DNA from: an uncultured Candidatus Binatia bacterium
Lineage (GTDB): Bacteria > Desulfobacterota > Binatia > DP-6
Direction of reading: 5' to 3'
Length of the DNA stretch: 64,000 nucleotides
Assembly (NCBI GenBank): GCA_964404165.1
Contig: CAYOIZ010000032.1
Span: forward strand, 5,573-69,572
A model generated the notes under the pieces. That model was given only the letters and a program-made list of their open reading frames with translations. It did not search any database and had not been told where the DNA came from. This document shows positions 1 through 64,000 of the stretch, piece after piece. The translations under genes were made by a program, and so were the position numbers. Position 1 is the first letter of the stretch; every line of letters begins with the position of its first letter.

Positions 1-343
1 GGCGTGCCGGCTTGATGCGGGCGGCGCGCAGCGTCTCCTCGGCCTCCACCGTCGTCAGCCGCTCGTCCCAGAACGCCACCGGGACGGCCAGATGGCCTTC
101 CACGCGGGCCGCGAAGGCCCGCACCTTGAGGGCCTGCGGTCCCTCGCTGCCGTTCATGTTGAGGGGAAGCCCGACCACCACCCGGGCCGGGGCGAATGGT
201 GCCAGCATGCGGGCAATCGCCTCGAGATCGCGGAGGCCGCCAACCCGCTTCACGACGCCGATGCCGCGGGCGGTCAGGCCCAGCTCGTCGCTGACGGCGA
301 CCCCGATCCGGGCATCGCCCACGTCCAGCGCGGCGGTGCGCAT
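1..343 (-). CDS. ruvX: Holliday junction resolvase-like / pre-16S rRNA nuclease RuvX (YqgF), truncated by window edge
   Basis: Not in ORF track. Manual minus-strand translation from ATG at 343 gives MRTAALDVGDARIGVAVSDELG...VVVGLPLNMNGSEG...FWDERLTTVEAE, the YqgF motifs. Confidence 0.92.
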   Translation of the reverse strand, partial: MRTAALDVGDARIGVAVSDELGLTARGIGVVKRVGGLRDLEAIARMLAPFAPARVVVGLPLNMNGSEGPQALKVRAFAARVEGHLAVPVAFWDERLTTVEAEETLRAARIKPAR

Positions 344-351
344 CGGGGCCG

Positions 352-380
352 GTCGTAACACCCGGCCCCGGGGGCCGCAA
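352..380 (-). promoter_or_regulatory. Candidate sigma70-type promoter for a leaderless ruvX transcript
   Basis: Minus strand TTGCGG-N17-TACGAC with a TGn extension. ATG lies 8 nt downstream and there is no SD. Confidence 0.4.
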
Positions 381-438
381 ACTTCTCAAACGCCCATTCA
401 AGTCGCATGGCGGATCTGCCGACATACCCCGCGAACCC

Positions 439-2046
439 ATGCCCGCAGGACTGAACGGCCGACGTGCCCTCGTGCGATTCCTGCAGCGGATCGGCACGAT
501 CACGCTCGCGGACGCCCCCGATCTCGAGGCGGCATCCGGGGACGACTTCACGGCGCTGCTGGAGCGGGCGAGCCGCCTCGACGCGGCGGCCCTGGCCGAG
601 CGCCTGGTGGCCGAGCTCCGTCTGGAGCGGTTCATCGCCGCCGGCGTGGACCAGGCCGTGGCGACGGTCCTGGCGCGGGAGCTGGCCGAGCGGCACGACG
701 TGGTCGTCGCCCGCATGGACGACCGCACCGTCCACGTCGCCATGGCGAATCCGCTCGATCTGGACGCCATCAGGGACGTCGAGTTCGCGACCCGCCGCCG
801 GGCGCACGCGCTGGTGGCGACGCCGGACGACATCCGGTCGGCGCTGGAGTGGGTCTACGCCGGCGGGCCACCACCGCCGGAGCCGCCGCCCACCGCCGCG
901 CCCGCGGTCGAGCCGCCCGTCGAGCCAATGGCACCCGAGCCCATGGCGCCGCCGTCCGATCCGCTCGAGACCGTGATGCCGCTGATCCACGCGTGCCGGG
1001 AGCGCCTCGCGGCCCTCGAGCAGCGTGAGCGGACGCCATCGACCGATCCGTCGCTGGTGGCCCGGGTGTCGGCCGTCGAAGCCGTCATGGCCGAGCTGCA
1101 GGCGGTGCAGCAGGCAGCCCAGGAGGCGCATCGGGACGACGTCGCGAGACTGTCCGCCGAGCAGGACGCGCTGGTCGCGGCGCAGGGTGCGAGCCAGCGC
1201 GACGTGGTCGACGCCGCGGTTCGGCGCACGGGCGAGATACTCCTGCCGCGCCTCGACGAGCTCGCTGCGGGAACGTTGGCCGCGGCGGACCGTGCCGATC
1301 GAGCGCACCGGGCCGTCGATGCACTGGCTGCCCTGATCGAGGACCTCCGTGCGGGAGGGGGCGACGCCCCGCCGGCGATGCCGGTGGAGGTCGCCGACCG
1401 GCTGGCGCGTCTCGACGCCGGGCTCGCCGCGCAGCGGGCCGACCTGGTGAAGCTGGCGCAGCAGACGGACGCGTTCACGCGTCGGACCGACGGCTGGGCG
1501 GCCAGCAGCGAGGTCCGCAGCCTGGAAGCCGAGCAGATGGCGCTCGCGTCGCAGCTCCACCGCACCGCCCAGGGCGTCGAGTGGGCACGCGCGGGGCTCT
1601 CGGAGATCCGCGGCGAGGTGGGGCGCGCGCGCGAGCTGGCCGAGGGGGCCCGTCGCGTCGCCGAGGCGTCGGTGCCCACCGGTGCGCTCGAGGCGGTGCG
1701 CGACGCGCTCGACGCCCGGCTGCGGCAGGTGGCGACGCAGGTGATGCGTTACGAAGCCGGGCTCGGTCGCCTGTCCGGCGCCCAGGGCGACCTCGAGGAG
1801 GCGCTCGCGCGCGTGCGCGCGATCGCGGAGGAGACGCGACGGCTCACCGGCATGATGGCAACCGTCGAGCGCGCCGCGGCGCTCGACGCGTCGATCGGTG
1901 CGCTGCGCGGCGAGGTGGCACGGATCGCCGCGATCGTCGACGCGCCGGCGCCGAGCCTGTTCGAATCCGCGTGCGCCTGGGGAGCGCGCGGGGTCGGCAT
2001 GCTCTGGTCGCTGTTCGGGTGGATGGTGCCGCCCGGGCGCGACTGA
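439..2046 (+). CDS. GspE/PilB N-terminal (MshEN/T2SSE_N) domain protein with Pro-rich linker, long coiled coil and C-terminal hydrophobic tail; no ATPase domain
   Basis: VAMANPLDLDAIRDVEFATRR...VATPDDIRSAL is typical of T2SSE_N. It is followed by PPPPEPPP, Ala/Glu/Arg/Leu heptads and GVGMLWSLFGWMV. Confidence 0.75.
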   Translation: MPAGLNGRRALVRFLQRIGTITLADAPDLEAASGDDFTALLERASRLDAAALAERLVAELRLERFIAAGVDQAVATVLARELAERHDVVVARMDDRTVHVAMANPLDLDAIRDVEFATRRRAHALVATPDDIRSALEWVYAGGPPPPEPPPTAAPAVEPPVEPMAPEPMAPPSDPLETVMPLIHACRERLAALEQRERTPSTDPSLVARVSAVEAVMAELQAVQQAAQEAHRDDVARLSAEQDALVAAQGASQRDVVDAAVRRTGEILLPRLDELAAGTLAAADRADRAHRAVDALAALIEDLRAGGGDAPPAMPVEVADRLARLDAGLAAQRADLVKLAQQTDAFTRRTDGWAASSEVRSLEAEQMALASQLHRTAQGVEWARAGLSEIRGEVGRARELAEGARRVAEASVPTGALEAVRDALDARLRQVATQVMRYEAGLGRLSGAQGDLEEALARVRAIAEETRRLTGMMATVERAAALDASIGALRGEVARIAAIVDAPAPSLFESACAWGARGVGMLWSLFGWMVPPGRD

Positions 2047-2099
2047 GGGTCAGAATGGGTATTGCAATGGACCGATCGCCTTGTTCTCGGGTCAAAGCA

Positions 2100-2128
2100 T
2101 TGACAACCGCGCACACCTTTGGTTTCTT
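2100..2128 (+). promoter_or_regulatory. Candidate sigma70 promoter of the M23 peptidase gene
   Basis: Perfect TTGACA at 2100-2105, N17, then a weak -10 (TGgTTTCTT), in an AT-richer intergenic stretch. Confidence 0.35.
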
Positions 2129-2206
2129 GCGCGCGCTCCCAAGAAAACCGCTCGTGATTGACCTGTGTCGCGTTCCCCAGCGCGGCCGGATCGGAGGACC
2201 GACACC

Positions 2207-3733
2207 GTGTCGAGACGCCGAAGCCTAGTCGGGGCCCTGCCTCGTGCAACGCGGCAGGTGATCCTGCTGCTCTGTGTGACAACGCTCGCGCTCCCGAGCC
2301 TCGGGTTCGGCGCGAAGCGCACCACCCTCAAGCGCACCGCCTCGAAGGCGCCGGCGAAGGTGACGGTCAAGAAGACCGCCAGCCAGAAAAGCGTCGGCAA
2401 GAGCGTGGGCCGGAAGGCCGGCGTCAAGCAGGTCGCCGCGCGCTCGTCGGGCAAGTCGAGCCGCTCCCGCAGCCGCGTCAGCACCGTCTACGGTGGCAAG
2501 CGCGTGGCGAAGAAGTCGGCCGCCGCGGGCCGGCGTCGCGTGGTACGACGCGCAGTCGTTCCAAGCGACACCGGCCCGGCACCGTACGGATCGCGCGGCA
2601 CCGTCGACGAGCACGTCCACGTCCGTCGCGGTGACACGCTCGAGCGCATCATCGCGGTGCGCGGCATCGGCGTGTCGGGCGCCCGACGGTGGCTCAGTGC
2701 CGCCGAGGGCGTGTACGACTTCCGCAAGGTCCGCCCGCAGCGCGGCGTCACGCTGCGCTTCGATCGCGCCACGCGTGAGCTCGAGGCCGTCCGCTACGAG
2801 GCCGACGACACCTCGCTGCTGGTCCTCGAGCGCAACGGCGAGGACATCACCGCGCGGGTCGAGGCGCTGCCGTACTTCCACGAGGTGCGGGGCATCGCCG
2901 GGCGCATCGATCGCGGGCTGCGCGAAGACACCATGGACGCCGGCGTCCCGGTGCCGATCGCCGCGGCGCTGGCCGACATCTTCGGCTGGGATCTCGACGT
3001 CGAGGAGGGGCTCGTCCCCGGCGACGAGTTCCGCGTCATCTACGAGAATCTCTGGGAGGCCGGTCGCACCGAGCCGCTCACCGGTCAGATCATCGGCGCC
3101 GAGATCGTCTCGGGCGGACAGACCTTCACGGCGTTGTTGTTCGAGGACGAGGAGGGCGGTGGCTACTACCGTCCCGACGGCCAGGCCATCTCCCGCACCT
3201 TCCTGCGCTACCCGGTGGCCTTCACCGAAATCAGCTCGGGCTTCTCGGAGTGGCGCTACCATCCCGTCCTCCACCGCGGACGGCCGCATCGCGGCGTCGA
3301 CCTGGCGGCCCCGCACGGCACGCCGGTGCGCGCGGCGGCGAACGGCTGGGTGAGCGAGACGGGATGGATCGGCGGCCTCGGCAAGGCCGTGCGCCTGCAG
3401 CATCCCGACGACATGAGCACCACCTACGGTCATCTCACCGAGGTGGCGCCCGGCATCGCCGAGGGCACCTCCGTCGAGCGCGGGCAGGTCATCGGCTGGG
3501 TCGGATCGACCGGCCTCGCCACCGGCCCGCACCTCCACTACGAGATCGCGCGCAACGGCGAGCAGATGGACCCGATGCAGGTGCAGGTGCCGGCCGATCC
3601 GCCGGTGGGCGAGCCGGTGAAGCGACGCTTCGAGCGCGTGCGCTCCACGGTCACGCAGCAGCTCGCCAGCCTGCCGGAGACCGATCGGCCGGTCGTCCTC
3701 ACGCTGTCGTCGAACGCCTACCGCGCGGAGTAG
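2207..3733 (+). CDS. M23 family peptidoglycan DD-metalloendopeptidase (MepM/Csd3-like) with basic N-terminal linker
   Basis: HRGVDLAA (HxxxD), YGHL and TGPHLHYE (HxH) motifs. GTG at 2207 follows SD GGAGG, and an N-terminal hydrophobic segment is present. Confidence 0.93.
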   Translation: MSRRRSLVGALPRATRQVILLLCVTTLALPSLGFGAKRTTLKRTASKAPAKVTVKKTASQKSVGKSVGRKAGVKQVAARSSGKSSRSRSRVSTVYGGKRVAKKSAAAGRRRVVRRAVVPSDTGPAPYGSRGTVDEHVHVRRGDTLERIIAVRGIGVSGARRWLSAAEGVYDFRKVRPQRGVTLRFDRATRELEAVRYEADDTSLLVLERNGEDITARVEALPYFHEVRGIAGRIDRGLREDTMDAGVPVPIAAALADIFGWDLDVEEGLVPGDEFRVIYENLWEAGRTEPLTGQIIGAEIVSGGQTFTALLFEDEEGGGYYRPDGQAISRTFLRYPVAFTEISSGFSEWRYHPVLHRGRPHRGVDLAAPHGTPVRAAANGWVSETGWIGGLGKAVRLQHPDDMSTTYGHLTEVAPGIAEGTSVERGQVIGWVGSTGLATGPHLHYEIARNGEQMDPMQVQVPADPPVGEPVKRRFERVRSTVTQQLASLPETDRPVVLTLSSNAYRAE

Positions 3734-3737
3734 GGCC

Positions 3738-4532
3738 ACGCGCTACCTCGACGGTCCGCGGCCGCGCCTGTTCGCGCATCGCGGGGCGTCGGGGACGTAC
3801 CCGGAGAACACCCTCCCGTCGTTCGCGGCCGGACTGGCCGCGGGCGCCGAGCGCCTCGAGCTCGACGTCCACGCCACGGCCGACGGGCACGTGGTCGTCT
3901 TCCACGACGCCACGCTCGACCGCACCACCGACGGCAGCGGGCCCGTGCGCAACCTGACGCTCGCCGAGCTCGAGCGGCTCGACGCCGGCGCGCAGTTCGT
4001 CGCCGCCGACGGTACGCGGCCGTATCGCGGCCGAGGCATCCGCGTGCCGACGCTCGACGCGCTGCTGACGGCGCATCCCGGCGTGCCGCTCAACATCGAG
4101 ATCAAGCAGGACGAGCCCGCCATCGAGGACGCCGTGCTCGCCGTCCTCGATCGGCACGGGGCGCGCGAGCACACGCTGCTCGCGGCCGAGCACGTCCACA
4201 TCATGGCGCGCATCCGGGCGGCGGCGCCCGACATGCTCACGGGCTTCGCGTCGGCCGAGGTGGCCGACTTCGTCTTCCGCCTGCGCGACGGCCGGATGGC
4301 CGACTACGTGCCGCCGGGCCTGGCCCTGCAGGTGCCGCCGTCGTTCGGCGACGTCGACATCGTCACCGATGCCTCGGTACGTGCGGCGCACGAGCTCGGC
4401 CTCGAGGTCCACGTCTGGACCATCAACGACCCCGCCGAGATGGAGCGCCTGCTCGACCTCGACGTGGACGCGCTGATGACCGATCTACCGGCCGTCGCCA
4501 TGGACGTTCTGCGCCGCCGCGGCGCGCGCTGA
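3738..4532 (+). CDS. Glycerophosphodiester phosphodiesterase (GDPD); start codon non-canonical or uncertain
   Basis: FAHRGASG, PENT, ELDVH, VVFHD, NIEIK and VWTIND motifs. The conserved N-terminus lies upstream of the track start at 3891. Confidence 0.88.
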   Translation, partial: TRYLDGPRPRLFAHRGASGTYPENTLPSFAAGLAAGAERLELDVHATADGHVVVFHDATLDRTTDGSGPVRNLTLAELERLDAGAQFVAADGTRPYRGRGIRVPTLDALLTAHPGVPLNIEIKQDEPAIEDAVLAVLDRHGAREHTLLAAEHVHIMARIRAAAPDMLTGFASAEVADFVFRLRDGRMADYVPPGLALQVPPSFGDVDIVTDASVRAAHELGLEVHVWTINDPAEMERLLDLDVDALMTDLPAVAMDVLRRRGAR

Positions 4533-4556
4533 CCGCGCGCCGGCGCCGAAGCGCAT

Positions 4557-5900
4557 TCAGTAGAGTGTCCCCGTCGGATAGCCGGGACTCTGGGGTGCGT
4601 GCCACTCGTAGGGCAACGATGCGGTCATGCCAGTACCGCCGCTCACCGACGCCGTTTCGCCGGAGGCCTCGTTGAATTGTCCGCCGGTCACGACGGCGTA
4701 GTTCCCGGAGGCCGTGTTGTCCGAGCCGCCCACCGTCGTCGCTTGGATTCCCGTCGTGACGTTGCGTCCACCACCCACGACCACCGATCCTTCGCCGAGC
4801 GCCGAGTTGTTCGCTCCGCCGAAAACCGCGGATTTGCTCGTGCCCGGTCCCACGTAGTTGGAGCCGCCTCCCACGATCGTCGTGTGGTTGGTGTCGAAAT
4901 TGGGGTCCGATCCCTGGATTTCGCCTTCCGTCCCGCCGACGATCACGCTCGCATAGACGCCTTCGCCGATGCCGTTGCTGCTGCCGCCGAAGATCGCGGC
5001 ACTCTCGCTGCCCAGAAACAGGTAGTTGCCGGCGCCACCAGCGACCATGCCGCGATCCGCACCGACGTAATTGGCGAAGCCACCGGACAGGACGGCGGCG
5101 GTCGTGACGGTCGCATCCCCGCCGATCACGTTGTGGTCGCCGCCTGTGATCACGCTCTCGGTGGTTTGCACTTCGATTTCGTTGGAGAGGCCTCCGACGA
5201 CCACACCCCAATCCCCGTTCACGCGATTGTCCCGTCCCCCCAACGCGACGGCACCAGGACCGCCGAGCACGTGTCCGGTCCCGACGGCGACGCCGCCGTA
5301 ACCCACGAACTCGTGGCCGTCGCCGACGATCAGGTTGTGGGAGCCGGTTTGATCGTCCAGCGGCCCGATCGTGTTGTACCCGACGATCAGATTGCCGGCG
5401 CCGTTCGGTGTGGCGTCGGTGGCGCCGGTGCCCGAGACGATCTGCACGTTCACCCCACTGAACACGATCGTCGGGATGCTGTGGTGGAAGGAGATCGCGC
5501 TCACCAACTCCTTCAGCGCGTCCGCCTTGGCCGCGCTGGTCGGACGGGCGCCCGGCGTGCAGCCCTTCACGTAGGCCGCACATTCCGCCCCGGCGTCCTT
5601 CAGGTAGAAGGTGCAGAGGTCGGGGGGCGTGATCGATTCGGGGGTGCCCGCAGTCCCAATCAGGCATTTCGACGCCGACGCTCCCCCGACGCATGTCGCC
5701 GCGTTGGCGAAGGTCTGGGAGTAGGGACCTCCAGGGCGGTCGCCCCATGCGATCGGTCCTGAGACGCCGGTCGCCGAGAGCTCGATCACGCCGTTACGCG
5801 CGTTGACCTTCGCTTTACAGTTGGAGATCGCGTGCGCCGACGGAGTCGCCACCGCTGTCAGCAGCAGCAACGCGATCGTGATCGGTGTCGTCCAGTCCAT
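4557..5900 (-). CDS. Secreted protein with a Cys-rich N-terminal domain and Gly-rich GGxxN beta-helix-like repeats
   Basis: ATG at 5900 with SD GGAGG, signal peptide ending AHA, and repeated (V/I)xGGxxN units. Confidence 0.75.
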   Translation of the reverse strand: MDWTTPITIALLLLTAVATPSAHAISNCKAKVNARNGVIELSATGVSGPIAWGDRPGGPYSQTFANAATCVGGASASKCLIGTAGTPESITPPDLCTFYLKDAGAECAAYVKGCTPGARPTSAAKADALKELVSAISFHHSIPTIVFSGVNVQIVSGTGATDATPNGAGNLIVGYNTIGPLDDQTGSHNLIVGDGHEFVGYGGVAVGTGHVLGGPGAVALGGRDNRVNGDWGVVVGGLSNEIEVQTTESVITGGDHNVIGGDATVTTAAVLSGGFANYVGADRGMVAGGAGNYLFLGSESAAIFGGSSNGIGEGVYASVIVGGTEGEIQGSDPNFDTNHTTIVGGGSNYVGPGTSKSAVFGGANNSALGEGSVVVGGGRNVTTGIQATTVGGSDNTASGNYAVVTGGQFNEASGETASVSGGTGMTASLPYEWHAPQSPGYPTGTLY

Positions 5901-6029
5901 CTGTCGTCCTCCGAAGGGACGACGGAGCAATCACCGATCCACCCCAACGCGAGGACATCACCACGCCGGAGCTGCCTCGACAGTGAAACGACGTTCACGG
6001 CACTGTGAAGGCACCGTGGGGATCGCCGG

Positions 6030-6830
6030 TTACTTCTTCTTCACGGGACCCACGTCGGCGATCATCTTCATCAAGCCGACGTGGAGGACGCCGTTCGAGG
6101 CGATCATGCCCGGACGGAGCGGCGACTTCTGGTTGAACTCGAGCGGCTTGCCGTCGAGGCCGGTGACGGTGCCGCCCGCCTCGGTGACGAGCAGCGTGCC
6201 GGCGCAGATGTCCCACTCGTTCTTCGGCGTCAGCGTGAAGGTGGCGTCGCCGTTGCCGGTGGCGAGCTCGGCCAGCTTGAAGGCGACGCTGCCGGTCAAC
6301 ACGACCTTGCAGAGCGGCTTGAAGGGGTCCCACTCGCCGCGCTTGTCCTCGGAGCGGCTGGCCATGACCTCCGCCAGTGCGACGTCGCGCTGCGAGCTGA
6401 CGGTGGCCTTCTCGCCGTTGACCGTCGTGCCCTGGCCCTTCACCGCGACGTAGAGCCGGTCGGCGGCGGGGTTGTACTCGACGGCGACGATCGGCGTGCC
6501 CTGCTCGACGAGCGCGATGCAGACGCAGAACTCGGGGATGTGCTGCGTGAACTCCTTGGTGCCGTCGAGCGGGTCGACGATCCACGCGCGACGCTTGCCG
6601 AGACGCTCGGGCGAGTCGGCGGTTTCCTCCGACAGCCAGCCGTCGTCGGGGAACGCGGCGGCGATGAGCTCGCGGATGCGCGCGTTCGACTCGGTGTCGG
6701 CCGCCGTGAGCGGGTTGTCGTGGCCCTTCAGGTCGATCTTCAGATCGGTCTTGTAGTAGCCCCGGATGATTTCACCGGCCTGCTTGGCCGCGTCGATGGC
6801 CACGTCGCGCTCACGAGAGAGGGTCGTCAT
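6030..6830 (-). CDS. cysQ: 3'(2'),5'-bisphosphate nucleotidase CysQ / inositol monophosphatase family
   Basis: PLTAAD, WLSEE, WIVDPLDGTKEF, ASRS and EWDICAG motifs. Start re-picked at MTTLSRE. Confidence 0.85.
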   Translation of the reverse strand: MTTLSRERDVAIDAAKQAGEIIRGYYKTDLKIDLKGHDNPLTAADTESNARIRELIAAAFPDDGWLSEETADSPERLGKRRAWIVDPLDGTKEFTQHIPEFCVCIALVEQGTPIVAVEYNPAADRLYVAVKGQGTTVNGEKATVSSQRDVALAEVMASRSEDKRGEWDPFKPLCKVVLTGSVAFKLAELATGNGDATFTLTPKNEWDICAGTLLVTEAGGTVTGLDGKPLEFNQKSPLRPGMIASNGVLHVGLMKMIADVGPVKKK

Positions 6831-6915
6831 CGACGGAGCCCGTATCAATTCCGGCGCGGGTTGGAAACCCGCACCGTCCTTGACGGAGCGTACGCCAGCC
6901 TCTACGGATCGCCGC

Positions 6916-7377
6916 GTGCGGGCGCTCGCGATGTTCGTCGCCACGGCCGGAGGGCTCGGCTACGCGCCGGTGGCGCCGGGAACGTTCGGCTCGCTCGCCG
7001 GCCTGGCGCTGATGCCGCTCCTGGCGGCGCTCCACGATCGCTCCGGTCGTCTCGCCTACGGCGTCACCATCGTCGCGCTGCTGGCGGGTGCCGTCTGGGC
7101 CGCGGGTCGTGCCGACGACATCCTCCCCGGCCACGATCACGGGCGCATCGTGATCGACGAGGTCGCCGGCATGGTCGTCGGATCGGTCTTCGTCCCGGCC
7201 ACCTGGGGTGCGGGCCTCCTCCTCTTCGTCCTCTTCCGCATGTTCGACATCGCGAAGCCGTTCCCGGCCAACCGCATCGACCGCGATCTGCCCGGTGGCC
7301 TCGGTGTCGTCGCCGACGACCTGGTCGCCGGCCTCTATGCCGGCATCGTCTGCCGCCTGGCGCTGGAGCTCACATGA
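6916..7377 (+). CDS. pgpA: Phosphatidylglycerophosphatase A
   Basis: APGTFGSL, IVIDEVAG, FRMFDIAKP and GVVADDLVAG motifs. Start uncertain (6880, 6916 or 6931). Confidence 0.93.
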   Translation: MRALAMFVATAGGLGYAPVAPGTFGSLAGLALMPLLAALHDRSGRLAYGVTIVALLAGAVWAAGRADDILPGHDHGRIVIDEVAGMVVGSVFVPATWGAGLLLFVLFRMFDIAKPFPANRIDRDLPGGLGVVADDLVAGLYAGIVCRLALELT

Positions 7378-8651
7378 TCGTTCGCGCAGCCCTCCTCTCC
7401 ACCGGCGACGAGCTGACCACCGGCCGCATCGTCGACACCAACGCCAACTGGCTCGCCGACAAGCTCTTCGAGCTCGGCGTCGACGTGGTGACCATCGTCA
7501 CCGTCGGCGACTATCCCGAGCGCCTCGAATGGGCGTGGCGCGAGGCGCTGTCGCAGGCCGACCTCGTCATCTCAACGGGCGGCATCGGGCCGACGGCCGA
7601 CGATCTCACCAGCGAGACGGTGGCGCGCGTGCTCGGCGTGCCGCTTGTCGAGGACGAGGCGTCGGCCGATCGCATCCGGCGCTTCTTCGCCGCCGTGAAC
7701 CGCGAGATGCCGCTCAACAACCTGCGTCAGGCGCTGATTCCGCAGGGCGGCGTCATCGTCCCGAACCCGCTCGGCACCGCGCCCGGCTACCGCGTCACGC
7801 AGGACGGCCGCCACGTCGTGGTGCTGCCGGGCGTGCCGCGCGAGATGAAGCCCATGGTCGAGGACACGGTCATCCCGTGGATCCGCGCCCAGCGTGGCGG
7901 CGACGTGCATCTCGCGCGCGTGTTCCAGACCTTCGGCGTGACCGAGTCGGGGCTCGACGAGCTGGTCGCCGGCGTCGTTCCGCCCGAGGAGGGACGCGTC
8001 TCGTTCCGCGCCAGCTTCCCCGAGGTGTCGGTGCGGGTCGTCGTCCACGGCGAGCCCGACGAGGCGGCGACGCGGCTCACCGTCGTCGGCGATCGGCTGC
8101 GCGATGCCATCGGGCAGTTCTGCTACGGCGAGGGCGCGGGGACCACGATGGAGGGCGTCGTCGGCGACATGCTGCGCGCGCGCGGCCTCACGGTCGGCCT
8201 CGGGGAGTCCTGCACCGGCGGACTGGTCGCGCACCGGCTCACCAACATCCCGGGCAGCTCGGCGTGGGTGAAGGGCGGGGTGGTGGCGTACGCCAACTCG
8301 GCGAAGTCGGGCCTGCTCGGCGTCTCGCCGGCGACGCTCGAGGCGCACGGCGCGGTGAGCGAAGAGACGGCGGGCGAGATGGCCGCCGGCGTGCGTCGCG
8401 CGCTCGGCGCGGACATCGGCGTCTCCACGACCGGGATCGCGGGGCCCGACGGCGGCAGCGCCGAGAAGCCCGTCGGCACCGTGTGCTTCGGGATGGCCAC
8501 CGCGGACGAGACCGTCACGGCGCGCTATCAGCTCTGGGGCACGCGCGACTGGGTGAAGCTGGTGGCGTCCCAGGTGGCGCTGGAGTGGGTCCGCCGCCAC
8601 CTCCTCGGGCTGCCCGTGCGCGACATGCCGCTCTTCCGCGGCAGGCGCTGA
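7374..8651 (+). CDS. cinA: Competence/damage-inducible protein CinA (MoCF-biosynthesis-like + NMN deamidase PncC domains)
   Basis: TGDELTTGRIVDTN, TGGIGPTADD, LPGVPREM, ESCTGG and GVSTTGIAGP motifs. ATGA overlap with pgpA. Confidence 0.95.
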   Translation: MIVRAALLSTGDELTTGRIVDTNANWLADKLFELGVDVVTIVTVGDYPERLEWAWREALSQADLVISTGGIGPTADDLTSETVARVLGVPLVEDEASADRIRRFFAAVNREMPLNNLRQALIPQGGVIVPNPLGTAPGYRVTQDGRHVVVLPGVPREMKPMVEDTVIPWIRAQRGGDVHLARVFQTFGVTESGLDELVAGVVPPEEGRVSFRASFPEVSVRVVVHGEPDEAATRLTVVGDRLRDAIGQFCYGEGAGTTMEGVVGDMLRARGLTVGLGESCTGGLVAHRLTNIPGSSAWVKGGVVAYANSAKSGLLGVSPATLEAHGAVSEETAGEMAAGVRRALGADIGVSTTGIAGPDGGSAEKPVGTVCFGMATADETVTARYQLWGTRDWVKLVASQVALEWVRRHLLGLPVRDMPLFRGRR

Positions 8652-8715
8652 CGGAACATCGTTCCGGCCGATTGTACGCCTCCGGGGCAGACCACTGCTG
8701 CCGAAGGAGGCTCAC

Positions 8716-9366
8716 ATGACCGCCATTCGCCCCGTTCTCGCCGTCGTCCTGCTGCTCCTGCTCACGTCCGCCTCCGCCGAGGCCGGCCTGGCCCGGCAGT
8801 GTCGCAAGCGCTGCAAGCCCGACATCGCCGAGTGCGTGCAGCTCACCGGGCAGCCGAAGCGGGTGTGCCGCAAGACGATGATCCGGGTCTGCAAGGGCCT
8901 CGGCCTCGACGCCTGCGGCCACGGCGCGCCGCCCGACGACGGTGGCCCAGGCACGACCACCACCACCATGCCGTCGTCGCCTGGGCGCGTGGACTTCGAG
9001 ATCCAGGACATCGAGCGCGACGCCAGCACCGATCCGGGCGTCTACCGCTTCCTGGTGACGTTCCAGAGCGACGCCGACAGCGTGCCGCTCGGCCTCGACC
9101 CGGCGCTCTTCGTCGTCATCGACCAGAGCCGCACGCGCCACGCCGCCAGCCCCGCCACCGCCGATCCCGACGACTGCTCGGCCAGCCTCGTCCTCCCGCC
9201 CGGTGGCGAGGTGACCTGCACGCTGCGCTTCAGCCTGCCGCTCACCATCGGCGCCGACGCCGACCTGGGCGGCGAGGGCTTCGCGCGCCTGCAGCTCGAG
9301 GGCGGCGGCTACGTCGACGCCAACGACTTCCAGCTGAGCGACGGTGGCTTCGCCGTCATCCACTAG
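8716..9366 (+). CDS. Secreted hypothetical protein (Cys-rich N-terminal module, poly-Thr linker, beta-rich C-terminal domain)
   Basis: SD AAGGAGG, signal peptide, CRKRC...C...C...C...C module and TTTTT linker. Confidence 0.75.
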   Translation: MTAIRPVLAVVLLLLLTSASAEAGLARQCRKRCKPDIAECVQLTGQPKRVCRKTMIRVCKGLGLDACGHGAPPDDGGPGTTTTTMPSSPGRVDFEIQDIERDASTDPGVYRFLVTFQSDADSVPLGLDPALFVVIDQSRTRHAASPATADPDDCSASLVLPPGGEVTCTLRFSLPLTIGADADLGGEGFARLQLEGGGYVDANDFQLSDGGFAVIH

Positions 9367-9389
9367 ACGTCCCACCCACGTTGCAGCAG

Positions 9390-9425
9390 CTCGGCCCCGT
9401 CGTGGAACACCGCGACGGGGCCGAG
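9390..9425. terminator. Strong GC hairpin downstream of 8716..9366 (terminator-like, no U-tract)
   Basis: CTCGGCCCCGTCG / CGACGGGGCCGAG forms a 13-bp perfect stem. Confidence 0.45.
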
Positions 9426-9515
9426 TCGCGTCTGGGACACGCGCACGCGGAACGCGGTTCACGTCGGTGGAACGCCGGTCGGGCAGACGCACCACCAACC
9501 GAAAGGACCCGAACC

Positions 9516-11099
9516 ATGACACCCATCCGCTTCGTGACGATCGCAACGCTGCTCGGAAGCATCGTCAGCCTCGGCGCGCCGACGTCGGCGCCCGCCGCGA
9601 CGCATGGCCTGCACGCCGACTTCAACGGCGACGGCTACGCCGACCTCGCCGTCGGCATCCCCTACGACGACAACGGCGTGCGCGGTGGCGGCGTGCAGGT
9701 GCTCTACGGCCGCAAGGGCGGGCTGTCGTCGACCGGCAGCCAGCTGTGGACGCAGAACACGCTCGGCATTCCGGATGCGACCGAGACCGACGATCTCTTC
9801 GGCGACGCCATCGCCGCCGGCGACTTCGACCACGACGGCTTCGACGACCTCGCGGTCGGCGTCCCGCAGGAGACGATCGGCGGTGTCTGGAGCGCCGGCG
9901 CCGTGCACGTCCTCTACGGCTCGACGACGGGTCTCAAGAGCGTGCGCACGCAGCTCTGGACCCAGGACGGCGACGGCATCGTCGACGCCGTCGAGCCGGG
10001 TGACCGCTTCGGCGCGGCGCTCACCGCCGACGACTTCAACGACGACGGCTACGACGATCTCGCCGTCGGCGTCCCCGGCGAGTCGGGCGTCGGCTACGAC
10101 AAGGAGCGGATCGGCGCGGCGCACGTCCTCTACGGCTCGTACGCCGGGCTCGACGACGCCTTCAACCAGCTCTGGACGCAGGACAGCCCCGACGTGGAGG
10201 GTGTGGCGGAACGCTTCGACCAACTCGGCGAAACGCTCGCGTCGGGCGACTTCGACGGCGACGGCCACGCCGATCTCGCGATCGCCGCGGTGTACGAGGA
10301 CGTCGGCACCAGGGTGCTCGCCGGCTCGGTCAACGTGCTCTACGGCTCGTACTACCGGCTCACGGCCACCGGCAATCGCCTCTGGCACCGCGATCTCGCC
10401 GGCATGGGCGGCGCGGCGGCGTATCAGCGCTTCGGCGCCGCCCTCGGTGCGGGCGACTTCGACGGCGACGGCTACGGCGACCTGGCCGTCGGCGCGCCCA
10501 CCAGCGAGGTCGTGGAGGGGAACGTCGGCTCCGTCGACCTGCTCTACGGATCGCCCGCGGGGCTCGGCATCGTGCGGCACCAGGTGCTGCACGAGGCGCT
10601 CCCCGGCGTGCTGGGCACGCCGTCGATGAACGATCTCTTCGGCCACGCGCTCGCCGCGGGGGACTGGAACCACGACGGGCGTGACGATCTCGCCGTCGGC
10701 GTCCCCGGAGAGACCATCTCCGGCAAGAAGTTCGCCGGTGCGGTGCACGTGTTCCACGGCGCGTCGACCGGGCTCAACGACCTCGACGGGCTGGTGGGCT
10801 TCTCCGATCAGGTGTGGACGCAGGGCTCGCCCGGCATCGAGGGGGCGGTCGAGTCGGACGATCATTTCGGCGAGGCGCTCACGACCGGGGACTTCGACGG
10901 CGACGGCACCGACGACCTCGCGATCGGTGTCTTCGGTGAGGCGATCGGCAAGGCGCACGGTGCCGGCGCGGTGAACGTGCTCTACGGCCGGGTCGGCGGC
11001 ATCACGTCGAGCCGCGACCAGGTGTTCCACCAGGGCAGCGCCGGCATCGCGGGGGATCCGCTGGCCAACGACTGGTTCGGCGCCCGTCTCGGACGGTAG
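9516..11099 (+). CDS. Secreted FG-GAP repeat (integrin-alpha-like beta-propeller) protein
   Basis: Repeated FGxAL-x-GDFDGDGxxDLAVGxP units. ATG at 9516 follows SD AAAGGA and starts a signal peptide. Confidence 0.92.
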   Translation: MTPIRFVTIATLLGSIVSLGAPTSAPAATHGLHADFNGDGYADLAVGIPYDDNGVRGGGVQVLYGRKGGLSSTGSQLWTQNTLGIPDATETDDLFGDAIAAGDFDHDGFDDLAVGVPQETIGGVWSAGAVHVLYGSTTGLKSVRTQLWTQDGDGIVDAVEPGDRFGAALTADDFNDDGYDDLAVGVPGESGVGYDKERIGAAHVLYGSYAGLDDAFNQLWTQDSPDVEGVAERFDQLGETLASGDFDGDGHADLAIAAVYEDVGTRVLAGSVNVLYGSYYRLTATGNRLWHRDLAGMGGAAAYQRFGAALGAGDFDGDGYGDLAVGAPTSEVVEGNVGSVDLLYGSPAGLGIVRHQVLHEALPGVLGTPSMNDLFGHALAAGDWNHDGRDDLAVGVPGETISGKKFAGAVHVFHGASTGLNDLDGLVGFSDQVWTQGSPGIEGAVESDDHFGEALTTGDFDGDGTDDLAIGVFGEAIGKAHGAGAVNVLYGRVGGITSSRDQVFHQGSAGIAGDPLANDWFGARLGR

Positions 11100-11101
11100 T
11101 C

Positions 11102-11169
11102 CATCGCCGTGGTCTCTCCCTCCGTCGCCGGCCCTGAGCTATGGGTCGGCGACGGAGGGAACGGCGATG
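11102..11169 (+). promoter_or_regulatory. Long 5' hairpin sequestering the SD and AUG of the SnoaL gene
   Basis: 11102-11110 pairs with 11161-11169 (9 bp), and 11117-11134 pairs with 11143-11160 (18 bp, one G-U). Confidence 0.55.
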
Positions 11170-11628
11170 ACCGCACGCCTGGAGGACACGGTCGCGACGC
11201 TCGTGCGTCGCGTGGAGGCGCTCGAGGACGAGCTCGCGATCCATCGGCTGATCGTGCGCTACGGGCTGGCCGTCGACGTCGGTGACGCGGACGGCGCCGC
11301 CGCCGTCTTCACCGAGGACGGCACCTACGACGTCGACGTCGGTCGCATGGTCGGACGCGACGCCGTGCGCGCGATGGTGCGCGGCGAGCGCCATCAGGCG
11401 ATGGTGGGGCACTGTGCGCATCAGATCGGCCCGGCGGTGGTGCAGCTCGACGGCGATCGCGCCACGGCCACCGGCTACTCGCGCGTGTACCTGCAGACGG
11501 CGGCGGGGACGCACGTGTACCGCGTGAGCTGCAATCGCTGGTCGCTGGTGAAGCAGGACGGTGCATGGCTCATCGCGGAACGCACGACGCGCATCCTCGG
11601 GCACGCCGAGGCGACGACGGTGTGGTGA
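11167..11628 (+). CDS. NTF2-like / SnoaL-like family protein
   Basis: LEDELAIHRLIVRYGLAVDVGD...FTEDG...AH...GDRATATGY...W.IAER is the SnoaL_4 pattern. Confidence 0.88.
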   Translation: MTARLEDTVATLVRRVEALEDELAIHRLIVRYGLAVDVGDADGAAAVFTEDGTYDVDVGRMVGRDAVRAMVRGERHQAMVGHCAHQIGPAVVQLDGDRATATGYSRVYLQTAAGTHVYRVSCNRWSLVKQDGAWLIAERTTRILGHAEATTVW

Positions 11629-11744
11629 CGCGAGCACGTGCGCAATGCTCAATGATCGCGCACGCTGCCGCGACGTTAGGCAGCACGTCGTTGCGTGCGA
11701 TCGACGGCGATCTGCGCTAAAAATGCTGAAAGTCACGAAGCTAC

Positions 11745-14161
<2,417 letters not shown>

Positions 14162-14165
<4 letters not shown>

Positions 14166-14932
14166 CCGCCGAGCAGCCCCACGGTGTTGTCCGCCGTGGC
14201 GCCGCCGTCGACCATGATCGTCGCGCCGTTCACGAACGACGCCTCGTCCGACGCCAGGAAGACGACGACGCTCGCCAGCTCGTCGGGCTCGGCGATGCGA
14301 CGCAGCGGGTTCGCCGCCTCCATGCGCGCGCGCACGCCGTCGACGACCTGGATGAAGGCGAGCGTCGGCGGGGTGGCGACCGCGCCCGGGCAGATGCAGT
14401 TGGCGCGAATGCCGTGGCGTCCGTATTCGACCGCCGTCTGACGCGTGAGCGCGATGACACCGGCCTTGGCGGCGGCGTAGGCGCCGAGGCCCTCCTCGAC
14501 CAGCACCGCGGCGGCGGTGGCCATGTTGACGATCGTCCCGCCCCCGCCGTCGAGCATGAAGGAGAGCGCTGCCCGCGTCATCAGGAAGTGGCCGGTCAGG
14601 TTGACGGCGATGGTGCGGTTCCACGACGCCGGGTCGATCTCGGCGATGCGGCCGGCGGCGCCGCTCGCGGCGTTGTTGTGCAGGACGTCGAGACGCCCCC
14701 ACCGCGCGACGGCGTCGCGCACCATGCGCTCGGCGTCGGCGGCGTCGGCGATGTCGCCGTGGACGGCGATGGCCGCCGGCCCGATCCCCCCTGCGACCGT
14801 CGCCGCGGCCTCGGCGTTCAGATCCGCCACCACGACGCGCGCGCCCTCGGCGGCGAACCGCCGGGCGCTGGCCGCGCCGATGCCGGAGCCGCCGCCGGTG
14901 ACGAGCACGACCTTGTCCTCGAGGCCTCGCAT
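14162..14932 (-). CDS. SDR family NAD(P)-dependent oxidoreductase
   Basis: TGGGSGIG, NNA, YAAAK and VNGATIMVDGG motifs. Confidence 0.92.
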
Positions 14933-15000
14933 GCGTCGGCCATAGCGCAGACGGCGGCCATCTTGCGAGGTCGTGGCCATCCCGGTACGCGGCGGTGACG

Positions 15001-15558
15001 ATGCGCTGCTTCGTCGCCATCGACCTGCCGCCCGACGTCCGCGCCGCGGTGGCCGCCGCCCAGGCGCGACTACGCGACGCCGCGCCGCGCGCCGACGTTC
15101 GCTGGGTGGCGTCGGCGTCCATGCACCTGACGCTGCGCTTCCTCGGCGAGGTGGCCGACGTCGACCCCGTGCGCGACGTGCTGGCGCCGGTGGCGGCGCG
15201 GCATGCGCCGTTCGCCCTCGCGGCGGGCGGCCTCGGCGCCTTCCCGGGGATCGCGCGTCCGCGCACGCTGTGGGCGGGTATCGTCGGCGGCATCCGTGAG
15301 CTCGGCCTGCTCGCGGTCGACGTCGAGCGCAGCCTCGCGCCGCTCGGCTTCCCGCCGGAGCCGCGGCCGTTCCGGGGCCACCTCACGCTGGCGCGCGTGC
15401 GCTCGACGCGGGGCCTCGGCCGCATCGCGCCGCTCGTCAGCGGCGACCGGTCCACGTTCGGCGCATGGACGGCGTCCGAGCTGGTGCTGTATCGCAGCCA
15501 TCTGCGGCCGACGGGGTCGGTCTACGAGGCGTTGGCGCGCCTGCCCCTCGCCGGATGA
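15001..15558 (+). CDS. thpR: RNA 2',3'-cyclic phosphodiesterase (2'-5' RNA ligase family)
   Basis: MRCFVAIDL start, two HxT motifs (HLTLRFLG, GHLTLAR), and position upstream of recA. Confidence 0.93.
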   Translation: MRCFVAIDLPPDVRAAVAAAQARLRDAAPRADVRWVASASMHLTLRFLGEVADVDPVRDVLAPVAARHAPFALAAGGLGAFPGIARPRTLWAGIVGGIRELGLLAVDVERSLAPLGFPPEPRPFRGHLTLARVRSTRGLGRIAPLVSGDRSTFGAWTASELVLYRSHLRPTGSVYEALARLPLAG

Positions 15559-15577
15559 AGCGGGGACTGTCAGCGGC

Positions 15578-15593
15578 TGGCACAGATGTGCCA
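15578..15593. promoter_or_regulatory. Palindrome upstream of recA, candidate operator
   Basis: TGGCAC-AGAT-GTGCCA, with perfect 6-bp arms. Confidence 0.25.
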
Positions 15594-15710
15594 CGTCACG
15601 GCTGTTGCGCGTGCGGATCCCACAGAAAGGCATGTGCGACACTGGAGACTCCGGGGCCGGCAGAGTAAGGTGATCCACACTCAAGTGCAGCACACGGTGC
15701 GGGGGAGGGC

Positions 15711-16823
<1,113 letters not shown>

Positions 16824-16826
16824 CAC

Positions 16827-17978
16827 GTGGAGCTCGATGCGATCCTGCGAGAGGCCGTCGGTCGGCAGGCGTCGGACATTCATCTGAAGACGGGCGCTCC
16901 GCCCATCTTCCGCGTCAATGGCACCCTCACGAAGTGGGACGACGGGGGGGTCGTCGATCGCGACGCCATGGTGGCGCTCACGCAGCAGCTGCTCGACGAC
17001 TACCACGTCGGACGGCTGAAGCAGGACCTCCAGGTCGACGTGGGCTACGGCACACCCGACCTCGGCCGGTTCCGCGTGAACGTCTTCTATCAGCGCGGTA
17101 GCCTGCAGGCCGCGCTGCGTCTCATTCCAGCCCGCGTGCGGCGCGTCGGCGAGCTGCATCTGCCGCCCGTCATCGAGCGCATCGCGGAAGAGCATCGTGG
17201 GCTGGTGCTGGTCACGGGCACCACCGGCAGCGGGAAGTCCACCACGCTGGCGGCCATGATCGACCACATCAACCGCACGACCGACAAGCACATCATCACG
17301 GTCGAGGACCCCATCGAGTACCTGCACACCGACGACCTGTCGGTGATCACGCAGCGCGAGATCGGGGCCGACTGCCAGTCGTTCGCGGCTGGCCTGCGTG
17401 GTGCGCTGCGCCAGGACCCCGACGTCATCCTCGTCGGCGAAATGCGCGACCTGGAAACCATCGAGACGGCCATCCTCGCCGCCGAGACCGGCCACCTCGT
17501 CATGTCCACGGTACACACCCTCGACGCCACCGAAACCGTCACCCGCGTCATCTCGGCGTTCCCCGAGCATGCGCGCGGGCAGGCGCGGCTCATCCTGGCG
17601 AGCATCCTGAAGGGCGCCATCAGCCAGCGGCTCGTACCGCGCTCCGACGGCACCGGCATGGTGCCCGCCACCGAGGTGCTCGTCTCCACGGGGCTCGTGA
17701 AGGAGTGCATCCAGCAACAGGAGCGCACGCGCGAGCTGCGCGACGTCATCGCCCGCGGCTTCACCACCTACGGCATGCAGACGTTCGACCAGTCGCTCAT
17801 GGCGCTCTGGCGCGAGAACCTGATCACGTTCGAAGAGGCCATGGCGCAGGCCACCAACCCCGACGACTTCGCCCTGAAGGCACGGGGCATCTCCTCGACC
17901 AGCGACGCGCGCTGGGACGATTTCGATCATGACGAGACGTCGGACGCCGAGGAGTCGATCAAGGTCGACCGCTTCTGA
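16827..17978 (+). CDS. pilT: PilT/PilU family type IV pilus retraction ATPase
   Basis: ASDIHL, TGTTGSGKSTTLA, TVEDPIEY, ALRQDPDVILVGEMRD and GMQTFDQSL motifs. It lacks the AIRNLIRE helix. Confidence 0.92.
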   Translation: MELDAILREAVGRQASDIHLKTGAPPIFRVNGTLTKWDDGGVVDRDAMVALTQQLLDDYHVGRLKQDLQVDVGYGTPDLGRFRVNVFYQRGSLQAALRLIPARVRRVGELHLPPVIERIAEEHRGLVLVTGTTGSGKSTTLAAMIDHINRTTDKHIITVEDPIEYLHTDDLSVITQREIGADCQSFAAGLRGALRQDPDVILVGEMRDLETIETAILAAETGHLVMSTVHTLDATETVTRVISAFPEHARGQARLILASILKGAISQRLVPRSDGTGMVPATEVLVSTGLVKECIQQQERTRELRDVIARGFTTYGMQTFDQSLMALWRENLITFEEAMAQATNPDDFALKARGISSTSDARWDDFDHDETSDAEESIKVDRF

Positions 17979-18420
17979 CGCGCCCCGCCGCCCGGATCCC
18001 ACGCCGCTCGACGTCGCGGCGGGGATCCTGCGGCGGGCGGCGCGCACCGAGGCCGAGCTGGAGGCTCGGCTCACGGCGAAGGGCTACCAGCCGTCCACGG
18101 CGGAAGCCGCGGTGGCCCGCTGTCGCGACCTGGGCTGGGTGGGCGACGAGCGACTGGCGCTCGATCGGGCGCAATCGATGCGGCTCCGCGGCGCGGGTAG
18201 CCTCAAGATCGCCGCCGACCTCACCGGGCGCGGTCTGCCGGAATCGCTCGTCGATCGGGCGGTCGACGCATCGCTCGACGGACGCAGCGAGGCCGACTGG
18301 GCACGCGAGGCGCTCGAACGAGCCGCCGATCGCACCGGCCCCCGCGCGTGGCGTCTGCTCGCGTCGCGCGGCTTCCCCGAGGACGTCATCACCGACGTCC
18401 TCGGGGAGCTCGAGATCTGA
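17929..18420 (+). CDS. recX: Recombination regulator RecX (start uncertain)
   Basis: R-RTEAELEARL..KGY, GWVGDER, G..KI..DL..RG and L.SRGF three-helix repeats, downstream of recA. Confidence 0.82.
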   Translation: MTRRRTPRSRSRSTASDAPRRPDPTPLDVAAGILRRAARTEAELEARLTAKGYQPSTAEAAVARCRDLGWVGDERLALDRAQSMRLRGAGSLKIAADLTGRGLPESLVDRAVDASLDGRSEADWAREALERAADRTGPRAWRLLASRGFPEDVITDVLGELEI

Positions 18421-18428
18421 CCCGCGCG

Positions 18429-20096
18429 TCAGTCGCGCAGGTACTTGTACGACGCGAGGAACACCGTCTGGTCGCAGGTGGCGTTGCCGCCCGACGCGAC
18501 GCGGAAGGCGATGCGATCGTCGGCTTCGACCGCGAAGGTCCAGGAGAGGAGCTTGCCGCGCGTCGGACTCGTCCAGCCGGGCAGCAGCGAGAACGACTGG
18601 ATCGTGGACACCGCCCCGCCGCGCACCCGTTCGACGTAGACGTTGACGCCGTTGCCGCAGTTCTCGAGCAGGCGGGCCTCCAGCGACAGCTCGACGGACC
18701 CGGAGACCGGGAACCAGCGCACGCGGGTGGCGTCCTGCGACGTGCCCGGATAGGCGCCGTCGGCGAAGACGAAGCTCTGGGGACCCACCCAGATGTAGTA
18801 CGGCGCATCGACGTACGTGAACGGCCCGCCCGTCGCGGTCTGCTGATAGGTCCACTGCTGCCCCGGGCCGCCGACGTCCGAGAACTCGCGCTCCACGTCG
18901 CCGAACACCCACTGGGTGGGGGGCGTGAAGGTGGTGCTCAGATCGATCTCGCGCATGTTGTTCCAGTAGCGGTAGAAGGGACGCTCGGCGATGGTGCCGT
19001 AGGCGCCGTCGTGGCGTGCGGTGGTGACGTAGATGCGGCCGCCCGTCGATGTCGACGTCGCCAGCTCCGGATGCTGTGCGGCGTGGCCACACCCGGCCCA
19101 GGCAGTGCCCGAACAGCCGTGGAGCAGGACCTCCGGGCCCCATCCACTCGTCAGCGCGACGGCGTCCGAGCCGGTCGTGGTCGCGAGACGGCCACAGATG
19201 CCGACGGTGAACGCGCACGAGTAGACGGCGAGGTAGCGGCCGAGCGCGGCATTGTACGCGACGCTCGGCGTACCGCCGACGGCCCCGAAGCTCGAGCCGG
19301 TCCAGATCGGGACGTCGGTCCACGTCGGGCCGTAGGTGCTGCCGTTCCAGAATCGATACTGGGTTGGGTCCTCGATCTGATCGACGTTGACGCGGGAGAG
19401 ATACACCTTCTCGTTCGCGCCCGAGATGACGGACGAGAAGGTGTAGACGCGGCTGCCGATCTTGATCGGGCCGCTGTAGCTGCGTGGCGCCGTCGACGGC
19501 CAGATCACCGCCACGCGCTCGAACGTCATGTCCGTGGGATGCGTCATGCGTGCGAGGACCGTCTCGTACGTGGCCGGCGAGTCGGGATCCCCGCACGCCG
19601 GCTTTCGGACCGACGTGTAGTAGACGTAGACGGTGCTGTGCACCTGGACCGCGCTGTGTGGCCAGGTGAGGCACTCGTCGGCCGGTCCGCCCGACGCGGG
19701 GCCCGGCGGGATGGCCGCCTTGGCCAGCCCGTTCGTCCCCACCTTGTAGGTGAGGTCGACGCAATCGCCGCCGGTGGTGTCGGTCGTGTACGCGACCGTA
19801 CCCGTGACGAACTCGCCCGGTGTGTTGTAGACGCCGTTGCCGTTGGCGTCGACGAAGGTGTCGCCGAAGAAGTAGTACGTGTACGCGCTGCCCGGCGGGC
19901 GGTAGCTCCAGCCGGAGTCGTGCCCGAGCACGCGACCGTTGTTGTTCGGGCGTGGCAGCACGCACACGTGTCGATCGTTGATCACGTTCGCGGTCTGCGC
20001 CGATGCGGACGTCGCACCGAAAGGGGAGGCGCTCGTCGATGCGACGAGCGCGGTCAGTAGGTAGGTCGCCAGCGTGAGCCCGCGCGACCCCGACAT
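18429..20096 (-). CDS. Secreted DUF4185-like beta-propeller protein with extra C-terminal beta domain
   Basis: Signal peptide, GHDSG...YFFGDTF, VYLSRV..DQI.D...Y.FWNG and SVAYNAALGRYLAVY segments. Confidence 0.65.
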   Translation of the reverse strand: MSGSRGLTLATYLLTALVASTSASPFGATSASAQTANVINDRHVCVLPRPNNNGRVLGHDSGWSYRPPGSAYTYYFFGDTFVDANGNGVYNTPGEFVTGTVAYTTDTTGGDCVDLTYKVGTNGLAKAAIPPGPASGGPADECLTWPHSAVQVHSTVYVYYTSVRKPACGDPDSPATYETVLARMTHPTDMTFERVAVIWPSTAPRSYSGPIKIGSRVYTFSSVISGANEKVYLSRVNVDQIEDPTQYRFWNGSTYGPTWTDVPIWTGSSFGAVGGTPSVAYNAALGRYLAVYSCAFTVGICGRLATTTGSDAVALTSGWGPEVLLHGCSGTAWAGCGHAAQHPELATSTSTGGRIYVTTARHDGAYGTIAERPFYRYWNNMREIDLSTTFTPPTQWVFGDVEREFSDVGGPGQQWTYQQTATGGPFTYVDAPYYIWVGPQSFVFADGAYPGTSQDATRVRWFPVSGSVELSLEARLLENCGNGVNVYVERVRGGAVSTIQSFSLLPGWTSPTRGKLLSWTFAVEADDRIAFRVASGGNATCDQTVFLASYKYLRD

Positions 20097-20195
20097 GCCG
20101 TCACCTCATGGCGTTGCGCCGGCCGACATGGGCGGCGCTCCAGCGGAGTGTGGCGCGTTCGTAGCGGATGCGCGCGGCGGACGTCAAGACAAATC

Positions 20196-20229
20196 ATGGT
20201 AGTAGAACGGATAATGCATCTACTACCAT
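20196..20229. repeat. AT-rich perfect 11-bp inverted repeat (operator or terminator candidate)
   Basis: ATGGTAGTAGA-N12-TCTACTACCAT. Confidence 0.7.
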
Positions 20230-20267
20230 TTCGACGCCGGGCTGGCACTCGCCGGCGGATGGGGTGC

Positions 20268-21473
20268 TCAGGCCGGATAGCGGAGCACGTCGCGCCGTCC
20301 GTCGGCCCACGCGCGCTCGTCCGGAACGAGCAGCGCGTCGAAGTCGGCGGCCGTCGCCGCCGCGTCGTCGACCCATTCGCGCAGCGATGGGCCGCCGTTG
20401 ATGACGTCGATCGCGAGGCGCGTCTCGTACTCGTACGGGAAGTCGCGCCAGATCGGCCAGTCGGGACGCCACCGGCGCAGCGCCTTCAGGAAGAGGGCGA
20501 CGAGTCGATAGGGGCGGAAGGCGTCGTGCCGATAGGCGCCGTCGTCGACGTGGAGCTGGACGCCCGCGCACAGCTCGCCGGCGAACTTGTGGAACGTCGG
20601 CTGGAAGAAGCACGGCCGCAGGCGGCAGCCGGCCATCCACGACGGTGCGATCGCGTGCATCGCGGCGAGCAGGTGCGTGACGTCGAGGTCGGGCGCGCCG
20701 ATCATCTCGAGCGGGCGCGTCGTGCCGCGGCCCTCGGAGAGATTCGTGCCCTCGAGCAGCACGGTGCCGGGATACGCGCGCGCCATCGACAGCGTGGCGG
20801 CGTTCGGGCTCGGGTTCACCCACGACAGCTCGCCGAGCGGCCAGCCGTAGCCCGGCGCGACCGTGGGGTCGTAGCCCTCCATCGGCACGACGCGCAGGTC
20901 GACGTCGAGCCGATGCCGCGTGCGGAACCACTGCGCCGCCTCGCCGAGCGTCAGGCCGTGCCGCATCGGCAGCGCGCCGGCGCCGACGAAGCTCTCCCAG
21001 CCCGGTTGCAGCAGCGTGCCCTCCACCGGCCGGCCGGCCGGATTCGGCCGGTCGAGCACCCACACCGCCTTGCCCGCCTGCGCGCCGGCTTCGAGGACGT
21101 AGAGCAACGTCGTCAGGAAGGTGTAGATGCGCGTGCCGACGTCCTGCACGTCGACGAGGAGGACGTCGAACGTGTCGAGCATGGCGGCGGTGGGTCGTCG
21201 CACCGTGCCGTAGAGGCTGAAGACGGGGATGCCGTGGACGGGGTCCACGTAGTCGGCCGTCTCCTGCATGTTGTCCTGCTTCTCGCCCCGCATGCCGTGC
21301 TGCGGGCCGAAGGCGGCGCACGGCCGCGTCTCGGGGCAGGCCGCGAGCGCGTCCACCGCATGGCGGAAGTCGGCGGTCATCGAGGCGGGATGCGCCAGCA
21401 GCGCCGTGCGCCGGCCGGCGAGCTCGCGACGCAACGTCGCGTCGCCCAGGAGACGATCGATGCCGAGCTTCAC
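20268..21473 (-). CDS. DUF1343 / exo-beta-N-acetylmuramidase NamZ family
   Basis: KLGIDRL, FGPQHGMRG, FSLYG, DVQDVGTRIYTF, LDRPNP, SPNA and EGRGTTRPLE motifs. GTG overlaps the upstream stop. Confidence 0.92.
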   Translation of the reverse strand: MKLGIDRLLGDATLRRELAGRRTALLAHPASMTADFRHAVDALAACPETRPCAAFGPQHGMRGEKQDNMQETADYVDPVHGIPVFSLYGTVRRPTAAMLDTFDVLLVDVQDVGTRIYTFLTTLLYVLEAGAQAGKAVWVLDRPNPAGRPVEGTLLQPGWESFVGAGALPMRHGLTLGEAAQWFRTRHRLDVDLRVVPMEGYDPTVAPGYGWPLGELSWVNPSPNAATLSMARAYPGTVLLEGTNLSEGRGTTRPLEMIGAPDLDVTHLLAAMHAIAPSWMAGCRLRPCFFQPTFHKFAGELCAGVQLHVDDGAYRHDAFRPYRLVALFLKALRRWRPDWPIWRDFPYEYETRLAIDVINGGPSLREWVDDAAATAADFDALLVPDERAWADGRRDVLRYPA

Positions 21474-22015
21474 GGGGTCACCTCGAGGCGCGCGGCGAAG
21501 CCGTCGCGCGCGTGGAAGTCGGGCTTCGTCCCGACGTGTCGGAGCGCCCAGTACGAGTATTCGCCGCGGGTGGTCTCGAGGACGGCGTCGAGACCGACCG
21601 CGAGCTCGTCCCAGGCCAGCTCGGGGATTGCCGCCAGGTCGAACGTGACCGACAGCACGAAGGCGTCCCCCGCGATCGCCGTGCGGAACGACGTCGGGGC
21701 GGCGATGCGCAGCTCGGGCGTCATGCCGACCCGATAGCCGGCGAAGCGCCACAGGTTCCAGTGACCGGCGCTGGAGACATTCGCCTCCCAATACGTGGGG
21801 TCGCCGTCACGCGCCACGAACGCCTCGAAGCAGGTGTGCTCCCACAGGCGGTCGGTCCGCGCGGGCTCGACCGCCACCATGGGGAGCCGGACCGTGGCCA
21901 TCGGGTCCTGCAGCCGGTACTCCAGGGCCAGGATCGTGTCCGCCCGCGTCGCGCGCGCGGACAGCGTCACCCGGGGTGGTCCGGGAGCGAACGGGTGCAG
22001 GTCGTGCCACGCCAC
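21470..22015 (-). CDS. DOMON-like domain protein
   Basis: RTDRLWEHTCFEAF, YWEANVS..GHWN..F..YR and YWALRH...PDFH motifs. Confidence 0.82.
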   Translation of the reverse strand: MAWHDLHPFAPGPPRVTLSARATRADTILALEYRLQDPMATVRLPMVAVEPARTDRLWEHTCFEAFVARDGDPTYWEANVSSAGHWNLWRFAGYRVGMTPELRIAAPTSFRTAIAGDAFVLSVTFDLAAIPELAWDELAVGLDAVLETTRGEYSYWALRHVGTKPDFHARDGFAARLEVTP

Positions 22016-22100
22016 GACCGGACATTAGCCCATGGTCACGAATTTTTCTCTTGCGCGCGACGCGAGGCGTGGGTGATCCTCCCGCCCGGGGGGACTGGTC

Positions 22101-23540
22101 ATGTTGAAGCGTCGCGATTTCCTGCGAGGGGCGGCCGCACTCGGTGCGGCGTCGATGGTCGGTGGCACGGCCGGGTCCGCCGAGGCGGCACGCCTGCGCG
22201 GTGGCAGCATCCTCGACCTGTCGGCGTCGCAGGCACCCATCGACACGATCGTGGTCCTGATGATGGAGAACCGCTCCTTCGACCACTACCTGGGGTCGCT
22301 CGCCTCCGACGAGACCTATCTCGAGGCCGGCCGCAGCCGGTATGGCCGCCGCTTCGGCATCGACGGCAGCACCGACGAGGTCTACGCGCGCCCCGACGGC
22401 ACCCAGGTGGCGACGTACCCGCTCATCGACGCCGGCGATCCCAACCCGTGGCGTGGCTGCGGCTTCAACGATCCCGGCCACGGCTGGACGCAGGGACGCC
22501 GCGAGCGTGACGGCGGCTTCCTGGCGCAGGGCACCGGCAACGACGAGTTCGCGCTCGGCTTCTACCGTCCCGCCGACCTCCCGTTCTACGACGCCATCAG
22601 CCGGCGCTTCACCGTCTGCGACCGCTACCACGCCTCGCTCCTCGGGCCGACGTTCCCGAACCGCGAGTACATGCACTCGGCGCAGTCGGGCGGCATCAAG
22701 AACAACGCGTTCCCGAACACGGTGGGCTACCCCACCGGCTTCACCTGGCCGACGATCTGGGACCGGCTCGCCGCCGCCGGCGTCTCGGGTCGCTACTACT
22801 ACGTCGACCTGCCGGTGACCGCGCTGTTCGGCGCGCGCCTCAACTCCATCACCAGCCCGGCGGCGAACTACTTCGAGGATGCGGCCGCGGGTACGCTCCC
22901 GAACGTCGTCTTCCTCGACCCGGGCTTCCTCGGCGAGACCCGCACCGACGAGCACCCGCACGGCGACGTGCGCGACGGCCAGCGGCTGGCGCAGCAGTAC
23001 ATCAAGGCCTTCGTCGAATCGCCGCACTGGGAGCGGGGCGCCCTGTTCCTCACCTACGACGAGTGGGGCGGCTTCTACGATCACGTGCGGCCGCCGCGCT
23101 TCCACGACGACCGCCCCAGCAGCGACAACGACGACGACTTCCGGCAGGCGGGCTTCCGCGTCCCGACACGCATCCTGTCGCCGTACGCGCGCCAGAACTT
23201 CGTCGATCACCGCCCCTACGACCACACCTCGATCCTGCGCTTCATCGAATGGCGCTTCCTGGGCGCGCCGCCCGAGGGCCGCCGGGGCAGCGGCTGGTCG
23301 CTCACCGCGCGTGACCGGTTCGCGAAGAACGCCGGCTGGAGCCTGTTGCCGAGCGGCCCCGACCTGGAGTTCGACCCCGGTACGCCCGATCCCGCCACGT
23401 CGCCCATCTGCGGGGCCGAGCCGCTGGTCGCGGCCCGGGCCGCCGGACCGATTCCCGAGCACGATCTGGCGAAGGGCCTCGAGAACGGCTGGTTCGAGTC
23501 GATGGGTTACAAAATCGGGAACTGGCTGCCGTCGTCCTGA
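22101..23540 (+). CDS. Tat-exported phosphoesterase / phospholipase C family protein
   Basis: KRRDFL Tat motif, plus VVLMMENRSFDHY, GPTFPNR, DEHP, TYDEWGGFYDHV, GFRVP and DHTSILR motifs. Confidence 0.92.
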   Translation: MLKRRDFLRGAAALGAASMVGGTAGSAEAARLRGGSILDLSASQAPIDTIVVLMMENRSFDHYLGSLASDETYLEAGRSRYGRRFGIDGSTDEVYARPDGTQVATYPLIDAGDPNPWRGCGFNDPGHGWTQGRRERDGGFLAQGTGNDEFALGFYRPADLPFYDAISRRFTVCDRYHASLLGPTFPNREYMHSAQSGGIKNNAFPNTVGYPTGFTWPTIWDRLAAAGVSGRYYYVDLPVTALFGARLNSITSPAANYFEDAAAGTLPNVVFLDPGFLGETRTDEHPHGDVRDGQRLAQQYIKAFVESPHWERGALFLTYDEWGGFYDHVRPPRFHDDRPSSDNDDDFRQAGFRVPTRILSPYARQNFVDHRPYDHTSILRFIEWRFLGAPPEGRRGSGWSLTARDRFAKNAGWSLLPSGPDLEFDPGTPDPATSPICGAEPLVAARAAGPIPEHDLAKGLENGWFESMGYKIGNWLPSS

Positions 23541-23582
23541 CGGGGTGGCATCAGCGGCGCGACGCGCGCTAGAACGCACGCC

Positions 23583-24968
23583 GTGCCTGGCATCGTCCGC
23601 TACGGAACCTACGTCCCCTATTTCCGGCTGACCCGCGCCGCCATCGGCGCGGGCAAGGGCGAACGCGCGGTCGCGAGCTTCGACGAGGACGCCGTGTCGC
23701 TCGCCGTCGAAGCGGGACGCGACGCCGTGCGCGGTGGTGTCGGCGTCGACACGCTGCTGTTCGCCACCACGAGCCCGCCGTACGCCGAGAAGCTCAACGC
23801 CGCCACCGTCCAGGCGGCGCTCGACCTCCCCGAGGACGTCACCTCGGTCGAGCTCGCCGGCTCGACCCGCATGGGGCTCGCGGCGCTGCTGCTCGGCATC
23901 GACCTGGCGGCGGCGGGGCGCCGCGCGCTGGTGTGTGCGGGCGACGTCGTCGTCGGTGCGCCCGGCGGCAGTCGCGAGAGCCAGGGCGGCGACGCCGGCG
24001 TCGCGTTCGTCACGGGCAGCGACGCCGAGTCGGTGGCGCGGCTCGTCGGCCGGGCGTCGGCGACGCTCGAGATCCTCGACGTCTGGCGGCTGCCCGACGA
24101 TCGCTTCGCCCGCAGCTGGGAGGAGCGCTTCACCGCCGAGTCGATGGCGCCGGCGATCATCGACGTGGCGAAGCGCGCCCTGACGGCGGCGGGTGTCGAG
24201 GCCGCGCAGCTCGCCACCGTCGTCCTCGACGGCACCAACCCGCGCGCCATGGCCGGGTTGCCGAAGGCCCTCGGTCTCAAGCCCGAGCAGCTCGCCGACC
24301 CGCTCGCGGCGTCGGTCGGTCGCGCCGGGGTCGCCCATGCCGGCCTGCTGCTGGCGCGCGCGCTCGACAAGGCGTCGCCGGGCGATCGCATCCTGGTGCT
24401 GTCCGCTGCGGACGGTGCCGACGCGCTCGTCTTCGAGGTCACGCCCGCCATTCGCGACATGCCGCCGGTGCGGCCCGTCGACCGCTGGATTGCGTCCAAG
24501 CGCAACGACCTGCCGTACAACACCTACCTCAAGTGGCGCGGCATCCTGCCGTTCGAGCCGCCGCGCCGGCCCGATCCGGAGCGCCCGGCGGCGCCGCCGA
24601 TGCGCCGGCACGAGCGCTGGAAGCTGGCGTTCGTGGGCTCACGCTGCACCGTCTGTCAGGCCGGGCACCTGCCGCCGCAGCGCGTGTGCGTGAAGTGCGG
24701 CGCCACCGACACGATGCGCGACGAGCGCTTCGCGGACACGTCGTGCCAGGTGGCGACGTACACGCTCGACCATCTGGCGTACTCGCTGCAGCCGCCGGTG
24801 GTGGCGGCGTTCGTCGACTACGAGGGCGGCGGCCGCTTCTCGTGCGAGCTCACCGACGTCGACCCCACGCAGGTCGCGATCGGGAACCACCTCGAGATGA
24901 CCTTCCGGCGGTTGTTCACGGCGCAGGGCGTGCACAACTACTTCTGGAAGGCCCGTCCGGGACGCTAG
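23583..24968 (+). CDS. HMG-CoA synthase-like domain fused to DUF35 Zn-ribbon/OB-fold domain
   Basis: GIVRYGTYVP...DEDAVSLAVEA (HMGCS fold) and C-terminal GSRCTVC...RVCVKC plus OB fold. Confidence 0.85.
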   Translation: MPGIVRYGTYVPYFRLTRAAIGAGKGERAVASFDEDAVSLAVEAGRDAVRGGVGVDTLLFATTSPPYAEKLNAATVQAALDLPEDVTSVELAGSTRMGLAALLLGIDLAAAGRRALVCAGDVVVGAPGGSRESQGGDAGVAFVTGSDAESVARLVGRASATLEILDVWRLPDDRFARSWEERFTAESMAPAIIDVAKRALTAAGVEAAQLATVVLDGTNPRAMAGLPKALGLKPEQLADPLAASVGRAGVAHAGLLLARALDKASPGDRILVLSAADGADALVFEVTPAIRDMPPVRPVDRWIASKRNDLPYNTYLKWRGILPFEPPRRPDPERPAAPPMRRHERWKLAFVGSRCTVCQAGHLPPQRVCVKCGATDTMRDERFADTSCQVATYTLDHLAYSLQPPVVAAFVDYEGGGRFSCELTDVDPTQVAIGNHLEMTFRRLFTAQGVHNYFWKARPGR

Positions 24969-24984
24969 GAAGAGAGGACACGTC

Positions 24985-26160
24985 ATGGCCAGCAACGGCA
25001 TCAAGGATCGCGTCGCCATCGTCGGCATGGGCTGCACCCCCTTCGGCGAGCACTGGGACAAGGGACCCGAAGACCTACTGGTCGACGCTGCCGGCGACGC
25101 CTATCGCTCGGCCGGCATCGAGCCCGATGCGGTCGACGCCTACTGGCTCGGCACCATGGGCAGCGGCGTGTCGGGCCTCATGCTCTCGGAAGCGCTCAAG
25201 CTGCCGTACAAGCCGGTGACGCGTCTCGAGAACATGTGCGCCACCGGCAGCGAGGCCATCCGCAACGCCGCCTACGCCGTCGCCAGCGGGGCCTACGATC
25301 TCGTGATGGCGATCGGGGTCGAGAAGTTGAAGGACTCGGGCTACTCGGGCCTCGTCATCTCGAACCCGCCGAACGACGGCACGCTCTCGAACATGACGGC
25401 GCCCGCGACGTTCTCGCTGCTCGCTCCGGCCTACGCTCGCAAGTACGGCGTCGACGAGGCGGAGCTGAAGCAGGTGCTGGCCCGCATCGCGTGGAAGAAC
25501 CACCGCAACGGCGCCAAGAACCCGAAGGCACAGTTCCAGAAGGAAGTGCCGATGGAGACGATCACGAAGTCGCCCTCGGTGGCCGGCATGCTCGGCATCT
25601 TCGACTGCTCGGGCGTCAGCGACGGCGCGGCCGCGGCGATCCTCTGCCGGGCCGAGGAGGCGCACAAGTACACGCAGCATCCGATCTTCCTGAAGGCGCT
25701 CGCCTTCGCCGCCGGTCCGGCCGCGGGCTACTACAGCCAGGAGTACGACTTCACGTCGTTCCCCGAGGTCGTCGCCAGCTCCGCCGACGCCTACAAGCAG
25801 GCGGGCGTCACCGATCCGCGCGACGAGATCAGCATGGCCGAGGTGCACGACTGCTTCACCCCGACCGAGCTGGTGCTGATGGAAGACATGGGCTTCTCGC
25901 CGCGCGGCCAGGGGTGGAAGGACGTGCTCGACGGCCGCTTCGACGGCGACGGTCCGCAGCCGGTGAACCCGGACGGCGGCCTCAAAAGCTTCGGACACCC
26001 GATCGGCGCCAGCGGGCTGCGCATGATGTACGAGATGTGGCTCCAGCTCCGCGGCGAGGCCGGTCCGCGCCAGATCAAGGATCCGAAGCTCGGGCTGACG
26101 CACAACCTGGGCGGCGCGCCCGGCCGCTGCGTCAGCTTCGTCTCGATCGTCGGCAACTGA
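24985..26160 (+). CDS. Thiolase family protein (SCP2/PhlC-like acetyl-CoA acyltransferase)
   Basis: AIVGMGCTPFG, ENMCATG, AEVHDCFT, NPDGGLKSFGHPIGASG and HNLGG motifs. Confidence 0.93.
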   Translation: MASNGIKDRVAIVGMGCTPFGEHWDKGPEDLLVDAAGDAYRSAGIEPDAVDAYWLGTMGSGVSGLMLSEALKLPYKPVTRLENMCATGSEAIRNAAYAVASGAYDLVMAIGVEKLKDSGYSGLVISNPPNDGTLSNMTAPATFSLLAPAYARKYGVDEAELKQVLARIAWKNHRNGAKNPKAQFQKEVPMETITKSPSVAGMLGIFDCSGVSDGAAAAILCRAEEAHKYTQHPIFLKALAFAAGPAAGYYSQEYDFTSFPEVVASSADAYKQAGVTDPRDEISMAEVHDCFTPTELVLMEDMGFSPRGQGWKDVLDGRFDGDGPQPVNPDGGLKSFGHPIGASGLRMMYEMWLQLRGEAGPRQIKDPKLGLTHNLGGAPGRCVSFVSIVGN

Positions 26161-26173
26161 GCCCGTACGCGAC

Positions 26174-26205
26174 GACGGGAGCCGGCACGAATGCCGGCCC
26201 CCGTC
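26174..26205. terminator. Hairpin between convergent genes (probable bidirectional terminator)
   Basis: GACGGGAGCCGGCA-CGAA-TGCCGGCCCCCGTC, a 14-bp stem with one mismatch. Confidence 0.55.
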
Positions 26206-26235
26206 GCGCGAGAGCGTCCGGACTCGGAACTGCGT

Positions 26236-27045
26236 TCAGTCGATGAAGGCTCCGCTCGGCGATCCGCACGCGATCACCGGAATCTGACCGTCGATCACGC
26301 TCTCCACCAGCGCGGTCCAGCCGGCGCCGGTGTTCGGGCGCAGCGGCGTACCGTCGTAGCAGGGCGGGCGCGTCGTGGCGGTGCAGACCTTGTCGATGGC
26401 GGCAGCGCTCTTCCCTTCGGCGGTCGTGACGCACGACAGCGTCGCGGCGTCGCTCGGCGTCGGCGGAGTGCAGCTGCCCTCGGGAATCTTCCCCTTGAAG
26501 ATGGCCGCGTTGCACTTGTCGTAGCACTTGGACTTCGCACCGACGAACTTGACGAGCGCCTTCGACGTTCCGTCCTCGCACTTGGCCTGGTCCTTGGTCG
26601 GCGTGCCGCCGCCGTCCTCGATGCAGTAGATGCTCGGTCCCTGGAGGTCGATCAGCGCCTCGGTGGTGCCGACGAACGGCTCACCCGTGGAGCAGTTGCT
26701 GGCGGCGTAGCACTCCGGGCAGTCGGCGGTGCACGCCTTCACGATGGCCGCACGGGCCTTCGCCTCGGCGCCCTTCACGGGATCCATGACGCACGTGTTC
26801 GTCGCCGGGTCGGCGAACGGGGCGAAGCATCCCACGTACGGCCCGCTGGTCTTGCGTGCGCTCGAAAGACACTTGGACACGCACTTCGACTTGGCGCCGG
26901 TGAACTTCGCCAGCGCCTTTCCCGTGCCCGACTCGCACTTGAACTCGCTGGTGGTGACGCCCGCCTGGGCGTGCGCGGACGACGCGGCCAGGCACAGGCC
27001 TGCCGCGACGGCCACGCTGAACGACACTCTGCGAATGCTCGACAT
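26236..27045 (-). CDS. Secreted Cys-rich hypothetical protein with internal duplication
   Basis: Signal peptide ending AHA, and two copies of CExGTxKALxKFxGAKSKCxxKC. Confidence 0.8.
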   Translation of the reverse strand: MSSIRRVSFSVAVAAGLCLAASSAHAQAGVTTSEFKCESGTGKALAKFTGAKSKCVSKCLSSARKTSGPYVGCFAPFADPATNTCVMDPVKGAEAKARAAIVKACTADCPECYAASNCSTGEPFVGTTEALIDLQGPSIYCIEDGGGTPTKDQAKCEDGTSKALVKFVGAKSKCYDKCNAAIFKGKIPEGSCTPPTPSDAATLSCVTTAEGKSAAAIDKVCTATTRPPCYDGTPLRPNTGAGWTALVESVIDGQIPVIACGSPSGAFID

Positions 27046-27145
27046 GTCTCGTCTCCCCTCTCGGTCGTTGCGCCGGAACGCCTCGCAGCCATGTAAAGGA
27101 GAGAAAGCTTTCAGTCGTCAACACGTAAAATGACGCCGCAGCGTG

Positions 27146-27958
27146 TCAGGGGACGCAGTCGGACGTTGCACCGACGACGTTGTCCTTCCACACGTTGCCC
27201 TTGCAGACGGGGCCGGCGATGTCCGCGCCCGTGCCGCTGCCGGTGACGGTGTTGCCGATCGTCTTGTTGCGCTTGCCGACGATGGCGATGCCATAGCCAC
27301 TATTGTTGGACACGGTATTGGCGGTGACTTTGTTGGCCTTGCCCTCGACGTCGATGCCCTCGTCGGCGTTGTCGGACACCGTGTTGCCGGTGATCGCGTT
27401 CCCGTTGACCTCGATGATGTCGATGCCGTCCTCGCCGTTCGCGGTGACGACGTTGCCGGTGATGCTGTTCTTGTGGCCGCGGATGTCGAGGCCGTCGTTG
27501 CCGTTGCCGGTGACCGTGTTGTTGGAGATGCGGTTCCGGCTCGACCCCTCGGGGACGTAGATGCCGTCGTAGTTGCCCGGCGCGTCGCGGACCGTCAGGC
27601 CCTCCGCGACGTGCTTGCCCTTGCCGGCGAGCACGACGTTGTCGAGGCATCCGACGACGGTGCCGTTGCGGATGGTCGCCTTCTTGCCGATGAGCACGAT
27701 GCCGTTCGGCAGGCGCTCGTTGCCGTTCGTGTCGGCGCAGGAGACGGTGTGGCCCCCGAGATCGAGCGTGGCCGAGTCGACCGTCAGCGCCTGCTCGACG
27801 CCGTCGCACGGGCCGAGGTCGGCGGTCAGGACGACGGTCGAGCCCTTGGCGATGGTCTCCCCGCAAGCGACCTGGGCGGAGGCGTGGGTCGGAAGGGTGG
27901 CGGCCAGGAGGCCGAGGGTCAGGGCCAGGCGTCGTCGCGTGTGTGCAGCAGTGGTCAT
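27146..27958 (-). CDS. Secreted right-handed parallel beta-helix repeat protein
   Basis: Signal peptide and repeats of NxIxxNTVTxNxxDGIxI. Confidence 0.88.
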   Translation of the reverse strand: MTTAAHTRRRLALTLGLLAATLPTHASAQVACGETIAKGSTVVLTADLGPCDGVEQALTVDSATLDLGGHTVSCADTNGNERLPNGIVLIGKKATIRNGTVVGCLDNVVLAGKGKHVAEGLTVRDAPGNYDGIYVPEGSSRNRISNNTVTGNGNDGLDIRGHKNSITGNVVTANGEDGIDIIEVNGNAITGNTVSDNADEGIDVEGKANKVTANTVSNNSGYGIAIVGKRNKTIGNTVTGSGTGADIAGPVCKGNVWKDNVVGATSDCVP

Positions 27959-28042
27959 CGTCGTCTCCTCGTTCGGCCCCGGACGGGGCACGGTGATCTC
28001 GATGGGATGGCGTTCAATGGCGCGGAACGGTGTTCCGGGACG

Positions 28043-28414
28043 TCACTCCACGGGGACGGCGGCTACCGTGGAGCCGCCGGTCGTCTGGACCAGGGCGGCC
28101 GCCCGGACGCTCGATTTGGGCCCGTCCACCCGGATTTCGCAGACGTAGAAGCCGTCCTCGCCCCACCCGGGGGGCACCCAGCCGCGGCCGGGGCTCACCA
28201 CCTCGTCGCGGCAGATGCCGACGACGGCACCGCTGAAGGCGTTGCGTATGCAGATCTCGACGGGTCGGGGGCTGCTCCCGACGTTCGTGACGGAGCAGCG
28301 GAAGCCGTAGGGCGCCTGTGCGCCGAGCGGCGCCGACCACATCGTGACCGCACCGGCGACGGACGGCAGCGTGGCGGCAAGGGCTACGGACAGGGCAATG
28401 GCATGGCGGAACAT
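28043..28414 (-). CDS. Small secreted hypothetical protein
   Basis: ATG at 28414 follows SD CAGGAGG. The protein has a signal peptide and four Cys, including CSVTNV. Confidence 0.75.
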   Translation of the reverse strand: MFRHAIALSVALAATLPSVAGAVTMWSAPLGAQAPYGFRCSVTNVGSSPRPVEICIRNAFSGAVVGICRDEVVSPGRGWVPPGWGEDGFYVCEIRVDGPKSSVRAAALVQTTGGSTVAAVPVE

Positions 28415-28568
28415 GGAAACCTCCTGGGGTCGTGACATTCGACCCCAAGGCGTTCCACCGCCTGGAACGACGTTCCTTTGCTCACGTGCGTGCCCAGTAT
28501 GCCGCGCCGACTTCGCCGGCCGCGGCACCCCGGTCGCGCGGAAACGCCCGCTACACCCTCGCCCCGCC

Positions 28569-28593
28569 CCAAGACATGGTCTTGGGGCGCGTC
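28569..28593. terminator. Hairpin directly after the sulfotransferase stop
   Basis: CGCCCCAAGAC-ATG-GTCTTGGGGCG, an 11-bp stem (coordinates approximate). Confidence 0.4.
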
Positions 28594-29464
28594 ACCGCGC
28601 TACGCCGATGGCATCCATCAGGCGGCGGGTCTCCAGCGTGAGCTGGTCTTCGGAGAAGTGCTGCCGCCAGATGCTGGCCGTGGCCGGGTCGATGCGGTCG
28701 TGGGTGTGGAAGTTGGGGTCGCCCAGGTGGACGTTCATCACCTTCCGCGCGCCGCACGCCTCGAGCATCGCGGGCTCGAGCGTCAGGCCGATGCTCTGAC
28801 AGAGCCGGTTCACCTGCGGCTCCGGATCGGTGACCAGGTCCTCGAACCGGATGGTGCACTTGCGCTCGGCGGGCACCGACGCGAGGAACTCGCGGATGAT
28901 CGTCTGCTGCACCACCCACTTGATCTCGCGCTGGCGGGCGAGCGGGGACAGCCCGCCGGAGTAGCTCTCGAACGACTCCACCACGCCGTCGCGCGCCCAG
29001 CGCGCCCAGCCGCGCGGCGTCGCGCTGTGGTGCTCGCGGTGCTTCAGCCGGACGTGCGACTCGATGACCGCGAGCGGATGCCGCACGAGCCAGATGTACG
29101 TCGGGTCGAGCGCGACCGAGCGCCGCAGCGTGTCGCCGTCGTTGGCGTAGGCGGGCGTCTTGTCGAGCAGGATCTGCTCCGGTGCGAGCGCGGCGAACAT
29201 CCAGCGGTAGACCTCGTGGATGGTCATGCCGCGACAGGCGGCGTCGATCGCCGCCGTGTCCATCGGCTTGCCGAGGAGGTCGAACAGCTCGACCATGCTC
29301 TCGACCGCCACCGACTTCTGCGTGCGGAACGCCTCGTAGTCGGGGTAGCGCATCAGGAACATCTCCTGCGGCGCCACGATGCGGCTGTGCGCGCCCAGGA
29401 TGACACGGGTCAGGGTGGACCCGGACCGCTCCGAGCTCAGGATGAGGATCAGTCGGGAGGACAC
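28592..29464 (-). CDS. Stand-alone sulfotransferase resembling the CurM/Ols PKS-embedded ST domain
   Basis: ILSSERSGSTLTRV.L..HS, PxE, LLDKTPAYA, YIWLVRHP..VIES, IRFEDLV..P and GDPNF..H..ID motifs. Confidence 0.82.
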   Translation of the reverse strand: MSSRLILILSSERSGSTLTRVILGAHSRIVAPQEMFLMRYPDYEAFRTQKSVAVESMVELFDLLGKPMDTAAIDAACRGMTIHEVYRWMFAALAPEQILLDKTPAYANDGDTLRRSVALDPTYIWLVRHPLAVIESHVRLKHREHHSATPRGWARWARDGVVESFESYSGGLSPLARQREIKWVVQQTIIREFLASVPAERKCTIRFEDLVTDPEPQVNRLCQSIGLTLEPAMLEACGARKVMNVHLGDPNFHTHDRIDPATASIWRQHFSEDQLTLETRRLMDAIGVAR

Positions 29465-29557
29465 GCCCCATATAGTCCGATGTGTCGGCCCGACTGGCAA
29501 ACGCCGGGAGGGGTCCCGTTCTGGACGTCGCCCCGGCGATGGCCGATGATGCCGCCC

Positions 29558-29761
29558 ATGCGCGCCGTCGTATGCCTCGCCGCCCTCCTGCTGCTGACCG
29601 CCACCGGCTGCTCGAGCCAGTCCGAGCCGAAGGTGGTGCGTGAGATCGAGAAGGAGGTCCGCACGCCGCCCCCCTCGGCCCAGGTCGACCCGCCGGGCGG
29701 TACGATCATGGACGTCGAAGAGGACATGGAGCCCGAGTCGGACCCCGACGACAACATGTAG
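29558..29761 (+). CDS. Small putative lipoprotein with acidic tail
   Basis: MRAVVCLAALLLLTATGC lipobox and an Asp/Glu-rich C-terminus. Confidence 0.65.
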   Translation: MRAVVCLAALLLLTATGCSSQSEPKVVREIEKEVRTPPPSAQVDPPGGTIMDVEEDMEPESDPDDNM

Positions 29762-29844
29762 GCCCCGTCCTGGTTTGACACTCAGGCCCCCCTCCCCGAA
29801 CATTTCGATCACGTGCGCCGCCCCGGCGCGCGGACGGGGAGGGG

Positions 29845-30981
29845 ATGATGGGGACACGGATGCACCGCCATCTCGGCGTCGCGCTGCTGCTCGCGACGCT
29901 GGGAGCCGGCACCGCCAGCGGCCAGACCGCGGCGACGCCAGACCAGCTCGAGACGCTCGTGGCGCCCATCGCGCTCTACCCGGACTCGCTGGTGGCGAAC
30001 ATCCTGCCGGCGTCGACGTTCCCGGTGGAGATCGTCGAGGCCGAGCGCGTGCTCTCCGCGGGCGCCCCGACCGACGCGCAGATGCAGGGATGGGATCCGA
30101 GCATCCAGGCCCTGACCTCCGCGCCGAGCGTCCTCAAGATGATGAACGACCGCCTCAGCTGGACGACGCAGCTCGGACAGGCGGTGGCGCAGGATCAGGG
30201 TGCGGTGATGGCGGCGGTGCAGGACGTGCGCGCCAAGGCGCAGGCCGCGGGCAACCTCAAGTCGAACGACCGCCAGACGGTGACGGCGCAGAACGACACC
30301 ATCATCATCGCGCCGGCGAATCCCCAGGTGCTCTACGTGCCGCAGTACGATCCGGTCGCGATCCTCGCGCCGGCGCCGGCGTGGGGCTACTACCCCGCCG
30401 GCTACGGCCTGCTGAGCTTCGGGGCGGGCTTCGCGGCCGGCGCCTTCGTCGGCTACGGCGCCGACTGGGGCAACTGGCACGGCGGCTACAGCCACGTCAC
30501 GGTCAACAACAACTACCACTACAACCGCAACACGAACGTCAACGTCAACACGAACGACGTCAACACGGCGCGATGGAATCCGCCGTCCAACGTCGGGCAC
30601 ATCCAGGCCGGCGGCAGCAGCGACGGGTGGGGCAGCTCCTCGTCGGGCGGCGCGCAGCGCACGCTCGGCAACGACGACCGTCTCGGTGGGAACGGCTTCG
30701 GGAACGACGCGCCTCGCACCGACGACGCCGCCGCGCGTCGCGACGACGGTGCCGGCTTCGGCGACGCCGGGCACCGTGACGACGGTGGCGCCTGGGGCGG
30801 CGGTCGCGCCGCCGCCGATGCGAGCGCCTTCCACGGCGTCGGTGGCGACGGGTGGGACACGCGCGCCGCGAGCGACCGTGGCGACCGCAGCTTCGGCGGC
30901 GGGGGCTTCGGCGGCGGCGGCTTCGGGCGTGGCGGCGGCGGATTCGGCGGCGGTGGTGGTGGCGGTCGTGGCCGTCGCTGA
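29845..30981 (+). CDS. DUF3300 domain protein with Gly/Arg-rich tail
   Basis: QLETLVAPIALYPDSL, WDPS, WTTQLGQA, VMAAVQ and YVPQYDP motifs. Confidence 0.9.
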   Translation: MMGTRMHRHLGVALLLATLGAGTASGQTAATPDQLETLVAPIALYPDSLVANILPASTFPVEIVEAERVLSAGAPTDAQMQGWDPSIQALTSAPSVLKMMNDRLSWTTQLGQAVAQDQGAVMAAVQDVRAKAQAAGNLKSNDRQTVTAQNDTIIIAPANPQVLYVPQYDPVAILAPAPAWGYYPAGYGLLSFGAGFAAGAFVGYGADWGNWHGGYSHVTVNNNYHYNRNTNVNVNTNDVNTARWNPPSNVGHIQAGGSSDGWGSSSSGGAQRTLGNDDRLGGNGFGNDAPRTDDAAARRDDGAGFGDAGHRDDGGAWGGGRAAADASAFHGVGGDGWDTRAASDRGDRSFGGGGFGGGGFGRGGGGFGGGGGGGRGRR

Positions 30982-30997
30982 GCGAGGTGGGGAGGCA

Positions 30998-31735
30998 ATG
31001 CGCATGACGACGACGAACGGGGGGCGCGCGCGCGCCGTGCTGGGTGCGGCGCTCGTAGCGCTTGCCGGTTGCTCGACCATCGGGCGGAGCGTGCAGAACG
31101 AGGGCGTTCCGCCGCACTTCGCCACGCCGACGGCGGCGGCCGACGCGCTCGTCGACGCGTGCAAGCGGCAGGACACCGCGCGTCTCGTCAGTCTCTTCGG
31201 CGAGCAGTATCGCACCCTCGTCTCCACCGGTGACGCGGCCGACGACCGCGCGCGCTGCGAACGGTTGGTGAAGGCGTCCGGCGAGATGCTGCGCCTCGAC
31301 CCGTGGGGCGACGACTGGGCCGTGATGGTGGTCGGTGCCGACGACTTCCCGATCGCCGTACCGATCGTGAAGGACGCCAGGGGCTGGTACTTCAACGGCG
31401 CCGCCGGCGTCGCGGAGGTGCACCGTCGCCACGTCGGGGCCGACGAGCTCGCCGCCATCGCCACGTTGCGCGTATGGGCGCGCCAGGGCCAGACGCCGCC
31501 GTCCGAGTGGATGGGCTATCGCTTCCGCGTCGTGCAGGCGCCGGGCACGGGCGGCAAGGGAACGTCGAAGGCGCTGCTCGCGTACCCGACGGCGTACCGC
31601 AGCACCGGCATCAAGACCTTCGTGGTCCGGCCGGGCGGCGAGGTGCGCGAGCACAACCTCGGTGCGGACACGGTGCCGATGGCCGCCGCCATGACGTCGG
31701 TCGACCCGAGTGGCTGGGCTGTGGTGCTCGACTAG
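30998..31735 (+). CDS. DUF2950 family protein (lipoprotein, apparently internally shortened)
   Basis: FATPTAAADAL, DDFPIAVPIVK...WYFN..AG..E, GYRFRV and AYP..YRSTGIKTFVV motifs. It follows DUF3300 and has an LAGC lipobox. Confidence 0.82.
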   Translation: MRMTTTNGGRARAVLGAALVALAGCSTIGRSVQNEGVPPHFATPTAAADALVDACKRQDTARLVSLFGEQYRTLVSTGDAADDRARCERLVKASGEMLRLDPWGDDWAVMVVGADDFPIAVPIVKDARGWYFNGAAGVAEVHRRHVGADELAAIATLRVWARQGQTPPSEWMGYRFRVVQAPGTGGKGTSKALLAYPTAYRSTGIKTFVVRPGGEVREHNLGADTVPMAAAMTSVDPSGWAVVLD

Positions 31736-31779
31736 GCAGGACGTGCTCTCTCCCGCGGCGTCGCGTATGCTCCGCCGCC

Positions 31780-32208
31780 ATGTCGTGCCCCGCCTGCGAG
31801 CGCATCGCGCGCATCACCCAGGACAAGGAACCCGATTTCGTCATGACGCTGGCGGAATCGCACGTCACGCTCGCCGACGAGCAGGCGTATCCCGGCTACT
31901 GCATCCTGCTCCTGAAGGACCACCAGGAGCACCTCGACCAGCTGCCGCTCGACCGCCAGGCGCGGCTCTGGGACGACGTCGCGCGGGTGGCGACGGGGCT
32001 GCGTCGCGAGTTCGCGCCGCTGCGTCTCAACTACGCGTGCCTCGGGAACTTCCTGACGCATGTGCATTGGCACGTGATCCCGCGCTACGAGACCGATCCC
32101 GAGCCGCAGCACCCGATCTGGGTGCGTCCGCTCGCCGAGCGCCGCGTGCCGCTCACCACGGCGCAGCGCAACGAGCTGATCGCGCGCCTACGCCGCGCGC
32201 TCCGCTGA
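31780..32208 (+). CDS. HIT family hydrolase
   Basis: CPAC N-terminus and HVHWHVIPRY histidine triad. Confidence 0.9.
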   Translation: MSCPACERIARITQDKEPDFVMTLAESHVTLADEQAYPGYCILLLKDHQEHLDQLPLDRQARLWDDVARVATGLRREFAPLRLNYACLGNFLTHVHWHVIPRYETDPEPQHPIWVRPLAERRVPLTTAQRNELIARLRRALR

Positions 32209-33705
32209 CGCGACGACCTCCGCCACCACCCGCTGCGCCGACTCGAGCGCGCCCTCCATCCAGGTGTGGGTCAGCGAGGCGTGCTCGCCCGCGAACCAGA
32301 TGCGGCCCTCGGGACGGATCACGTCGGCGTGCAGGTCGGTCCACTGGCCGGGCAGGAACCAGGCGAACGCGCCCTGGCTCCAGCGGTGCTCGTCCCAGCT
32401 CCACGACACCAGCGTGTCGATCATGTCGGGCTCGCGCAGCTGCGGATGCACGCGGCCGACGGCATCGAGCACCACGCGGCGGCACTCGTCGAGCGGCAGC
32501 GCCGCCATGTGCCGCGCCGCCTGTCCCCAGGTGTACGACGCGAGCAGCACGCCCGGCGCGCGCGAGACGTCGGGATCACGGCGCGTGGCGTTGTCGGACG
32601 GATAGACCGTCGTGCCCGTCGGCAGGTCGGTGAGCGTGACGCCGCCGTAGATGCCGTCGTCGGTCTCCCAGAACCGGCGCCGTGCGACGACGAGCACCTT
32701 GGTCGAGGAGTCGTAGCCCAGCTCGCGGATCGCACGCCGCTTCGCACCCGAGAAGGCGGGGCTGGCGTCGATCTGGGTGAGGACGGGGTAGGGCACGGTG
32801 CAGATGAGCGCATCGCCGCGCTCCATGCGCTCGACGCCGCGATCGAGGTACACGGCACCCGCCCACGGCCGTCCGCCGTCCTCGCCCTGCTCGAGCCGGA
32901 CGACCTGGCAGCCCGATCGCGGCGCGCGGCGCAGCCGGCCCTCGAACGCCTCGGGGAGACGCTGCGTGCCGCCGACGATCTCGTCGAAGCCGCGCGTCCA
33001 GATCGCGTCGTGGTCCTCGCGCAGGTGCTCGGTGGCGGCGCTCGGCAGCAGCGTCTCGACGCCGTTGCCGGTGGCGAGATACTCGATCGCGTCGGGCGAC
33101 AGCGCCGCGCGCTCGCAGAGCTGGCTCAGCGAGAGCTGGTCGAGCGCGCGCAGGCGGGCCGTGCCCGGCGTCGTGGCGTGCAGATCGGCGAGCTCATCCG
33201 CCGTCATGCCGGTGAGGACGTCCGAGACGGCGCGGGTCCAGAGCGCCGCGGGCGTCGCTCCGACGTCGCCGGCGCCGAGCGCATAGGCGTCGCCGAGCGT
33301 GGCGACGTCGCGCGCGCGCACGCGGCGCCCGCGTCCGAAGACGAAGGCGTCACCGTTCTCCTGCACGAACGGCCGCAGGCGGAGCCCGAACCGCTTGCAG
33401 TACGCACGTACGCGCCGGTGCAGCGTCGGAATGCGCATCGCGCCCAGCTCGCCGCGCAGCCCGGCGCCGAACTCGTGCGTCCGTACGCGTCCGCCGACGT
33501 GATGCGGATCGGCCTCGAGCACCACGCACTCGACGCCGCGCTGCTCGAGCTCGAAGGCGGCGCACAGCCCCGCCAGCCCGGCGCCGACGATGACGACGCG
33601 CCGCGGACCGCGCACGCGGGCGAGCCCGTCGAGCGGATTCGCCGTGACGGCGGCACCGGCGAGCAGCGCCGCGCGCCGGAGGAACTCGCGTCGATCGATC
33701 GACAT
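32188..33705 (-). CDS. Tat-exported flavin monoamine oxidase / L-amino acid oxidase family
   Basis: IDRREFL Tat motif, plus GAGLAGL, VGGRV, ELGAMRI and WFAGEH...WMEGALESA motifs. Confidence 0.9.
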   Translation of the reverse strand: MSIDRREFLRRAALLAGAAVTANPLDGLARVRGPRRVVIVGAGLAGLCAAFELEQRGVECVVLEADPHHVGGRVRTHEFGAGLRGELGAMRIPTLHRRVRAYCKRFGLRLRPFVQENGDAFVFGRGRRVRARDVATLGDAYALGAGDVGATPAALWTRAVSDVLTGMTADELADLHATTPGTARLRALDQLSLSQLCERAALSPDAIEYLATGNGVETLLPSAATEHLREDHDAIWTRGFDEIVGGTQRLPEAFEGRLRRAPRSGCQVVRLEQGEDGGRPWAGAVYLDRGVERMERGDALICTVPYPVLTQIDASPAFSGAKRRAIRELGYDSSTKVLVVARRRFWETDDGIYGGVTLTDLPTGTTVYPSDNATRRDPDVSRAPGVLLASYTWGQAARHMAALPLDECRRVVLDAVGRVHPQLREPDMIDTLVSWSWDEHRWSQGAFAWFLPGQWTDLHADVIRPEGRIWFAGEHASLTHTWMEGALESAQRVVAEVVASAERAA

Positions 33706-33839
33706 GGGGGCTGCTCGTGGCACAGCGGGTGGCACCCGGCAAGGCGTCTGAGGCGTAGCGGCATGTGCCAGCGCCCGTCCGTCGTGACGTGCCTGGCACA
33801 CGCGCTCACGGGCACGTCCGCCCGGCGGCCCTTTCTCGC

Positions 33840-33855
33840 CGGCACGCTCCTTGCC
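33840..33855 (+). promoter_or_regulatory. Sigma54 (-24/-12) promoter
   Basis: CGGCACGCTCCTTGC: GG-N10-GC with GGCACG and TTGC matching the consensus, 55 nt upstream of the CDS. Confidence 0.6.
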
Positions 33856-33909
33856 CTCGTAGGGACCGATCGCACGGCCCACCCGTGCGTCGCTCGAAAG
33901 GAGCACTGC

Positions 33910-34338
33910 GTGGCTGTCACCCTGAGCTCGGAGGTTCTCGTCGGTCGCCGCTATCTGGAGCGGGGGTTCGTGGATACGGCCCTGCGGCTGTTCGTGCGCA
34001 ATGCCGCCCACGTCGAGACCGCCGACTGGCTGCTGCTCGTCGAGCGTCTGATGGAGCGCAACCGCGTCGCCGACGTGGTGCGTGTGTGCGAGCTGGGTTC
34101 GGTGCCGCTGCCGCGCGAGCGGTTGCTCGCCCTGGGCGACGCGGCCCTGCGCCGCCGTGACGTCGACGGTGCGAAGACCCTCTACGAGCTGGCCGACGCC
34201 GATCGCGAGCGCTGGGCCGCCTTCGTCGACGTGCTGAGCGCGCTGCCCGAGCGCGAGCGGCTGGCCCTGAGCCTCGCCGAGCGCTACCTCGTCCCGCCGC
34301 CGGTTGCCGTCCCCCCCGTGGTCGCCGCCCTGCTGTAA
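33910..34338 (+). CDS. Hypothetical all-helical (TPR-like) protein
   Basis: GTG follows SD AAGGAG, codon usage is GC3-biased, and the protein has an amphipathic helical pattern. Confidence 0.7.
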   Translation: MAVTLSSEVLVGRRYLERGFVDTALRLFVRNAAHVETADWLLLVERLMERNRVADVVRVCELGSVPLPRERLLALGDAALRRRDVDGAKTLYELADADRERWAAFVDVLSALPERERLALSLAERYLVPPPVAVPPVVAALL

Positions 34339-34386
34339 GCGGTTCGTCTTGCGCGGGCCCGGACCCGCATGGGATGGCCCTGGGCC

Positions 34387-35637
34387 ATGATCGGACCCGA
34401 TCACTGGTTCGCCGGGGCGCGCTTCGGCATGTTCGTTCACTGGGGCCCCGCCAGCATCCACGGCCGCGAGCTCAGCTGGCCGCTCGTCGGTGGCAACCCG
34501 GTGCTGCCGTACGCGCATCCGACGCCGGTCGAAACCTACTACGCCGATCATCTGCGCTTCCGGCCGCAGCCCGGCGCAGCGCGGGCCTGGATGGCGGCGG
34601 CGCGTCGCGCCGGCATGCGCTACGCCGTCCTGACGACGAAGCACCACGACGGCTTCGCGCTCTGGCCGACGAACCGATTCTCGATCGCCGACACGGACTA
34701 CGACGGCGACCTGGTGCGCGAGTTCGCCGACGCCGCCCGGGCCGAGGGCCTGCGCGTCGGCTTCTACTTCTCGCTGCCGGACTGGCGGCATCCGGACTAT
34801 CCGGCGTTCACCGACGCCGACCGGCCCTACATGCGCTGGACGGCCCACCGCGGCGACGCGGCGGCATGGGAGCGCTATCTCGCGGACATGTCCGCGCAGC
34901 TGACGGAGCTGCTGACGCGCTACGGTCGCGTCGACCTCCTCTGGTTCGACGGCGGCTGGGAGCGTCGCGCACACGAGTGGCGCACGACGGAGCTCGAGGC
35001 GATGATCCGTCGCCTGCAGCCCGACATCGTCGTCAACGACCGTCTCCCCGGCGGGGGTGACTACGCCACCCCCGAGCAGCTGGCACCCGCGACGCCGCCG
35101 GACGGTCCCTGGGAGACCTGCCTCACCATGAACCGGACCTGGGGCTGGTGCCCCGAGGACCACGAGTGGAAGAGCGCCCGCGACCTGGTGCACACGCTCT
35201 GCCAGGTGGCGTCGGGCGGCGGCAACCTGCTCCTCAACGTGAGCCCCATGGGCGACGGAGCGTTGCCCGCCCCGCAGCAGGAGCGGCTCGACGTCATCGC
35301 CGGCTGGATGGCGCGGCATGCGGACGCGATCCACGACACGACCCCCGGGCTGGCCCCCTGGCAGTTCTATGGTCCGTCGACCCGCAAGGGGGAGCGCGTC
35401 TTCCTGCACTGCGTGATGCGTCCGTACGACACCGTCACCGTGCGTGGCGTGCCCATCCGTCGCGTGCGCTCGGTCCGGGCCGTCGGGACGGACCAGGCGC
35501 TCGATTTCACGACCCGCGCCGCGGCCCTGGACGAGCTCCTGAACCGCGATCCCCCCGGCGAGCTGGTCGTCCGGGTTCCGGCCGGCTGCATCGACGACCT
35601 CGCCACGGTACTCGCCCTGGACATCGCGCCCGAGTAG
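34387..35637 (+). CDS. Alpha-L-fucosidase (GH29)
   Basis: RFGMFVHWG, TTKHHDGFALW, WFDG, PWETCLTM and GGNLLLNV motifs. Start is 34369 or 34387. Confidence 0.92.
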   Translation: MIGPDHWFAGARFGMFVHWGPASIHGRELSWPLVGGNPVLPYAHPTPVETYYADHLRFRPQPGAARAWMAAARRAGMRYAVLTTKHHDGFALWPTNRFSIADTDYDGDLVREFADAARAEGLRVGFYFSLPDWRHPDYPAFTDADRPYMRWTAHRGDAAAWERYLADMSAQLTELLTRYGRVDLLWFDGGWERRAHEWRTTELEAMIRRLQPDIVVNDRLPGGGDYATPEQLAPATPPDGPWETCLTMNRTWGWCPEDHEWKSARDLVHTLCQVASGGGNLLLNVSPMGDGALPAPQQERLDVIAGWMARHADAIHDTTPGLAPWQFYGPSTRKGERVFLHCVMRPYDTVTVRGVPIRRVRSVRAVGTDQALDFTTRAAALDELLNRDPPGELVVRVPAGCIDDLATVLALDIAPE

Positions 35638-35646
35638 AACGAGTCG

Positions 35647-36468
35647 ATGCAGGACCAGGACCTGGCCGCGCACCGCGATCGCATCGCGCGCGACGGCTAC
35701 ACCATCATCGAGAACGCCATCGAGCCGGAGCTCGTCGCCGCCCTGAACGAGGACCTCGTGAAGCTCGAGCGCGAGTACGACATCGTCCCGGCCAACAATC
35801 CGTTCGAGGGTGCGCACACGGTCCGCATCTACAACCTGCTGGTGCACGGCCCGCTCTACGAGCGCATCCCGGTGCACGAGAACGTGCTGCCGGTGGTCGA
35901 GAGCGTGCTCGACCCGGGCTGCCTGGTGTCGTCGCTGTCGTCGATCAGCATCGATCCGGACGAGCGCGCCCAGCCCATCCACGCCGACGACCAGCTCATC
36001 CCGATCCCGAAGCCGCACGTGCCCACCGTCTGCAACACCATGTGGGCGCTCACCGACTTCACCGAGGCCAACGGCGCCACCCGCATCATCCCCGGCTCCC
36101 ACCTGCGCGATCATTCGCCTACGTTCGGCGAACACTACGACAGCATCCCCGCCGAGATGGCGCGTGGCAGCGTACTCGTGTGGCACGGCAGCCTCTGGCA
36201 CGGCGGCGGCGCCAACCGTACCGGGCAGCGTCGCGTCGGCATCGCCATGAACTACTGCGCGGGCTGGATCCGCCAGCAGGAGAACCAGCAGCTCGGCATT
36301 CCGCGTGAGGTCGCGCGCGGCTTCGCGCCGCGGCTGCGCGAGCTGATCGGCTACGGCATCTACAGCGGTCTCATCGGTCACATCGACAAGCGCACGCCGG
36401 CACGCGTGCTGCTCGACGATCGCAAGGGCGGGGGCATGCTGTGGGACCGCTACGCGGGCAAGGCGTGA
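35647..36468 (+). CDS. Phytanoyl-CoA dioxygenase (PhyH) family Fe(II)/2OG dioxygenase
   Basis: QPIHADD (HxD), [13 protein letters not shown] and WHGGGANRT motifs. Confidence 0.92.
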
Positions 36469-37673
36469 CGCCGTCGTTCGACACCGCGTTCGCGCCGTTC
36501 GACGACGCGTTCCGGCGCGACCCGTTCGCGGTCTACGCCCGCGCGCGTCGCGAGCACCCCGTCTACGCCCATCCGAGCTTCCCCGCCGTCTCGGTGTTCC
36601 GCTACGACGACGTGCAGAACCTGCTGCGCGATCCCGTCACCTGGTCGAGCCACTTCCCGCTGCCGGAGGGGCTCGAGCGGCCGGGCGACATGCCGCCCAG
36701 CATGCTCGGATCGGATCCGCCGGCGCACACGCGCCTGCGCGGGCTCGTCAGCCAGGCGTTCACGCCGCGCATGGTGAAGCGGCTCGAGCCGCGCATGCGC
36801 CGCATCGCGCACGAGCTGCTCGACGACGCCGTCATGCAGCGCGACGTCGACCTGGTGCAGGCGCTGACGCGGCCGCTGCCGGTCATCGTCATCGCCGAGA
36901 TGATCGGCATCCCGGCGGGCGATCGCGCGCGCTTCACGGTGTGGTCGGATGCGCTCGTCGCCACGCTCGGCGTCGGGCTCTTCACCGGGGTGAGCGCCGA
37001 GCGCCTCGAGCGCCAGCGCGGCGTCATCCGCGAGCTGCGCGAGTACTTCCTGCCGCTGGTCGAGGAGCGTCGCAGCGAGCCGCGCGAGGACCTCCTGAGC
37101 GGGCTCGTCGCCGCCGAGCTCGAGGGCTCGCGGCTCAGCTTCGACGAGATGATCCAGATGCTGATCCTGCTGCTCGTCGCCGGCAACGAGACGACGACCA
37201 ACCTGATCGGCAACGCCGTCCTCGAGCTGCTCGATCATCCCGACGCGCTCGATCACGTCTGGGGACGGCCCGAGCTGCTGGCGGGCGCGGTGGACGAGGT
37301 CATGCGGTTCTCGTCACCCGTCCAGCTGGATCCGCGCCGGGCGACGCGGGCGCTCGAGCTGCACGGCGTGCCGGTGGCCGAGAACCAGATCGTCATCGGC
37401 TGGATCGGTGCCGCCAACCGCGACGAGTCGGTGTTCACGCGGCCCGACGTGTTCGACATCGAGCGGCGCGACAACCGCCATCTCGGTTTCGGCTTCGGGC
37501 CGCACTTCTGCCTCGGTGCCAGCCTGGCCGGCCTCGAGACCCGCGTCGCGCTGGGGGCGCTGCTCGAGCGCACCCGGAGCTTCCGGCGGCTCGACGCCAC
37601 GCCCCTGCCGCTCCACCCGAGCCTGGTGTTCCGGGGCGTCACCGCGCTCCCGCTCCGTCTCGACGCGGCCTGA
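36465..37673 (+). CDS. Cytochrome P450
   Basis: [19 protein letters not shown] (ExxR) and [10 protein letters not shown] heme-Cys motifs. GTGA overlap with PhyH. Confidence 0.95.
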
Positions 37674-37715
37674 TCCAGCTGGCGAGCGGTCCGGCTTCCG
37701 TCGTAGAACGGCTCG

Positions 37716-38138
37716 ATGGATCCGCACGTGAAGTCTTCGCTCGCGCTCACCCATGCGGGTGCGCTCGCCGTCCTCCAGGGTGCCGTCGCCAAGGCGATCG
37801 AGATCGGTGTCCCGCAGTGCATCGTCGTCGTCGACCCGGGCGGCAACATGCTGGCGTTCGTCCGCATGGACGGCGCCAAGGTGCTGAGCCAGCACACCGC
37901 GACGGCCAAGGCCGTCACCGCGGCCTCGTCGCGCGCGGCCACGGGGGCCGTTCCGGAGGACCTGGCCCTCAAGCTGTCCCTCGGCAGCGGTGGCCGCGTC
38001 ACCAACCTGAAGGGCGGCCTGCCCATCGTGGTCGACGGGCACGTCGTCGGCGCCATCGGCGTCGGCTCGGGGACGGGCGATCAGGACGTCGCGGTGGCCG
38101 AGGCCGGCATCGCCGCGCTCGTGAAGGACGCGCGATGA
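37716..38138 (+). CDS. GlcG/HbpS heme-binding family protein
   Basis: [22 protein letters not shown] and GGLPI...[10 protein letters not shown]...QD motifs. Confidence 0.9.
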
Positions 38139-39700
38139 GCCTCACCGTGCGCGGTCCCGCAGTCGCCGAGAGCGACCGCGTCCTGACGCCGGCGGCGCTC
38201 GAGTTCGTGGAGCTGCTGGCGCGTCGTTTCGACGGCACGCGCCGCGAGCTGCTGGCGCGTCGTACCGCCCGGCAGACGGCGATCCGCGAGGGCGCGCGCC
38301 CGGACTTCCTGCCCGAGACCAAGGCGGTCCGCGAGGGCGACTGGTCGGTGGCGCTGGCGCCCGACGATCTGCAGGACCGTCGCGTCGAGATCACCGGTCC
38401 CGTCGACCGCAAGATGGTGATCAACGCGCTCAACTGCGGCGCGCGCGTCTTCATGGCCGACTTCGAGGACTCGAACGCGCCCACGTGGGAGAACTGCGTC
38501 GCGGGCCAGGCGAACCTGCAGGACGCCATCCGTCGCACGATCAGCCTGAGCGTCGCCGACGGCCGTACCTACAAGCTGAACGATCGTGTCGCCACGCTCC
38601 TGGTGCGCCCGCGCGGCTGGCATCTGACCGAGAAGCATCTGCTCGCCGACGGCGCGCCGGTGTCCGCGAGCCTGGTCGACTTCGGGCTCTACGTCTTCCA
38701 CAACGCGCGCGAGCTGCTGGCGCGCGGGTCGGGCCCGTACTTCTACCTGCCGAAGATGGAGAGCCACCTCGAGGCGCGGCTCTGGAACGACGTCTTCATC
38801 GCCGCGCAGGAGGCGCTCGGCATCCCGCGGGGCACGATCCGTGCCACGGTGCTCATCGAGACCATCCTCGCCGCCTTCGAGATGGAGGAGATCCTCTACG
38901 AGCTGCGCGAGCACGCGTCCGGCCTCAACGCCGGGCGATGGGACTACATCTTCAGCGCCATCAAGAAGTTCGCCCACCGTCCCGACGCCGTGCTGCCCGA
39001 CCGCGTGCAGGTGACGATGACGGCGCCGTTCATGCGCGCCTACACCGAGCTGCTGGTGAAGACGTGTCACCGCCGCGGCGCGCACGCCATCGGCGGCATG
39101 GCGGCGTTCATCCCGAACCGTCGCGATCCGGTCGTCAACGAGCGCGCGCTCGCGGCGGTGCGCGCCGACAAGCAGCGCGAGGCGGGCGACGGCTTCGACG
39201 GCACCTGGGTAGCGCATCCCGATCTGGTGGCGGTGGCGCTCGAATCGTTCGACGCCACGCTCGGCAGCCGGCCGCACCAGAAGAGCCGGCAGCGCGACGA
39301 CGTCACCGCCGACGCCGCGCGCCTGCTCGACTTCCGCGTGCCGGACGGCCGCATCACCGAGGCCGGCGTGCGCAACGACATCACCGTCGCCATCCAGTAC
39401 ATCGAGTCGTGGCTGCGCGGCACGGGCGCGGTGGCGCTGTTCAACCTGATGGAGGACGCCGCCACCGCCGAGATCGCGCGCGGACAGCTCTGGCAGTGGC
39501 GCCGCCACGGCGCCACCCTCGACGACGGCCGCGCGGTGACGCGCGAGCTCTACGAGACGCTGCGTGACGAGGAGCTCGCGAAGCTCGAGCGTGCCCCGGG
39601 CAACCGCATCGCCGACGCGACGGCGCTCGTCGATCGCCTGGTGCTCGGGGACGTGTTCGAGGAGTTCCTCACGCTCCGGGCATACGAGCTCGTGCCGTGA
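38135..39700 (+). CDS. aceB: Malate synthase A
   Basis: [53 protein letters not shown] and [10 protein letters not shown] motifs. Confidence 0.96.
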
Positions 39701-40188
39701 AGCTCGAGGGCGAGGATCTCGACTCCCCCGCGTTGTCGTTCGCGGCGTTGTCGAGCCTGCTCGGGTCGGCGGCCCGCCTGGCGCGCGACCTGTCGCGGGA
39801 CATCCACCTGCAGCGCCTGTTGCGGGTGTTCCTGAAGCTGCCGGAGGCGGATCGGCCCACCCTCCTGGCGACGCTCGAGCGCGAGGTGGCGGCGCGCGAG
39901 GCCAGCGTGCGGGCGCACGACGGCCTCGTCGGACCGGTGGACCTCGTCGCGAGCGTGTACATTCGTGTCTTCGACGCCGAGCGGGATGCGCTGGGGGTGA
40001 CACGCGACGAAGTGGTGCGCTCGACCCTCGATGCCACGGTGTTCAAGGCGGACCTCCCCGCGTCGCTGGCGGCCGAGCTGGAAGACACCCTGGCGATCGC
40101 CCTGGATTCGCTGACCGACGACGAGGCGCTCGCGATGGCGGACATGTACGACGACGTCCTGGTCGTGCTCGCGGAGAGCGAGCGGTGA
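39697..40188 (+). CDS. Hypothetical helical protein (acidic paralog A)
   Basis: GTGA-coupled to aceB and similar to the next ORF. Confidence 0.7.
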
Positions 40189-40664
40189 CCCCGCCGCACC
40201 AGATCGAATCGATCCGGACGATGCTCAACGCCGCGATCGGAATGGTCGAGAAGCTCGGGAACGACGAGGTGTTCCGCCGTCTCGGCGCCGTGCTGCCGCT
40301 GGTGCTCCCGGAGGATCGCGAGGCGCTCCTCGAGCTGCTCGAGCACGTCGCCGACTCCCACGTGCTGATCGAGGGGGACAACGTGTGGGCCCGATATCTG
40401 CGGCGGATCAATCCGTTCGCGCGCTTGTTCGAGCGCTCCGGCACGGCGCCGCGCGCCTCGAACCTGCCGCAGGAGGAGTGCCTGCACGCGGCGCGCGTCG
40501 GCGCCCGCATCGCGATGAATCTGGCGCCCCGACCGGCCGGTGGCTGGCGGCCGATGGCCTCGACGGTCGAGATGGCGCGCCGGCTGACGCCGGAGCAGCG
40601 AGCCTTCGTGGCCGAGACCACCCGCGGCATCCAGGCCCGCCTGCGGGGGCGCCGGAAGCCGTAG
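40185..40664 (+). CDS. Hypothetical helical protein (basic paralog B)
   Basis: GTGA-coupled to the previous ORF, with shared L..D...RL..V.....DR..LL..LE pattern. It abuts the sirtuin. Confidence 0.7.
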   Translation: MTPPHQIESIRTMLNAAIGMVEKLGNDEVFRRLGAVLPLVLPEDREALLELLEHVADSHVLIEGDNVWARYLRRINPFARLFERSGTAPRASNLPQEECLHAARVGARIAMNLAPRPAGGWRPMASTVEMARRLTPEQRAFVAETTRGIQARLRGRRKP

Positions 40665-41411
40665 ATGGACGTCGACGAGCTCGCCGGCACCTGGCGTGAC
40701 GCGACGACCGTCGTCGTCCTGACCGGTGCGGGCCTGTCGACCGCGTCCGGCATTCCCGACTTCCGGTCACCCGGTGGTCGCTGGTCACGCTACGTGCCGG
40801 TGACGATCCAGGAGTTCCGCGCCAACGCCGCCGACCGCGAGCGCTACTGGCGATACAAGGGCGAGACCTGGAGCGTCATCCAGGCGGCGGCACCGAACCC
40901 CGGTCACGAGGCCCTGGCGACGCTCGTGCGTGCCGGGCGCATCGACCTCCTCGTCACGCAGAACGTCGACGGCCTGCACGAACGCAGCGGCGTGCCCGCG
41001 GAGCGACTGGTGAACATCCACGGCACCGACTCGGCGGTGGAATGCCTCGCCTGCGGCGGGCGTGCCGAGCGCGCGGTGGCGCAGCGGCAGTGGGAGTCGG
41101 GCGTCGCGGTCCCGGTGTGCGACTGCGGTGGACCGTGGAAGCCGGCGACGATCTCGTTCGGTCAGACGCTGGTGGAGCGCGACCTGCGTCGCGCCATGCG
41201 GGCGGCGGCGACGTGCGACCTGTTCGTGGCGGCCGGCACGTCGCTCGTCGTCGGGCCGATCAACCAGATGTTCACGATGGCGCGCGACGCGGGCGCGCGG
41301 ACGGCGATCGTGACCGCCTCGGAGACGCCCTACGACGACCTCGCCGACTGGCGGATCGACGATCGCGTCGAGGTCGTCCTGCCGGCGCTCGCGGCCCGCG
41401 TCACGGCGTGA
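40665..41411 (+). CDS. cobB: NAD-dependent protein deacylase, Sir2 family
   Basis: GAGLSTASGIPDFR, TQNVDGLH, NIHG, CxxC..CxC, FGQ and GTSLVV motifs. Confidence 0.88.
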   Translation: MDVDELAGTWRDATTVVVLTGAGLSTASGIPDFRSPGGRWSRYVPVTIQEFRANAADRERYWRYKGETWSVIQAAAPNPGHEALATLVRAGRIDLLVTQNVDGLHERSGVPAERLVNIHGTDSAVECLACGGRAERAVAQRQWESGVAVPVCDCGGPWKPATISFGQTLVERDLRRAMRAAATCDLFVAAGTSLVVGPINQMFTMARDAGARTAIVTASETPYDDLADWRIDDRVEVVLPALAARVTA

Positions 41412-42141
41412 CGGGGCCGACGACGCGCGCCCGCAGGCGCGCGATCGACGCGTCGCTGACGCCGGCCTCGCGCGCGTAGCCCTCCATGCTGCCGTAGCGG
41501 TCGCGCATGCGGTGCAGGAACGCCGCCATCGTCTCCGGGTTGGCGTGCATGGTGTCGGGCGGAAGGGCGGCGAGCATCTGCTTGTAGCCCTCGAGCGACA
41601 TGAGGCGCTCGGTGATGGCGTCGAGGTTCTCCTGCGTCGCCGCGTAGTCGGCGACGATGACGTCGTCATGGACCCCGAAGAGGCCGAGCAGGATGGCGGA
41701 GATGACGCCGGTGCGGTCCTTGCCGGCGGCGCAGTGGAACACCGCCGGCGCGTCGCTCTCTGCCAGCGTCGTGATGACGCGCCCGATGGGCCCGGTGGCG
41801 AACTGCGCCATCAGGACGTAGCGATCGGTGAGATCGAGCTGGGCCGCATGCTCGCGGTTCGCGCTGATCGAGCCGTCGAAGAGCGGCAGGTGATGAAACA
41901 CCATCGCCTCGGCGTCGAGCGGACCGCGGCCCTCGGACGCGAGCTCGGCGGTCGAGCGCAGGTCGACGACGCAGCCGAGCCCGACGTCGTCGCGCAGCTG
42001 GCCGACGTCGTCGGCGGTGAGCAGATGGAGCGCGTCGCTGCGGAAGAGCTGGCGCCACCGGACCATCTGGCCGTCCATGGTGGGGTAGCCGCCGAGGTCG
42101 CGGAAGTTGAGGCAGCCGGTGAGATCGAGTCGACGGAGCAT
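41401..42141 (-). CDS. Tyrosine-protein/lipid phosphatase (Y_phosphatase3 family)
   Basis: NFRDLGGY, VVDLRS..E and FHCAAGKDRTG P-loop motifs. Confidence 0.92.
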   Translation of the reverse strand: MLRRLDLTGCLNFRDLGGYPTMDGQMVRWRQLFRSDALHLLTADDVGQLRDDVGLGCVVDLRSTAELASEGRGPLDAEAMVFHHLPLFDGSISANREHAAQLDLTDRYVLMAQFATGPIGRVITTLAESDAPAVFHCAAGKDRTGVISAILLGLFGVHDDVIVADYAATQENLDAITERLMSLEGYKQMLAALPPDTMHANPETMAAFLHRMRDRYGSMEGYAREAGVSDASIARLRARVVGPVTP

Positions 42142-42192
42142 GACCCTGGTGTAGCCTTGACTGACCTCGTGGGGAAAGTGGATGGTTCGCCG

Positions 42193-43191
42193 ATGGATCG
42201 CATCGGCATCGTCCCCTTCTGGAAGCAGTACGACCGCAAGACGGTCATTCGGTCGGCCCAGCTCGCCGACGACCTCGGCTACGACTCCATCTGGATTCCC
42301 GAGGCCTGGGCGTACGAGCAGTTCCAGCTGCTCACCGAGATCGCGCTCGCGACCAAGCGCATCAAGCTCGCCACCGGCATCGCCAACGTGTTCAGCCGCT
42401 CCGCGGGTCTGCTGGCGATGAGCGTGGCCACGCTCGACGAGATCTCGGAGGGGCGGGCGATCCTCGGGCTCGGCACCAGCGGCAAGGTGGTCGTCGAGAA
42501 CTTCCACGGCGTGCCCTACAAGAAGCCGCTGACGCGCCTGAAGGACACCGTGGCCATCTGCCGCACGCTCTGGCGGGGCGGTCGCATGGAGCCCGAGCTG
42601 ACGACGTTGTTCGACGCGCGTCACTTCAAGCTCGAGATGACGCCGCTGCGGCAGGACATCCCGATCTACATCGCGTCGCTGCAGGAGGCGGCCATCCGCG
42701 AGGTCGGCCGCATCGCCGATGGCTGGGTGCCGACCTTCTGGCCCTACAAGCACCTGAAGGACGGCGTCGCGCTCCTGGCCGAGGGCGCCAAGGTCGCGGG
42801 TCGCGACGTGTCGACGATCGACGTGTCGCCGTTCATGGCCATCATCCCGCTGCCCGACGTGAGCATGGCGCGCACGATGATCAAGCCGACGATCTCCTTC
42901 TACATCGGCGGCATGGGCACCTACTATCACGCGCTCTTCTGCCGCTACGGCTTCCAGGAGAACGCCGACCTCGTGCGCGCGCTGTACAACGAGGGCAAGC
43001 GCAAGGAGGCGGCGGCGGCCGTCAGCGACGATCTCGTCGACGCCATCGCCATCTGCGGCACGCCCGAGCACTGCCGCGAGAAGCTCGCGGAGTGGCGTGC
43101 GCACGGCGTCGGGTCGGCGCTGATGAACCTGCCGACGGGGGCACCGTTCGAGATGGTGGAGATGCTGCTCCGGGGCATGGCGCCCAGCTGA
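42193..43191 (+). CDS. LLM class flavin/F420-dependent oxidoreductase
   Basis: GYDSIWIPEAW, ATGIANVFSR, LDEISEGRAILGLG and IYIAS motifs. Confidence 0.9.
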   Translation: MDRIGIVPFWKQYDRKTVIRSAQLADDLGYDSIWIPEAWAYEQFQLLTEIALATKRIKLATGIANVFSRSAGLLAMSVATLDEISEGRAILGLGTSGKVVVENFHGVPYKKPLTRLKDTVAICRTLWRGGRMEPELTTLFDARHFKLEMTPLRQDIPIYIASLQEAAIREVGRIADGWVPTFWPYKHLKDGVALLAEGAKVAGRDVSTIDVSPFMAIIPLPDVSMARTMIKPTISFYIGGMGTYYHALFCRYGFQENADLVRALYNEGKRKEAAAAVSDDLVDAIAICGTPEHCREKLAEWRAHGVGSALMNLPTGAPFEMVEMLLRGMAPS

Positions 43192-43200
43192 CGCCCAGCG

Positions 43201-44565
43201 CTACTCCACCGCCAGCACCCGCCCCCAACACGGCGGCACCTCGATCCGCATCCGATCGCCCGTGGCCTCCAGCGGCACCCCGCGATCGAGCCGGTCGACG
43301 AGCCGCCGCCCGCGCCATTCCGCCGCGATCGAGACGACCACCGGCGCGTGCGACGCATTGACCGCGGTGACCACCGTCTCCTCCGCGCACACGCGCGCGA
43401 ACGCGAGCTGCTCGGACGCTACGTGCAACGCCCGGTAGTCGCCGCGTCGGAGGGCCGGGCTCGCGTGACGCACGCGCGCCAGCCGCGCGATGACATCCGC
43501 CAGCTCCGGATGGGCCGCATTCGCGGGAGGCCGCGGACCGTCGATGGCCGGACGCAGCGGCGCGTCGCTGTCCGGACGTCGCACGCCCGGAATGCCCCAC
43601 TCGCTGCCGTAGTAGATCGACGGCACCCCCGGCATCGTGAACAGCAGGACGTGGAGCGGATAGAGGTGCGCGGCGTCGCGCAGCTGGCTCGCGATCCGCG
43701 TGACGTCGTGGTTGTCGGCGAAGGCGTAGAGGGGCAGGCCGCGATACCGACCCTCGCGGCCGAACTGTCGCTCCAGGGTGTGCGCGAGCTCGAAGTAGTT
43801 GCGGTCGTCGTGGCTCGAGTACAGCCCCTTGTAGGCCTGGTAGTTCGTGACGCTGTCGAGCGTCTCGGGATTCGCCCAGCGCGCGTAGTTGCCGTGGATG
43901 ACCTCGCCGAGCAGCCAGGCGTCGGGCCGGAGCGCGCGACAGAACCCGGCCAGCTCGCGCAGAAAGTCGGAATCGATCGACTCGGCGACGTCGAGCCGCA
44001 GCCCGTCGATGTCGTAGCGCTCGAACCAGTGGCGCACGGCGGCGAGGAGATGGTCGCGCACCGGACGTTGCCCGAGGTCGAGCTTCACCAGCTCGTGGTG
44101 GCCGCGCCAGGTGTCGTAGGCGAACGCGTCCCCGAGCGGGCTCCGTCGCGAGAAGTCGACGCCGGCGAACCAGGCGCGGTGGTCGGACGCCTCGCCGCGC
44201 TGTTGGACGTCCCGGAACGCCCAGAACGTGCGGCCGACGTGATGGAAGACGCCGTCGAGGATGACGCGGATGCCGCGCCGGTGGCAGGCGGCGACCAACG
44301 CGGCGAGCGTGTCGTCGTCACCGAGCCGGCGATCGACGCGGAAGTAGTCGGCGGTGTCGTAGCCGTGCGTCGCGGACTCGAACAGCGGGCCGAGATAGAG
44401 CGCGGTGACGCCGAGCGTGCACCAGTGGTCGATCCAGTCGTGGAGCGCCGCGAGGCGGGGAACCGGCGTCGACGTGCCGTCGTTCGCCGCCGGCGCACCG
44501 CACAGGCCGAGCGGATAGACGTGGTAGAAGACGGCGTCGCGCGCCCAGTCCGTCCCGGAGGCCAT
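43201..44565 (-). CDS. GH13 alpha-amylase family (cyclomaltodextrinase/neopullulanase-like)
   Basis: HGYDTADY, DGVFHH, GLRLDVA, LGEVIH, FADNHD and PSIYYGSE motifs. Confidence 0.92.
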   Translation of the reverse strand: MASGTDWARDAVFYHVYPLGLCGAPAANDGTSTPVPRLAALHDWIDHWCTLGVTALYLGPLFESATHGYDTADYFRVDRRLGDDDTLAALVAACHRRGIRVILDGVFHHVGRTFWAFRDVQQRGEASDHRAWFAGVDFSRRSPLGDAFAYDTWRGHHELVKLDLGQRPVRDHLLAAVRHWFERYDIDGLRLDVAESIDSDFLRELAGFCRALRPDAWLLGEVIHGNYARWANPETLDSVTNYQAYKGLYSSHDDRNYFELAHTLERQFGREGRYRGLPLYAFADNHDVTRIASQLRDAAHLYPLHVLLFTMPGVPSIYYGSEWGIPGVRRPDSDAPLRPAIDGPRPPANAAHPELADVIARLARVRHASPALRRGDYRALHVASEQLAFARVCAEETVVTAVNASHAPVVVSIAAEWRGRRLVDRLDRGVPLEATGDRMRIEVPPCWGRVLAVE

Positions 44566-44647
44566 GCGGCTTCGGCGCTATACCCGATCCGTCGGTGTGG
44601 CCAGCCCTCTCGACAGCATGGGCACCGACTGGACTATGATCCGCCGC

Positions 44648-45745
44648 ATGGAGACGACACGCCCCGGCTGGCTCTACTCCTGCGACGATCACCTCGATCT
44701 CTGGAACCTCCCGCGCGACGTCTGGGAGGCACGCCTGCCGGCGCGCTTCCGCGATCGCGGCCCGCGTGTCGTCGAGTCGAACGGCGGCGCATGGTGGTCG
44801 TGCGACGGCGCGGTGATCGGCATGTACGGCATGCAGGGGCCCATGAAGGGCTACAGCGCCATCAGTCGCGCCGGCATCGAGGACGACGGTCTGCGCGCCT
44901 CGACCCCGTCGCTCCGCCTGCAGGACATGGACCGTGACGGGGTGTGGGTGTCGGTGGTCTACGGCCCGCACCTGCTCGGCCTGCCGATCGACGACGTCGA
45001 GCTCAAGGCCGCATCGCTCGCGGCCTACAACGACTGGGCGGCGGAGTTCAATCGCGTCGAGCCGGCGCGGCTCTCGGTGCTGCCCGTCCTGCCGACGCAT
45101 GCGCCCGACGCTGCGGCGGCCGAGCTCCAGCGCGTCGCCGCCGCCGGCCACCGTGGCGCGATCATCAGCCCGTTCGAGTTCCGATGCAGCGATCCCGAGT
45201 GGTCGGGCTTCTGGGACGTCGCCGCCGAGGTCGGCCTGCCGATCAGCTTCCACATCGGTCGCGGGACCTCGCAGGTGCGCGTCGCACCGGGCAGCTGGGA
45301 GCTGGCGGCGTTCTCCGCGGTGGGCCCGATGCAGCTCGATGAGCCGCTCGCCATGATGATCTACTCCGGCGTGCTCGAGCGTCGTCCCGGGCTGCGACTG
45401 GTGCTGGCCGAATCGGGGATCGGCTGGCTGCCGTACTTCGTGCGCCGGCTCGACGCCGCGGCGGAGAAGCACATCGACAAGGCGCGCGACTACCGCATCA
45501 CGATGAAGCCGAGCGAGATCTTCCACCGTCAGGTCTACGCGACGTTCGAGGAGGAGCCGCTCGGCCCCGAGCTGCTGCCGCTGCTCGGCCCCGACAACTT
45601 CATGTGGGCCTCCGACTATCCGCATCCCGACAGCACGTTCCCGCACTCGCGCGACGCCGTCGCGGAGGCGTTCAGCGGCCTCGACGCCGCGTTCGTCGAG
45701 CGCGTCACCGTCACCAACTGCAAGCAGCTCTACGGCTTCGCATGA
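44648..45745 (+). CDS. Amidohydrolase family 2 protein
   Basis: DDHL, RLQDMDRDG, AYNDW, FHIG, AESGIGW and WASDYPH.DSTFP motifs. Confidence 0.9.
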   Translation: METTRPGWLYSCDDHLDLWNLPRDVWEARLPARFRDRGPRVVESNGGAWWSCDGAVIGMYGMQGPMKGYSAISRAGIEDDGLRASTPSLRLQDMDRDGVWVSVVYGPHLLGLPIDDVELKAASLAAYNDWAAEFNRVEPARLSVLPVLPTHAPDAAAAELQRVAAAGHRGAIISPFEFRCSDPEWSGFWDVAAEVGLPISFHIGRGTSQVRVAPGSWELAAFSAVGPMQLDEPLAMMIYSGVLERRPGLRLVLAESGIGWLPYFVRRLDAAAEKHIDKARDYRITMKPSEIFHRQVYATFEEEPLGPELLPLLGPDNFMWASDYPHPDSTFPHSRDAVAEAFSGLDAAFVERVTVTNCKQLYGFA

Positions 45746-46653
45746 CGTCGCCGGTCATCGTCGAGGTGGCGATCAACGGCGCGACGCAGAAATCGCGCAA
45801 TCCCCACGTGCCGACGACGCCGGCCGAGATCGCGCGCGAGGCGCTCGCCTGCATGGCGGCCGGCGCCGCCATCGTCCACAACCACATCGACGACTTCTCG
45901 CGCACCGGCGCCGACGCGGCGGAGCGCTACCTCGACGGCTGGCGACCCGTCGTGGCCGAGCGGCCCGACGCCATCCTCTACTGCACGGTCGCCATCGGGG
46001 GCTCGGTGGAGGACCGCTTCTCGCACGTGCCGCCGCTGGCGGCGTCGGGCCTCATGCGCATGGGCGTCCTCGACCCCGGCTCGGTGAATCTCGGCAGCTC
46101 CGGTCCCGACGGCCTGCCCGGCGGCATCGACTTCCTCTACGCCAACACCTACGGCGACATCCGTTACGTCGTGTCGCAGCTCGACGACTGTCGCCTCGGG
46201 CCGAGCATCTCGATCTTCGAGCCGGGCTTCCTGCGCACGGCGCTGGTCTATCATCGAGCGGGGCGGCTGCCGCGCGGGTCGTTCGTCAAGCTCTACTTCG
46301 GCGGCGACCACGGCTATCTCGGCGGCGGCGCCACGACCTTCGGCCTTCCCCCGACGACGCGTGCGCTCGACGCGTATCTCGAGCTGCTCGACGGGTGCGA
46401 TCTGCCGTGGGCGGTCGCGGTCATCGGCGGCGACGTCGTCGCGAGCGGTCTGGCGCGCACGGCGCTCGAACGCGGGGGCCACGTGCGCGTCGGGCTCGAG
46501 GACTACGCCGGGTCGCGCACGCCGACGAACGTCGAGCTGGTGGACGAGGTGACGGCGTTGGCACGTGCGGTCGGTCGTCCGGTGGCCACGCCGGACGCGG
46601 CGGCGCGACGCCTCGATCTGCCGCGTCAGCGGTCGACGCGGAACACGGGGTAG
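45742..46653 (+). CDS. 3-keto-5-aminohexanoate cleavage (BKACE, DUF849) family protein
   Basis: VAING...NPHVP.TPAEIA, GAAIVHNH, FEPG and HVRVGLED motifs. ATGA-coupled to the amidohydrolase. Confidence 0.9.
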   Translation: MTSPVIVEVAINGATQKSRNPHVPTTPAEIAREALACMAAGAAIVHNHIDDFSRTGADAAERYLDGWRPVVAERPDAILYCTVAIGGSVEDRFSHVPPLAASGLMRMGVLDPGSVNLGSSGPDGLPGGIDFLYANTYGDIRYVVSQLDDCRLGPSISIFEPGFLRTALVYHRAGRLPRGSFVKLYFGGDHGYLGGGATTFGLPPTTRALDAYLELLDGCDLPWAVAVIGGDVVASGLARTALERGGHVRVGLEDYAGSRTPTNVELVDEVTALARAVGRPVATPDAAARRLDLPRQRSTRNTG

Positions 46654-47069
46654 CGCGCGGCGACGGCGCGGAGCGCCTCGTCGCCGGCGTCGGCGTCGAT
46701 GCCCGGGAAGAACTCCTTCACCTCGAACGCCCACTTGCGCAGGTAGGCGCGGAGGACGGGCGGCTTGGCGTCGTCGGCGAGCTCGGTGACGCGGATCGGC
46801 TGGTGGCGCCGCCCGAGTCGCAGCTCGGCGGCGCCGCCGGCGCGCACGTTGCGCACCCATTGGGTCACACCGCGTGGGGCGACGAGGTAGCGCTCGCCGT
46901 CGAGCGGGAGCGGATTCACGGGGACGACGCGCCACTCGCCGCTGCTGCGGCCGCGCACCGCGAGGTTCTCCGCGCCGTAGAGGCTCACGCCGAAGCGACC
47001 GAGCGCGCCCACGAGGCGGTTGAACCAGCGCGCGACGCTGGTGGGGGCGTGGTAGGGCCCGTCGGTCAT
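46626..47069 (-). CDS. Nitroreductase-like deazaflavin-dependent oxidoreductase (DUF385 family)
   Basis: LAVRGRSSG..R.VPV, YLVAPRG.TQWVRN.RA and YPVFR motifs. Confidence 0.85.
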   Translation of the reverse strand: MTDGPYHAPTSVARWFNRLVGALGRFGVSLYGAENLAVRGRSSGEWRVVPVNPLPLDGERYLVAPRGVTQWVRNVRAGGAAELRLGRRHQPIRVTELADDAKPPVLRAYLRKWAFEVKEFFPGIDADAGDEALRAVAARYPVFRVDR

Positions 47070-47102
47070 GTCGGGGTGGTACGCGCGGTGGGGCGCATTG
47101 GT

Positions 47103-47909
47103 TCACGCCCGCTGCGGTGTCCGGAATGCCGCCAGGAAGCTCGCCTGCCAGTCGGCGTCCGGGGTCGATGACCAGCCCGCGAGCAGGCCCGCGCCCATGG
47201 CGTCGCAGCTCATGCGGTGCGGCGGCGGATCGGCGCAGATGGCGTCGACGATCGATGCGGCAGCGTCGGCGACCGGGGTGGACGTCTCGTGGCTCCGGAG
47301 CCGGCCGATGTGCTCGGCCAGCGCCTTGTACGGCGCGGAGCGCTGCGCCTCGGGGATCTGCTTCGAGCCGGCGAGCATGTCGGTGTCGACCGGCCCGGGA
47401 TACACCTCGAGCACCGACACGCCGAACGGCGCCACCTCGGCACGCATCGACTCCGACAGCGCCGTCACCGCGGCCTTCGTGGCGCGGTAGACGGCGAAGA
47501 ACGGCATCGGCACCAGGAGCCCTGCCGAGCTGACGTTGACGATCACGCCGCCGCCGTTGGCGCGCAGCACCGGCAGCGCGCGCCGCGTGACCTCGATCAG
47601 CCCGAAGACGTTGGTCTCGAAGTGCCGCCGCCACTCGACCATCGGCGTGTCTTCGAGCGACAGGTTCTCGCCCTCGATGGCGGCGTTGTTGACGAGGACA
47701 CGCAGGCCCCCGGGGATGACGATGGTGTCGGGCACGTCGACGTCGAGCCGCGCGACGGTGATGCCGGTCGTCGCCGCCAGCTCCGCACCGGCCTGCGGGT
47801 TGCGCATCGTCGCCGTCACGGCGAAGCCGCGTCGCGCCAGCTCGAGCGCCACGGAACGGCCGATGCCGCGGCTGGCGCCGGTCACGAGGGCGGTTCCGGA
47901 GGCGTTCAT
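47103..47909 (-). CDS. SDR family oxidoreductase
   Basis: TGASRGIG, VNNA, NVSS and YRATK motifs. Confidence 0.9.
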   Translation of the reverse strand: MNASGTALVTGASRGIGRSVALELARRGFAVTATMRNPQAGAELAATTGITVARLDVDVPDTIVIPGGLRVLVNNAAIEGENLSLEDTPMVEWRRHFETNVFGLIEVTRRALPVLRANGGGVIVNVSSAGLLVPMPFFAVYRATKAAVTALSESMRAEVAPFGVSVLEVYPGPVDTDMLAGSKQIPEAQRSAPYKALAEHIGRLRSHETSTPVADAAASIVDAICADPPPHRMSCDAMGAGLLAGWSSTPDADWQASFLAAFRTPQRA

Positions 47910-47955
47910 GGGCGTTCCGCATACGCTCGACGGGGTCGTCCTGTCGAGATCGTGA

Positions 47956-48669
47956 TCAGAGCACGCGGTCGAGGTACGGACGCGCCGCCACGATCAGCGC
48001 GAAGCTCAGCAGGTCGAAGCTGGCGTGGCAGACGATCGCCGGCCAGAGGCTCTGACGGCGGAGCGTCGCCGCCCCGAGCACCGCGCCGGCCACCGACGTC
48101 TGGGCCATGCCGATCCAGCCCTGCGACGGCAGGTGGGCCAGGCCGAAGGCCAGGGCGGCGAGCAGGACCGCGAGCCAGCCGGGCACGACGCCGGCGAGCC
48201 GTGGCAGCAGGAAGCCGCGGAACGCCACCTCCTCGTAGAGTCCGACGAAGAGCGCGATGGGTAGCATCGTCCACGGATCGAGGTCCGCGATCATGTTCAC
48301 CACGGGCTCCTTGGCGGCGACGATGCCGTCGATGGTCTCGCTGCCGAACACGACGGTGAGTGCCGTGGCGGCGAGCGCCGCGAGCCCCGCGGTAGAGTAG
48401 GTGGGCAGGACGAGCCAGAGGCCGTAGCGGACGTCGTCCGCGCGTGGCCAACCCCGCAGCCCGAGGCGGTCGAGCGTCCCCCCGGCTGCGGCGAGCGCCG
48501 TGACGACGCCGAGCAGGAGCACCCCGGTGGCGACGATCATCGACGCCGCCGACGGCATCTCGACGAGCGCGCGTCCCCACGGGCCGAACCAGGCGACCAT
48601 GGCGCCGAGGAGGACGCCCGCTTCGACGAGCGTCCGACCCCCGGGCTGCTGGACGACCATCGATCTCAC
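47956..48669 (-). CDS. CPBP (CAAX/Abi) family intramembrane metalloprotease
   Basis: EEVAFRG, FGLAH and HASFD motifs with several TM segments. Start uncertain. Confidence 0.88.
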   Translation of the reverse strand: MRSMVVQQPGGRTLVEAGVLLGAMVAWFGPWGRALVEMPSAASMIVATGVLLLGVVTALAAAGGTLDRLGLRGWPRADDVRYGLWLVLPTYSTAGLAALAATALTVVFGSETIDGIVAAKEPVVNMIADLDPWTMLPIALFVGLYEEVAFRGFLLPRLAGVVPGWLAVLLAALAFGLAHLPSQGWIGMAQTSVAGAVLGAATLRRQSLWPAIVCHASFDLLSFALIVAARPYLDRVL

Positions 48670-48699
48670 GGCATCCGATTGTCCGCCGCGTCGTGCGAC

Positions 48700-49284
48700 T
48701 CACAAGCAGGCGTCGCGGAGCGCGCGGAAGGCCTTCGCGAGCGCCGGGGGCTGCCAGTGGGCGTTCAGGCCGCTCGGGTTCGGGAGCAGCCAGACGCGCG
48801 CGCCGGCGAGTCGCACCGTCTGCGGACCGACGGTTGCATGCGGGTCGCCGAAGGCGATGCGATACGACACCAGGCCGAGGAAGGCGACCATCGACGGCCG
48901 GATGCGGGACACCAGCCGCGCCAGGCGCTTTCCGCCGCGCACCAGCTCGTCGGGGGTCAGCTCGTCGGCCGTGGCCGTCGTCCGTGGCACCAGGTTCGTG
49001 ACGCCGAGGCCGAACCCGAGGAGCGCGCGATCCTCGCACGGCGACAGCTGGCGCGGCGTGAGCCCGGCCGCATGCAGGGTCGGCCAGAACCGGTTGCCCG
49101 GCCGCGCGAAGTGGTGTCCCGTCGCGCCCGAATAGAGGCCGGGGTTGATGCCGACGAAGAGGATGCGCAGGCCCGGTGCGACGACGTCGCGGAGGACGAG
49201 CGCCGACGCGGCGCGCAGTGCGGCGGCGTCGGGTCGCGGGTGTCGCCCGGGGCCGGGACACGGAGCGGGGCGGCGACGCGTCAC
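48700..49284 (-). CDS. mug: G/U mismatch-specific DNA glycosylase
   Basis: LFVGINPG, HHFA.PGNRFW, GVTNLV and LPNPSG motifs. Confidence 0.92.
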   Translation of the reverse strand: MTRRRPAPCPGPGRHPRPDAAALRAASALVLRDVVAPGLRILFVGINPGLYSGATGHHFARPGNRFWPTLHAAGLTPRQLSPCEDRALLGFGLGVTNLVPRTTATADELTPDELVRGGKRLARLVSRIRPSMVAFLGLVSYRIAFGDPHATVGPQTVRLAGARVWLLPNPSGLNAHWQPPALAKAFRALRDACL

Positions 49285-49333
49285 GGCGCCGGGATACGTG
49301 CCGCCGGCGTCGCAGACAAGGCGATCGAAATCG

Positions 49334-49363
49334 TTGACGCCAAGGACCGCCCGGCGGTAGGAC
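49334..49363 (+). promoter_or_regulatory. Candidate sigma70 promoter for the copper monooxygenase-like gene
   Basis: TTGACG-N18-TAGGAC. Confidence 0.3.
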
Positions 49364-49380
49364 GCGGCCGGGGGATATCC

Positions 49381-50619
49381 ATGCAGAAATCCTGCGCCGT
49401 CCTGCTCGCCGTCACGACGCTGCTCGTCGCCGGTCCGGCCGTGGCGAAGACGAAGGACAAGATCGTCAAGCTACGCGTCGGCCCGTTCCCCGTGGAGGCC
49501 CAGCGCGATCGCGAGATCTGCCAGGCCGTTCGGGTGCCGGGCATGGCGGGCATGGAGATCACCAACTACGAGGTCCGCACCAAGTGGAGTGCGAAGGGTG
49601 ACGTCGGCAGCCATCACCTCGTGGTGTACGGCTATGGTGGCGCGGCGGCGGCGGGGTTCCCGGTGCGGAAGAACGAGACCGACGTCGTCGACATCCCCGG
49701 CTGCAACGGCTTCGGGCCCGACGACTTCTACCGCAGTCGCGTCCAGCTCGCCGGCTCGGGTGGCGAGTTCCGGCGCGGTCGCTGGGCGGTGACGAGCGCA
49801 CGAACGCCGCTCGGTCTCGCCTCGCTCCTGCCGCGTACCGGCGACGCCGGCGACGACGCCTTCGTCGTGGTGAACTCGCACTACTTCAATCGCTCGTCGA
49901 AGCGTTCGAAGGGCGTGGTGAAGGTCATCCTGACGCTGCGCCCGTTCGACGGCCTGCGCCGCGTGGTGCGGAACTGGACGCCACTCGACGCCAGCCTCGA
50001 CATCGCGGTGCCGCCGCACCAGACGGGCACCGCCGAGGCGACGATCCAGCTCGACGGCGCCGCCGACGAGAACGCCGAGGGCGGGTTCCGTCCGTCCAGC
50101 GACGTCTGCGTGCTCCTCATGACGACCCACACGCACGCGCGCGGCACGCGCGTGAAGGTGGTGTACGAGGAGGACGGCAAGGAGCCGGTGACGATCGTCG
50201 ATCCGGCGGTCTACGACTACGAGCATCCGTCGCTGGTGGCGCTGCCGTTCTCGGGCACCTTCCCGAACGGCAACCTGCTGAAGGCCTACACCGCGGAGAA
50301 CGGCCACCCGCGGCTCCGCTACACCTGCACGTACGCCAACGGCGGCGGCGAGTACGGCGTGCGCATGGGCTGCGAGATGGAGCCCGGCGTGACGCCCGGC
50401 ATCCCGTGGCGCGACGCGCGCGGCGCCGGATACGACTTTGGCAACGCGCGCCCCTGCGGCGCGGACGATTCGAATTGCGCCGGCGTCGGCACCGGCCGGT
50501 GCGTCGAGTCGAACCTGGTGTTCGGGCCGCTCTCCGACGACGAGATGTGCGTCATCCCGCTGCAGATCTACGATCCTGTGGCGGGGGCGTCCGACGACCT
50601 GGCCTGCAACCCGTACTGA
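49381..50619 (+). CDS. Secreted type II copper monooxygenase-like protein (PHM/DBM fold)
   Basis: Signal peptide, then SHH, NSHY, HTH and DEMC in the order and spacing of the PHM CuH/CuM ligands. Confidence 0.75.
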   Translation: MQKSCAVLLAVTTLLVAGPAVAKTKDKIVKLRVGPFPVEAQRDREICQAVRVPGMAGMEITNYEVRTKWSAKGDVGSHHLVVYGYGGAAAAGFPVRKNETDVVDIPGCNGFGPDDFYRSRVQLAGSGGEFRRGRWAVTSARTPLGLASLLPRTGDAGDDAFVVVNSHYFNRSSKRSKGVVKVILTLRPFDGLRRVVRNWTPLDASLDIAVPPHQTGTAEATIQLDGAADENAEGGFRPSSDVCVLLMTTHTHARGTRVKVVYEEDGKEPVTIVDPAVYDYEHPSLVALPFSGTFPNGNLLKAYTAENGHPRLRYTCTYANGGGEYGVRMGCEMEPGVTPGIPWRDARGAGYDFGNARPCGADDSNCAGVGTGRCVESNLVFGPLSDDEMCVIPLQIYDPVAGASDDLACNPY

Positions 50620-50644
50620 ACCGACCGGCACCACGGAGGAATCG

Positions 50645-51142
50645 ATGCGACGAGGGATCGCCCTGCTCGGACTGCTGCTCGCGGCTGCCCCGGCGTTCGC
50701 CGGCTACGCGAGCGTCTACCTCGTGCCGGCACTGGTCGAGTGCCCGGGACCGGCGACGTGTCCGCGCGAGTACGAGTCGACCTACACCTTCGACGCGATC
50801 GTGCTCCGCACCTCGGCGTCGAAGTACATGCCGGTGAAGAAGCCGACCCTCCTCGTCGACCTCCGCGGCGTGCGCGACGCCTCGGGTGCGCTGGCCGACG
50901 GGGTGGTCAGCGTGAAGGTGCTGTCGGGCCGGGTCAGCATCCCGGGCTTCGGCACGCTGCCCGACGGCTCGCCGCTCGCCGAGCAGCCGCCGATCGCCGT
51001 CACCCTGACGAAGGGCAAGGGCAAGCTCGTCTACCGTGCGCCGGCCAGCCCGAACGGGCTGGTGACGAACGGTGGTGGTGTCGAGGTGCGCGACCCCGAG
51101 GGCAAGCTGCTCGCCGTGACCGGCTCGCAGAGCAAGCCCTGA
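50645..51142 (+). CDS. Secreted hypothetical protein
   Basis: SD GGAGG, signal peptide ending AFA, and a CPGPATC motif. Starts 25 nt after the previous gene. Confidence 0.75.
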   Translation: MRRGIALLGLLLAAAPAFAGYASVYLVPALVECPGPATCPREYESTYTFDAIVLRTSASKYMPVKKPTLLVDLRGVRDASGALADGVVSVKVLSGRVSIPGFGTLPDGSPLAEQPPIAVTLTKGKGKLVYRAPASPNGLVTNGGGVEVRDPEGKLLAVTGSQSKP

Positions 51143-51811
51143 CTACATGCTGAGCGGCTTCGCGAGCGCCTCCAGCACCTGCGCGTAGAGCCCGGTCTTC
51201 AGGGTTCGCATCACGGCGTCGGCCTTCGGGGCGCGCTCGCCGGCGATCGCCGTCGCACGGGCCAGGATCGCGTCCTCCGCCAGCGCCTCCTCGACGATGC
51301 CGAGGGCGCGTGCGTCCGCGCCGCCGAAGCGACGGCCCGTCGTCACCACCTCGTGCGCCGTCTGCCCGGGGAGGCGCGACTGCAGGATGGCGACCATGCC
51401 GGGGTGGAGCGGAATCTTCATGTCCACCTCTGGCATGCAGAAGAAGCCGCGGTCGCTGCGCATGAGGCGTACGTCGTGCACCAGGCCGAGGAGCGCGCCG
51501 GCGCCGAAGGCGTGGCCGTTCATGGCGGCGACGGTCGGTGCCGGGAAGGTGAGGACGCGACCGAGGATGCCGAGCACGCGTGCCAGGTAGGCGCCCGCCG
51601 ATCCGGCGCCGCCGCGCATCATCTCCTCGAGGTCGAGCCCGTTCGAGTAGAACTTGCCGGTGCCGGTGGTGACGAGCGCCGCCGGCGCTCCGGCCCGCTC
51701 GACGGTATCGAGCGCCTCGTCCAGCGCATCCATCAGGCCGGGAGTGAACCGATTCTCCCCGGCGTCGAGCCGGAGGACGAAGACGTCGCCGTCACGAGAG
51801 CATTCCAGCAT
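51143..51811 (-). CDS. Enoyl-CoA hydratase/isomerase family protein
   Basis: ENRF, GKFYSNGLDL, AAMNGHAFGAG and FCMPE motifs. Confidence 0.92.
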   Translation of the reverse strand: MLECSRDGDVFVLRLDAGENRFTPGLMDALDEALDTVERAGAPAALVTTGTGKFYSNGLDLEEMMRGGAGSAGAYLARVLGILGRVLTFPAPTVAAMNGHAFGAGALLGLVHDVRLMRSDRGFFCMPEVDMKIPLHPGMVAILQSRLPGQTAHEVVTTGRRFGGADARALGIVEEALAEDAILARATAIAGERAPKADAVMRTLKTGLYAQVLEALAKPLSM

Positions 51812-51887
51812 GGGGGCTCGCTATACGCGCGCGCCGGCTGACGCCAGCCGGGTTGTGCCCGGGCCCCCGAGTCGCGAGAAGGGGCCC

Positions 51888-52649
51888 ATGACGGAATGGC
51901 AGGGTGCCGAGTACCGCGACGTCTCGCAGCTCCAGCAGTGGCTCGCCGACGAGAGCCTCGCGGCGCTCACCGTCGACGGTTCGGAGCACGTCCTCGACGT
52001 GGGCTGTGGTGACGGCCGGATCACCGCGGAGATCGCGGCGCGGGTCTCCGGGGGCACGGTGCTCGGCGTCGATCCGTCGCACGACATGATCGACTTCGCC
52101 CGTCGCACGCACGCGGCCGGGAACCTCACCTTCGCGGTCGGCGACGCGCGGACGCTGGCGTACCGCGCCACCTTCGATCTCGTCGTCTCGTTCAACGCGC
52201 TCCATTGGGTGCACGAGCAGGCTGCAGCGTTACGGTCCATCCACACGGCGCTGCGCCCGAAAGGACGGGCGTTGCTGCAAATGGTGTCGCGGGGGGAGCG
52301 GACACCGCTCGAGGACGTGGTCGAGGAGGTCTGTGCACAGCCGCGATGGGCGTCCTTCTTCGTCGGGCACCGTCCGCCGCACGTCCACTTCCGGCCCGAG
52401 GCGTATCGCGCGCTGGCGGAGCAGGCAGGGTTCCGCGTGGCGCAGCTCGACGTCGTGCAGCGCGCCTGGGACTTCGGCAGCCGCGACGCCTTCGCGCGCT
52501 GGGCCCACGCCACGTTCGTCGCGTGGACGAGCGCCGTACCGGAGGAGGATCGCGACGACTTCATCGCCGACGTCCTCGATCGCTACGGGGCCGACGTCTT
52601 CACGTTCTACCAGATGAAGGCGTTGCTCCGACGCGACGACCTGGGCTAA
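51888..52649 (+). CDS. Class I SAM-dependent methyltransferase (trans-aconitate MT-like)
   Basis: VLDVGCGDG, GVDPS..MI and FDLVVSFNALHWV motifs. Confidence 0.9.
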   Translation: MTEWQGAEYRDVSQLQQWLADESLAALTVDGSEHVLDVGCGDGRITAEIAARVSGGTVLGVDPSHDMIDFARRTHAAGNLTFAVGDARTLAYRATFDLVVSFNALHWVHEQAAALRSIHTALRPKGRALLQMVSRGERTPLEDVVEEVCAQPRWASFFVGHRPPHVHFRPEAYRALAEQAGFRVAQLDVVQRAWDFGSRDAFARWAHATFVAWTSAVPEEDRDDFIADVLDRYGADVFTFYQMKALLRRDDLG

Positions 52650-52669
52650 CGGACGGGTCGGCCTACATC

Positions 52670-52867
52670 GTGTCCAGCGTGAGCACGCTGGTCAGCGGGA
52701 CGAATCGCAAGCTCGGCGTCTCGAAGGTGACGCAGCTCCGCAAGCTCGACAAGCAGCTCGGATCGAAGCCGGCGGTGCGGGACATCGATCCCGCGACGCG
52801 CGCGGCATTGAGAGCGCAGCTCGCCGCGCTCCTGGACGAGATCGGCCTGCCCGTCGCCGCGGCGTAG
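52670..52867 (+). CDS. Small basic hypothetical protein
   Basis: Fills the gap between the methyltransferase and the glgX stop, with GC3-biased codons. No family recognised. Confidence 0.4.
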   Translation: MSSVSTLVSGTNRKLGVSKVTQLRKLDKQLGSKPAVRDIDPATRAALRAQLAALLDEIGLPVAAA

Positions 52868-52870
52868 CCG

Positions 52871-54991
<2,121 letters not shown>

Positions 54992-55322
54992 AGGGCGCCA
55001 TGTGTATCGGTGGGGCGGGGCGGCGCAATCCCTGTCGGGGTGGGGGCGTCTGTTCGGGGTGGGCTGCCGTCGCCAGCGCGACGATTCGTCCGTCGCCTCG
55101 CAAGACGCTCCGCCAAAATGTGGTCTGTTGGTTGGGTATGTTCCTGCAGAAGGCTTGACAGGTTCTGGCGCGACGCAAGCTCAGCGTTCGAGTCGCTGAC
55201 CAGACACCGCTTGCCGCGCTCGCAGAGCGTCACTGAGGCACGCAGATCGCCATGACGCCGCACGCGCTCGAGCTGCCGCACCATGCTCGTCCCGTGCGAC
55301 GCCGCGAGCCCGAAAACCGCGG

Positions 55323-55331
55323 TGGTACAAT
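55323..55331 (+). promoter_or_regulatory. Extended -10 promoter giving a leaderless DUF222-HNH mRNA
   Basis: TGgTACAAT followed by 6 nt and the ATG at 55338, with no SD. Confidence 0.55.
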
Positions 55332-55337
55332 GCCTTC

Positions 55338-56585
55338 ATGACCACCGCCGATCGCGAACGCCTCGCCGACGAGATCGCCGAGCTCGCCGCGCATCTCGAC
55401 GCCGCCACGCATCGCTTCCTCACCCTCATCGGCCACTTCGACGAATCCGATGGCTGGGGCGATCAGGGCGCGCTCAGCTGCGCGCACTGGCTCTCATGGC
55501 GCGTGGGCCTCGACCTCGGCGCGGCCCGGGAACACGTGCGCGTGGCACGAGCACTCCGTTCTCTCCCCCAGACCGACGAGGCACTGCGGCTCGGCCAGGT
55601 CAGCTACTCGAAGGTCCGCGCATTGACGCGGGTCGCGTCGGCCGAGAACGAGGGACAGCTGCTCGCTATGGCACGCTCGTCGACGGCGTCGCAGCTCGAG
55701 CGCATCTGTCGCGGCTACCGCTCGGCGCTGCGCGACGCGACGGGCGAGCATCCCGACGACGAGCTCGACGCACGGTGGGTGCGGGAGCGCGACACCGAGA
55801 CGGGGTTCGTGCGGTTCGACGTGCAGCTCCGTCCCGAGGAGGCAGCGGTCGTGCGCCGTGCGCTCGAGGTCGCGATGTCGCGGGCCTTCACGTCGGGGGA
55901 CGTTTCCGCGGGAACGCGGCCCGCGGGTCTGAAGCGGGCCGATGCGCTGGTGGCGATGGCGGAGTCGTTCCTCAGCGGTTCGACGGAGGCGGGACCGCCG
56001 GTCGAGGTGGTGGTGCACGTCGACGCCGGGGGGGACGCGGGTGGGACGTTGGACGACGGTACGGCGGTGTCACCGGCCACGACGGAGCGACTCGCATGCG
56101 ACGCCGCCGTGGTCGAGGTGGTCGAAGATTCCCGCGGAAACGTCCTCGACGTCGGCCGGCGCCGGCGCACGATCCCAACCCTGCTGCGGCGCGCGCTTCG
56201 TCTTCGCGATCGCGGCTGTCGCTTCCCAGGATGCACCAACCGTCTGGTCGACGGACACCACGTCGTCCCGTGGTCACGAGGCGGGACAACGGCGCTCGGC
56301 AACCTCTGCTCACTGTGCCGCCGCCACCACACCTACGTGCACGAGATGGGCGTGAGGATAGTGCCCGGGAACGATGGCACCTTCCGGTTCGTTCGCCGTG
56401 ACGGCAATGAGCTCTCGGTCCAGGGAGCTTCGCCATCTCTTGGCATCGACCCGGTCGGGACGTTGCGCGCGCGGCATCGCGCGGACGGGCTCACGATCGA
56501 CCCGACGACGAACTTCCCGGGCTGGGACGGGCGGCCGGTCGACTATGGCCTGGTGGTCTGGTCGATGATGCCGCCGGACGCCTGA
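55338..56585 (+). CDS. DUF222 + HNH endonuclease protein (REP13E12-like selfish element family)
   Basis: N-terminal I.ELAAHLDAA..R.L.LIG.FD...W...GA.SCAHWLSW, and C-terminal RDRGCRFPGC...GHHVVPWSRGG.T...NL..LCRRHH..VHE. Confidence 0.9.
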   Translation: MTTADRERLADEIAELAAHLDAATHRFLTLIGHFDESDGWGDQGALSCAHWLSWRVGLDLGAAREHVRVARALRSLPQTDEALRLGQVSYSKVRALTRVASAENEGQLLAMARSSTASQLERICRGYRSALRDATGEHPDDELDARWVRERDTETGFVRFDVQLRPEEAAVVRRALEVAMSRAFTSGDVSAGTRPAGLKRADALVAMAESFLSGSTEAGPPVEVVVHVDAGGDAGGTLDDGTAVSPATTERLACDAAVVEVVEDSRGNVLDVGRRRRTIPTLLRRALRLRDRGCRFPGCTNRLVDGHHVVPWSRGGTTALGNLCSLCRRHHTYVHEMGVRIVPGNDGTFRFVRRDGNELSVQGASPSLGIDPVGTLRARHRADGLTIDPTTNFPGWDGRPVDYGLVVWSMMPPDA

Positions 56586-56625
56586 TTCCGGTTTACTCGG
56601 CTCGTCGTCCACGCTACCGGACCTC

Positions 56626-57048
56626 ATGCCCTACGGTGTGCTCGTCGAACGGACCGTCCCGCTCTCCCGCGCCGAGTTCTTCGCCCGCCTCGCCGACTTC
56701 GGCGGCATCGGCAAGTTCATGGGTGACGACGTCGAGGGCGTGGAGATGCGCGGCGAGGGCATCGGCGCCGTCCGCTCCGTCCGTGTGAAGGGCGTGCCCG
56801 GCGCGCTCGAGGAGCGGCTCGAGGCGATGGTCGACGGCCGCCTGCTGTCGTACTCGATCGTCAACGAGACGCCGCTGCCGCTCGAGCACTACCACGCGGT
56901 GGTCGAGCTGGCAGACGCACCGGGCGGCGGGTGCGTCGTGCGATGGGGGAGCAATTTCGTTCCGAAGGGCGCGCCGCTGGATACGGTGCAGCGCATGCTG
57001 ACCGGGCTGTACGGGCGGCTGATCGAGGGGATCGTGCAGGGCGGGTGA
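56626..57048 (+). CDS. SRPBCC / polyketide cyclase family protein
   Basis: GEGIGAVR, ERLE, LSYSIV...LP..HY.A.V and helical C-terminus. Confidence 0.88.
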   Translation: MPYGVLVERTVPLSRAEFFARLADFGGIGKFMGDDVEGVEMRGEGIGAVRSVRVKGVPGALEERLEAMVDGRLLSYSIVNETPLPLEHYHAVVELADAPGGGCVVRWGSNFVPKGAPLDTVQRMLTGLYGRLIEGIVQGG

Positions 57049-57073
57049 CCCCTGCCGCACCGCACCATCCAGG

Positions 57074-57102
57074 TTGCTGCCCCAAACCAACCCCGATAAG
57101 TT
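57074..57102 (+). promoter_or_regulatory. Candidate sigma70 promoter, leaderless alaS
   Basis: TTGCTG-N17-TAAGTT, then 7 nt to the GTG at 57110. Confidence 0.5.
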
Positions 57103-57109
57103 CGGCCCC

Positions 57110-59757
57110 GTGACCGGGGACCAGATTCGCCAGACCTTTCTCGACTTCTTCCGGGAGCGCGGGCACACGATCCTGCCGTCCGCGCCCATCATTCCGGCCG
57201 GTGATCCGAGCCTGCTCTTCACCAACGCCGGGATGGTGCCCTTCAAGCAGGTGTTCCTCGGCAACGAGACCCGTCCCTACGTGCGGGCGGCCGACAGCCA
57301 GACGTGCCTCCGCATCAGTGGGAAGCACAACGATCTCGAGCAGGTGGGGCGCGACACCTACCACCACACGCTGTTCGAGATGCTCGGCAACTGGTCGTTT
57401 GGCGACTACTTCAAGCGCGAGGCCATCCAGTGGGCCTGGGAGCTCCTGACCGACGTCTGGAAGCTGCCCAAGGACAAGCTCTGGGCCACCGTCTACACCA
57501 CCGACGACGAGGCCGAGGCGCTCTGGAAGGAGCTCACCGACATCGGCCACGACCGGGTGCAACGCTTCGAGGACGAGAACTTCTGGGAGATGGGCGACAC
57601 CGGCCCCTGCGGCCCGTGCTCCGAGATCCACCTCGATCGCGGCCCCGACGCCTGCGACCACAAGGGCAAGCCGCACCGCTGCCAGGTGAACGGCGACTGC
57701 GCGCGCTACCTCGAGATCTGGAACCTGGTCTTCATCCAGAACAACCGCGAGGCCTCGGGCGAGCTGTCCGATCTGCCCGCGAAGCACGTCGACACCGGCA
57801 TGGGCTTCGAGCGCATCGCCGCCGTGCTCCAGGGCGTGCCCGGCAACTACGACATCGACATCTTCCGCTCCATCATCGCGTCGGCCGAGAAGCTCTCGGG
57901 CAAGCCCTACGCCGACAACGAGAAGGACGACGTCTCGCTGCGGGTCATCGCCGACCACTCGCGCGCGGTCACCTTCCTCGTCGCCGAGGGCGTGGTGCCG
58001 CAGAACGAGGGCCGCGGCTATGTGCTGCGCCGCCTGCTCCGTCGTGCCGCACGCCACGGCAAGCTCCTCGGCATGGACAGGCCGTTCCTGCACGAGGTCG
58101 TCGGCGCGGTCGTCAAGAGCATGGGCGGCGCGTACCCGCAGATCGTCGAGGCGCACGCACGCATCGTCGAGGTGGTGAAGCTCGAAGAGGAACGCTTCGC
58201 CGCCACGCTCGACCGCGGGCTGGCACTGCTCGCGAGCGAGGTCGAGACGGCGCGTGCCGAGCGCCGCACGGTGCTCGCCGGCGACGTCGCCTTCAAGCTG
58301 TCCGACACCTTCGGCTTCCCGCTCGACCTCACCGAGGACATCCTCGCGGGCGAGAGCATGACCGTCGATCACGCCGGCTACGACAAAGCCATGGAGGTGC
58401 AGCGTACGCGCGCCCGCGGCGCGCAGCGCTTCGCCGACGCCACCAGCACCGCCGAGCTGTCGTCGGGCACCATTGCCACGCGCTTCGTCGGCGACCGCAT
58501 CGGGACGTGGGAGTCGACGGTCCTGGCCCTCCTGGTCGACGGCAAGGAAACGCGCGGTCCCGTGCGCGAGGGCACCGCGGTCGACGTCGTCACCGCCGAG
58601 ACGCCCTTCTACGCCGAGTCGGGCGGGCAGGCGGGCGACCACGGCGTCATCGTCACCGACGCCGGCACCCGTATCGAGGTGCTCGACACGGTGAAGATCG
58701 CGCCCAATGTCGTTGGCCACCGCGGCATCGTGCGGCAGGGCGCCATCGCGGTGGACGACAGCGTCCGCCTCGAGATCGACGCCGCCCGCCGCGAGGCCGC
58801 ACGCCTGAACCACTCCGCCACGCACCTGATGCACGCGGCGCTGCGCCAGCGTCTCGGCGCGCACGTGAAGCAGGCCGGCTCGCTCGTCAGTGCCGAGCGC
58901 CTGCGCTTCGACTTCAACCACAACAAGCCGATGACGCCCGACGAGCTGCAGGCGGTCGAGGACGAGGTCAACGCCGAGGTCCGGGCGAACGCGCCCGTCA
59001 CCACCGAGGAGATGTCCTACGACGACGCCATCAAGGCGGGCGCGCTGGCGTTCTTCGGCGACAAGTACGGCGACCGCGTCCGCGTCGTGCGCATGGGCGA
59101 CTTCTCGGTCGAGCTGTGCGGCGGCACCCACGTCGAGCGTACCGGCGACATCGGCGTCTTCAAGGTGCGCGCCGAGGGCGGCGTGGCGTCGGGCGTGCGG
59201 CGACTCGAGGCGGCGACGGGCGAGGGCGCACTGAGCTTCATCCGCCAGCGTGAGGCGACGCTGCGCGAGATCAGCACGCTGCTGCGCGGACCGGAAGAGG
59301 AAGCGGCAGGCAAGCTCGAGAAGCTCCTCGCGCAGCAGCGCGAGCTCGAGAAGCGCATCACCGAGCTCCAGGGCAAGCTCGCCGGCGGCGCCTCGCGCGA
59401 CGTCATGGCCGACGCCCGCACCATCGACGGCGTCACGGTGCTCGCAACACGGGTCGAAGGGCTCGACGACAAAGGGCTGCGCGAAATGGCGGACAAGTTG
59501 CGCGATCGCATCAAGTCGGGGGTCGTCGTGCTGGGCGCGGCGCAGGGCGAACGCGCTCTGCTGCTGGCGGCCGTCACGAAGGACCTCACCGGCCGGTTCC
59601 ACGCCGGCAACATCATCAAGCACCTCGCCCCCATGGTGGGTGGCGGCGGCGGCGGACGACCCGATTTCGCGCAGGCCGGCGGTAAAGATCCCGGGCGCAT
59701 CGATGCCGCGCTCGCGGCGGCCTACGAGTTCCTCGGCGCGAGGAGCGCCACCTCCGC

Positions 59758-59761
<4 letters not shown>
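57110..59761 (+). CDS. alaS: Alanine--tRNA ligase
   Basis: LLFTNAGMVPFK, HHTLFEMLGNWSFGDYFK, DTGMGFERI, HSATH, ELCGGTHV and GGGGRPDFAQAGG motifs. Confidence 0.99.
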
Positions 59762-60716
<955 letters not shown>

Positions 60717-60717
<1 letters not shown>

Positions 60718-61151
60718 TGGACGTCGTCGTGTCCATGCGCGGCCGGCGCGTGCCCACCCTGGCGGTGCGACTGCGACGGAGCGCCCGTCGCGTGCTCGAG
60801 GCCCTGCGTCTGCCCGACGCCGAGCTGTCGCTGCTGCTCGTGTCCGATCCCGTCATGCGCACGCTGAACCGCGACTGGCGGGGTCGCGATCGCCCCACCG
60901 ACGTGCTGTCGTTCGCGCAGCGCGACGGCGAGGGCGGTGCGCCGGGCGATCTCCTCGGCGACGTCGTCATCTCGGTCGACACCGCGCGCCGGCAGGCCAG
61001 TGAGCGCGGCGAGACGCTCGCCCGCGAGAGCGAACGGCTGCTGATCCACGGCGTGCTGCATCTGCTCGGGTACGATCACGAGGTGTCGCCGCAGGAGGCG
61101 CGTCGCATGCAGCGTCGCGAGCAGGCCCTGGCGCGACGACTGCGGGAGTAG
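60717..61151 (+). CDS. ybeY: rRNA maturation endoribonuclease YbeY
   Basis: [23 protein letters not shown] and [11 protein letters not shown] motifs. Confidence 0.95.
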
Positions 61152-61156
61152 ACGAC

Positions 61157-62740
61157 ATGGGGCTGGCGGTGGGGGCGAACGGCGTGACCGCGGTGGCAGA
61201 GGTGGTGGAGCCGCCCCGCTGGTGGCGCGTGGTGCTGGCGCTCGTGAGCGGCCTCGCCCTGGCCGCCGCGTTCCCCACCGTCGATCTGACGCCGCTCGCG
61301 TGGGTCGGGCTGGTGCCGTTGCTGATGGCCATCCGCACGCGCGGACCGCGCGCGGCCTTCGGGCTCGGGTGGCTCACCGGCCTGACGTTCTGGCTCGCCA
61401 CCTGCTACTGGATCGTCGAGACCATCCGGCACTACACGGCCGTGCCGACGCCGATCGCGGTCGGCGTGCTGCTGCTGATGTGCAGCGCCCTCGCGTGCTA
61501 CCACGGCGCGTTCGCCGCCGGCATGCGGTGGATGGAGGACCGCGGCCTGCCCGTCGTGTGGCTGGCGCCGGCGTTGTGGGTGACGCTCGAGTGGCTGCGC
61601 GGCTGGTTCTTCATCGGCTTCCCGTGGGCGGCGCTCGGCTACTCGCAGTGGCGCTTCCACGACCTGGTGCAGATGGCGGAGCTCACCGGCGTCTACGGCG
61701 TGTCGGCGGCGCTCGTCTTCTTCAACGTCGTCGCCACCGGCGTGCTGCGCGAGCGCGGGCGCGGCGCGCGCCGCATGCTGCCGGCGCTGATCGTGGTGAC
61801 GATCGTCGTGGCGGGGCTGCCGCTGCTCGGCCGATGGCGTGCGCGCGACATCGCCACCCTGCCGGTGGTCGGAACCCTGCGCGTCGGCCTGACCCAGGGG
61901 AACATCGCGCAGGATCGGAAGTGGGACCCGTCGTTCCAGGGCGAAACCATGTCGCGCTACCGCGAGCTGACGCTCGAGGCGGCGCGCGCGGGGGCGCAGC
62001 TCGTGGCGTGGCCGGAGACGGCGGCGCCGTTCTTCTTCCAGCAGGCGGGTCCGCTGCGCGACGATATGCTCGACATCGCGCACGACGCGGGGGTCCCCAT
62101 CGTCTTCGGCAGCCCGGCGTACCGCCAGACCGCCGACGGGCGCATCGAGCAGCTGAACCGCGCCTACCTCCTCATGCCCGACGGGCGCGAGCGCGGTACG
62201 TACGACAAGATCGAGCTGGTGCCGTTCGGCGAGTACGTGCCGTTCGCGAAGGTGCTGTTCTTCGTTTCGCAGATGGTGACGACGGCGGTGGGGCAGATCG
62301 GCGCCGGGCTCTCGCACACCGTGTTCGACCTCACGCAGGGACGCTTCGGCGTCCTCGTCTGCTACGAGGGCATCTTCCCGGCGCTGACGCGCACGTTCAT
62401 CGCCGGCGGCGGCGACTTCCTCGTCAACATCACGAACGATGCCTGGTACGGCCAGACGTCGGCCCCCTACCAGCATCTGATCCAGGGCACCTTCCGCGCC
62501 ATCGAGAATCGCGTGCCGATGGTGCGTGCTGCCAACACCGGCATCAGCGCCATCATCGACGCCGACGGTCGCATCCGTTGGCAGGGCCCGCTCTTCGAGG
62601 AGCTCTGGCACGTCGACGACGTGTCGTGGACCGGCGTGCGGACGTTCTACACCCGGTTCGGCGACGTGTTCGTCTACGTGTGCGCCGCGGTGACGGTGGT
62701 GGCGATCGTCGCCGGGCTCGTGCGCCGGCCGCGCAGCTAG
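61157..62740 (+). CDS. lnt: Apolipoprotein N-acyltransferase
   Basis: GFPW..LGYSQ, QGNI.Q, WPE, K..LVPFGEYVP, CYE, TND.WYG and RAANTGIS motifs. Confidence 0.96.
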   Translation: MGLAVGANGVTAVAEVVEPPRWWRVVLALVSGLALAAAFPTVDLTPLAWVGLVPLLMAIRTRGPRAAFGLGWLTGLTFWLATCYWIVETIRHYTAVPTPIAVGVLLLMCSALACYHGAFAAGMRWMEDRGLPVVWLAPALWVTLEWLRGWFFIGFPWAALGYSQWRFHDLVQMAELTGVYGVSAALVFFNVVATGVLRERGRGARRMLPALIVVTIVVAGLPLLGRWRARDIATLPVVGTLRVGLTQGNIAQDRKWDPSFQGETMSRYRELTLEAARAGAQLVAWPETAAPFFFQQAGPLRDDMLDIAHDAGVPIVFGSPAYRQTADGRIEQLNRAYLLMPDGRERGTYDKIELVPFGEYVPFAKVLFFVSQMVTTAVGQIGAGLSHTVFDLTQGRFGVLVCYEGIFPALTRTFIAGGGDFLVNITNDAWYGQTSAPYQHLIQGTFRAIENRVPMVRAANTGISAIIDADGRIRWQGPLFEELWHVDDVSWTGVRTFYTRFGDVFVYVCAAVTVVAIVAGLVRRPRS

Positions 62741-64000
62741 CGTTCGGCGCAGGCGAGCAGCAGCAGCGGGGCGCCGTGGTCGCGCGTCTCGCGCACGACC
62801 GTCCGGCAATGCGCGGCGAGCGCCGGCAGCACCGGCTCCGCGGCCAGCATCCAGGGCGCGACGTCGCCCTTCGCCGCCGGCCGCGGCAGCGAGCGGTCGA
62901 GCTGGTAGACGAGCACCTGACGATCCGGCTCGGTGAGGCTCCATGCGGCGCTGATCGGCTCGCCGGCACGGACCTGCGCCGTCACCGCACGGGCGAACGC
63001 CGGCGGAGGCGCGCCTGCGCACTCGGTCGCGTGCATGTGGGCCGCCATCGCGGCAGCGCCGACGTCGAGCAGCACCACGGCGGCGATCGTCCAGCGCGAC
63101 GCGATCGAGGTGAGGCGTCCCGCCGCCAGCACCGCCACGGCGGGATAGAGCGGCAGCAGGTACACGGCGCGCTTGCCGGCGGCGATCGTGAAGACGACCA
63201 GTACGACGATCCACCACCAGTGGAGCAGCGCGTCCGCCGGGCGCATCCCCCGCAGCCGCCTCGGCAGTGCCAGGACGTTCCAGGGTGCGAGCTGCACCGC
63301 GAACGCGCCGAGCAGCTTCAGCGGATTCGAATGGCGCTGGCGTTCGAAGCTGCCGCGGCCGACGAAACGGTTCAGGTTCTCGTGCATGAGCTGGACGACG
63401 ACGAAGTCGCGTCCGCCGTCCGCCCAGGCGAACACGTACCAGCCGACCACGATCGCTCCGGCCAACGCCGTCGACGGTACCGATACGACGGCCGCCCGCG
63501 GGCGATGGACGAGCCACCATCCACCCACGATCAACCCCGGTAAGACCATGCCGATGGGGCCCTTGGCGAGGACGGCTGCGGCGGCGGCGAGTGGAAGCAG
63601 CGTCCGTCCACCGCGGCCGCCGGTGGCCTGGCGCAGTGCACCGGCCAGCGCCAGCGTCACGCAGGCGGCGAACACCATGTCGACGCGGGCCTCGAGCGCG
63701 GCACGCCAGAAGCCCGTCATGCCGAGGAGCGCGCCGCCCGCGAACCAGCCCGTGACGCGACCGCCGACCATGCGACCCATCGCGACGGTGGTGACGAGGA
63801 GCACCCACGCCGCCAGCACCGAGGGCATGCGTACGCTGGTGTCGGAGAGTCCGGCGACGCTTGCGATGCCGCCGCCGATCCAATGGAAGAGCGGCGGCTT
63901 CGACGGCACCGCTCCCTCGCGGCGCGGTAGCACCCGGTGCGCGTCGCGCACCACCGAGCGAACGACGACGCCCTCGCGGGCTTCGCCGCGGGTCTCGATC
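62737..64000 (-). CDS. ArnT/PMT-like (GT83/GT39) membrane glycosyltransferase, 5' end outside window
   Basis: GEAREG, SKPPLFHW, R.PS, ARVDM and LAKGPIG motifs with many TM segments. Confidence 0.85.
   Translation of the reverse strand, partial: IETRGEAREGVVVRSVVRDAHRVLPRREGAVPSKPPLFHWIGGGIASVAGLSDTSVRMPSVLAAWVLLVTTVAMGRMVGGRVTGWFAGGALLGMTGFWRAALEARVDMVFAACVTLALAGALRQATGGRGGRTLLPLAAAAAVLAKGPIGMVLPGLIVGGWWLVHRPRAAVVSVPSTALAGAIVVGWYVFAWADGGRDFVVVQLMHENLNRFVGRGSFERQRHSNPLKLLGAFAVQLAPWNVLALPRRLRGMRPADALLHWWWIVVLVVFTIAAGKRAVYLLPLYPAVAVLAAGRLTSIASRWTIAAVVLLDVGAAAMAAHMHATECAGAPPPAFARAVTAQVRAGEPISAAWSLTEPDRQVLVYQLDRSLPRPAAKGDVAPWMLAAEPVLPALAAHCRTVVRETRDHGAPLLLLACAER

Follow-up and report, generated by a model that had tools for sequence, protein, structure and literature searches.

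A probable heteromeric degradative thiolase with a pseudoenzyme partner encoded in an uncultured Binatia-like genome

In the window, i.e. the whole stretch of 64,000 nucleotides analysed here, two genes encode an HMG-CoA-synthase (HMGS)-like pseudoenzyme fused to a DUF35 module and a thiolase (Table 1). Both open reading frames are present at the coordinates given and show a coding-type GC3 of 0.91-0.94, and the start of the fusion gene is backed by its best 120 database homologues, which are 80-96% identical and nearly all 460-465 aa long. The genes lie on the same strand and are separated by only 16 nt, suggesting that they are probably co-transcribed. The stretch separating the thiolase stop from the end of the convergent gene on the minus strand holds a GC-rich hairpin, whose fold of -37 kcal/mol (z = -5.7) was equalled by 0 of 200 shuffles and which likely represents the transcript end; it was not reported by a scan for the terminator consensus and no U-tract follows it, and scans of the locus for sigma-70 promoters and canonical terminators returned nothing useful.

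Table 1. Features of the two-gene locus (positions in the window)
Feature	Position	Strand	Basis
Gene 1, HMGS-like pseudoenzyme + DUF35 fusion, 461 aa, GTG start	23583..24968	+	ORF and translation
HMGS-like domain, residues 1-322	23583..24548	+	HMMER, NCBIfam, Foldseek
HMGS tetrad sites T63; T95; D216; R247	23769-23771; 23865-23867; 24228-24230; 24321-24323	+	HMMER against 6ESQ_I
Pro/Arg-rich linker, residues 323-349	24549..24629	+	Conservation and AlphaFold2 pLDDT
DUF35 module	24630..24965	+	Pfam PF12172, PF01796; PDB 6ESQ_E, 6OK1_B
DUF35 zinc ribbon, residues 350-376 (C355, C358, C369, C372)			
DUF35 OB fold, residues 377-461, C-terminal end being the invariant NYFWK			
Shine-Dalgarno-like GAGAGGA, 6 nt 5' of the thiolase ATG	24972..24978	+	Sequence reading
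Gene 2, SCP2/archaeal-type thiolase, 391 aa	24985..26160	+	NF004810, alignment to 6ESQ_A
Thiolase catalytic sites Cys85; His288 (HDCF); His338 (GHP)	25237-25239; 25846-25848; 25996-25998	+	
GC-rich hairpin	26168..26210	not assigned	RNA fold

Genes coding for a TAT phosphoesterase, NamZ, a secreted protein rich in Cys and a beta-helix protein surround the pair. Across 80 related loci, which come from at least eight phyla, nothing but the pair is conserved, and none of the window's other neighbour genes recurs. A shared operon with the TAT phosphoesterase gene, which lies upstream across a gap of 43 nt, was rejected because this gene is absent from the 80 related loci, as was a link to the downstream secreted-protein genes, which recur in 0 of the 80. 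No type III PKS, NRPS or NRPS-PKS genes are present within ~8 kb on either side of the pair, and no beta-oxidation genes adjoin it.

Residues 3-322 of the fusion protein match the archaeal HMGS model NCBIfam NF003274 with 151 bits, short of the 244 bits that the model requires, and the archaeal HMGS in PDB 6ESQ_I with 92 bits, and residues 350-442 match a DUF35 zinc ribbon plus OB fold in Pfam and PDB searches. All four catalytic residues of the archaeal HMGS are replaced: in the HMMER alignment to 6ESQ_I the catalytic Glu (gsESHPY) corresponds to T63 (atTSPPY), the Cys (efaCkag) to T95 (agsTrmg), the His (vfHqpN) to D216 (vlDgtN) and the Asn (lGNt) to R247. In the same output PhlA carries C, G and Q at the first three sites, in agreement with the mut4 substitutions E82C/C114G/H238Q/N270D given in PMC12960953, which makes the site assignment consistent. 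The original prediction had read the Cys motif as AGS, correctly seeing no Cys in it but placing it one residue off, T95 being the aligned residue. None of 83 family members has Glu, Cys or His at the three respective HMGS sites, whereas at the Asn site 36 of these carry N, 26 R and 15 Q; the tetrad is likewise lost in the three paralogues of the same genome.

Both CxxC pairs of the zinc ribbon (C355/C358 and C369/C372) are present, as originally predicted, and 71 of 83 relatives retain all four Cys. The AlphaFold2 model has a pLDDT of 92.7, and its best structural match in Foldseek is the archaeal HMGS 6ET9_I (TM 0.86 on the target, rmsd 2.1 A). R96, E132 and D137 are invariant in the HMGS-like domain of the family, and the linker has nearly invariant positions at E325, P327, R328, R329, P330, P332, P338 and R342; no other part of the fusion is as well conserved, and yet the linker shows the lowest model confidence (pLDDT 61-80). 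Mean identity to the window proteins falls from 75% (thiolase) through 70% (linker, residues 321-349) and 64% (DUF35) to 50% (HMGS-like domain), rates that fit a catalyst paired with a scaffold still under selection.

The downstream protein, in turn, has the features of a competent thiolase. It scores 616 bits on NCBIfam NF004810/PRK06157 ('acetyl-CoA acetyltransferase'), above the curated cut-off of 403, and Cys85, His288 of the HDCF motif and His338 of the GHP motif align to identical residues of the archaeal thiolase 6ESQ_A; among its relatives these are conserved in 75, 75 and 73 of 75 sequences, respectively. The bit score is 201 to the archaeal acetoacetyl-CoA thiolase, 112-116 to PhlC, 76 to Ltp2 and 75 to MucB, and on the model of the benzoylsuccinyl-CoA thiolase BbsB (NF053628) it reaches 142, below the curated cut-off of 750. 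The originally predicted arrangement, a dead HMGS-like domain with DUF35 beside a thiolase retaining its catalytic residues, is thus borne out by T63/T95/D216/R247 on the one side and Cys85/His288/His338 on the other; an intact HMGS triad is not found, Glu, Cys and His all being replaced.

The thiolase is present in 78 of the 80 related loci, in about 72 directly downstream of the fusion gene and on the same strand. Members of its orthogroup share 64-92% identity in Binatota, Myxococcota, Acidobacteriota, Gammaproteobacteria, Actinomycetota, Bacillota and further groups. The two genes often stand alone as a unit, and in Actinomycetota and Bacillota the pair is located within beta-oxidation operons. 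Catabolic gene kinds beside relatives comprise acyl-CoA ligase, ACADs, enoyl-CoA or MaoC hydratases, SDR and CoA-transferase III, as seen in Oceanobacillus, on the Rhodococcus DK17 plasmid pDK3, in many Acidimicrobiia and at a paralogue of the same genome; a TRAP transporter is also found among the neighbours of orthologues. Culturable carriers of the operon form include Oceanobacillus senegalensis, Neobacillus rhizophilus and Rhodococcus sp. DK17. Of the relatives bearing a name, MAGs of Pseudomonadales and Porticoccaceae come nearest, with 66-69% identity for the fusion partner and 80-81% for the thiolase. The family occurs in 40 of 121 same-phylum genomes with only one close orthologue (56% identity), a sample which says little on core-gene status; the tree was a quick one, from which no conclusions on rooting or transfer are drawn.

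The genome to which the window belongs encodes four HMGS-DUF35 fusions, and four of its thiolases exceed the NF004810 cut-off. One paralogue, on contig C25, is set in a bbs-like gene group (CoA-transferase III, ACAD, hydratase, SDR). A separate cluster on contig C2 comprises an intact HMGS (VGTETA.., ..HACYGG.., ..YHTPF.., ..GNTYT..) together with HMG-CoA reductase and a thiolase of the classical type and covers the mevalonate entry. A role of the window pair in the mevalonate pathway was rejected on account of the lost tetrad together with this intact cluster.

A complex of this kind has been assayed: the stable ACAT/HMGS-DUF35 complex of Pseudomonas fluorescens cleaves acetoacetyl-CoA thiolytically, makes no HMG-CoA and forms no acetoacetyl-CoA from acetyl-CoA, thiolysis being dependent on the His of the HDxF motif (PMC12960953; Nat Commun 2026;17:2196). 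The same study counts roughly 1,000 'minimal' bacterial HMGS-ACAT-DUF35 loci, and its authors view the P. fluorescens complex as an evolutionary intermediate. Judged by the described architecture and motifs, the window pair is an ordinary member of this class. It resembles the P. fluorescens system in the fusion of the HMGS-like domain to DUF35, the lost E-C-H-N tetrad, the adjoining ACAT-type thiolase with Cys, HDxF and GHx retained and the absence of PKS/NRPS neighbours, and differs in coming from an uncultured Binatia-like genome with four such fusions. The original prediction had considered the function of such pairs unknown, a statement outdated by the thiolytic activity assayed for the fused P. 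fluorescens form in 2026 (PMC12960953). It had also proposed non-standard chemistry, to be refuted by standard acetoacetyl-CoA thiolase activity, which the assay establishes for the P. fluorescens complex, not for the thiolase alone (PMC12960953).

Among other known systems, the archaeal thiolase/HMGS/DUF35 complex is the top match of all three modules in sequence and structure, and the catalytic motifs of its thiolase are identical; in contrast to its competent Glu/Cys/His HMGS, the HMGS-like domain of the window is dead and forms one polypeptide with DUF35, and the pair is unlinked to the mevalonate genes, which are found elsewhere in the genome. BbsAB of Geobacter metallireducens (7PXP) likewise has an SCP2-type thiolase with HDxF, which acts together with a zinc-finger subunit of the DUF35 kind in a pathway resembling beta-oxidation, although BbsA, unlike the window fusion, has no HMGS-like domain. 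PhlABC of Pseudomonas protegens (5M3K/5MG5) and MucABC of Streptococcus macacae (9VBO) have in common with the pair an inactive HMGS-like subunit, DUF35 and a catalytic subunit of thiolase fold with a nucleophilic Cys; their PhlC and MucB lack HDxF and are encoded in type III PKS (phl) or NRPS-PKS (muc) clusters, whereas the window thiolase has HDCF intact and lies in no such cluster. In PhlC the phenolic acceptor is served by residues such as Glu116, Asp137, His144, His56, Tyr124 and Trp211.

We consider it probable that the two proteins make up a heteromeric thiolase that degrades a 3-ketoacyl-CoA and contains a scaffold without catalytic role; complex formation, the reaction direction in vivo and the substrate class are inferred. 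Both genes would form one operon for this enzyme, in which the downstream protein would be the sole catalyst: a 3-ketoacyl-CoA would acylate Cys85, His288 (HDCF) and His338 (GHP) would provide acid/base and oxyanion functions, and CoA would then release the shortened acyl-CoA, resulting in thiolytic C-C cleavage. The upstream pseudoenzyme, with the conserved linker between HMGS-like domain and DUF35, would bind the thiolase as in the archaeal complex, keep it soluble and correctly shaped and help to build the CoA/acyl pocket. The substrate would most likely be a short, branched or carboxylated 3-oxoacyl-CoA from an (R)-specific beta-oxidation with MaoC hydratase and SDR, a proposal that draws on the gene context at distant orthologues and at a paralogue, not at the window locus.

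As a minor possibility, the orthogroup could be the dedicated thiolase of an undescribed, widespread (R)-specific beta-oxidation for one small branched or dicarboxylic acyl-CoA, with a ligand-binding role of the dead HMGS-like domain. This domain, with its invariant R96, E132 and D137 and the conserved linker, may then hold CoA or a second substrate instead of being inert.

Thiolases are reversible, and the archaeal biosynthetic complex provides the closest solved relatives of both proteins, so that a biosynthetic condensing enzyme has to be weighed, working in the Claisen direction to supply acetoacetyl-CoA or longer ketoacyl-CoAs with the dead HMGS as a docking platform. The archaeal KT/DUF35 fatty-acid-synthase complex and the archaeal mevalonate-entry complex would be its models, and a Sulfolobus KT/DUF35 pair does form a fatty-acid-synthesis complex with a reductase and a dehydratase (bioRxiv 10.1101/2024.07.05.601840). 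We regard this role as unlikely, since the P. fluorescens complex made no acetoacetyl-CoA from acetyl-CoA (PMC12960953), the genome owns the C2 cluster with its own HMGS, HMG-CoA reductase and classical thiolase, and ACADs, acyl-CoA ligases, CoA-transferases and the TRAP transporter near orthologues point to catabolism.

The PhlABC-like enzyme originally predicted stands in its architecture, i.e. inactive HMGS, DUF35 and live thiolase, and PhlA ranks second among the matches of the HMGS-like domain in both sequence and structure. The catalytic part of that prediction, a cofactor-independent C-acyltransferase of the PhlABC/MucABC type that acylates a phenol or another carbon acceptor, is not supported and very unlikely here: HDxF is kept and invariant, in contrast to the C-acyltransferases PhlC and MucB without this motif (PMC12960953), the thiolase is closer to the archaeal ACAT (201 bits) than to PhlC (112-116) or MucB (75), no PKS/NRPS genes were found around the window pair, and the P. 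fluorescens homologue acts as a thiolase, which PpATase and SmaATase do not (PMC12960953). The window pair is not a new kind of acyltransferase, the enzyme type having already been described biochemically in 2026 as a complex that cleaves acyl-CoA.

That the pair is an evolutionary left-over, an intermediate that lost its primary role, was taken up by no defined pathway and so lacks a specific function, is what the authors of PMC12960953 suggest for the P. fluorescens complex and would fit the window locus without pathway neighbours. We judge it highly improbable for the window pair, as the thiolase orthogroup is conserved at 64-92% identity across many phyla, the best 120 homologues of the partner share 80-96% identity with it and several phyla have the pair within beta-oxidation operons; conservation to this extent indicates that the function is under selection. 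Practically no credence is given to a retro-aldolase of the Ltp2/Sal type, a DUF35-bound thiolase-like enzyme cleaving 3-hydroxyacyl-CoA side chains, although Ltp2-ChsH2 and Sal-Shy typically involve a DUF35 partner and 6OK1 chains are among the PDB matches, because in these aldolases YDHF or YDCY with a catalytic Tyr replaces HDxF (PMC12329534), the His of the window's HDCF is present in 75 of 75 members and the Ltp2 score is just 76 bits.

The window orthogroup is far more conserved, and in other phyla sits more firmly in beta-oxidation operons, than would be expected from the label of an evolutionary intermediate given in PMC12960953. We argue from these comparative data that the class represents a selected catabolic thiolase module rather than a functionless intermediate. 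The practical value lies in annotation: pipelines label such proteins as 'hydroxymethylglutaryl-CoA synthase' or 'OB-fold domain-containing protein' together with 'acetyl-CoA acetyltransferase', names that could falsely suggest a mevalonate entry point. As a side observation on the P. fluorescens complex, its failed condensation of acetyl-CoA in vitro may reflect thermodynamics only, thiolases being reversible.

The two genes of the window pair lie in the same orientation at the positions originally predicted, separated by a 16-nt spacer containing GAGAGGA. RNA folding places a strong GC hairpin 3' of the thiolase gene (-37 kcal/mol, z = -5.7), past which a convergent minus-strand gene follows. 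The G+C content of the window is ~71%, and the database sequences nearest to it belong to MAGs named Candidatus Binatia. Elsewhere in the window, a PilT-like T2SSE ATPase gene, assigned from Pfam matches, directly follows recA with a 3-nt gap.

Coordinates of the window pair and of related features in the same genome
Feature	Location	Strand	Remarks
Partner ORF, P0001	window 23583-24968	+	461 aa; coding-type GC3
Interdomain linker, P0001 residues 323-349	window 24549-24629
Thiolase ORF, P0002	window 24985-26160	+	391 aa; coding-type GC3
PilT-like T2SSE ATPase	window 15711-18420
Dead-HMGS/DUF35 paralogue, bbs-like gene set	C25:38033-43400		L008:6034-11408
Mevalonate-entry cluster	C2 ~177.4-183.8 kb	-	L092 spans 175918-179424
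HMG-CoA reductase, C2 cluster	C2:179996-181102	-
Classical thiolase, C2 cluster	C2:182601-183761	-

The partner protein P0001 combines an archaeal-type HMG-CoA synthase (HMGS) match at residues 3-322 (NF003274, 151 bits, under the family cut-off of 244) with a DUF35 zinc ribbon and OB fold at residues 350-442. Among solved structures it scores highest against HMGS from the Methanothermococcus thiolase/HMGS/DUF35 complex (6ESQ_I, 92 bits), followed by PhlA (64-72 bits) and MucA (46 bits). A confident AlphaFold2 model (pLDDT 92.7, pTM 0.93), built from 40 homologues, has its closest structural match in archaeal HMGS 6ET9_I (target TM 0.86, rmsd 2.1 Å), with PhlA and MucA ranking next. HMMER aligns T63, T95, D216 and R247 with the archaeal catalytic tetrad E82, C114, H238 and N270 (numbering of PMC12960953). 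This register is sound, since PhlA shows C, G and Q at the first three sites, in agreement with the substitutions given in PMC12960953. The original prediction of an inactive HMGS-like/DUF35 fusion beside a thiolase is thereby confirmed, its reading of the replaced catalytic motifs being correct except for the Cys-equivalent position, which is T95 and not S94.

The thiolase P0002 scores 616 bits on NF004810/PRK06157, above the cut-off of 403. Of the solved structures, archaeal or SCP2-type thiolases match it best (4YZO, 7YVY and 6ESQ_A, 201-205 bits), with BbsB (144 bits), PhlC (112-116), Ltp2 (76) and MucB (75) scoring lower. Cys85, His288 within an HDCF motif and His338 within GHP align residue for residue with an archaeal acetoacetyl-CoA thiolase, bearing out the predicted retention of the catalytic motifs.

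The window pair belongs to a kind of system described in 2026. Mining of bacterial HMGS/ACAT/DUF35 loci yielded 1,030 loci, 1,001 of them without secondary-metabolism neighbours (PMC12960953, Nat Commun 2026). In the characterised Pseudomonas fluorescens locus HMGS and DUF35 are fused, the E-C-H-N tetrad is absent and the ACAT retains Cys, HDxF and GHx; from acetyl-CoA the complex made neither HMG-CoA nor acetoacetyl-CoA, it cleaved acetoacetyl-CoA, and H294Y within HDxF nearly abolished activity (PMC12960953). The window pair shares every sequence-level feature of this class. A PhlABC-like acyltransferase with non-standard chemistry, as originally proposed, is only partly supported: the architecture of an inactive HMGS-like unit, DUF35 and a thiolase agrees, but the HDxF motif, lost in the C-acyltransferases PhlC and MucB (PMC12960953), is retained here. 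Likewise, P0002 differs from the steroid aldolases Ltp2 and Sal, in which YDHF or YDCY takes the place of this motif (PMC12329534).

A pattern scan with one genome per species returned 497 relatives of the partner, the best 80 loci of which were examined. These are distributed among Binatota, Myxococcota, Acidobacteriota, Gammaproteobacteria, Actinomycetota, Bacillota, Rokubacteria, Methylomirabilota and Chloroflexota; 78 of the 80 contain a P0002-like thiolase, ~72 directly downstream on the same strand, with identities to the window copies of 64-92% for the thiolase and 41-82% for the partner. Averaged per domain, identity to the window falls from 75% in the thiolase through 70% in the Pro/Arg-rich linker, the best-conserved stretch of the fusion, and 64% in DUF35 to 50% in the HMGS-like domain. 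AlphaFold2 confidence is lowest in this linker (pLDDT 61-80), which may be ordered only against the thiolase. Glu, Cys and His are absent from the three core HMGS sites in all 83 partner sequences; in the thiolases Cys85 and His288 are invariant (n=75) and His338 is present in 73/75. A quick tree places the window thiolase within a tight 72-member orthogroup, separated from its paralogues in the same genome (SH-aLRT 99). This strong cross-phylum conservation argues against the suggestion that Pf-type complexes are unrecruited evolutionary intermediates (PMC12960953). In 12 mostly actinomycetotal partners (L057, L059, L061, L070, L076, L078, L082, L083, L085, L087, L088 and L091; Acidimicrobiia, Microthrix, Poriferisodalis and related MAGs, L088 being labelled only 'bacterium') all four DUF35 zinc-ribbon cysteines are replaced by D, S, S and G or S, the remaining protein and the adjoining thiolase being kept.

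The window pair stands alone, with NamZ and a TAT-signal phosphoesterase upstream and secreted Cys-rich and beta-helix proteins downstream on the opposite strand, and none of these neighbours recurs in the best 80 of the 497 loci. Neighbours recurring in these 80 are acyl-CoA ligases (22 loci), SDRs (21), acyl-CoA dehydrogenases (ACADs; 18) and enoyl-CoA hydratases (ECHs; 9); in Actinomycetota and Bacillota, beta-oxidation gene sets surround the orthologous pair. The order in Oceanobacillus senegalensis is ACAD, ECH, ACAD, citryl-CoA-lyase-like, ACAD, SDR, two MaoC/HadAB-like hydratase subunits, partner, thiolase, acyl-CoA ligase, TRAP transporter and CoA-transferase III. On plasmid pDK3 of Rhodococcus sp. 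DK17 the pair, annotated as 'OB-fold domain-containing protein' and 'acetyl-CoA acetyltransferase', adjoins thiolase, SDR and crotonase genes, with HMG-CoA lyase, ACAD and CaiB upstream. The C25 paralogue in the window's own genome is flanked by CoA-transferase III on one side and by ACAD, two MaoC subunits and SDR on the other. Because of these orthologue and paralogue contexts we infer a degradative reaction within an (R)-hydratase and SDR type beta-oxidation of some organic acid. The two proteins would form a complex in which P0002 performs the chemistry via Cys85, His288 and His338, while P0001, by analogy with the separate HMGS and DUF35 subunits of solved complexes, would be a non-catalytic partner stabilising the thiolase and helping to shape the CoA/acyl pocket.

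The same genome encodes three further full-length fusions (37-42% identical), the tetrad being dead in all, and exactly four of its thiolases exceed the NF004810 cut-off. Contig C2 carries an intact bacterial-type HMGCS (Glu/Cys/His/Asn) clustered with HMG-CoA reductase and classical thiolase genes, so that mevalonate entry does not require the window pair. Immediately next to this HMGCS lies a squalene-hopene-cyclase-like gene with QW-type repeats, and a second HMG-CoA reductase is encoded on contig C81. The thiolase complement is very large, with 17 SCP2-type NF004810 matches (E <= 1e-20) and seven classical TIGR01930 thiolases in 6.8 Mb. The C25 set is preceded by two DUF1329/LolA-like genes, and its fusion is without an adjacent thiolase; an orphan NF004810 thiolase next to a carbamoyltransferase on contig C13 could be its partner.

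What the first reader, a model, noticed from the sequence alone, without database searches (positions are those of the whole stretch)
49381..51142. Secreted bacterial PHM/dopamine-beta-monooxygenase-like copper enzyme with a co-transcribed secreted partner
Seen: after a signal peptide come SHH (about 49610), NSHY (about 49875), HTH (about 50128) and DEMC (about 50540), plus several Cys including a C-terminal Cys-rich insert. A second secreted unknown follows 25 nt later. Known: animal PHM binds CuH through His-His...His and CuM through His-x-His...Met, in this order. Bacterial members are largely uncharacterised, and no PAL (NHL-repeat lyase) is adjacent. Inference: an intact two-copper monooxygenase acting outside the cytoplasm on an unknown substrate. 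The partner could be a reductant shuttle, chaperone or substrate. PHM/PAL chemistry yields glyoxylate, and a malate synthase is in the window, but that link is speculative.
Basis: partly seen in the sequence, partly recalled or inferred. Interest (0 to 1): 0.7.

Follow-up and report, generated by a model that had tools for sequence, protein, structure and literature searches.

The report
Bacterial PHM-like copper monooxygenase with partner
An uncultured soil bacterium (Binatia) encodes an exported relative of the animal copper enzymes that make amidated hormones and noradrenaline; it is always paired with a small exported protein of no known family, and its substrate is unknown.

Summary
Gene A (49381-50619, 412 aa) has a Sec-type signal peptide and the residues H78-H79, H167 (NSHY), H250-x-H252 and M389 (DDEMC). 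All six are invariant in 39 homologues. An AlphaFold model (pLDDT 87.7) matches only human dopamine beta-hydroxylase and rat PHM at high significance (Foldseek E about 1e-12). A profile alignment puts all six residues on PHM's CuH and CuM ligands (hhalign probability 94%). Pfam misses the protein (18.1 bits, cut-off 23). Every homologue that carries a source name is called 'hypothetical protein'.

Gene B (50645-51142, 165 aa) lies 25 nt downstream behind a GGAGG. It follows A in all 11 orthologous loci examined, and nothing else is conserved around the pair. B is an orphan beta-sandwich. It has one Cys pair, no conserved His or Met, no haem motif, and a conserved C-terminal tail (VTGSQSKP). 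This argues against a copper chaperone or a redox shuttle.

PHM's peptide-binding residues (R240, N316, Y318) are not conserved, there is no PAL, and I found no malate synthase, so amidation chemistry is unlikely.

Best reading: a periplasmic two-copper monooxygenase with an obligate non-redox partner. Longer, remote relatives carry a fused cytochrome-c-like domain, which suggests haem rather than ascorbate as the electron donor in those proteins. I class it as a new variant of a known kind.

The parts
49381..50619 (+). Gene A: exported PHM/DBH-like two-domain copper monooxygenase homologue, 412 aa plus stop
   Evidence: ORF and translation. 122 homologues found. AlphaFold model pLDDT 87.7, pTM 0.82. 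Foldseek top hits are DBH 4zel and PHM 1phm/6ala/1opm, E 1e-12 to 1e-10. hhalign against PHM gives probability 94%, E 2e-8.
49381..49446 (+). Signal peptide of A (residues 1-22, cleavage AVA|K). Sec type: no twin arginine and no lipobox.
   Evidence: Read from the sequence. In the model it is a low-confidence N-terminal helix, residues 2-16. Homologues all have an N-terminal hydrophobic segment ending in A-x-A.
49459..49950 (+). N-terminal beta-sandwich domain (about residues 27-190) carrying the CuH-type ligands H78 and H79 (49612-49617) and H167 (49879-49881). Also holds N165, which aligns with PHM Q170, and the C47/C108 pair.
   Evidence: These residues are invariant. They align with PHM H107/H108, H172 and Q170, and C47 aligns with C81.
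49969..50616 (+). C-terminal beta-sandwich domain (about residues 197-412) carrying the CuM-type ligands H250 and H252 (50128-50136) and M389 (50545-50547), plus invariant R254
   Evidence: Invariant residues. Sub-threshold Pfam Cu2_monoox_C match over residues 221-284. HTH aligns with PHM H242/H244 and DDEMC with SDEMC (M314).
50341..50505 (+). Cys-rich insert of about 50 residues relative to PHM (about residues 321-375; C331, C359, C366 and C374 invariant; two short helices)
   Evidence: Alignment A1. Model secondary structure, with pLDDT 83-95 in this stretch. Length comparison with PHM C293-M314.
50635..50639 (+). Ribosome-binding site GGAGG, 5 nt upstream of the ATG of gene B, inside the 25-nt A-B spacer
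   Evidence: Sequence. In the other loci B starts only about 9-30 nt after the stop of A.
50645..51142 (+). Gene B: exported 165-aa orphan beta-sandwich protein, the obligate partner of A
   Evidence: Translation. Found directly downstream of A in all 11 orthologous loci. 101 homologue clusters, all stand-alone and without any Pfam domain. Model pLDDT 78.9, all-beta. No PDB fold match (best E 0.077).
50741..50761 (+). Invariant C33-x5-C39 loop of B (ECPGPATCP), probably a disulfide
   Evidence: Both Cys are invariant. 121 of 124 full-length B proteins have exactly two Cys.
51116..51139 (+). Conserved, flexible C-terminal tail of B (V158-T-G-S-Q-S-K-P165-COOH)
   Evidence: 113 of 124 B homologues end in Pro and 104 of 124 end in [KR]P; the consensus is VTG[SAT][QR][STA][KR]P. 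pLDDT is below 50 for residues 163-165.

Best explanation
A and B form a self-contained two-gene operon of an uncultured Binatia bacterium. Both products are exported by the Sec pathway into the periplasm.

A is a divergent member of the PHM/dopamine-beta-hydroxylase superfamily. I infer that it binds two separate copper ions. One is an electron-accepting CuH site (H78, H79, H167) in the N-terminal beta-sandwich. The other is an O2-activating CuM site (H250, H252, M389) in the C-terminal beta-sandwich. I further infer that, like its animal relatives, it reduces O2 at CuM, abstracts a hydrogen atom from a C-H bond of a substrate held in the cleft between the domains, and hydroxylates it.

The substrate is not a Gly-extended peptide bound in the PHM manner, because PHM's anchoring residues are missing.

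B is an obligate partner with no cofactor and no redox function: a beta-sandwich with one disulfide and a conserved free C-terminal tail. Most likely it binds A as a subunit that recruits or presents the substrate. Electrons probably come from a periplasmic redox protein or small reductant rather than ascorbate, because longer, remote relatives carry a cytochrome-c-like domain fused in front of the same catalytic core.

What is shown: the fold, the ligand conservation and alignment, the export signals, the operon structure and the strict A-B linkage. What is inferred: copper binding, monooxygenase activity, the A-B physical interaction and the electron donor.
For: Fold: the model has pLDDT 87.7 and pTM 0.82. 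The only strong PDB matches are human DBH (E 1.4e-12) and about 27 PHM chains (E 1e-11 to 5e-8, probability 1.0). The next fold class, the PRD1/PM2 capsid jelly rolls, comes in only at 1e-5.

Ligands: H78, H79, H167, H250, H252 and M389 are invariant in 39 sequences. A 118-sequence profile against rat PHMcc (sequence checked against 4e4z_A) gives probability 94.2%, E 2.1e-8 over 292 columns. It pairs HH with H107/H108, NSHY with QVHY (H172, and N165 with Q170), HTH with H242/H244, and DDEMC with SDEMC (M314).

Transitive sequence link: remote relatives P0296 and P0345 match the A profile at 6e-18 and 1.5e-13. They pass the Pfam Cu2_monoox_C gathering score at 31.6 and 41.8 bits against a cut-off of 23. 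A itself gives a sub-threshold hit (18.1 bits).

Export: both proteins have an N-terminal n-h-c signal peptide. Lnt in the window indicates a diderm cell envelope.

Operon and linkage: there is a 25-nt spacer with GGAGG. B lies directly downstream of A in 11 of 11 orthologous loci whose other neighbours differ.

B is not a metal or haem protein: no conserved His or Met, no CxxCH, exactly two Cys.

Electron donor hint: 15 of the 22 relatives of 480 aa or more carry a C-x4-CH domain ahead of the catalytic core (one has it at the C-terminus). It gives weak PSCyt1 or cytochrome-c Pfam matches, 22.6 bits at best against a cut-off of 22.
Against: There is no experimental evidence for copper binding or catalysis in any member of this clade. 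The ligand geometry in the model (three ligands converging at each site, the two sites about 11 Å apart) could not be measured because coordinates are not readable with these tools. A falls below Pfam's thresholds, and its N-terminal domain gives no Pfam hit at all. The substrate is unknown and the genomic neighbours give no hint. No physical A-B interaction was tested: no complex prediction was possible and no fused A-B protein was found. P0113, the only candidate, is a frameshift artefact. A itself has no cytochrome domain, and no cytochrome gene is linked to it. Invariant R254 next to the CuM ligands, together with B's conserved free C-terminus, would fit 'B is the substrate' at least as well as 'B is a subunit'.
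Confidence: 0.7

Rival explanations
1. B is not a subunit but the protein substrate, or a caddie-like active-site plug, of A. Its conserved, flexible C-terminal tail (...VTGSQSKP-COOH) would enter the cleft between the two domains. Its free carboxylate would be held by invariant R254 beside the CuM ligands. A would then hydroxylate or oxidatively process a tail residue.
For: The position of B's stop codon is conserved: 113 of 124 homologues end in Pro and 104 of 124 end in [KR]P. The tail is conserved yet has low confidence in the model, as expected for a docking peptide. PHM recognises the free C-terminal carboxylate of its substrate through R240, which lies on the CuM ligand strand (PMC12164859). 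A has an invariant Arg two residues after H252 on the same strand. The strict 1:1 linkage fits an enzyme with a dedicated substrate.
Against: R254 is also conserved in paralogues and remote relatives that lack B, for example the L014 paralogue (SHMHKRG) and P0120, so it is not specific to B. The tail has no C-terminal Gly. An operon that makes enzyme and substrate in equal amounts would be unusual for a folded 145-aa protein. No docking or complex model could be run.
Confidence: 0.2
2. A is a true peptidylglycine alpha-hydroxylating monooxygenase, that is, a bacterial amidating enzyme acting on Gly-extended peptides. The glyoxylate released would feed into central metabolism.
For: Same fold and same six ligands as PHM. 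Its location outside the cytoplasm resembles the secretory-pathway location of PHM.
Against: PHM's substrate anchors are not conserved: R240 is T248, N316 is V391 and Y318 is P393 (roles from PMC12164859, and from my own knowledge of the 1OPM complex). No PAL homologue exists in the 64-kb window or in 28 related loci (tblastn E<=1). No precursor-peptide gene or RiPP-type neighbourhood is present. No malate synthase was found. DBH is as good a structural match as PHM.
Confidence: 0.04
3. A is a DBH/tyramine-beta-monooxygenase-like enzyme. It would hydroxylate a small periplasmic amine or aromatic compound, for example a phenylethylamine, as part of nutrient acquisition or secondary metabolism. 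B would act as a binding protein for that small molecule.
For: The best single structural hit is human DBH. Family chemistry on activated C-H bonds of small molecules is well established. The weak, non-significant top Foldseek hits for B are lipid- or ligand-binding ML-domain beta-sandwiches such as MD-1 and Der p 2.
Against: There are no linked amine-catabolism, transport or biosynthesis genes, and no conserved neighbourhood beyond A and B. The ML-domain matches for B are insignificant (E 0.08-0.6, TM 0.2-0.3). There is no DOMON domain.
Confidence: 0.12
4. A is a non-catalytic copper-binding protein of the periplasm (copper buffering or sensing) that merely retains the PHM fold and ligands.
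For: Two sets of conserved Cu ligands and a periplasmic location would also fit a copper-binding role. A subset of family representatives has lost all of the motifs, which shows that the scaffold tolerates loss of the metal sites.
Against: No cop, cus or cue genes are linked in any locus. Strict conservation extends to second-sphere positions such as N165 (PHM Q170), Y168, R254 and D387, and remote relatives have a fused electron-transfer domain. Both point to redox catalysis. The PHM/DBH members described in the review read here are all enzymes.
Confidence: 0.06

Closest known systems
Peptidylglycine alpha-hydroxylating monooxygenase (PHM, catalytic core of PAM; PDB 1PHM, 1OPM, 1SDW; Pfam PF01082 + PF03712)
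   Same: Two-domain beta-sandwich fold (Foldseek E about 1e-11, TM on the target 0.58-0.61). All six copper ligands are in the same order and align residue for residue. The second-sphere Q170 position is kept as N165. The EMC motif is shared. Three Cys align with PHM disulfide Cys: C47 with C81, C390 with C315, and C409 with C334. Both act outside the cytoplasm.
   Different: Only 15-17% identity. A is below Pfam thresholds. The substrate anchors R240, N316 and Y318 are absent. A has a Cys-rich insert of about 50 residues before the Met ligand and an insert of about 30 residues in the N-terminal domain. There is no PAL partner. A has an obligate small partner B that PHM does not have. It is bacterial, so ascorbate is an unlikely reductant.
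Dopamine beta-hydroxylase / tyramine beta-monooxygenase / MOXD1 (PDB 4ZEL)
   Same: Best single structural match (E 1.4e-12), with the same CuH/CuM catalytic core. DBH has an accessory beta-sandwich domain (DOMON) next to its catalytic core. Gene B might be a loose functional analogue of that domain supplied as a separate protein.
   Different: A has no DOMON or dimerisation domain. B shows no fold similarity to the DOMON domain of 4ZEL, although that entry is in the library searched. B has no haem or metal ligands. Nothing indicates an amine substrate.
Streptomyces tyrosinase MelC2 with its caddie protein MelC1 (analogy from my own knowledge)
   Same: A two-gene operon: an exported copper oxidase plus a small exported helper protein. 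A residue of the helper inserts into the active site.
   Different: The fold and copper site are unrelated (type-3 coupled binuclear copper). MelC1 precedes the enzyme gene, binds copper through His residues and uses Tat export. B follows A, has no conserved His and has a Sec-type signal peptide.
Remote bacterial relatives in which the PHM-like core is fused to a cytochrome-c-like domain, sometimes also to PD40 or dockerin modules (P0120/P0212, P0237, P0307, P0313, P0328, P0345 and others)
   Same: Same catalytic core, with HH...HxH...[DE]MC and the Cys-rich insert. They occur in uncultured environmental bacteria and are also unannotated.
   Different: They carry an N-terminal domain of about 100 aa with a C-x4-CH motif and weak PSCyt1/cytochrome-c similarity. 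The three checked, of which only P0120 has the fusion, have no B gene. A has neither the fusion nor a linked cytochrome.

Membership tests
PHM/DBH copper type II monooxygenase superfamily (Pfam PF01082 Cu2_monooxygen + PF03712 Cu2_monoox_C) | Two tandem beta-sandwich (jelly-roll) domains with an interdomain cleft | tested here: met
   Model pLDDT 87.7. Foldseek against PDB: DBH 4zel E 1.4e-12 and about 27 PHM chains at E 1e-11 to 5e-8, probability 1.0, covering about 390 aligned columns across both domains. The next fold class is seven orders of magnitude weaker.
PHM/DBH copper type II monooxygenase superfamily (Pfam PF01082 Cu2_monooxygen + PF03712 Cu2_monoox_C) | CuH ligands: His-His on one strand plus a third His (PHM H107, H108, H172) in the N-terminal domain | tested here: met
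   H78, H79 and H167 are invariant in 39 sequences. They align with H107, H108 and H172 in two independent hhalign runs.
PHM/DBH copper type II monooxygenase superfamily (Pfam PF01082 Cu2_monooxygen + PF03712 Cu2_monoox_C) | CuM ligands: His-x-His plus Met (PHM H242, H244, M314) in the C-terminal domain | tested here: met
   H250, H252 and M389 are invariant. They align with H242, H244 and M314. The sub-threshold Pfam hit covers the HxH region.
PHM/DBH copper type II monooxygenase superfamily (Pfam PF01082 Cu2_monooxygen + PF03712 Cu2_monoox_C) | Score above the curated Pfam gathering thresholds | tested here: not met
   Cu2_monoox_C scores 18.1 bits against a cut-off of 23, and there is no Cu2_monooxygen hit. 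NCBIfam gives nothing. PDB sequence searches give nothing. Membership at the sequence level is only transitive: relatives P0296 and P0345 match the A profile and pass the cut-off at 31.6 and 41.8 bits.
PHM/DBH copper type II monooxygenase superfamily (Pfam PF01082 Cu2_monooxygen + PF03712 Cu2_monoox_C) | Two non-coupled Cu ions about 11 Å apart; O2- and reductant-dependent hydroxylation | not testable with these tools
   Model coordinates cannot be read, and there is no biochemistry. This needs metal analysis, EPR and activity assays.
PHM proper (EC 1.14.17.3, peptide amidation) | Residues that bind the peptidyl-Gly substrate: R240 (carboxylate salt bridge), N316 and Y318 | tested here: not met
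   The equivalent positions are T248, V391 and P393. The role of R240 is taken from PMC12164859.
PHM proper (EC 1.14.17.3, peptide amidation) | A PAL (NHL-repeat lyase) domain or gene associated with it, to complete amidation | tested here: not met
   tblastn with rat PAL (sequence verified against 3fvz) finds nothing in the window or in 28 related loci at E<=1.
DBH / TBM / MOXD1 subfamily | N-terminal DOMON domain preceding the catalytic core | tested here: not met
   Mature A begins directly with the catalytic core. The B model does not match the DOMON domain of 4zel or any other PDB fold (best E 0.077).
Periplasmic copper chaperones (CopC, CusF, PCuAC) or the MelC1-type caddie, as the identity of B | Conserved Met, His or Cys copper-binding motif | tested here: not met
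   There is no invariant His or Met. More than half of 124 homologues have no His, and more than half have no Met, in the mature part. The only two Cys form a Pro-rich C-x5-C loop. There are no Pfam or PDB profile hits.
Small redox carriers (c-type cytochrome, cupredoxin), as the identity of B | CxxCH haem motif, or the His/Cys/His/Met type-1 Cu ligand set | tested here: not met
   There is no CxxCH or C-x4-CH, and the mature window protein contains no His. No cupredoxin or cytochrome fold match was found.

The most novel reading that the evidence does not exclude
The A-B pair is a new kind of periplasmic copper-dependent protein-modification system. The PHM-like enzyme A would act on the conserved free C-terminal tail (...G-S-Q-S-K-P-COOH) of its dedicated partner B. 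It would hydroxylate or oxidatively trim the tail, or use it as a removable active-site plug. Together with the cytochrome-fused relatives, this would define a bacterial, ascorbate-independent branch of a family so far characterised only in eukaryotes.
Probability: 0.18. Interest if true: 0.8.

Novelty: new variant of a known kind. Interest (0 to 1): 0.58.

Why it matters
PHM, DBH and TBM are textbook 'non-coupled binuclear copper' enzymes. All mechanistic work has been done on animal proteins that depend on ascorbate and are hard to produce. The recent review I read lists no bacterial member (PMC12164859), and seven literature searches found none.

This clade has about 120 clusters at 90% identity and sits inside a wider family of about 500 representatives at 50% identity. 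It keeps the whole catalytic apparatus but differs from the animal enzymes in three ways. It has lost the peptide-binding residues, gained a Cys-rich insert and acquired an obligate orphan partner. Its relatives have a cytochrome-like domain fused to the core.

If active, these proteins would give a bacterial model, easier to handle than the animal enzymes, for the long-debated long-range CuH-to-CuM electron transfer. They would also show how the family is fed electrons without ascorbate, and would point to unknown extracytoplasmic C-H hydroxylation chemistry in Binatia, a widespread uncultured soil and sediment lineage. Practically, both families are currently annotated only as 'hypothetical protein' and could be named.

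Tried and rejected
1. Direct sequence searches of A and of its 39-sequence profile against PDB chains gave nothing relevant. Only fold comparison and a broader profile gave the link.
2. hhalign with the narrow A1 profile was weak (probability 5%, pairwise E 0.008), although the ligands already aligned. Adding 80 remote representatives raised it to 94%.
3. A conserved gene neighbourhood was sought as a clue to function. An ORF clustering over 11 loci found only A and B, plus their high-GC shadow ORFs, to be shared beyond close relatives. The neighbours in the window are unrelated: SDR, CPBP protease, UDG, enoyl-CoA hydratase, methyltransferase and GlgX.
4. A Rosetta-stone A-B fusion was sought. 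P0113 (520 aa) is a frameshifted read-through, not a fusion. A profile search with B found only stand-alone proteins.
5. The identity of B could not be established. Pfam on 32 members, a PDB profile search and Foldseek against PDB all gave nothing significant. The DOMON, cupredoxin, CopC and cytochrome ideas were rejected on motifs and fold.
6. The promoter/terminator scan of 49100-51400 found no sigma-70-like site and no terminator on the + strand, which is uninformative in a 71% GC genome.
7. The malate-synthase/glyoxylate idea was tested. Fifty-four ORFs of the window were scanned with Pfam and none is a malate synthase. No PAL was found.
8. Recent horizontal transfer was rejected, because GC3 of A and B equals that of the neighbours.
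9. Seven literature searches found no paper on bacterial PHM/DBH homologues or on this gene pair.
Full report
**1. What is in the sequence**

The finding covers two adjacent + strand genes.

- Gene A runs from 49381 to 50619 and encodes 412 aa. It begins with a typical Sec signal peptide (MQKSCAVLLAVTTLLVAGPAVA|KTK).
- Gene B runs from 50645 to 51142 and encodes 165 aa. It also begins with a signal peptide (MRRGIALLGLLLAAAPAFA|GY).
- The genes are 25 nt apart, and GGAGG lies at 50635-50639, 5 nt before the ATG of B.
- B ends back to back with a convergent enoyl-CoA hydratase gene. A is transcribed divergently from a UDG-family glycosylase gene. The operon is therefore A plus B only.
- GC3 is 0.93 for A and 0.92 for B, the same as in the neighbouring genes. 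Both frames are real and the genes are native to this roughly 71% GC genome.
- The long ORFs on the opposite strand, for example 49471-50634 (-), are high-GC shadow ORFs.

**2. Gene A belongs to a coherent, unannotated family**

A protein search found 122 clusters (E down to 1e-283). None has a precomputed Pfam domain, and every one that carries a source name is called 'hypothetical protein'.

In an alignment of 39 members reaching down to about 30% identity, the invariant residues include H78, H79, N165, H167, Y168, H250, H252, R254, D387, M389 and C390. Further invariant Cys are C47, C316, C331, C359, C366 and C374, and C108, C243 and C409 are at least 90% conserved. That makes ten Cys, enough for five disulfides.

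Direct database matches are almost absent:
- Pfam gives only a sub-threshold Cu2_monoox_C hit (18.1 bits against a cut-off of 23, residues 221-284).
- NCBIfam gives nothing.
- PDB sequence searches give nothing relevant.

**3. The fold is that of PHM/DBH and the ligands correspond one to one**

An AlphaFold2 model built from the alignment is confident (mean pLDDT 87.7, pTM 0.82). It shows two beta-sandwich domains, at roughly residues 27-190 and 197-412.

Foldseek against the PDB returns human dopamine beta-hydroxylase (4zel, E 1.4e-12). It then returns about 27 chains of rat PHM (E 1e-11 to 5e-8, probability 1.0, target TM 0.58-0.61, about 390 aligned columns). The next fold class, the PRD1/PM2 double-jelly-roll capsid proteins, appears only at 1e-5.

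I checked the rat PHM core sequence against PDB entry 4e4z_A and aligned it to the family profile:
- With the 39-sequence profile the alignment is weak (pairwise E 0.008). It already pairs HH with H107/H108, NSHY with QVHY (H172) and HTH with H242/H244.
- After adding 80 remote representatives, hhalign gives probability 94.2% and E 2.1e-8 over 292 columns. It now also pairs DDEMC with SDEMC (M314), N165 with Q170, C47 with C81, C390 with C315 and C409 with C334.

There is also a transitive sequence link. An exhaustive profile search found 514 representatives at E<=1e-3. Two of them, P0296 and P0345, pass Pfam's Cu2_monoox_C gathering score at 31.6 and 41.8 bits. Most of the long representatives keep HH...HxH...[DE]MC in the same order.

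**4. What differs from PHM and DBH**

- Identity is only about 15%.
- PHM's substrate anchors are replaced. R240, the salt bridge to the peptide carboxylate (PMC12164859), is T248 in A. N316 is V391 and Y318 is P393.
- A has 73 residues between C316 and M389, where PHM has 21 between C293 and M314. This is a confidently modelled insert of about 50 residues with four invariant Cys and two short helices.
- There is no DOMON domain and no PAL. tblastn with rat PAL (verified against 3fvz) finds nothing in the window or in 28 related loci.
- I could not find a malate synthase among 54 window ORFs scanned with Pfam.

The amidation/glyoxylate idea should be dropped.

**5. Gene B is an obligate, family-specific partner of unknown type**

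In every orthologous locus examined (L001, L003, L005-L007, L009, L010, L012, L013, L017, plus a JGI contig), a B homologue starts roughly 9-30 nt after the stop of A. The other neighbours differ from locus to locus. An all-against-all ORF clustering finds only A and B conserved across the loci.

B is absent next to:
- the 29%-identical paralogues in the same genomes (L014-L016);
- the remote relatives P0118, P0119 and P0120.

B has about 100 homologue clusters. All are stand-alone proteins of 160-250 aa with no Pfam domain. Pfam scans of 32 members, a PDB profile search and Foldseek on a reasonable model (pLDDT 78.9, all-beta) give nothing significant; the best Foldseek E is 0.077.

The sequence features of B are informative:
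- Exactly two Cys in 121 of 124 members, forming an invariant, Pro-rich C-x5-C loop.
- No invariant His or Met. More than half of the members have no His, and more than half have no Met, in the mature part, and the mature window protein has no His.
- No CxxCH motif.
- A conserved C-terminus: 113 of 124 members end in Pro, 104 of 124 end in [KR]P, and the consensus is VTG[SAT][QR][STA][KR]P. The model is not confident about this tail.

B is therefore very unlikely to be a copper chaperone, a cupredoxin or a cytochrome. It is either a structural or substrate-presenting subunit, or itself the substrate or an active-site plug.

**6. Organism and distribution**

A scan of 185,579 species genomes finds orthologues only in metagenome-assembled genomes. 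These are labelled Candidatus Binatia, 'uncultured delta proteobacterium', Thermodesulfobacteriota, and in one case Limnocylindria. The closest is a Binatia MAG at 79% identity (L005). Paralogues lie in the same MAGs, and remote relatives of 23-26% identity occur in Saprospiraceae and other Bacteroidota.

The window is therefore most likely from a Binatia genome. It encodes Lnt, which is consistent with a diderm envelope, so 'exported' most likely means periplasmic.

**7. A hint about the electron donor**

Fifteen of the 22 family representatives of 480 aa or more carry a domain of about 100 aa directly in front of the PHM-like core. One more has it at the C-terminus. The domain has the motif SC-x4-CH ... 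V.PG.P..SFL..KL.G......MP ... WI..GA.

Excised, it gives weak but repeated Pfam matches to PSCyt1 (Planctomycete cytochrome C; 22.6 bits against a cut-off of 22, plus 19.9 and 18.7 bits), to Cytochrome_CBB3, and to the N-terminal region of the fatty acid cis/trans isomerase (CTI) model. I take this to be a probable c-type haem domain feeding CuH. That suggests, but does not show, that the bacterial branch is supplied by haem proteins rather than ascorbate. A itself has no such domain and no linked cytochrome gene.

**8. Most likely mechanism**

Shown:
- the PHM/DBH fold;
- the six ligand positions, conserved and aligned;
- export signals on both proteins;
- a two-gene operon;
- strict A-B linkage;
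- the absence of cofactor motifs in B.

Inferred:
- A binds two non-coupled coppers. CuH (H78, H79, H167) accepts electrons. CuM (H250, H252, M389) binds O2, abstracts a hydrogen atom and hydroxylates a C-H bond of a substrate held in the cleft.
- B binds A as a non-redox partner.
- The reductant is a periplasmic redox protein or small molecule.

I put 0.7 on this overall picture. Within it, I put about 0.2 on the more unusual version in which B's C-terminal tail is the substrate or a plug. The reasoning is that invariant R254 lies two residues after H252, so it should point to the same side of the strand as the CuM ligands. It is reminiscent of PHM R240, which holds the free carboxylate of the substrate. 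Against this, R254 is also conserved in relatives that lack B.

Other rivals:
- True peptide amidation: about 0.04.
- A DBH-like small-molecule hydroxylase with B as a ligand carrier: about 0.12.
- A non-catalytic copper-binding protein: about 0.06.

**9. Novelty and verdict**

Seven full-text searches found no paper on bacterial PHM/DBH homologues or on this gene pair. A 2025 review lists only PHM, DBM and TBM as members. The solved structures that match the model strongly are all animal PHM or DBH.

The superfamily and its chemistry are known, so this is not categorically new. It is nevertheless a distinct bacterial variant:
- it is invisible to Pfam and NCBIfam;
- it lacks the peptide-binding residues;
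- it carries a Cys-rich insert;
- it has an orphan obligate partner;
- it has cytochrome-fused cousins.

The chaperone/shuttle idea and the malate-synthase idea are not. Interest: 0.58.

Noticed in passing
Related proteins P0120/P0212, P0226, P0237, P0242, P0245, P0307, P0309, P0313, P0318, P0324, P0328, P0333, P0336, P0345, P0353 (N-terminal to the core) and P0267 (C-terminal): Most of the long relatives of A (15 of 22 of 480 aa or more) carry a domain of about 100 aa with a C-x4-CH motif directly before the PHM-like core. It gives weak PSCyt1/cytochrome-c Pfam matches (best 22.6 bits, cut-off 22). This is a probable fused c-type haem electron donor. Some also carry PD40 beta-propeller repeats (P0226) or a dockerin module (P0345).
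   Followed up: partly
Related proteins P0241, P0243, P0249, P0253, P0255, P0322: Six representatives that match the A profile (E from 6.5e-47 to 7.9e-15) lack HH, HxH and [DE]MC altogether. They are probably paralogues of the same fold that have lost the metal sites.
   Followed up: no
L014:5596-7176 (ORF; protein starts about MLRRALLAV...), L015, L016: The same Binatia-type MAGs that carry the A-B pair also carry a paralogue of A at 29% identity. It has the full ligand set (THH, NSHW, SHMHKRG, EDDMC) but no B gene. In L014 its neighbours are an SDR gene and a large membrane protein with many hydrophobic segments (not scanned against Pfam).
   Followed up: partly
Fifty-four ORFs scanned with Pfam include alpha-amylase-family genes (43204-44577, 52871-54991), a BKACE (45745-46653), a thiolase and others, but no malate synthase.
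   Followed up: partly
window 29779-30978 and 30416-31732 (+): Neighbouring DUF3300 and DUF2950 matches, both families of unknown function. The stop-to-stop ORFs used for the scan overlap, so the true gene boundaries were not worked out.
   Followed up: no
window 35638-36465 and 36309-37670 (+): A PhyH-family (phytanoyl-CoA dioxygenase-like) gene is directly followed by a cytochrome P450 gene: a second pair of oxygenases in the window, unrelated to A and B.
   Followed up: no
window 27149-28042 (-): A right-handed beta-helix protein with a NosD (periplasmic copper-binding protein) match. It lies about 21 kb from A, and there is no evidence of a link.
   Followed up: no
window 8652-11096 (+): A large ORF rich in FG-GAP repeats (815 aa from stop to stop). 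FG-GAP and PD40 repeats also occur near or fused to some relatives of A, which may be coincidental.
   Followed up: no
P0113 (520 aa) and L013:6001-7743: These look like assembly frameshifts. P0113 reads through into nonsense after the PHM-like core. In L013 both A and B are split into several tblastn pieces. Neither is a true fusion or pseudogene call.
   Followed up: partly
window 49471-50634 (-) and 49881-50180 (-): Long ORFs antisense to gene A (387 aa and 99 aa; the second has GC3 0.95). They are shadow ORFs typical of 70% GC DNA, and their conservation in other loci only mirrors that of A.
   Followed up: yes
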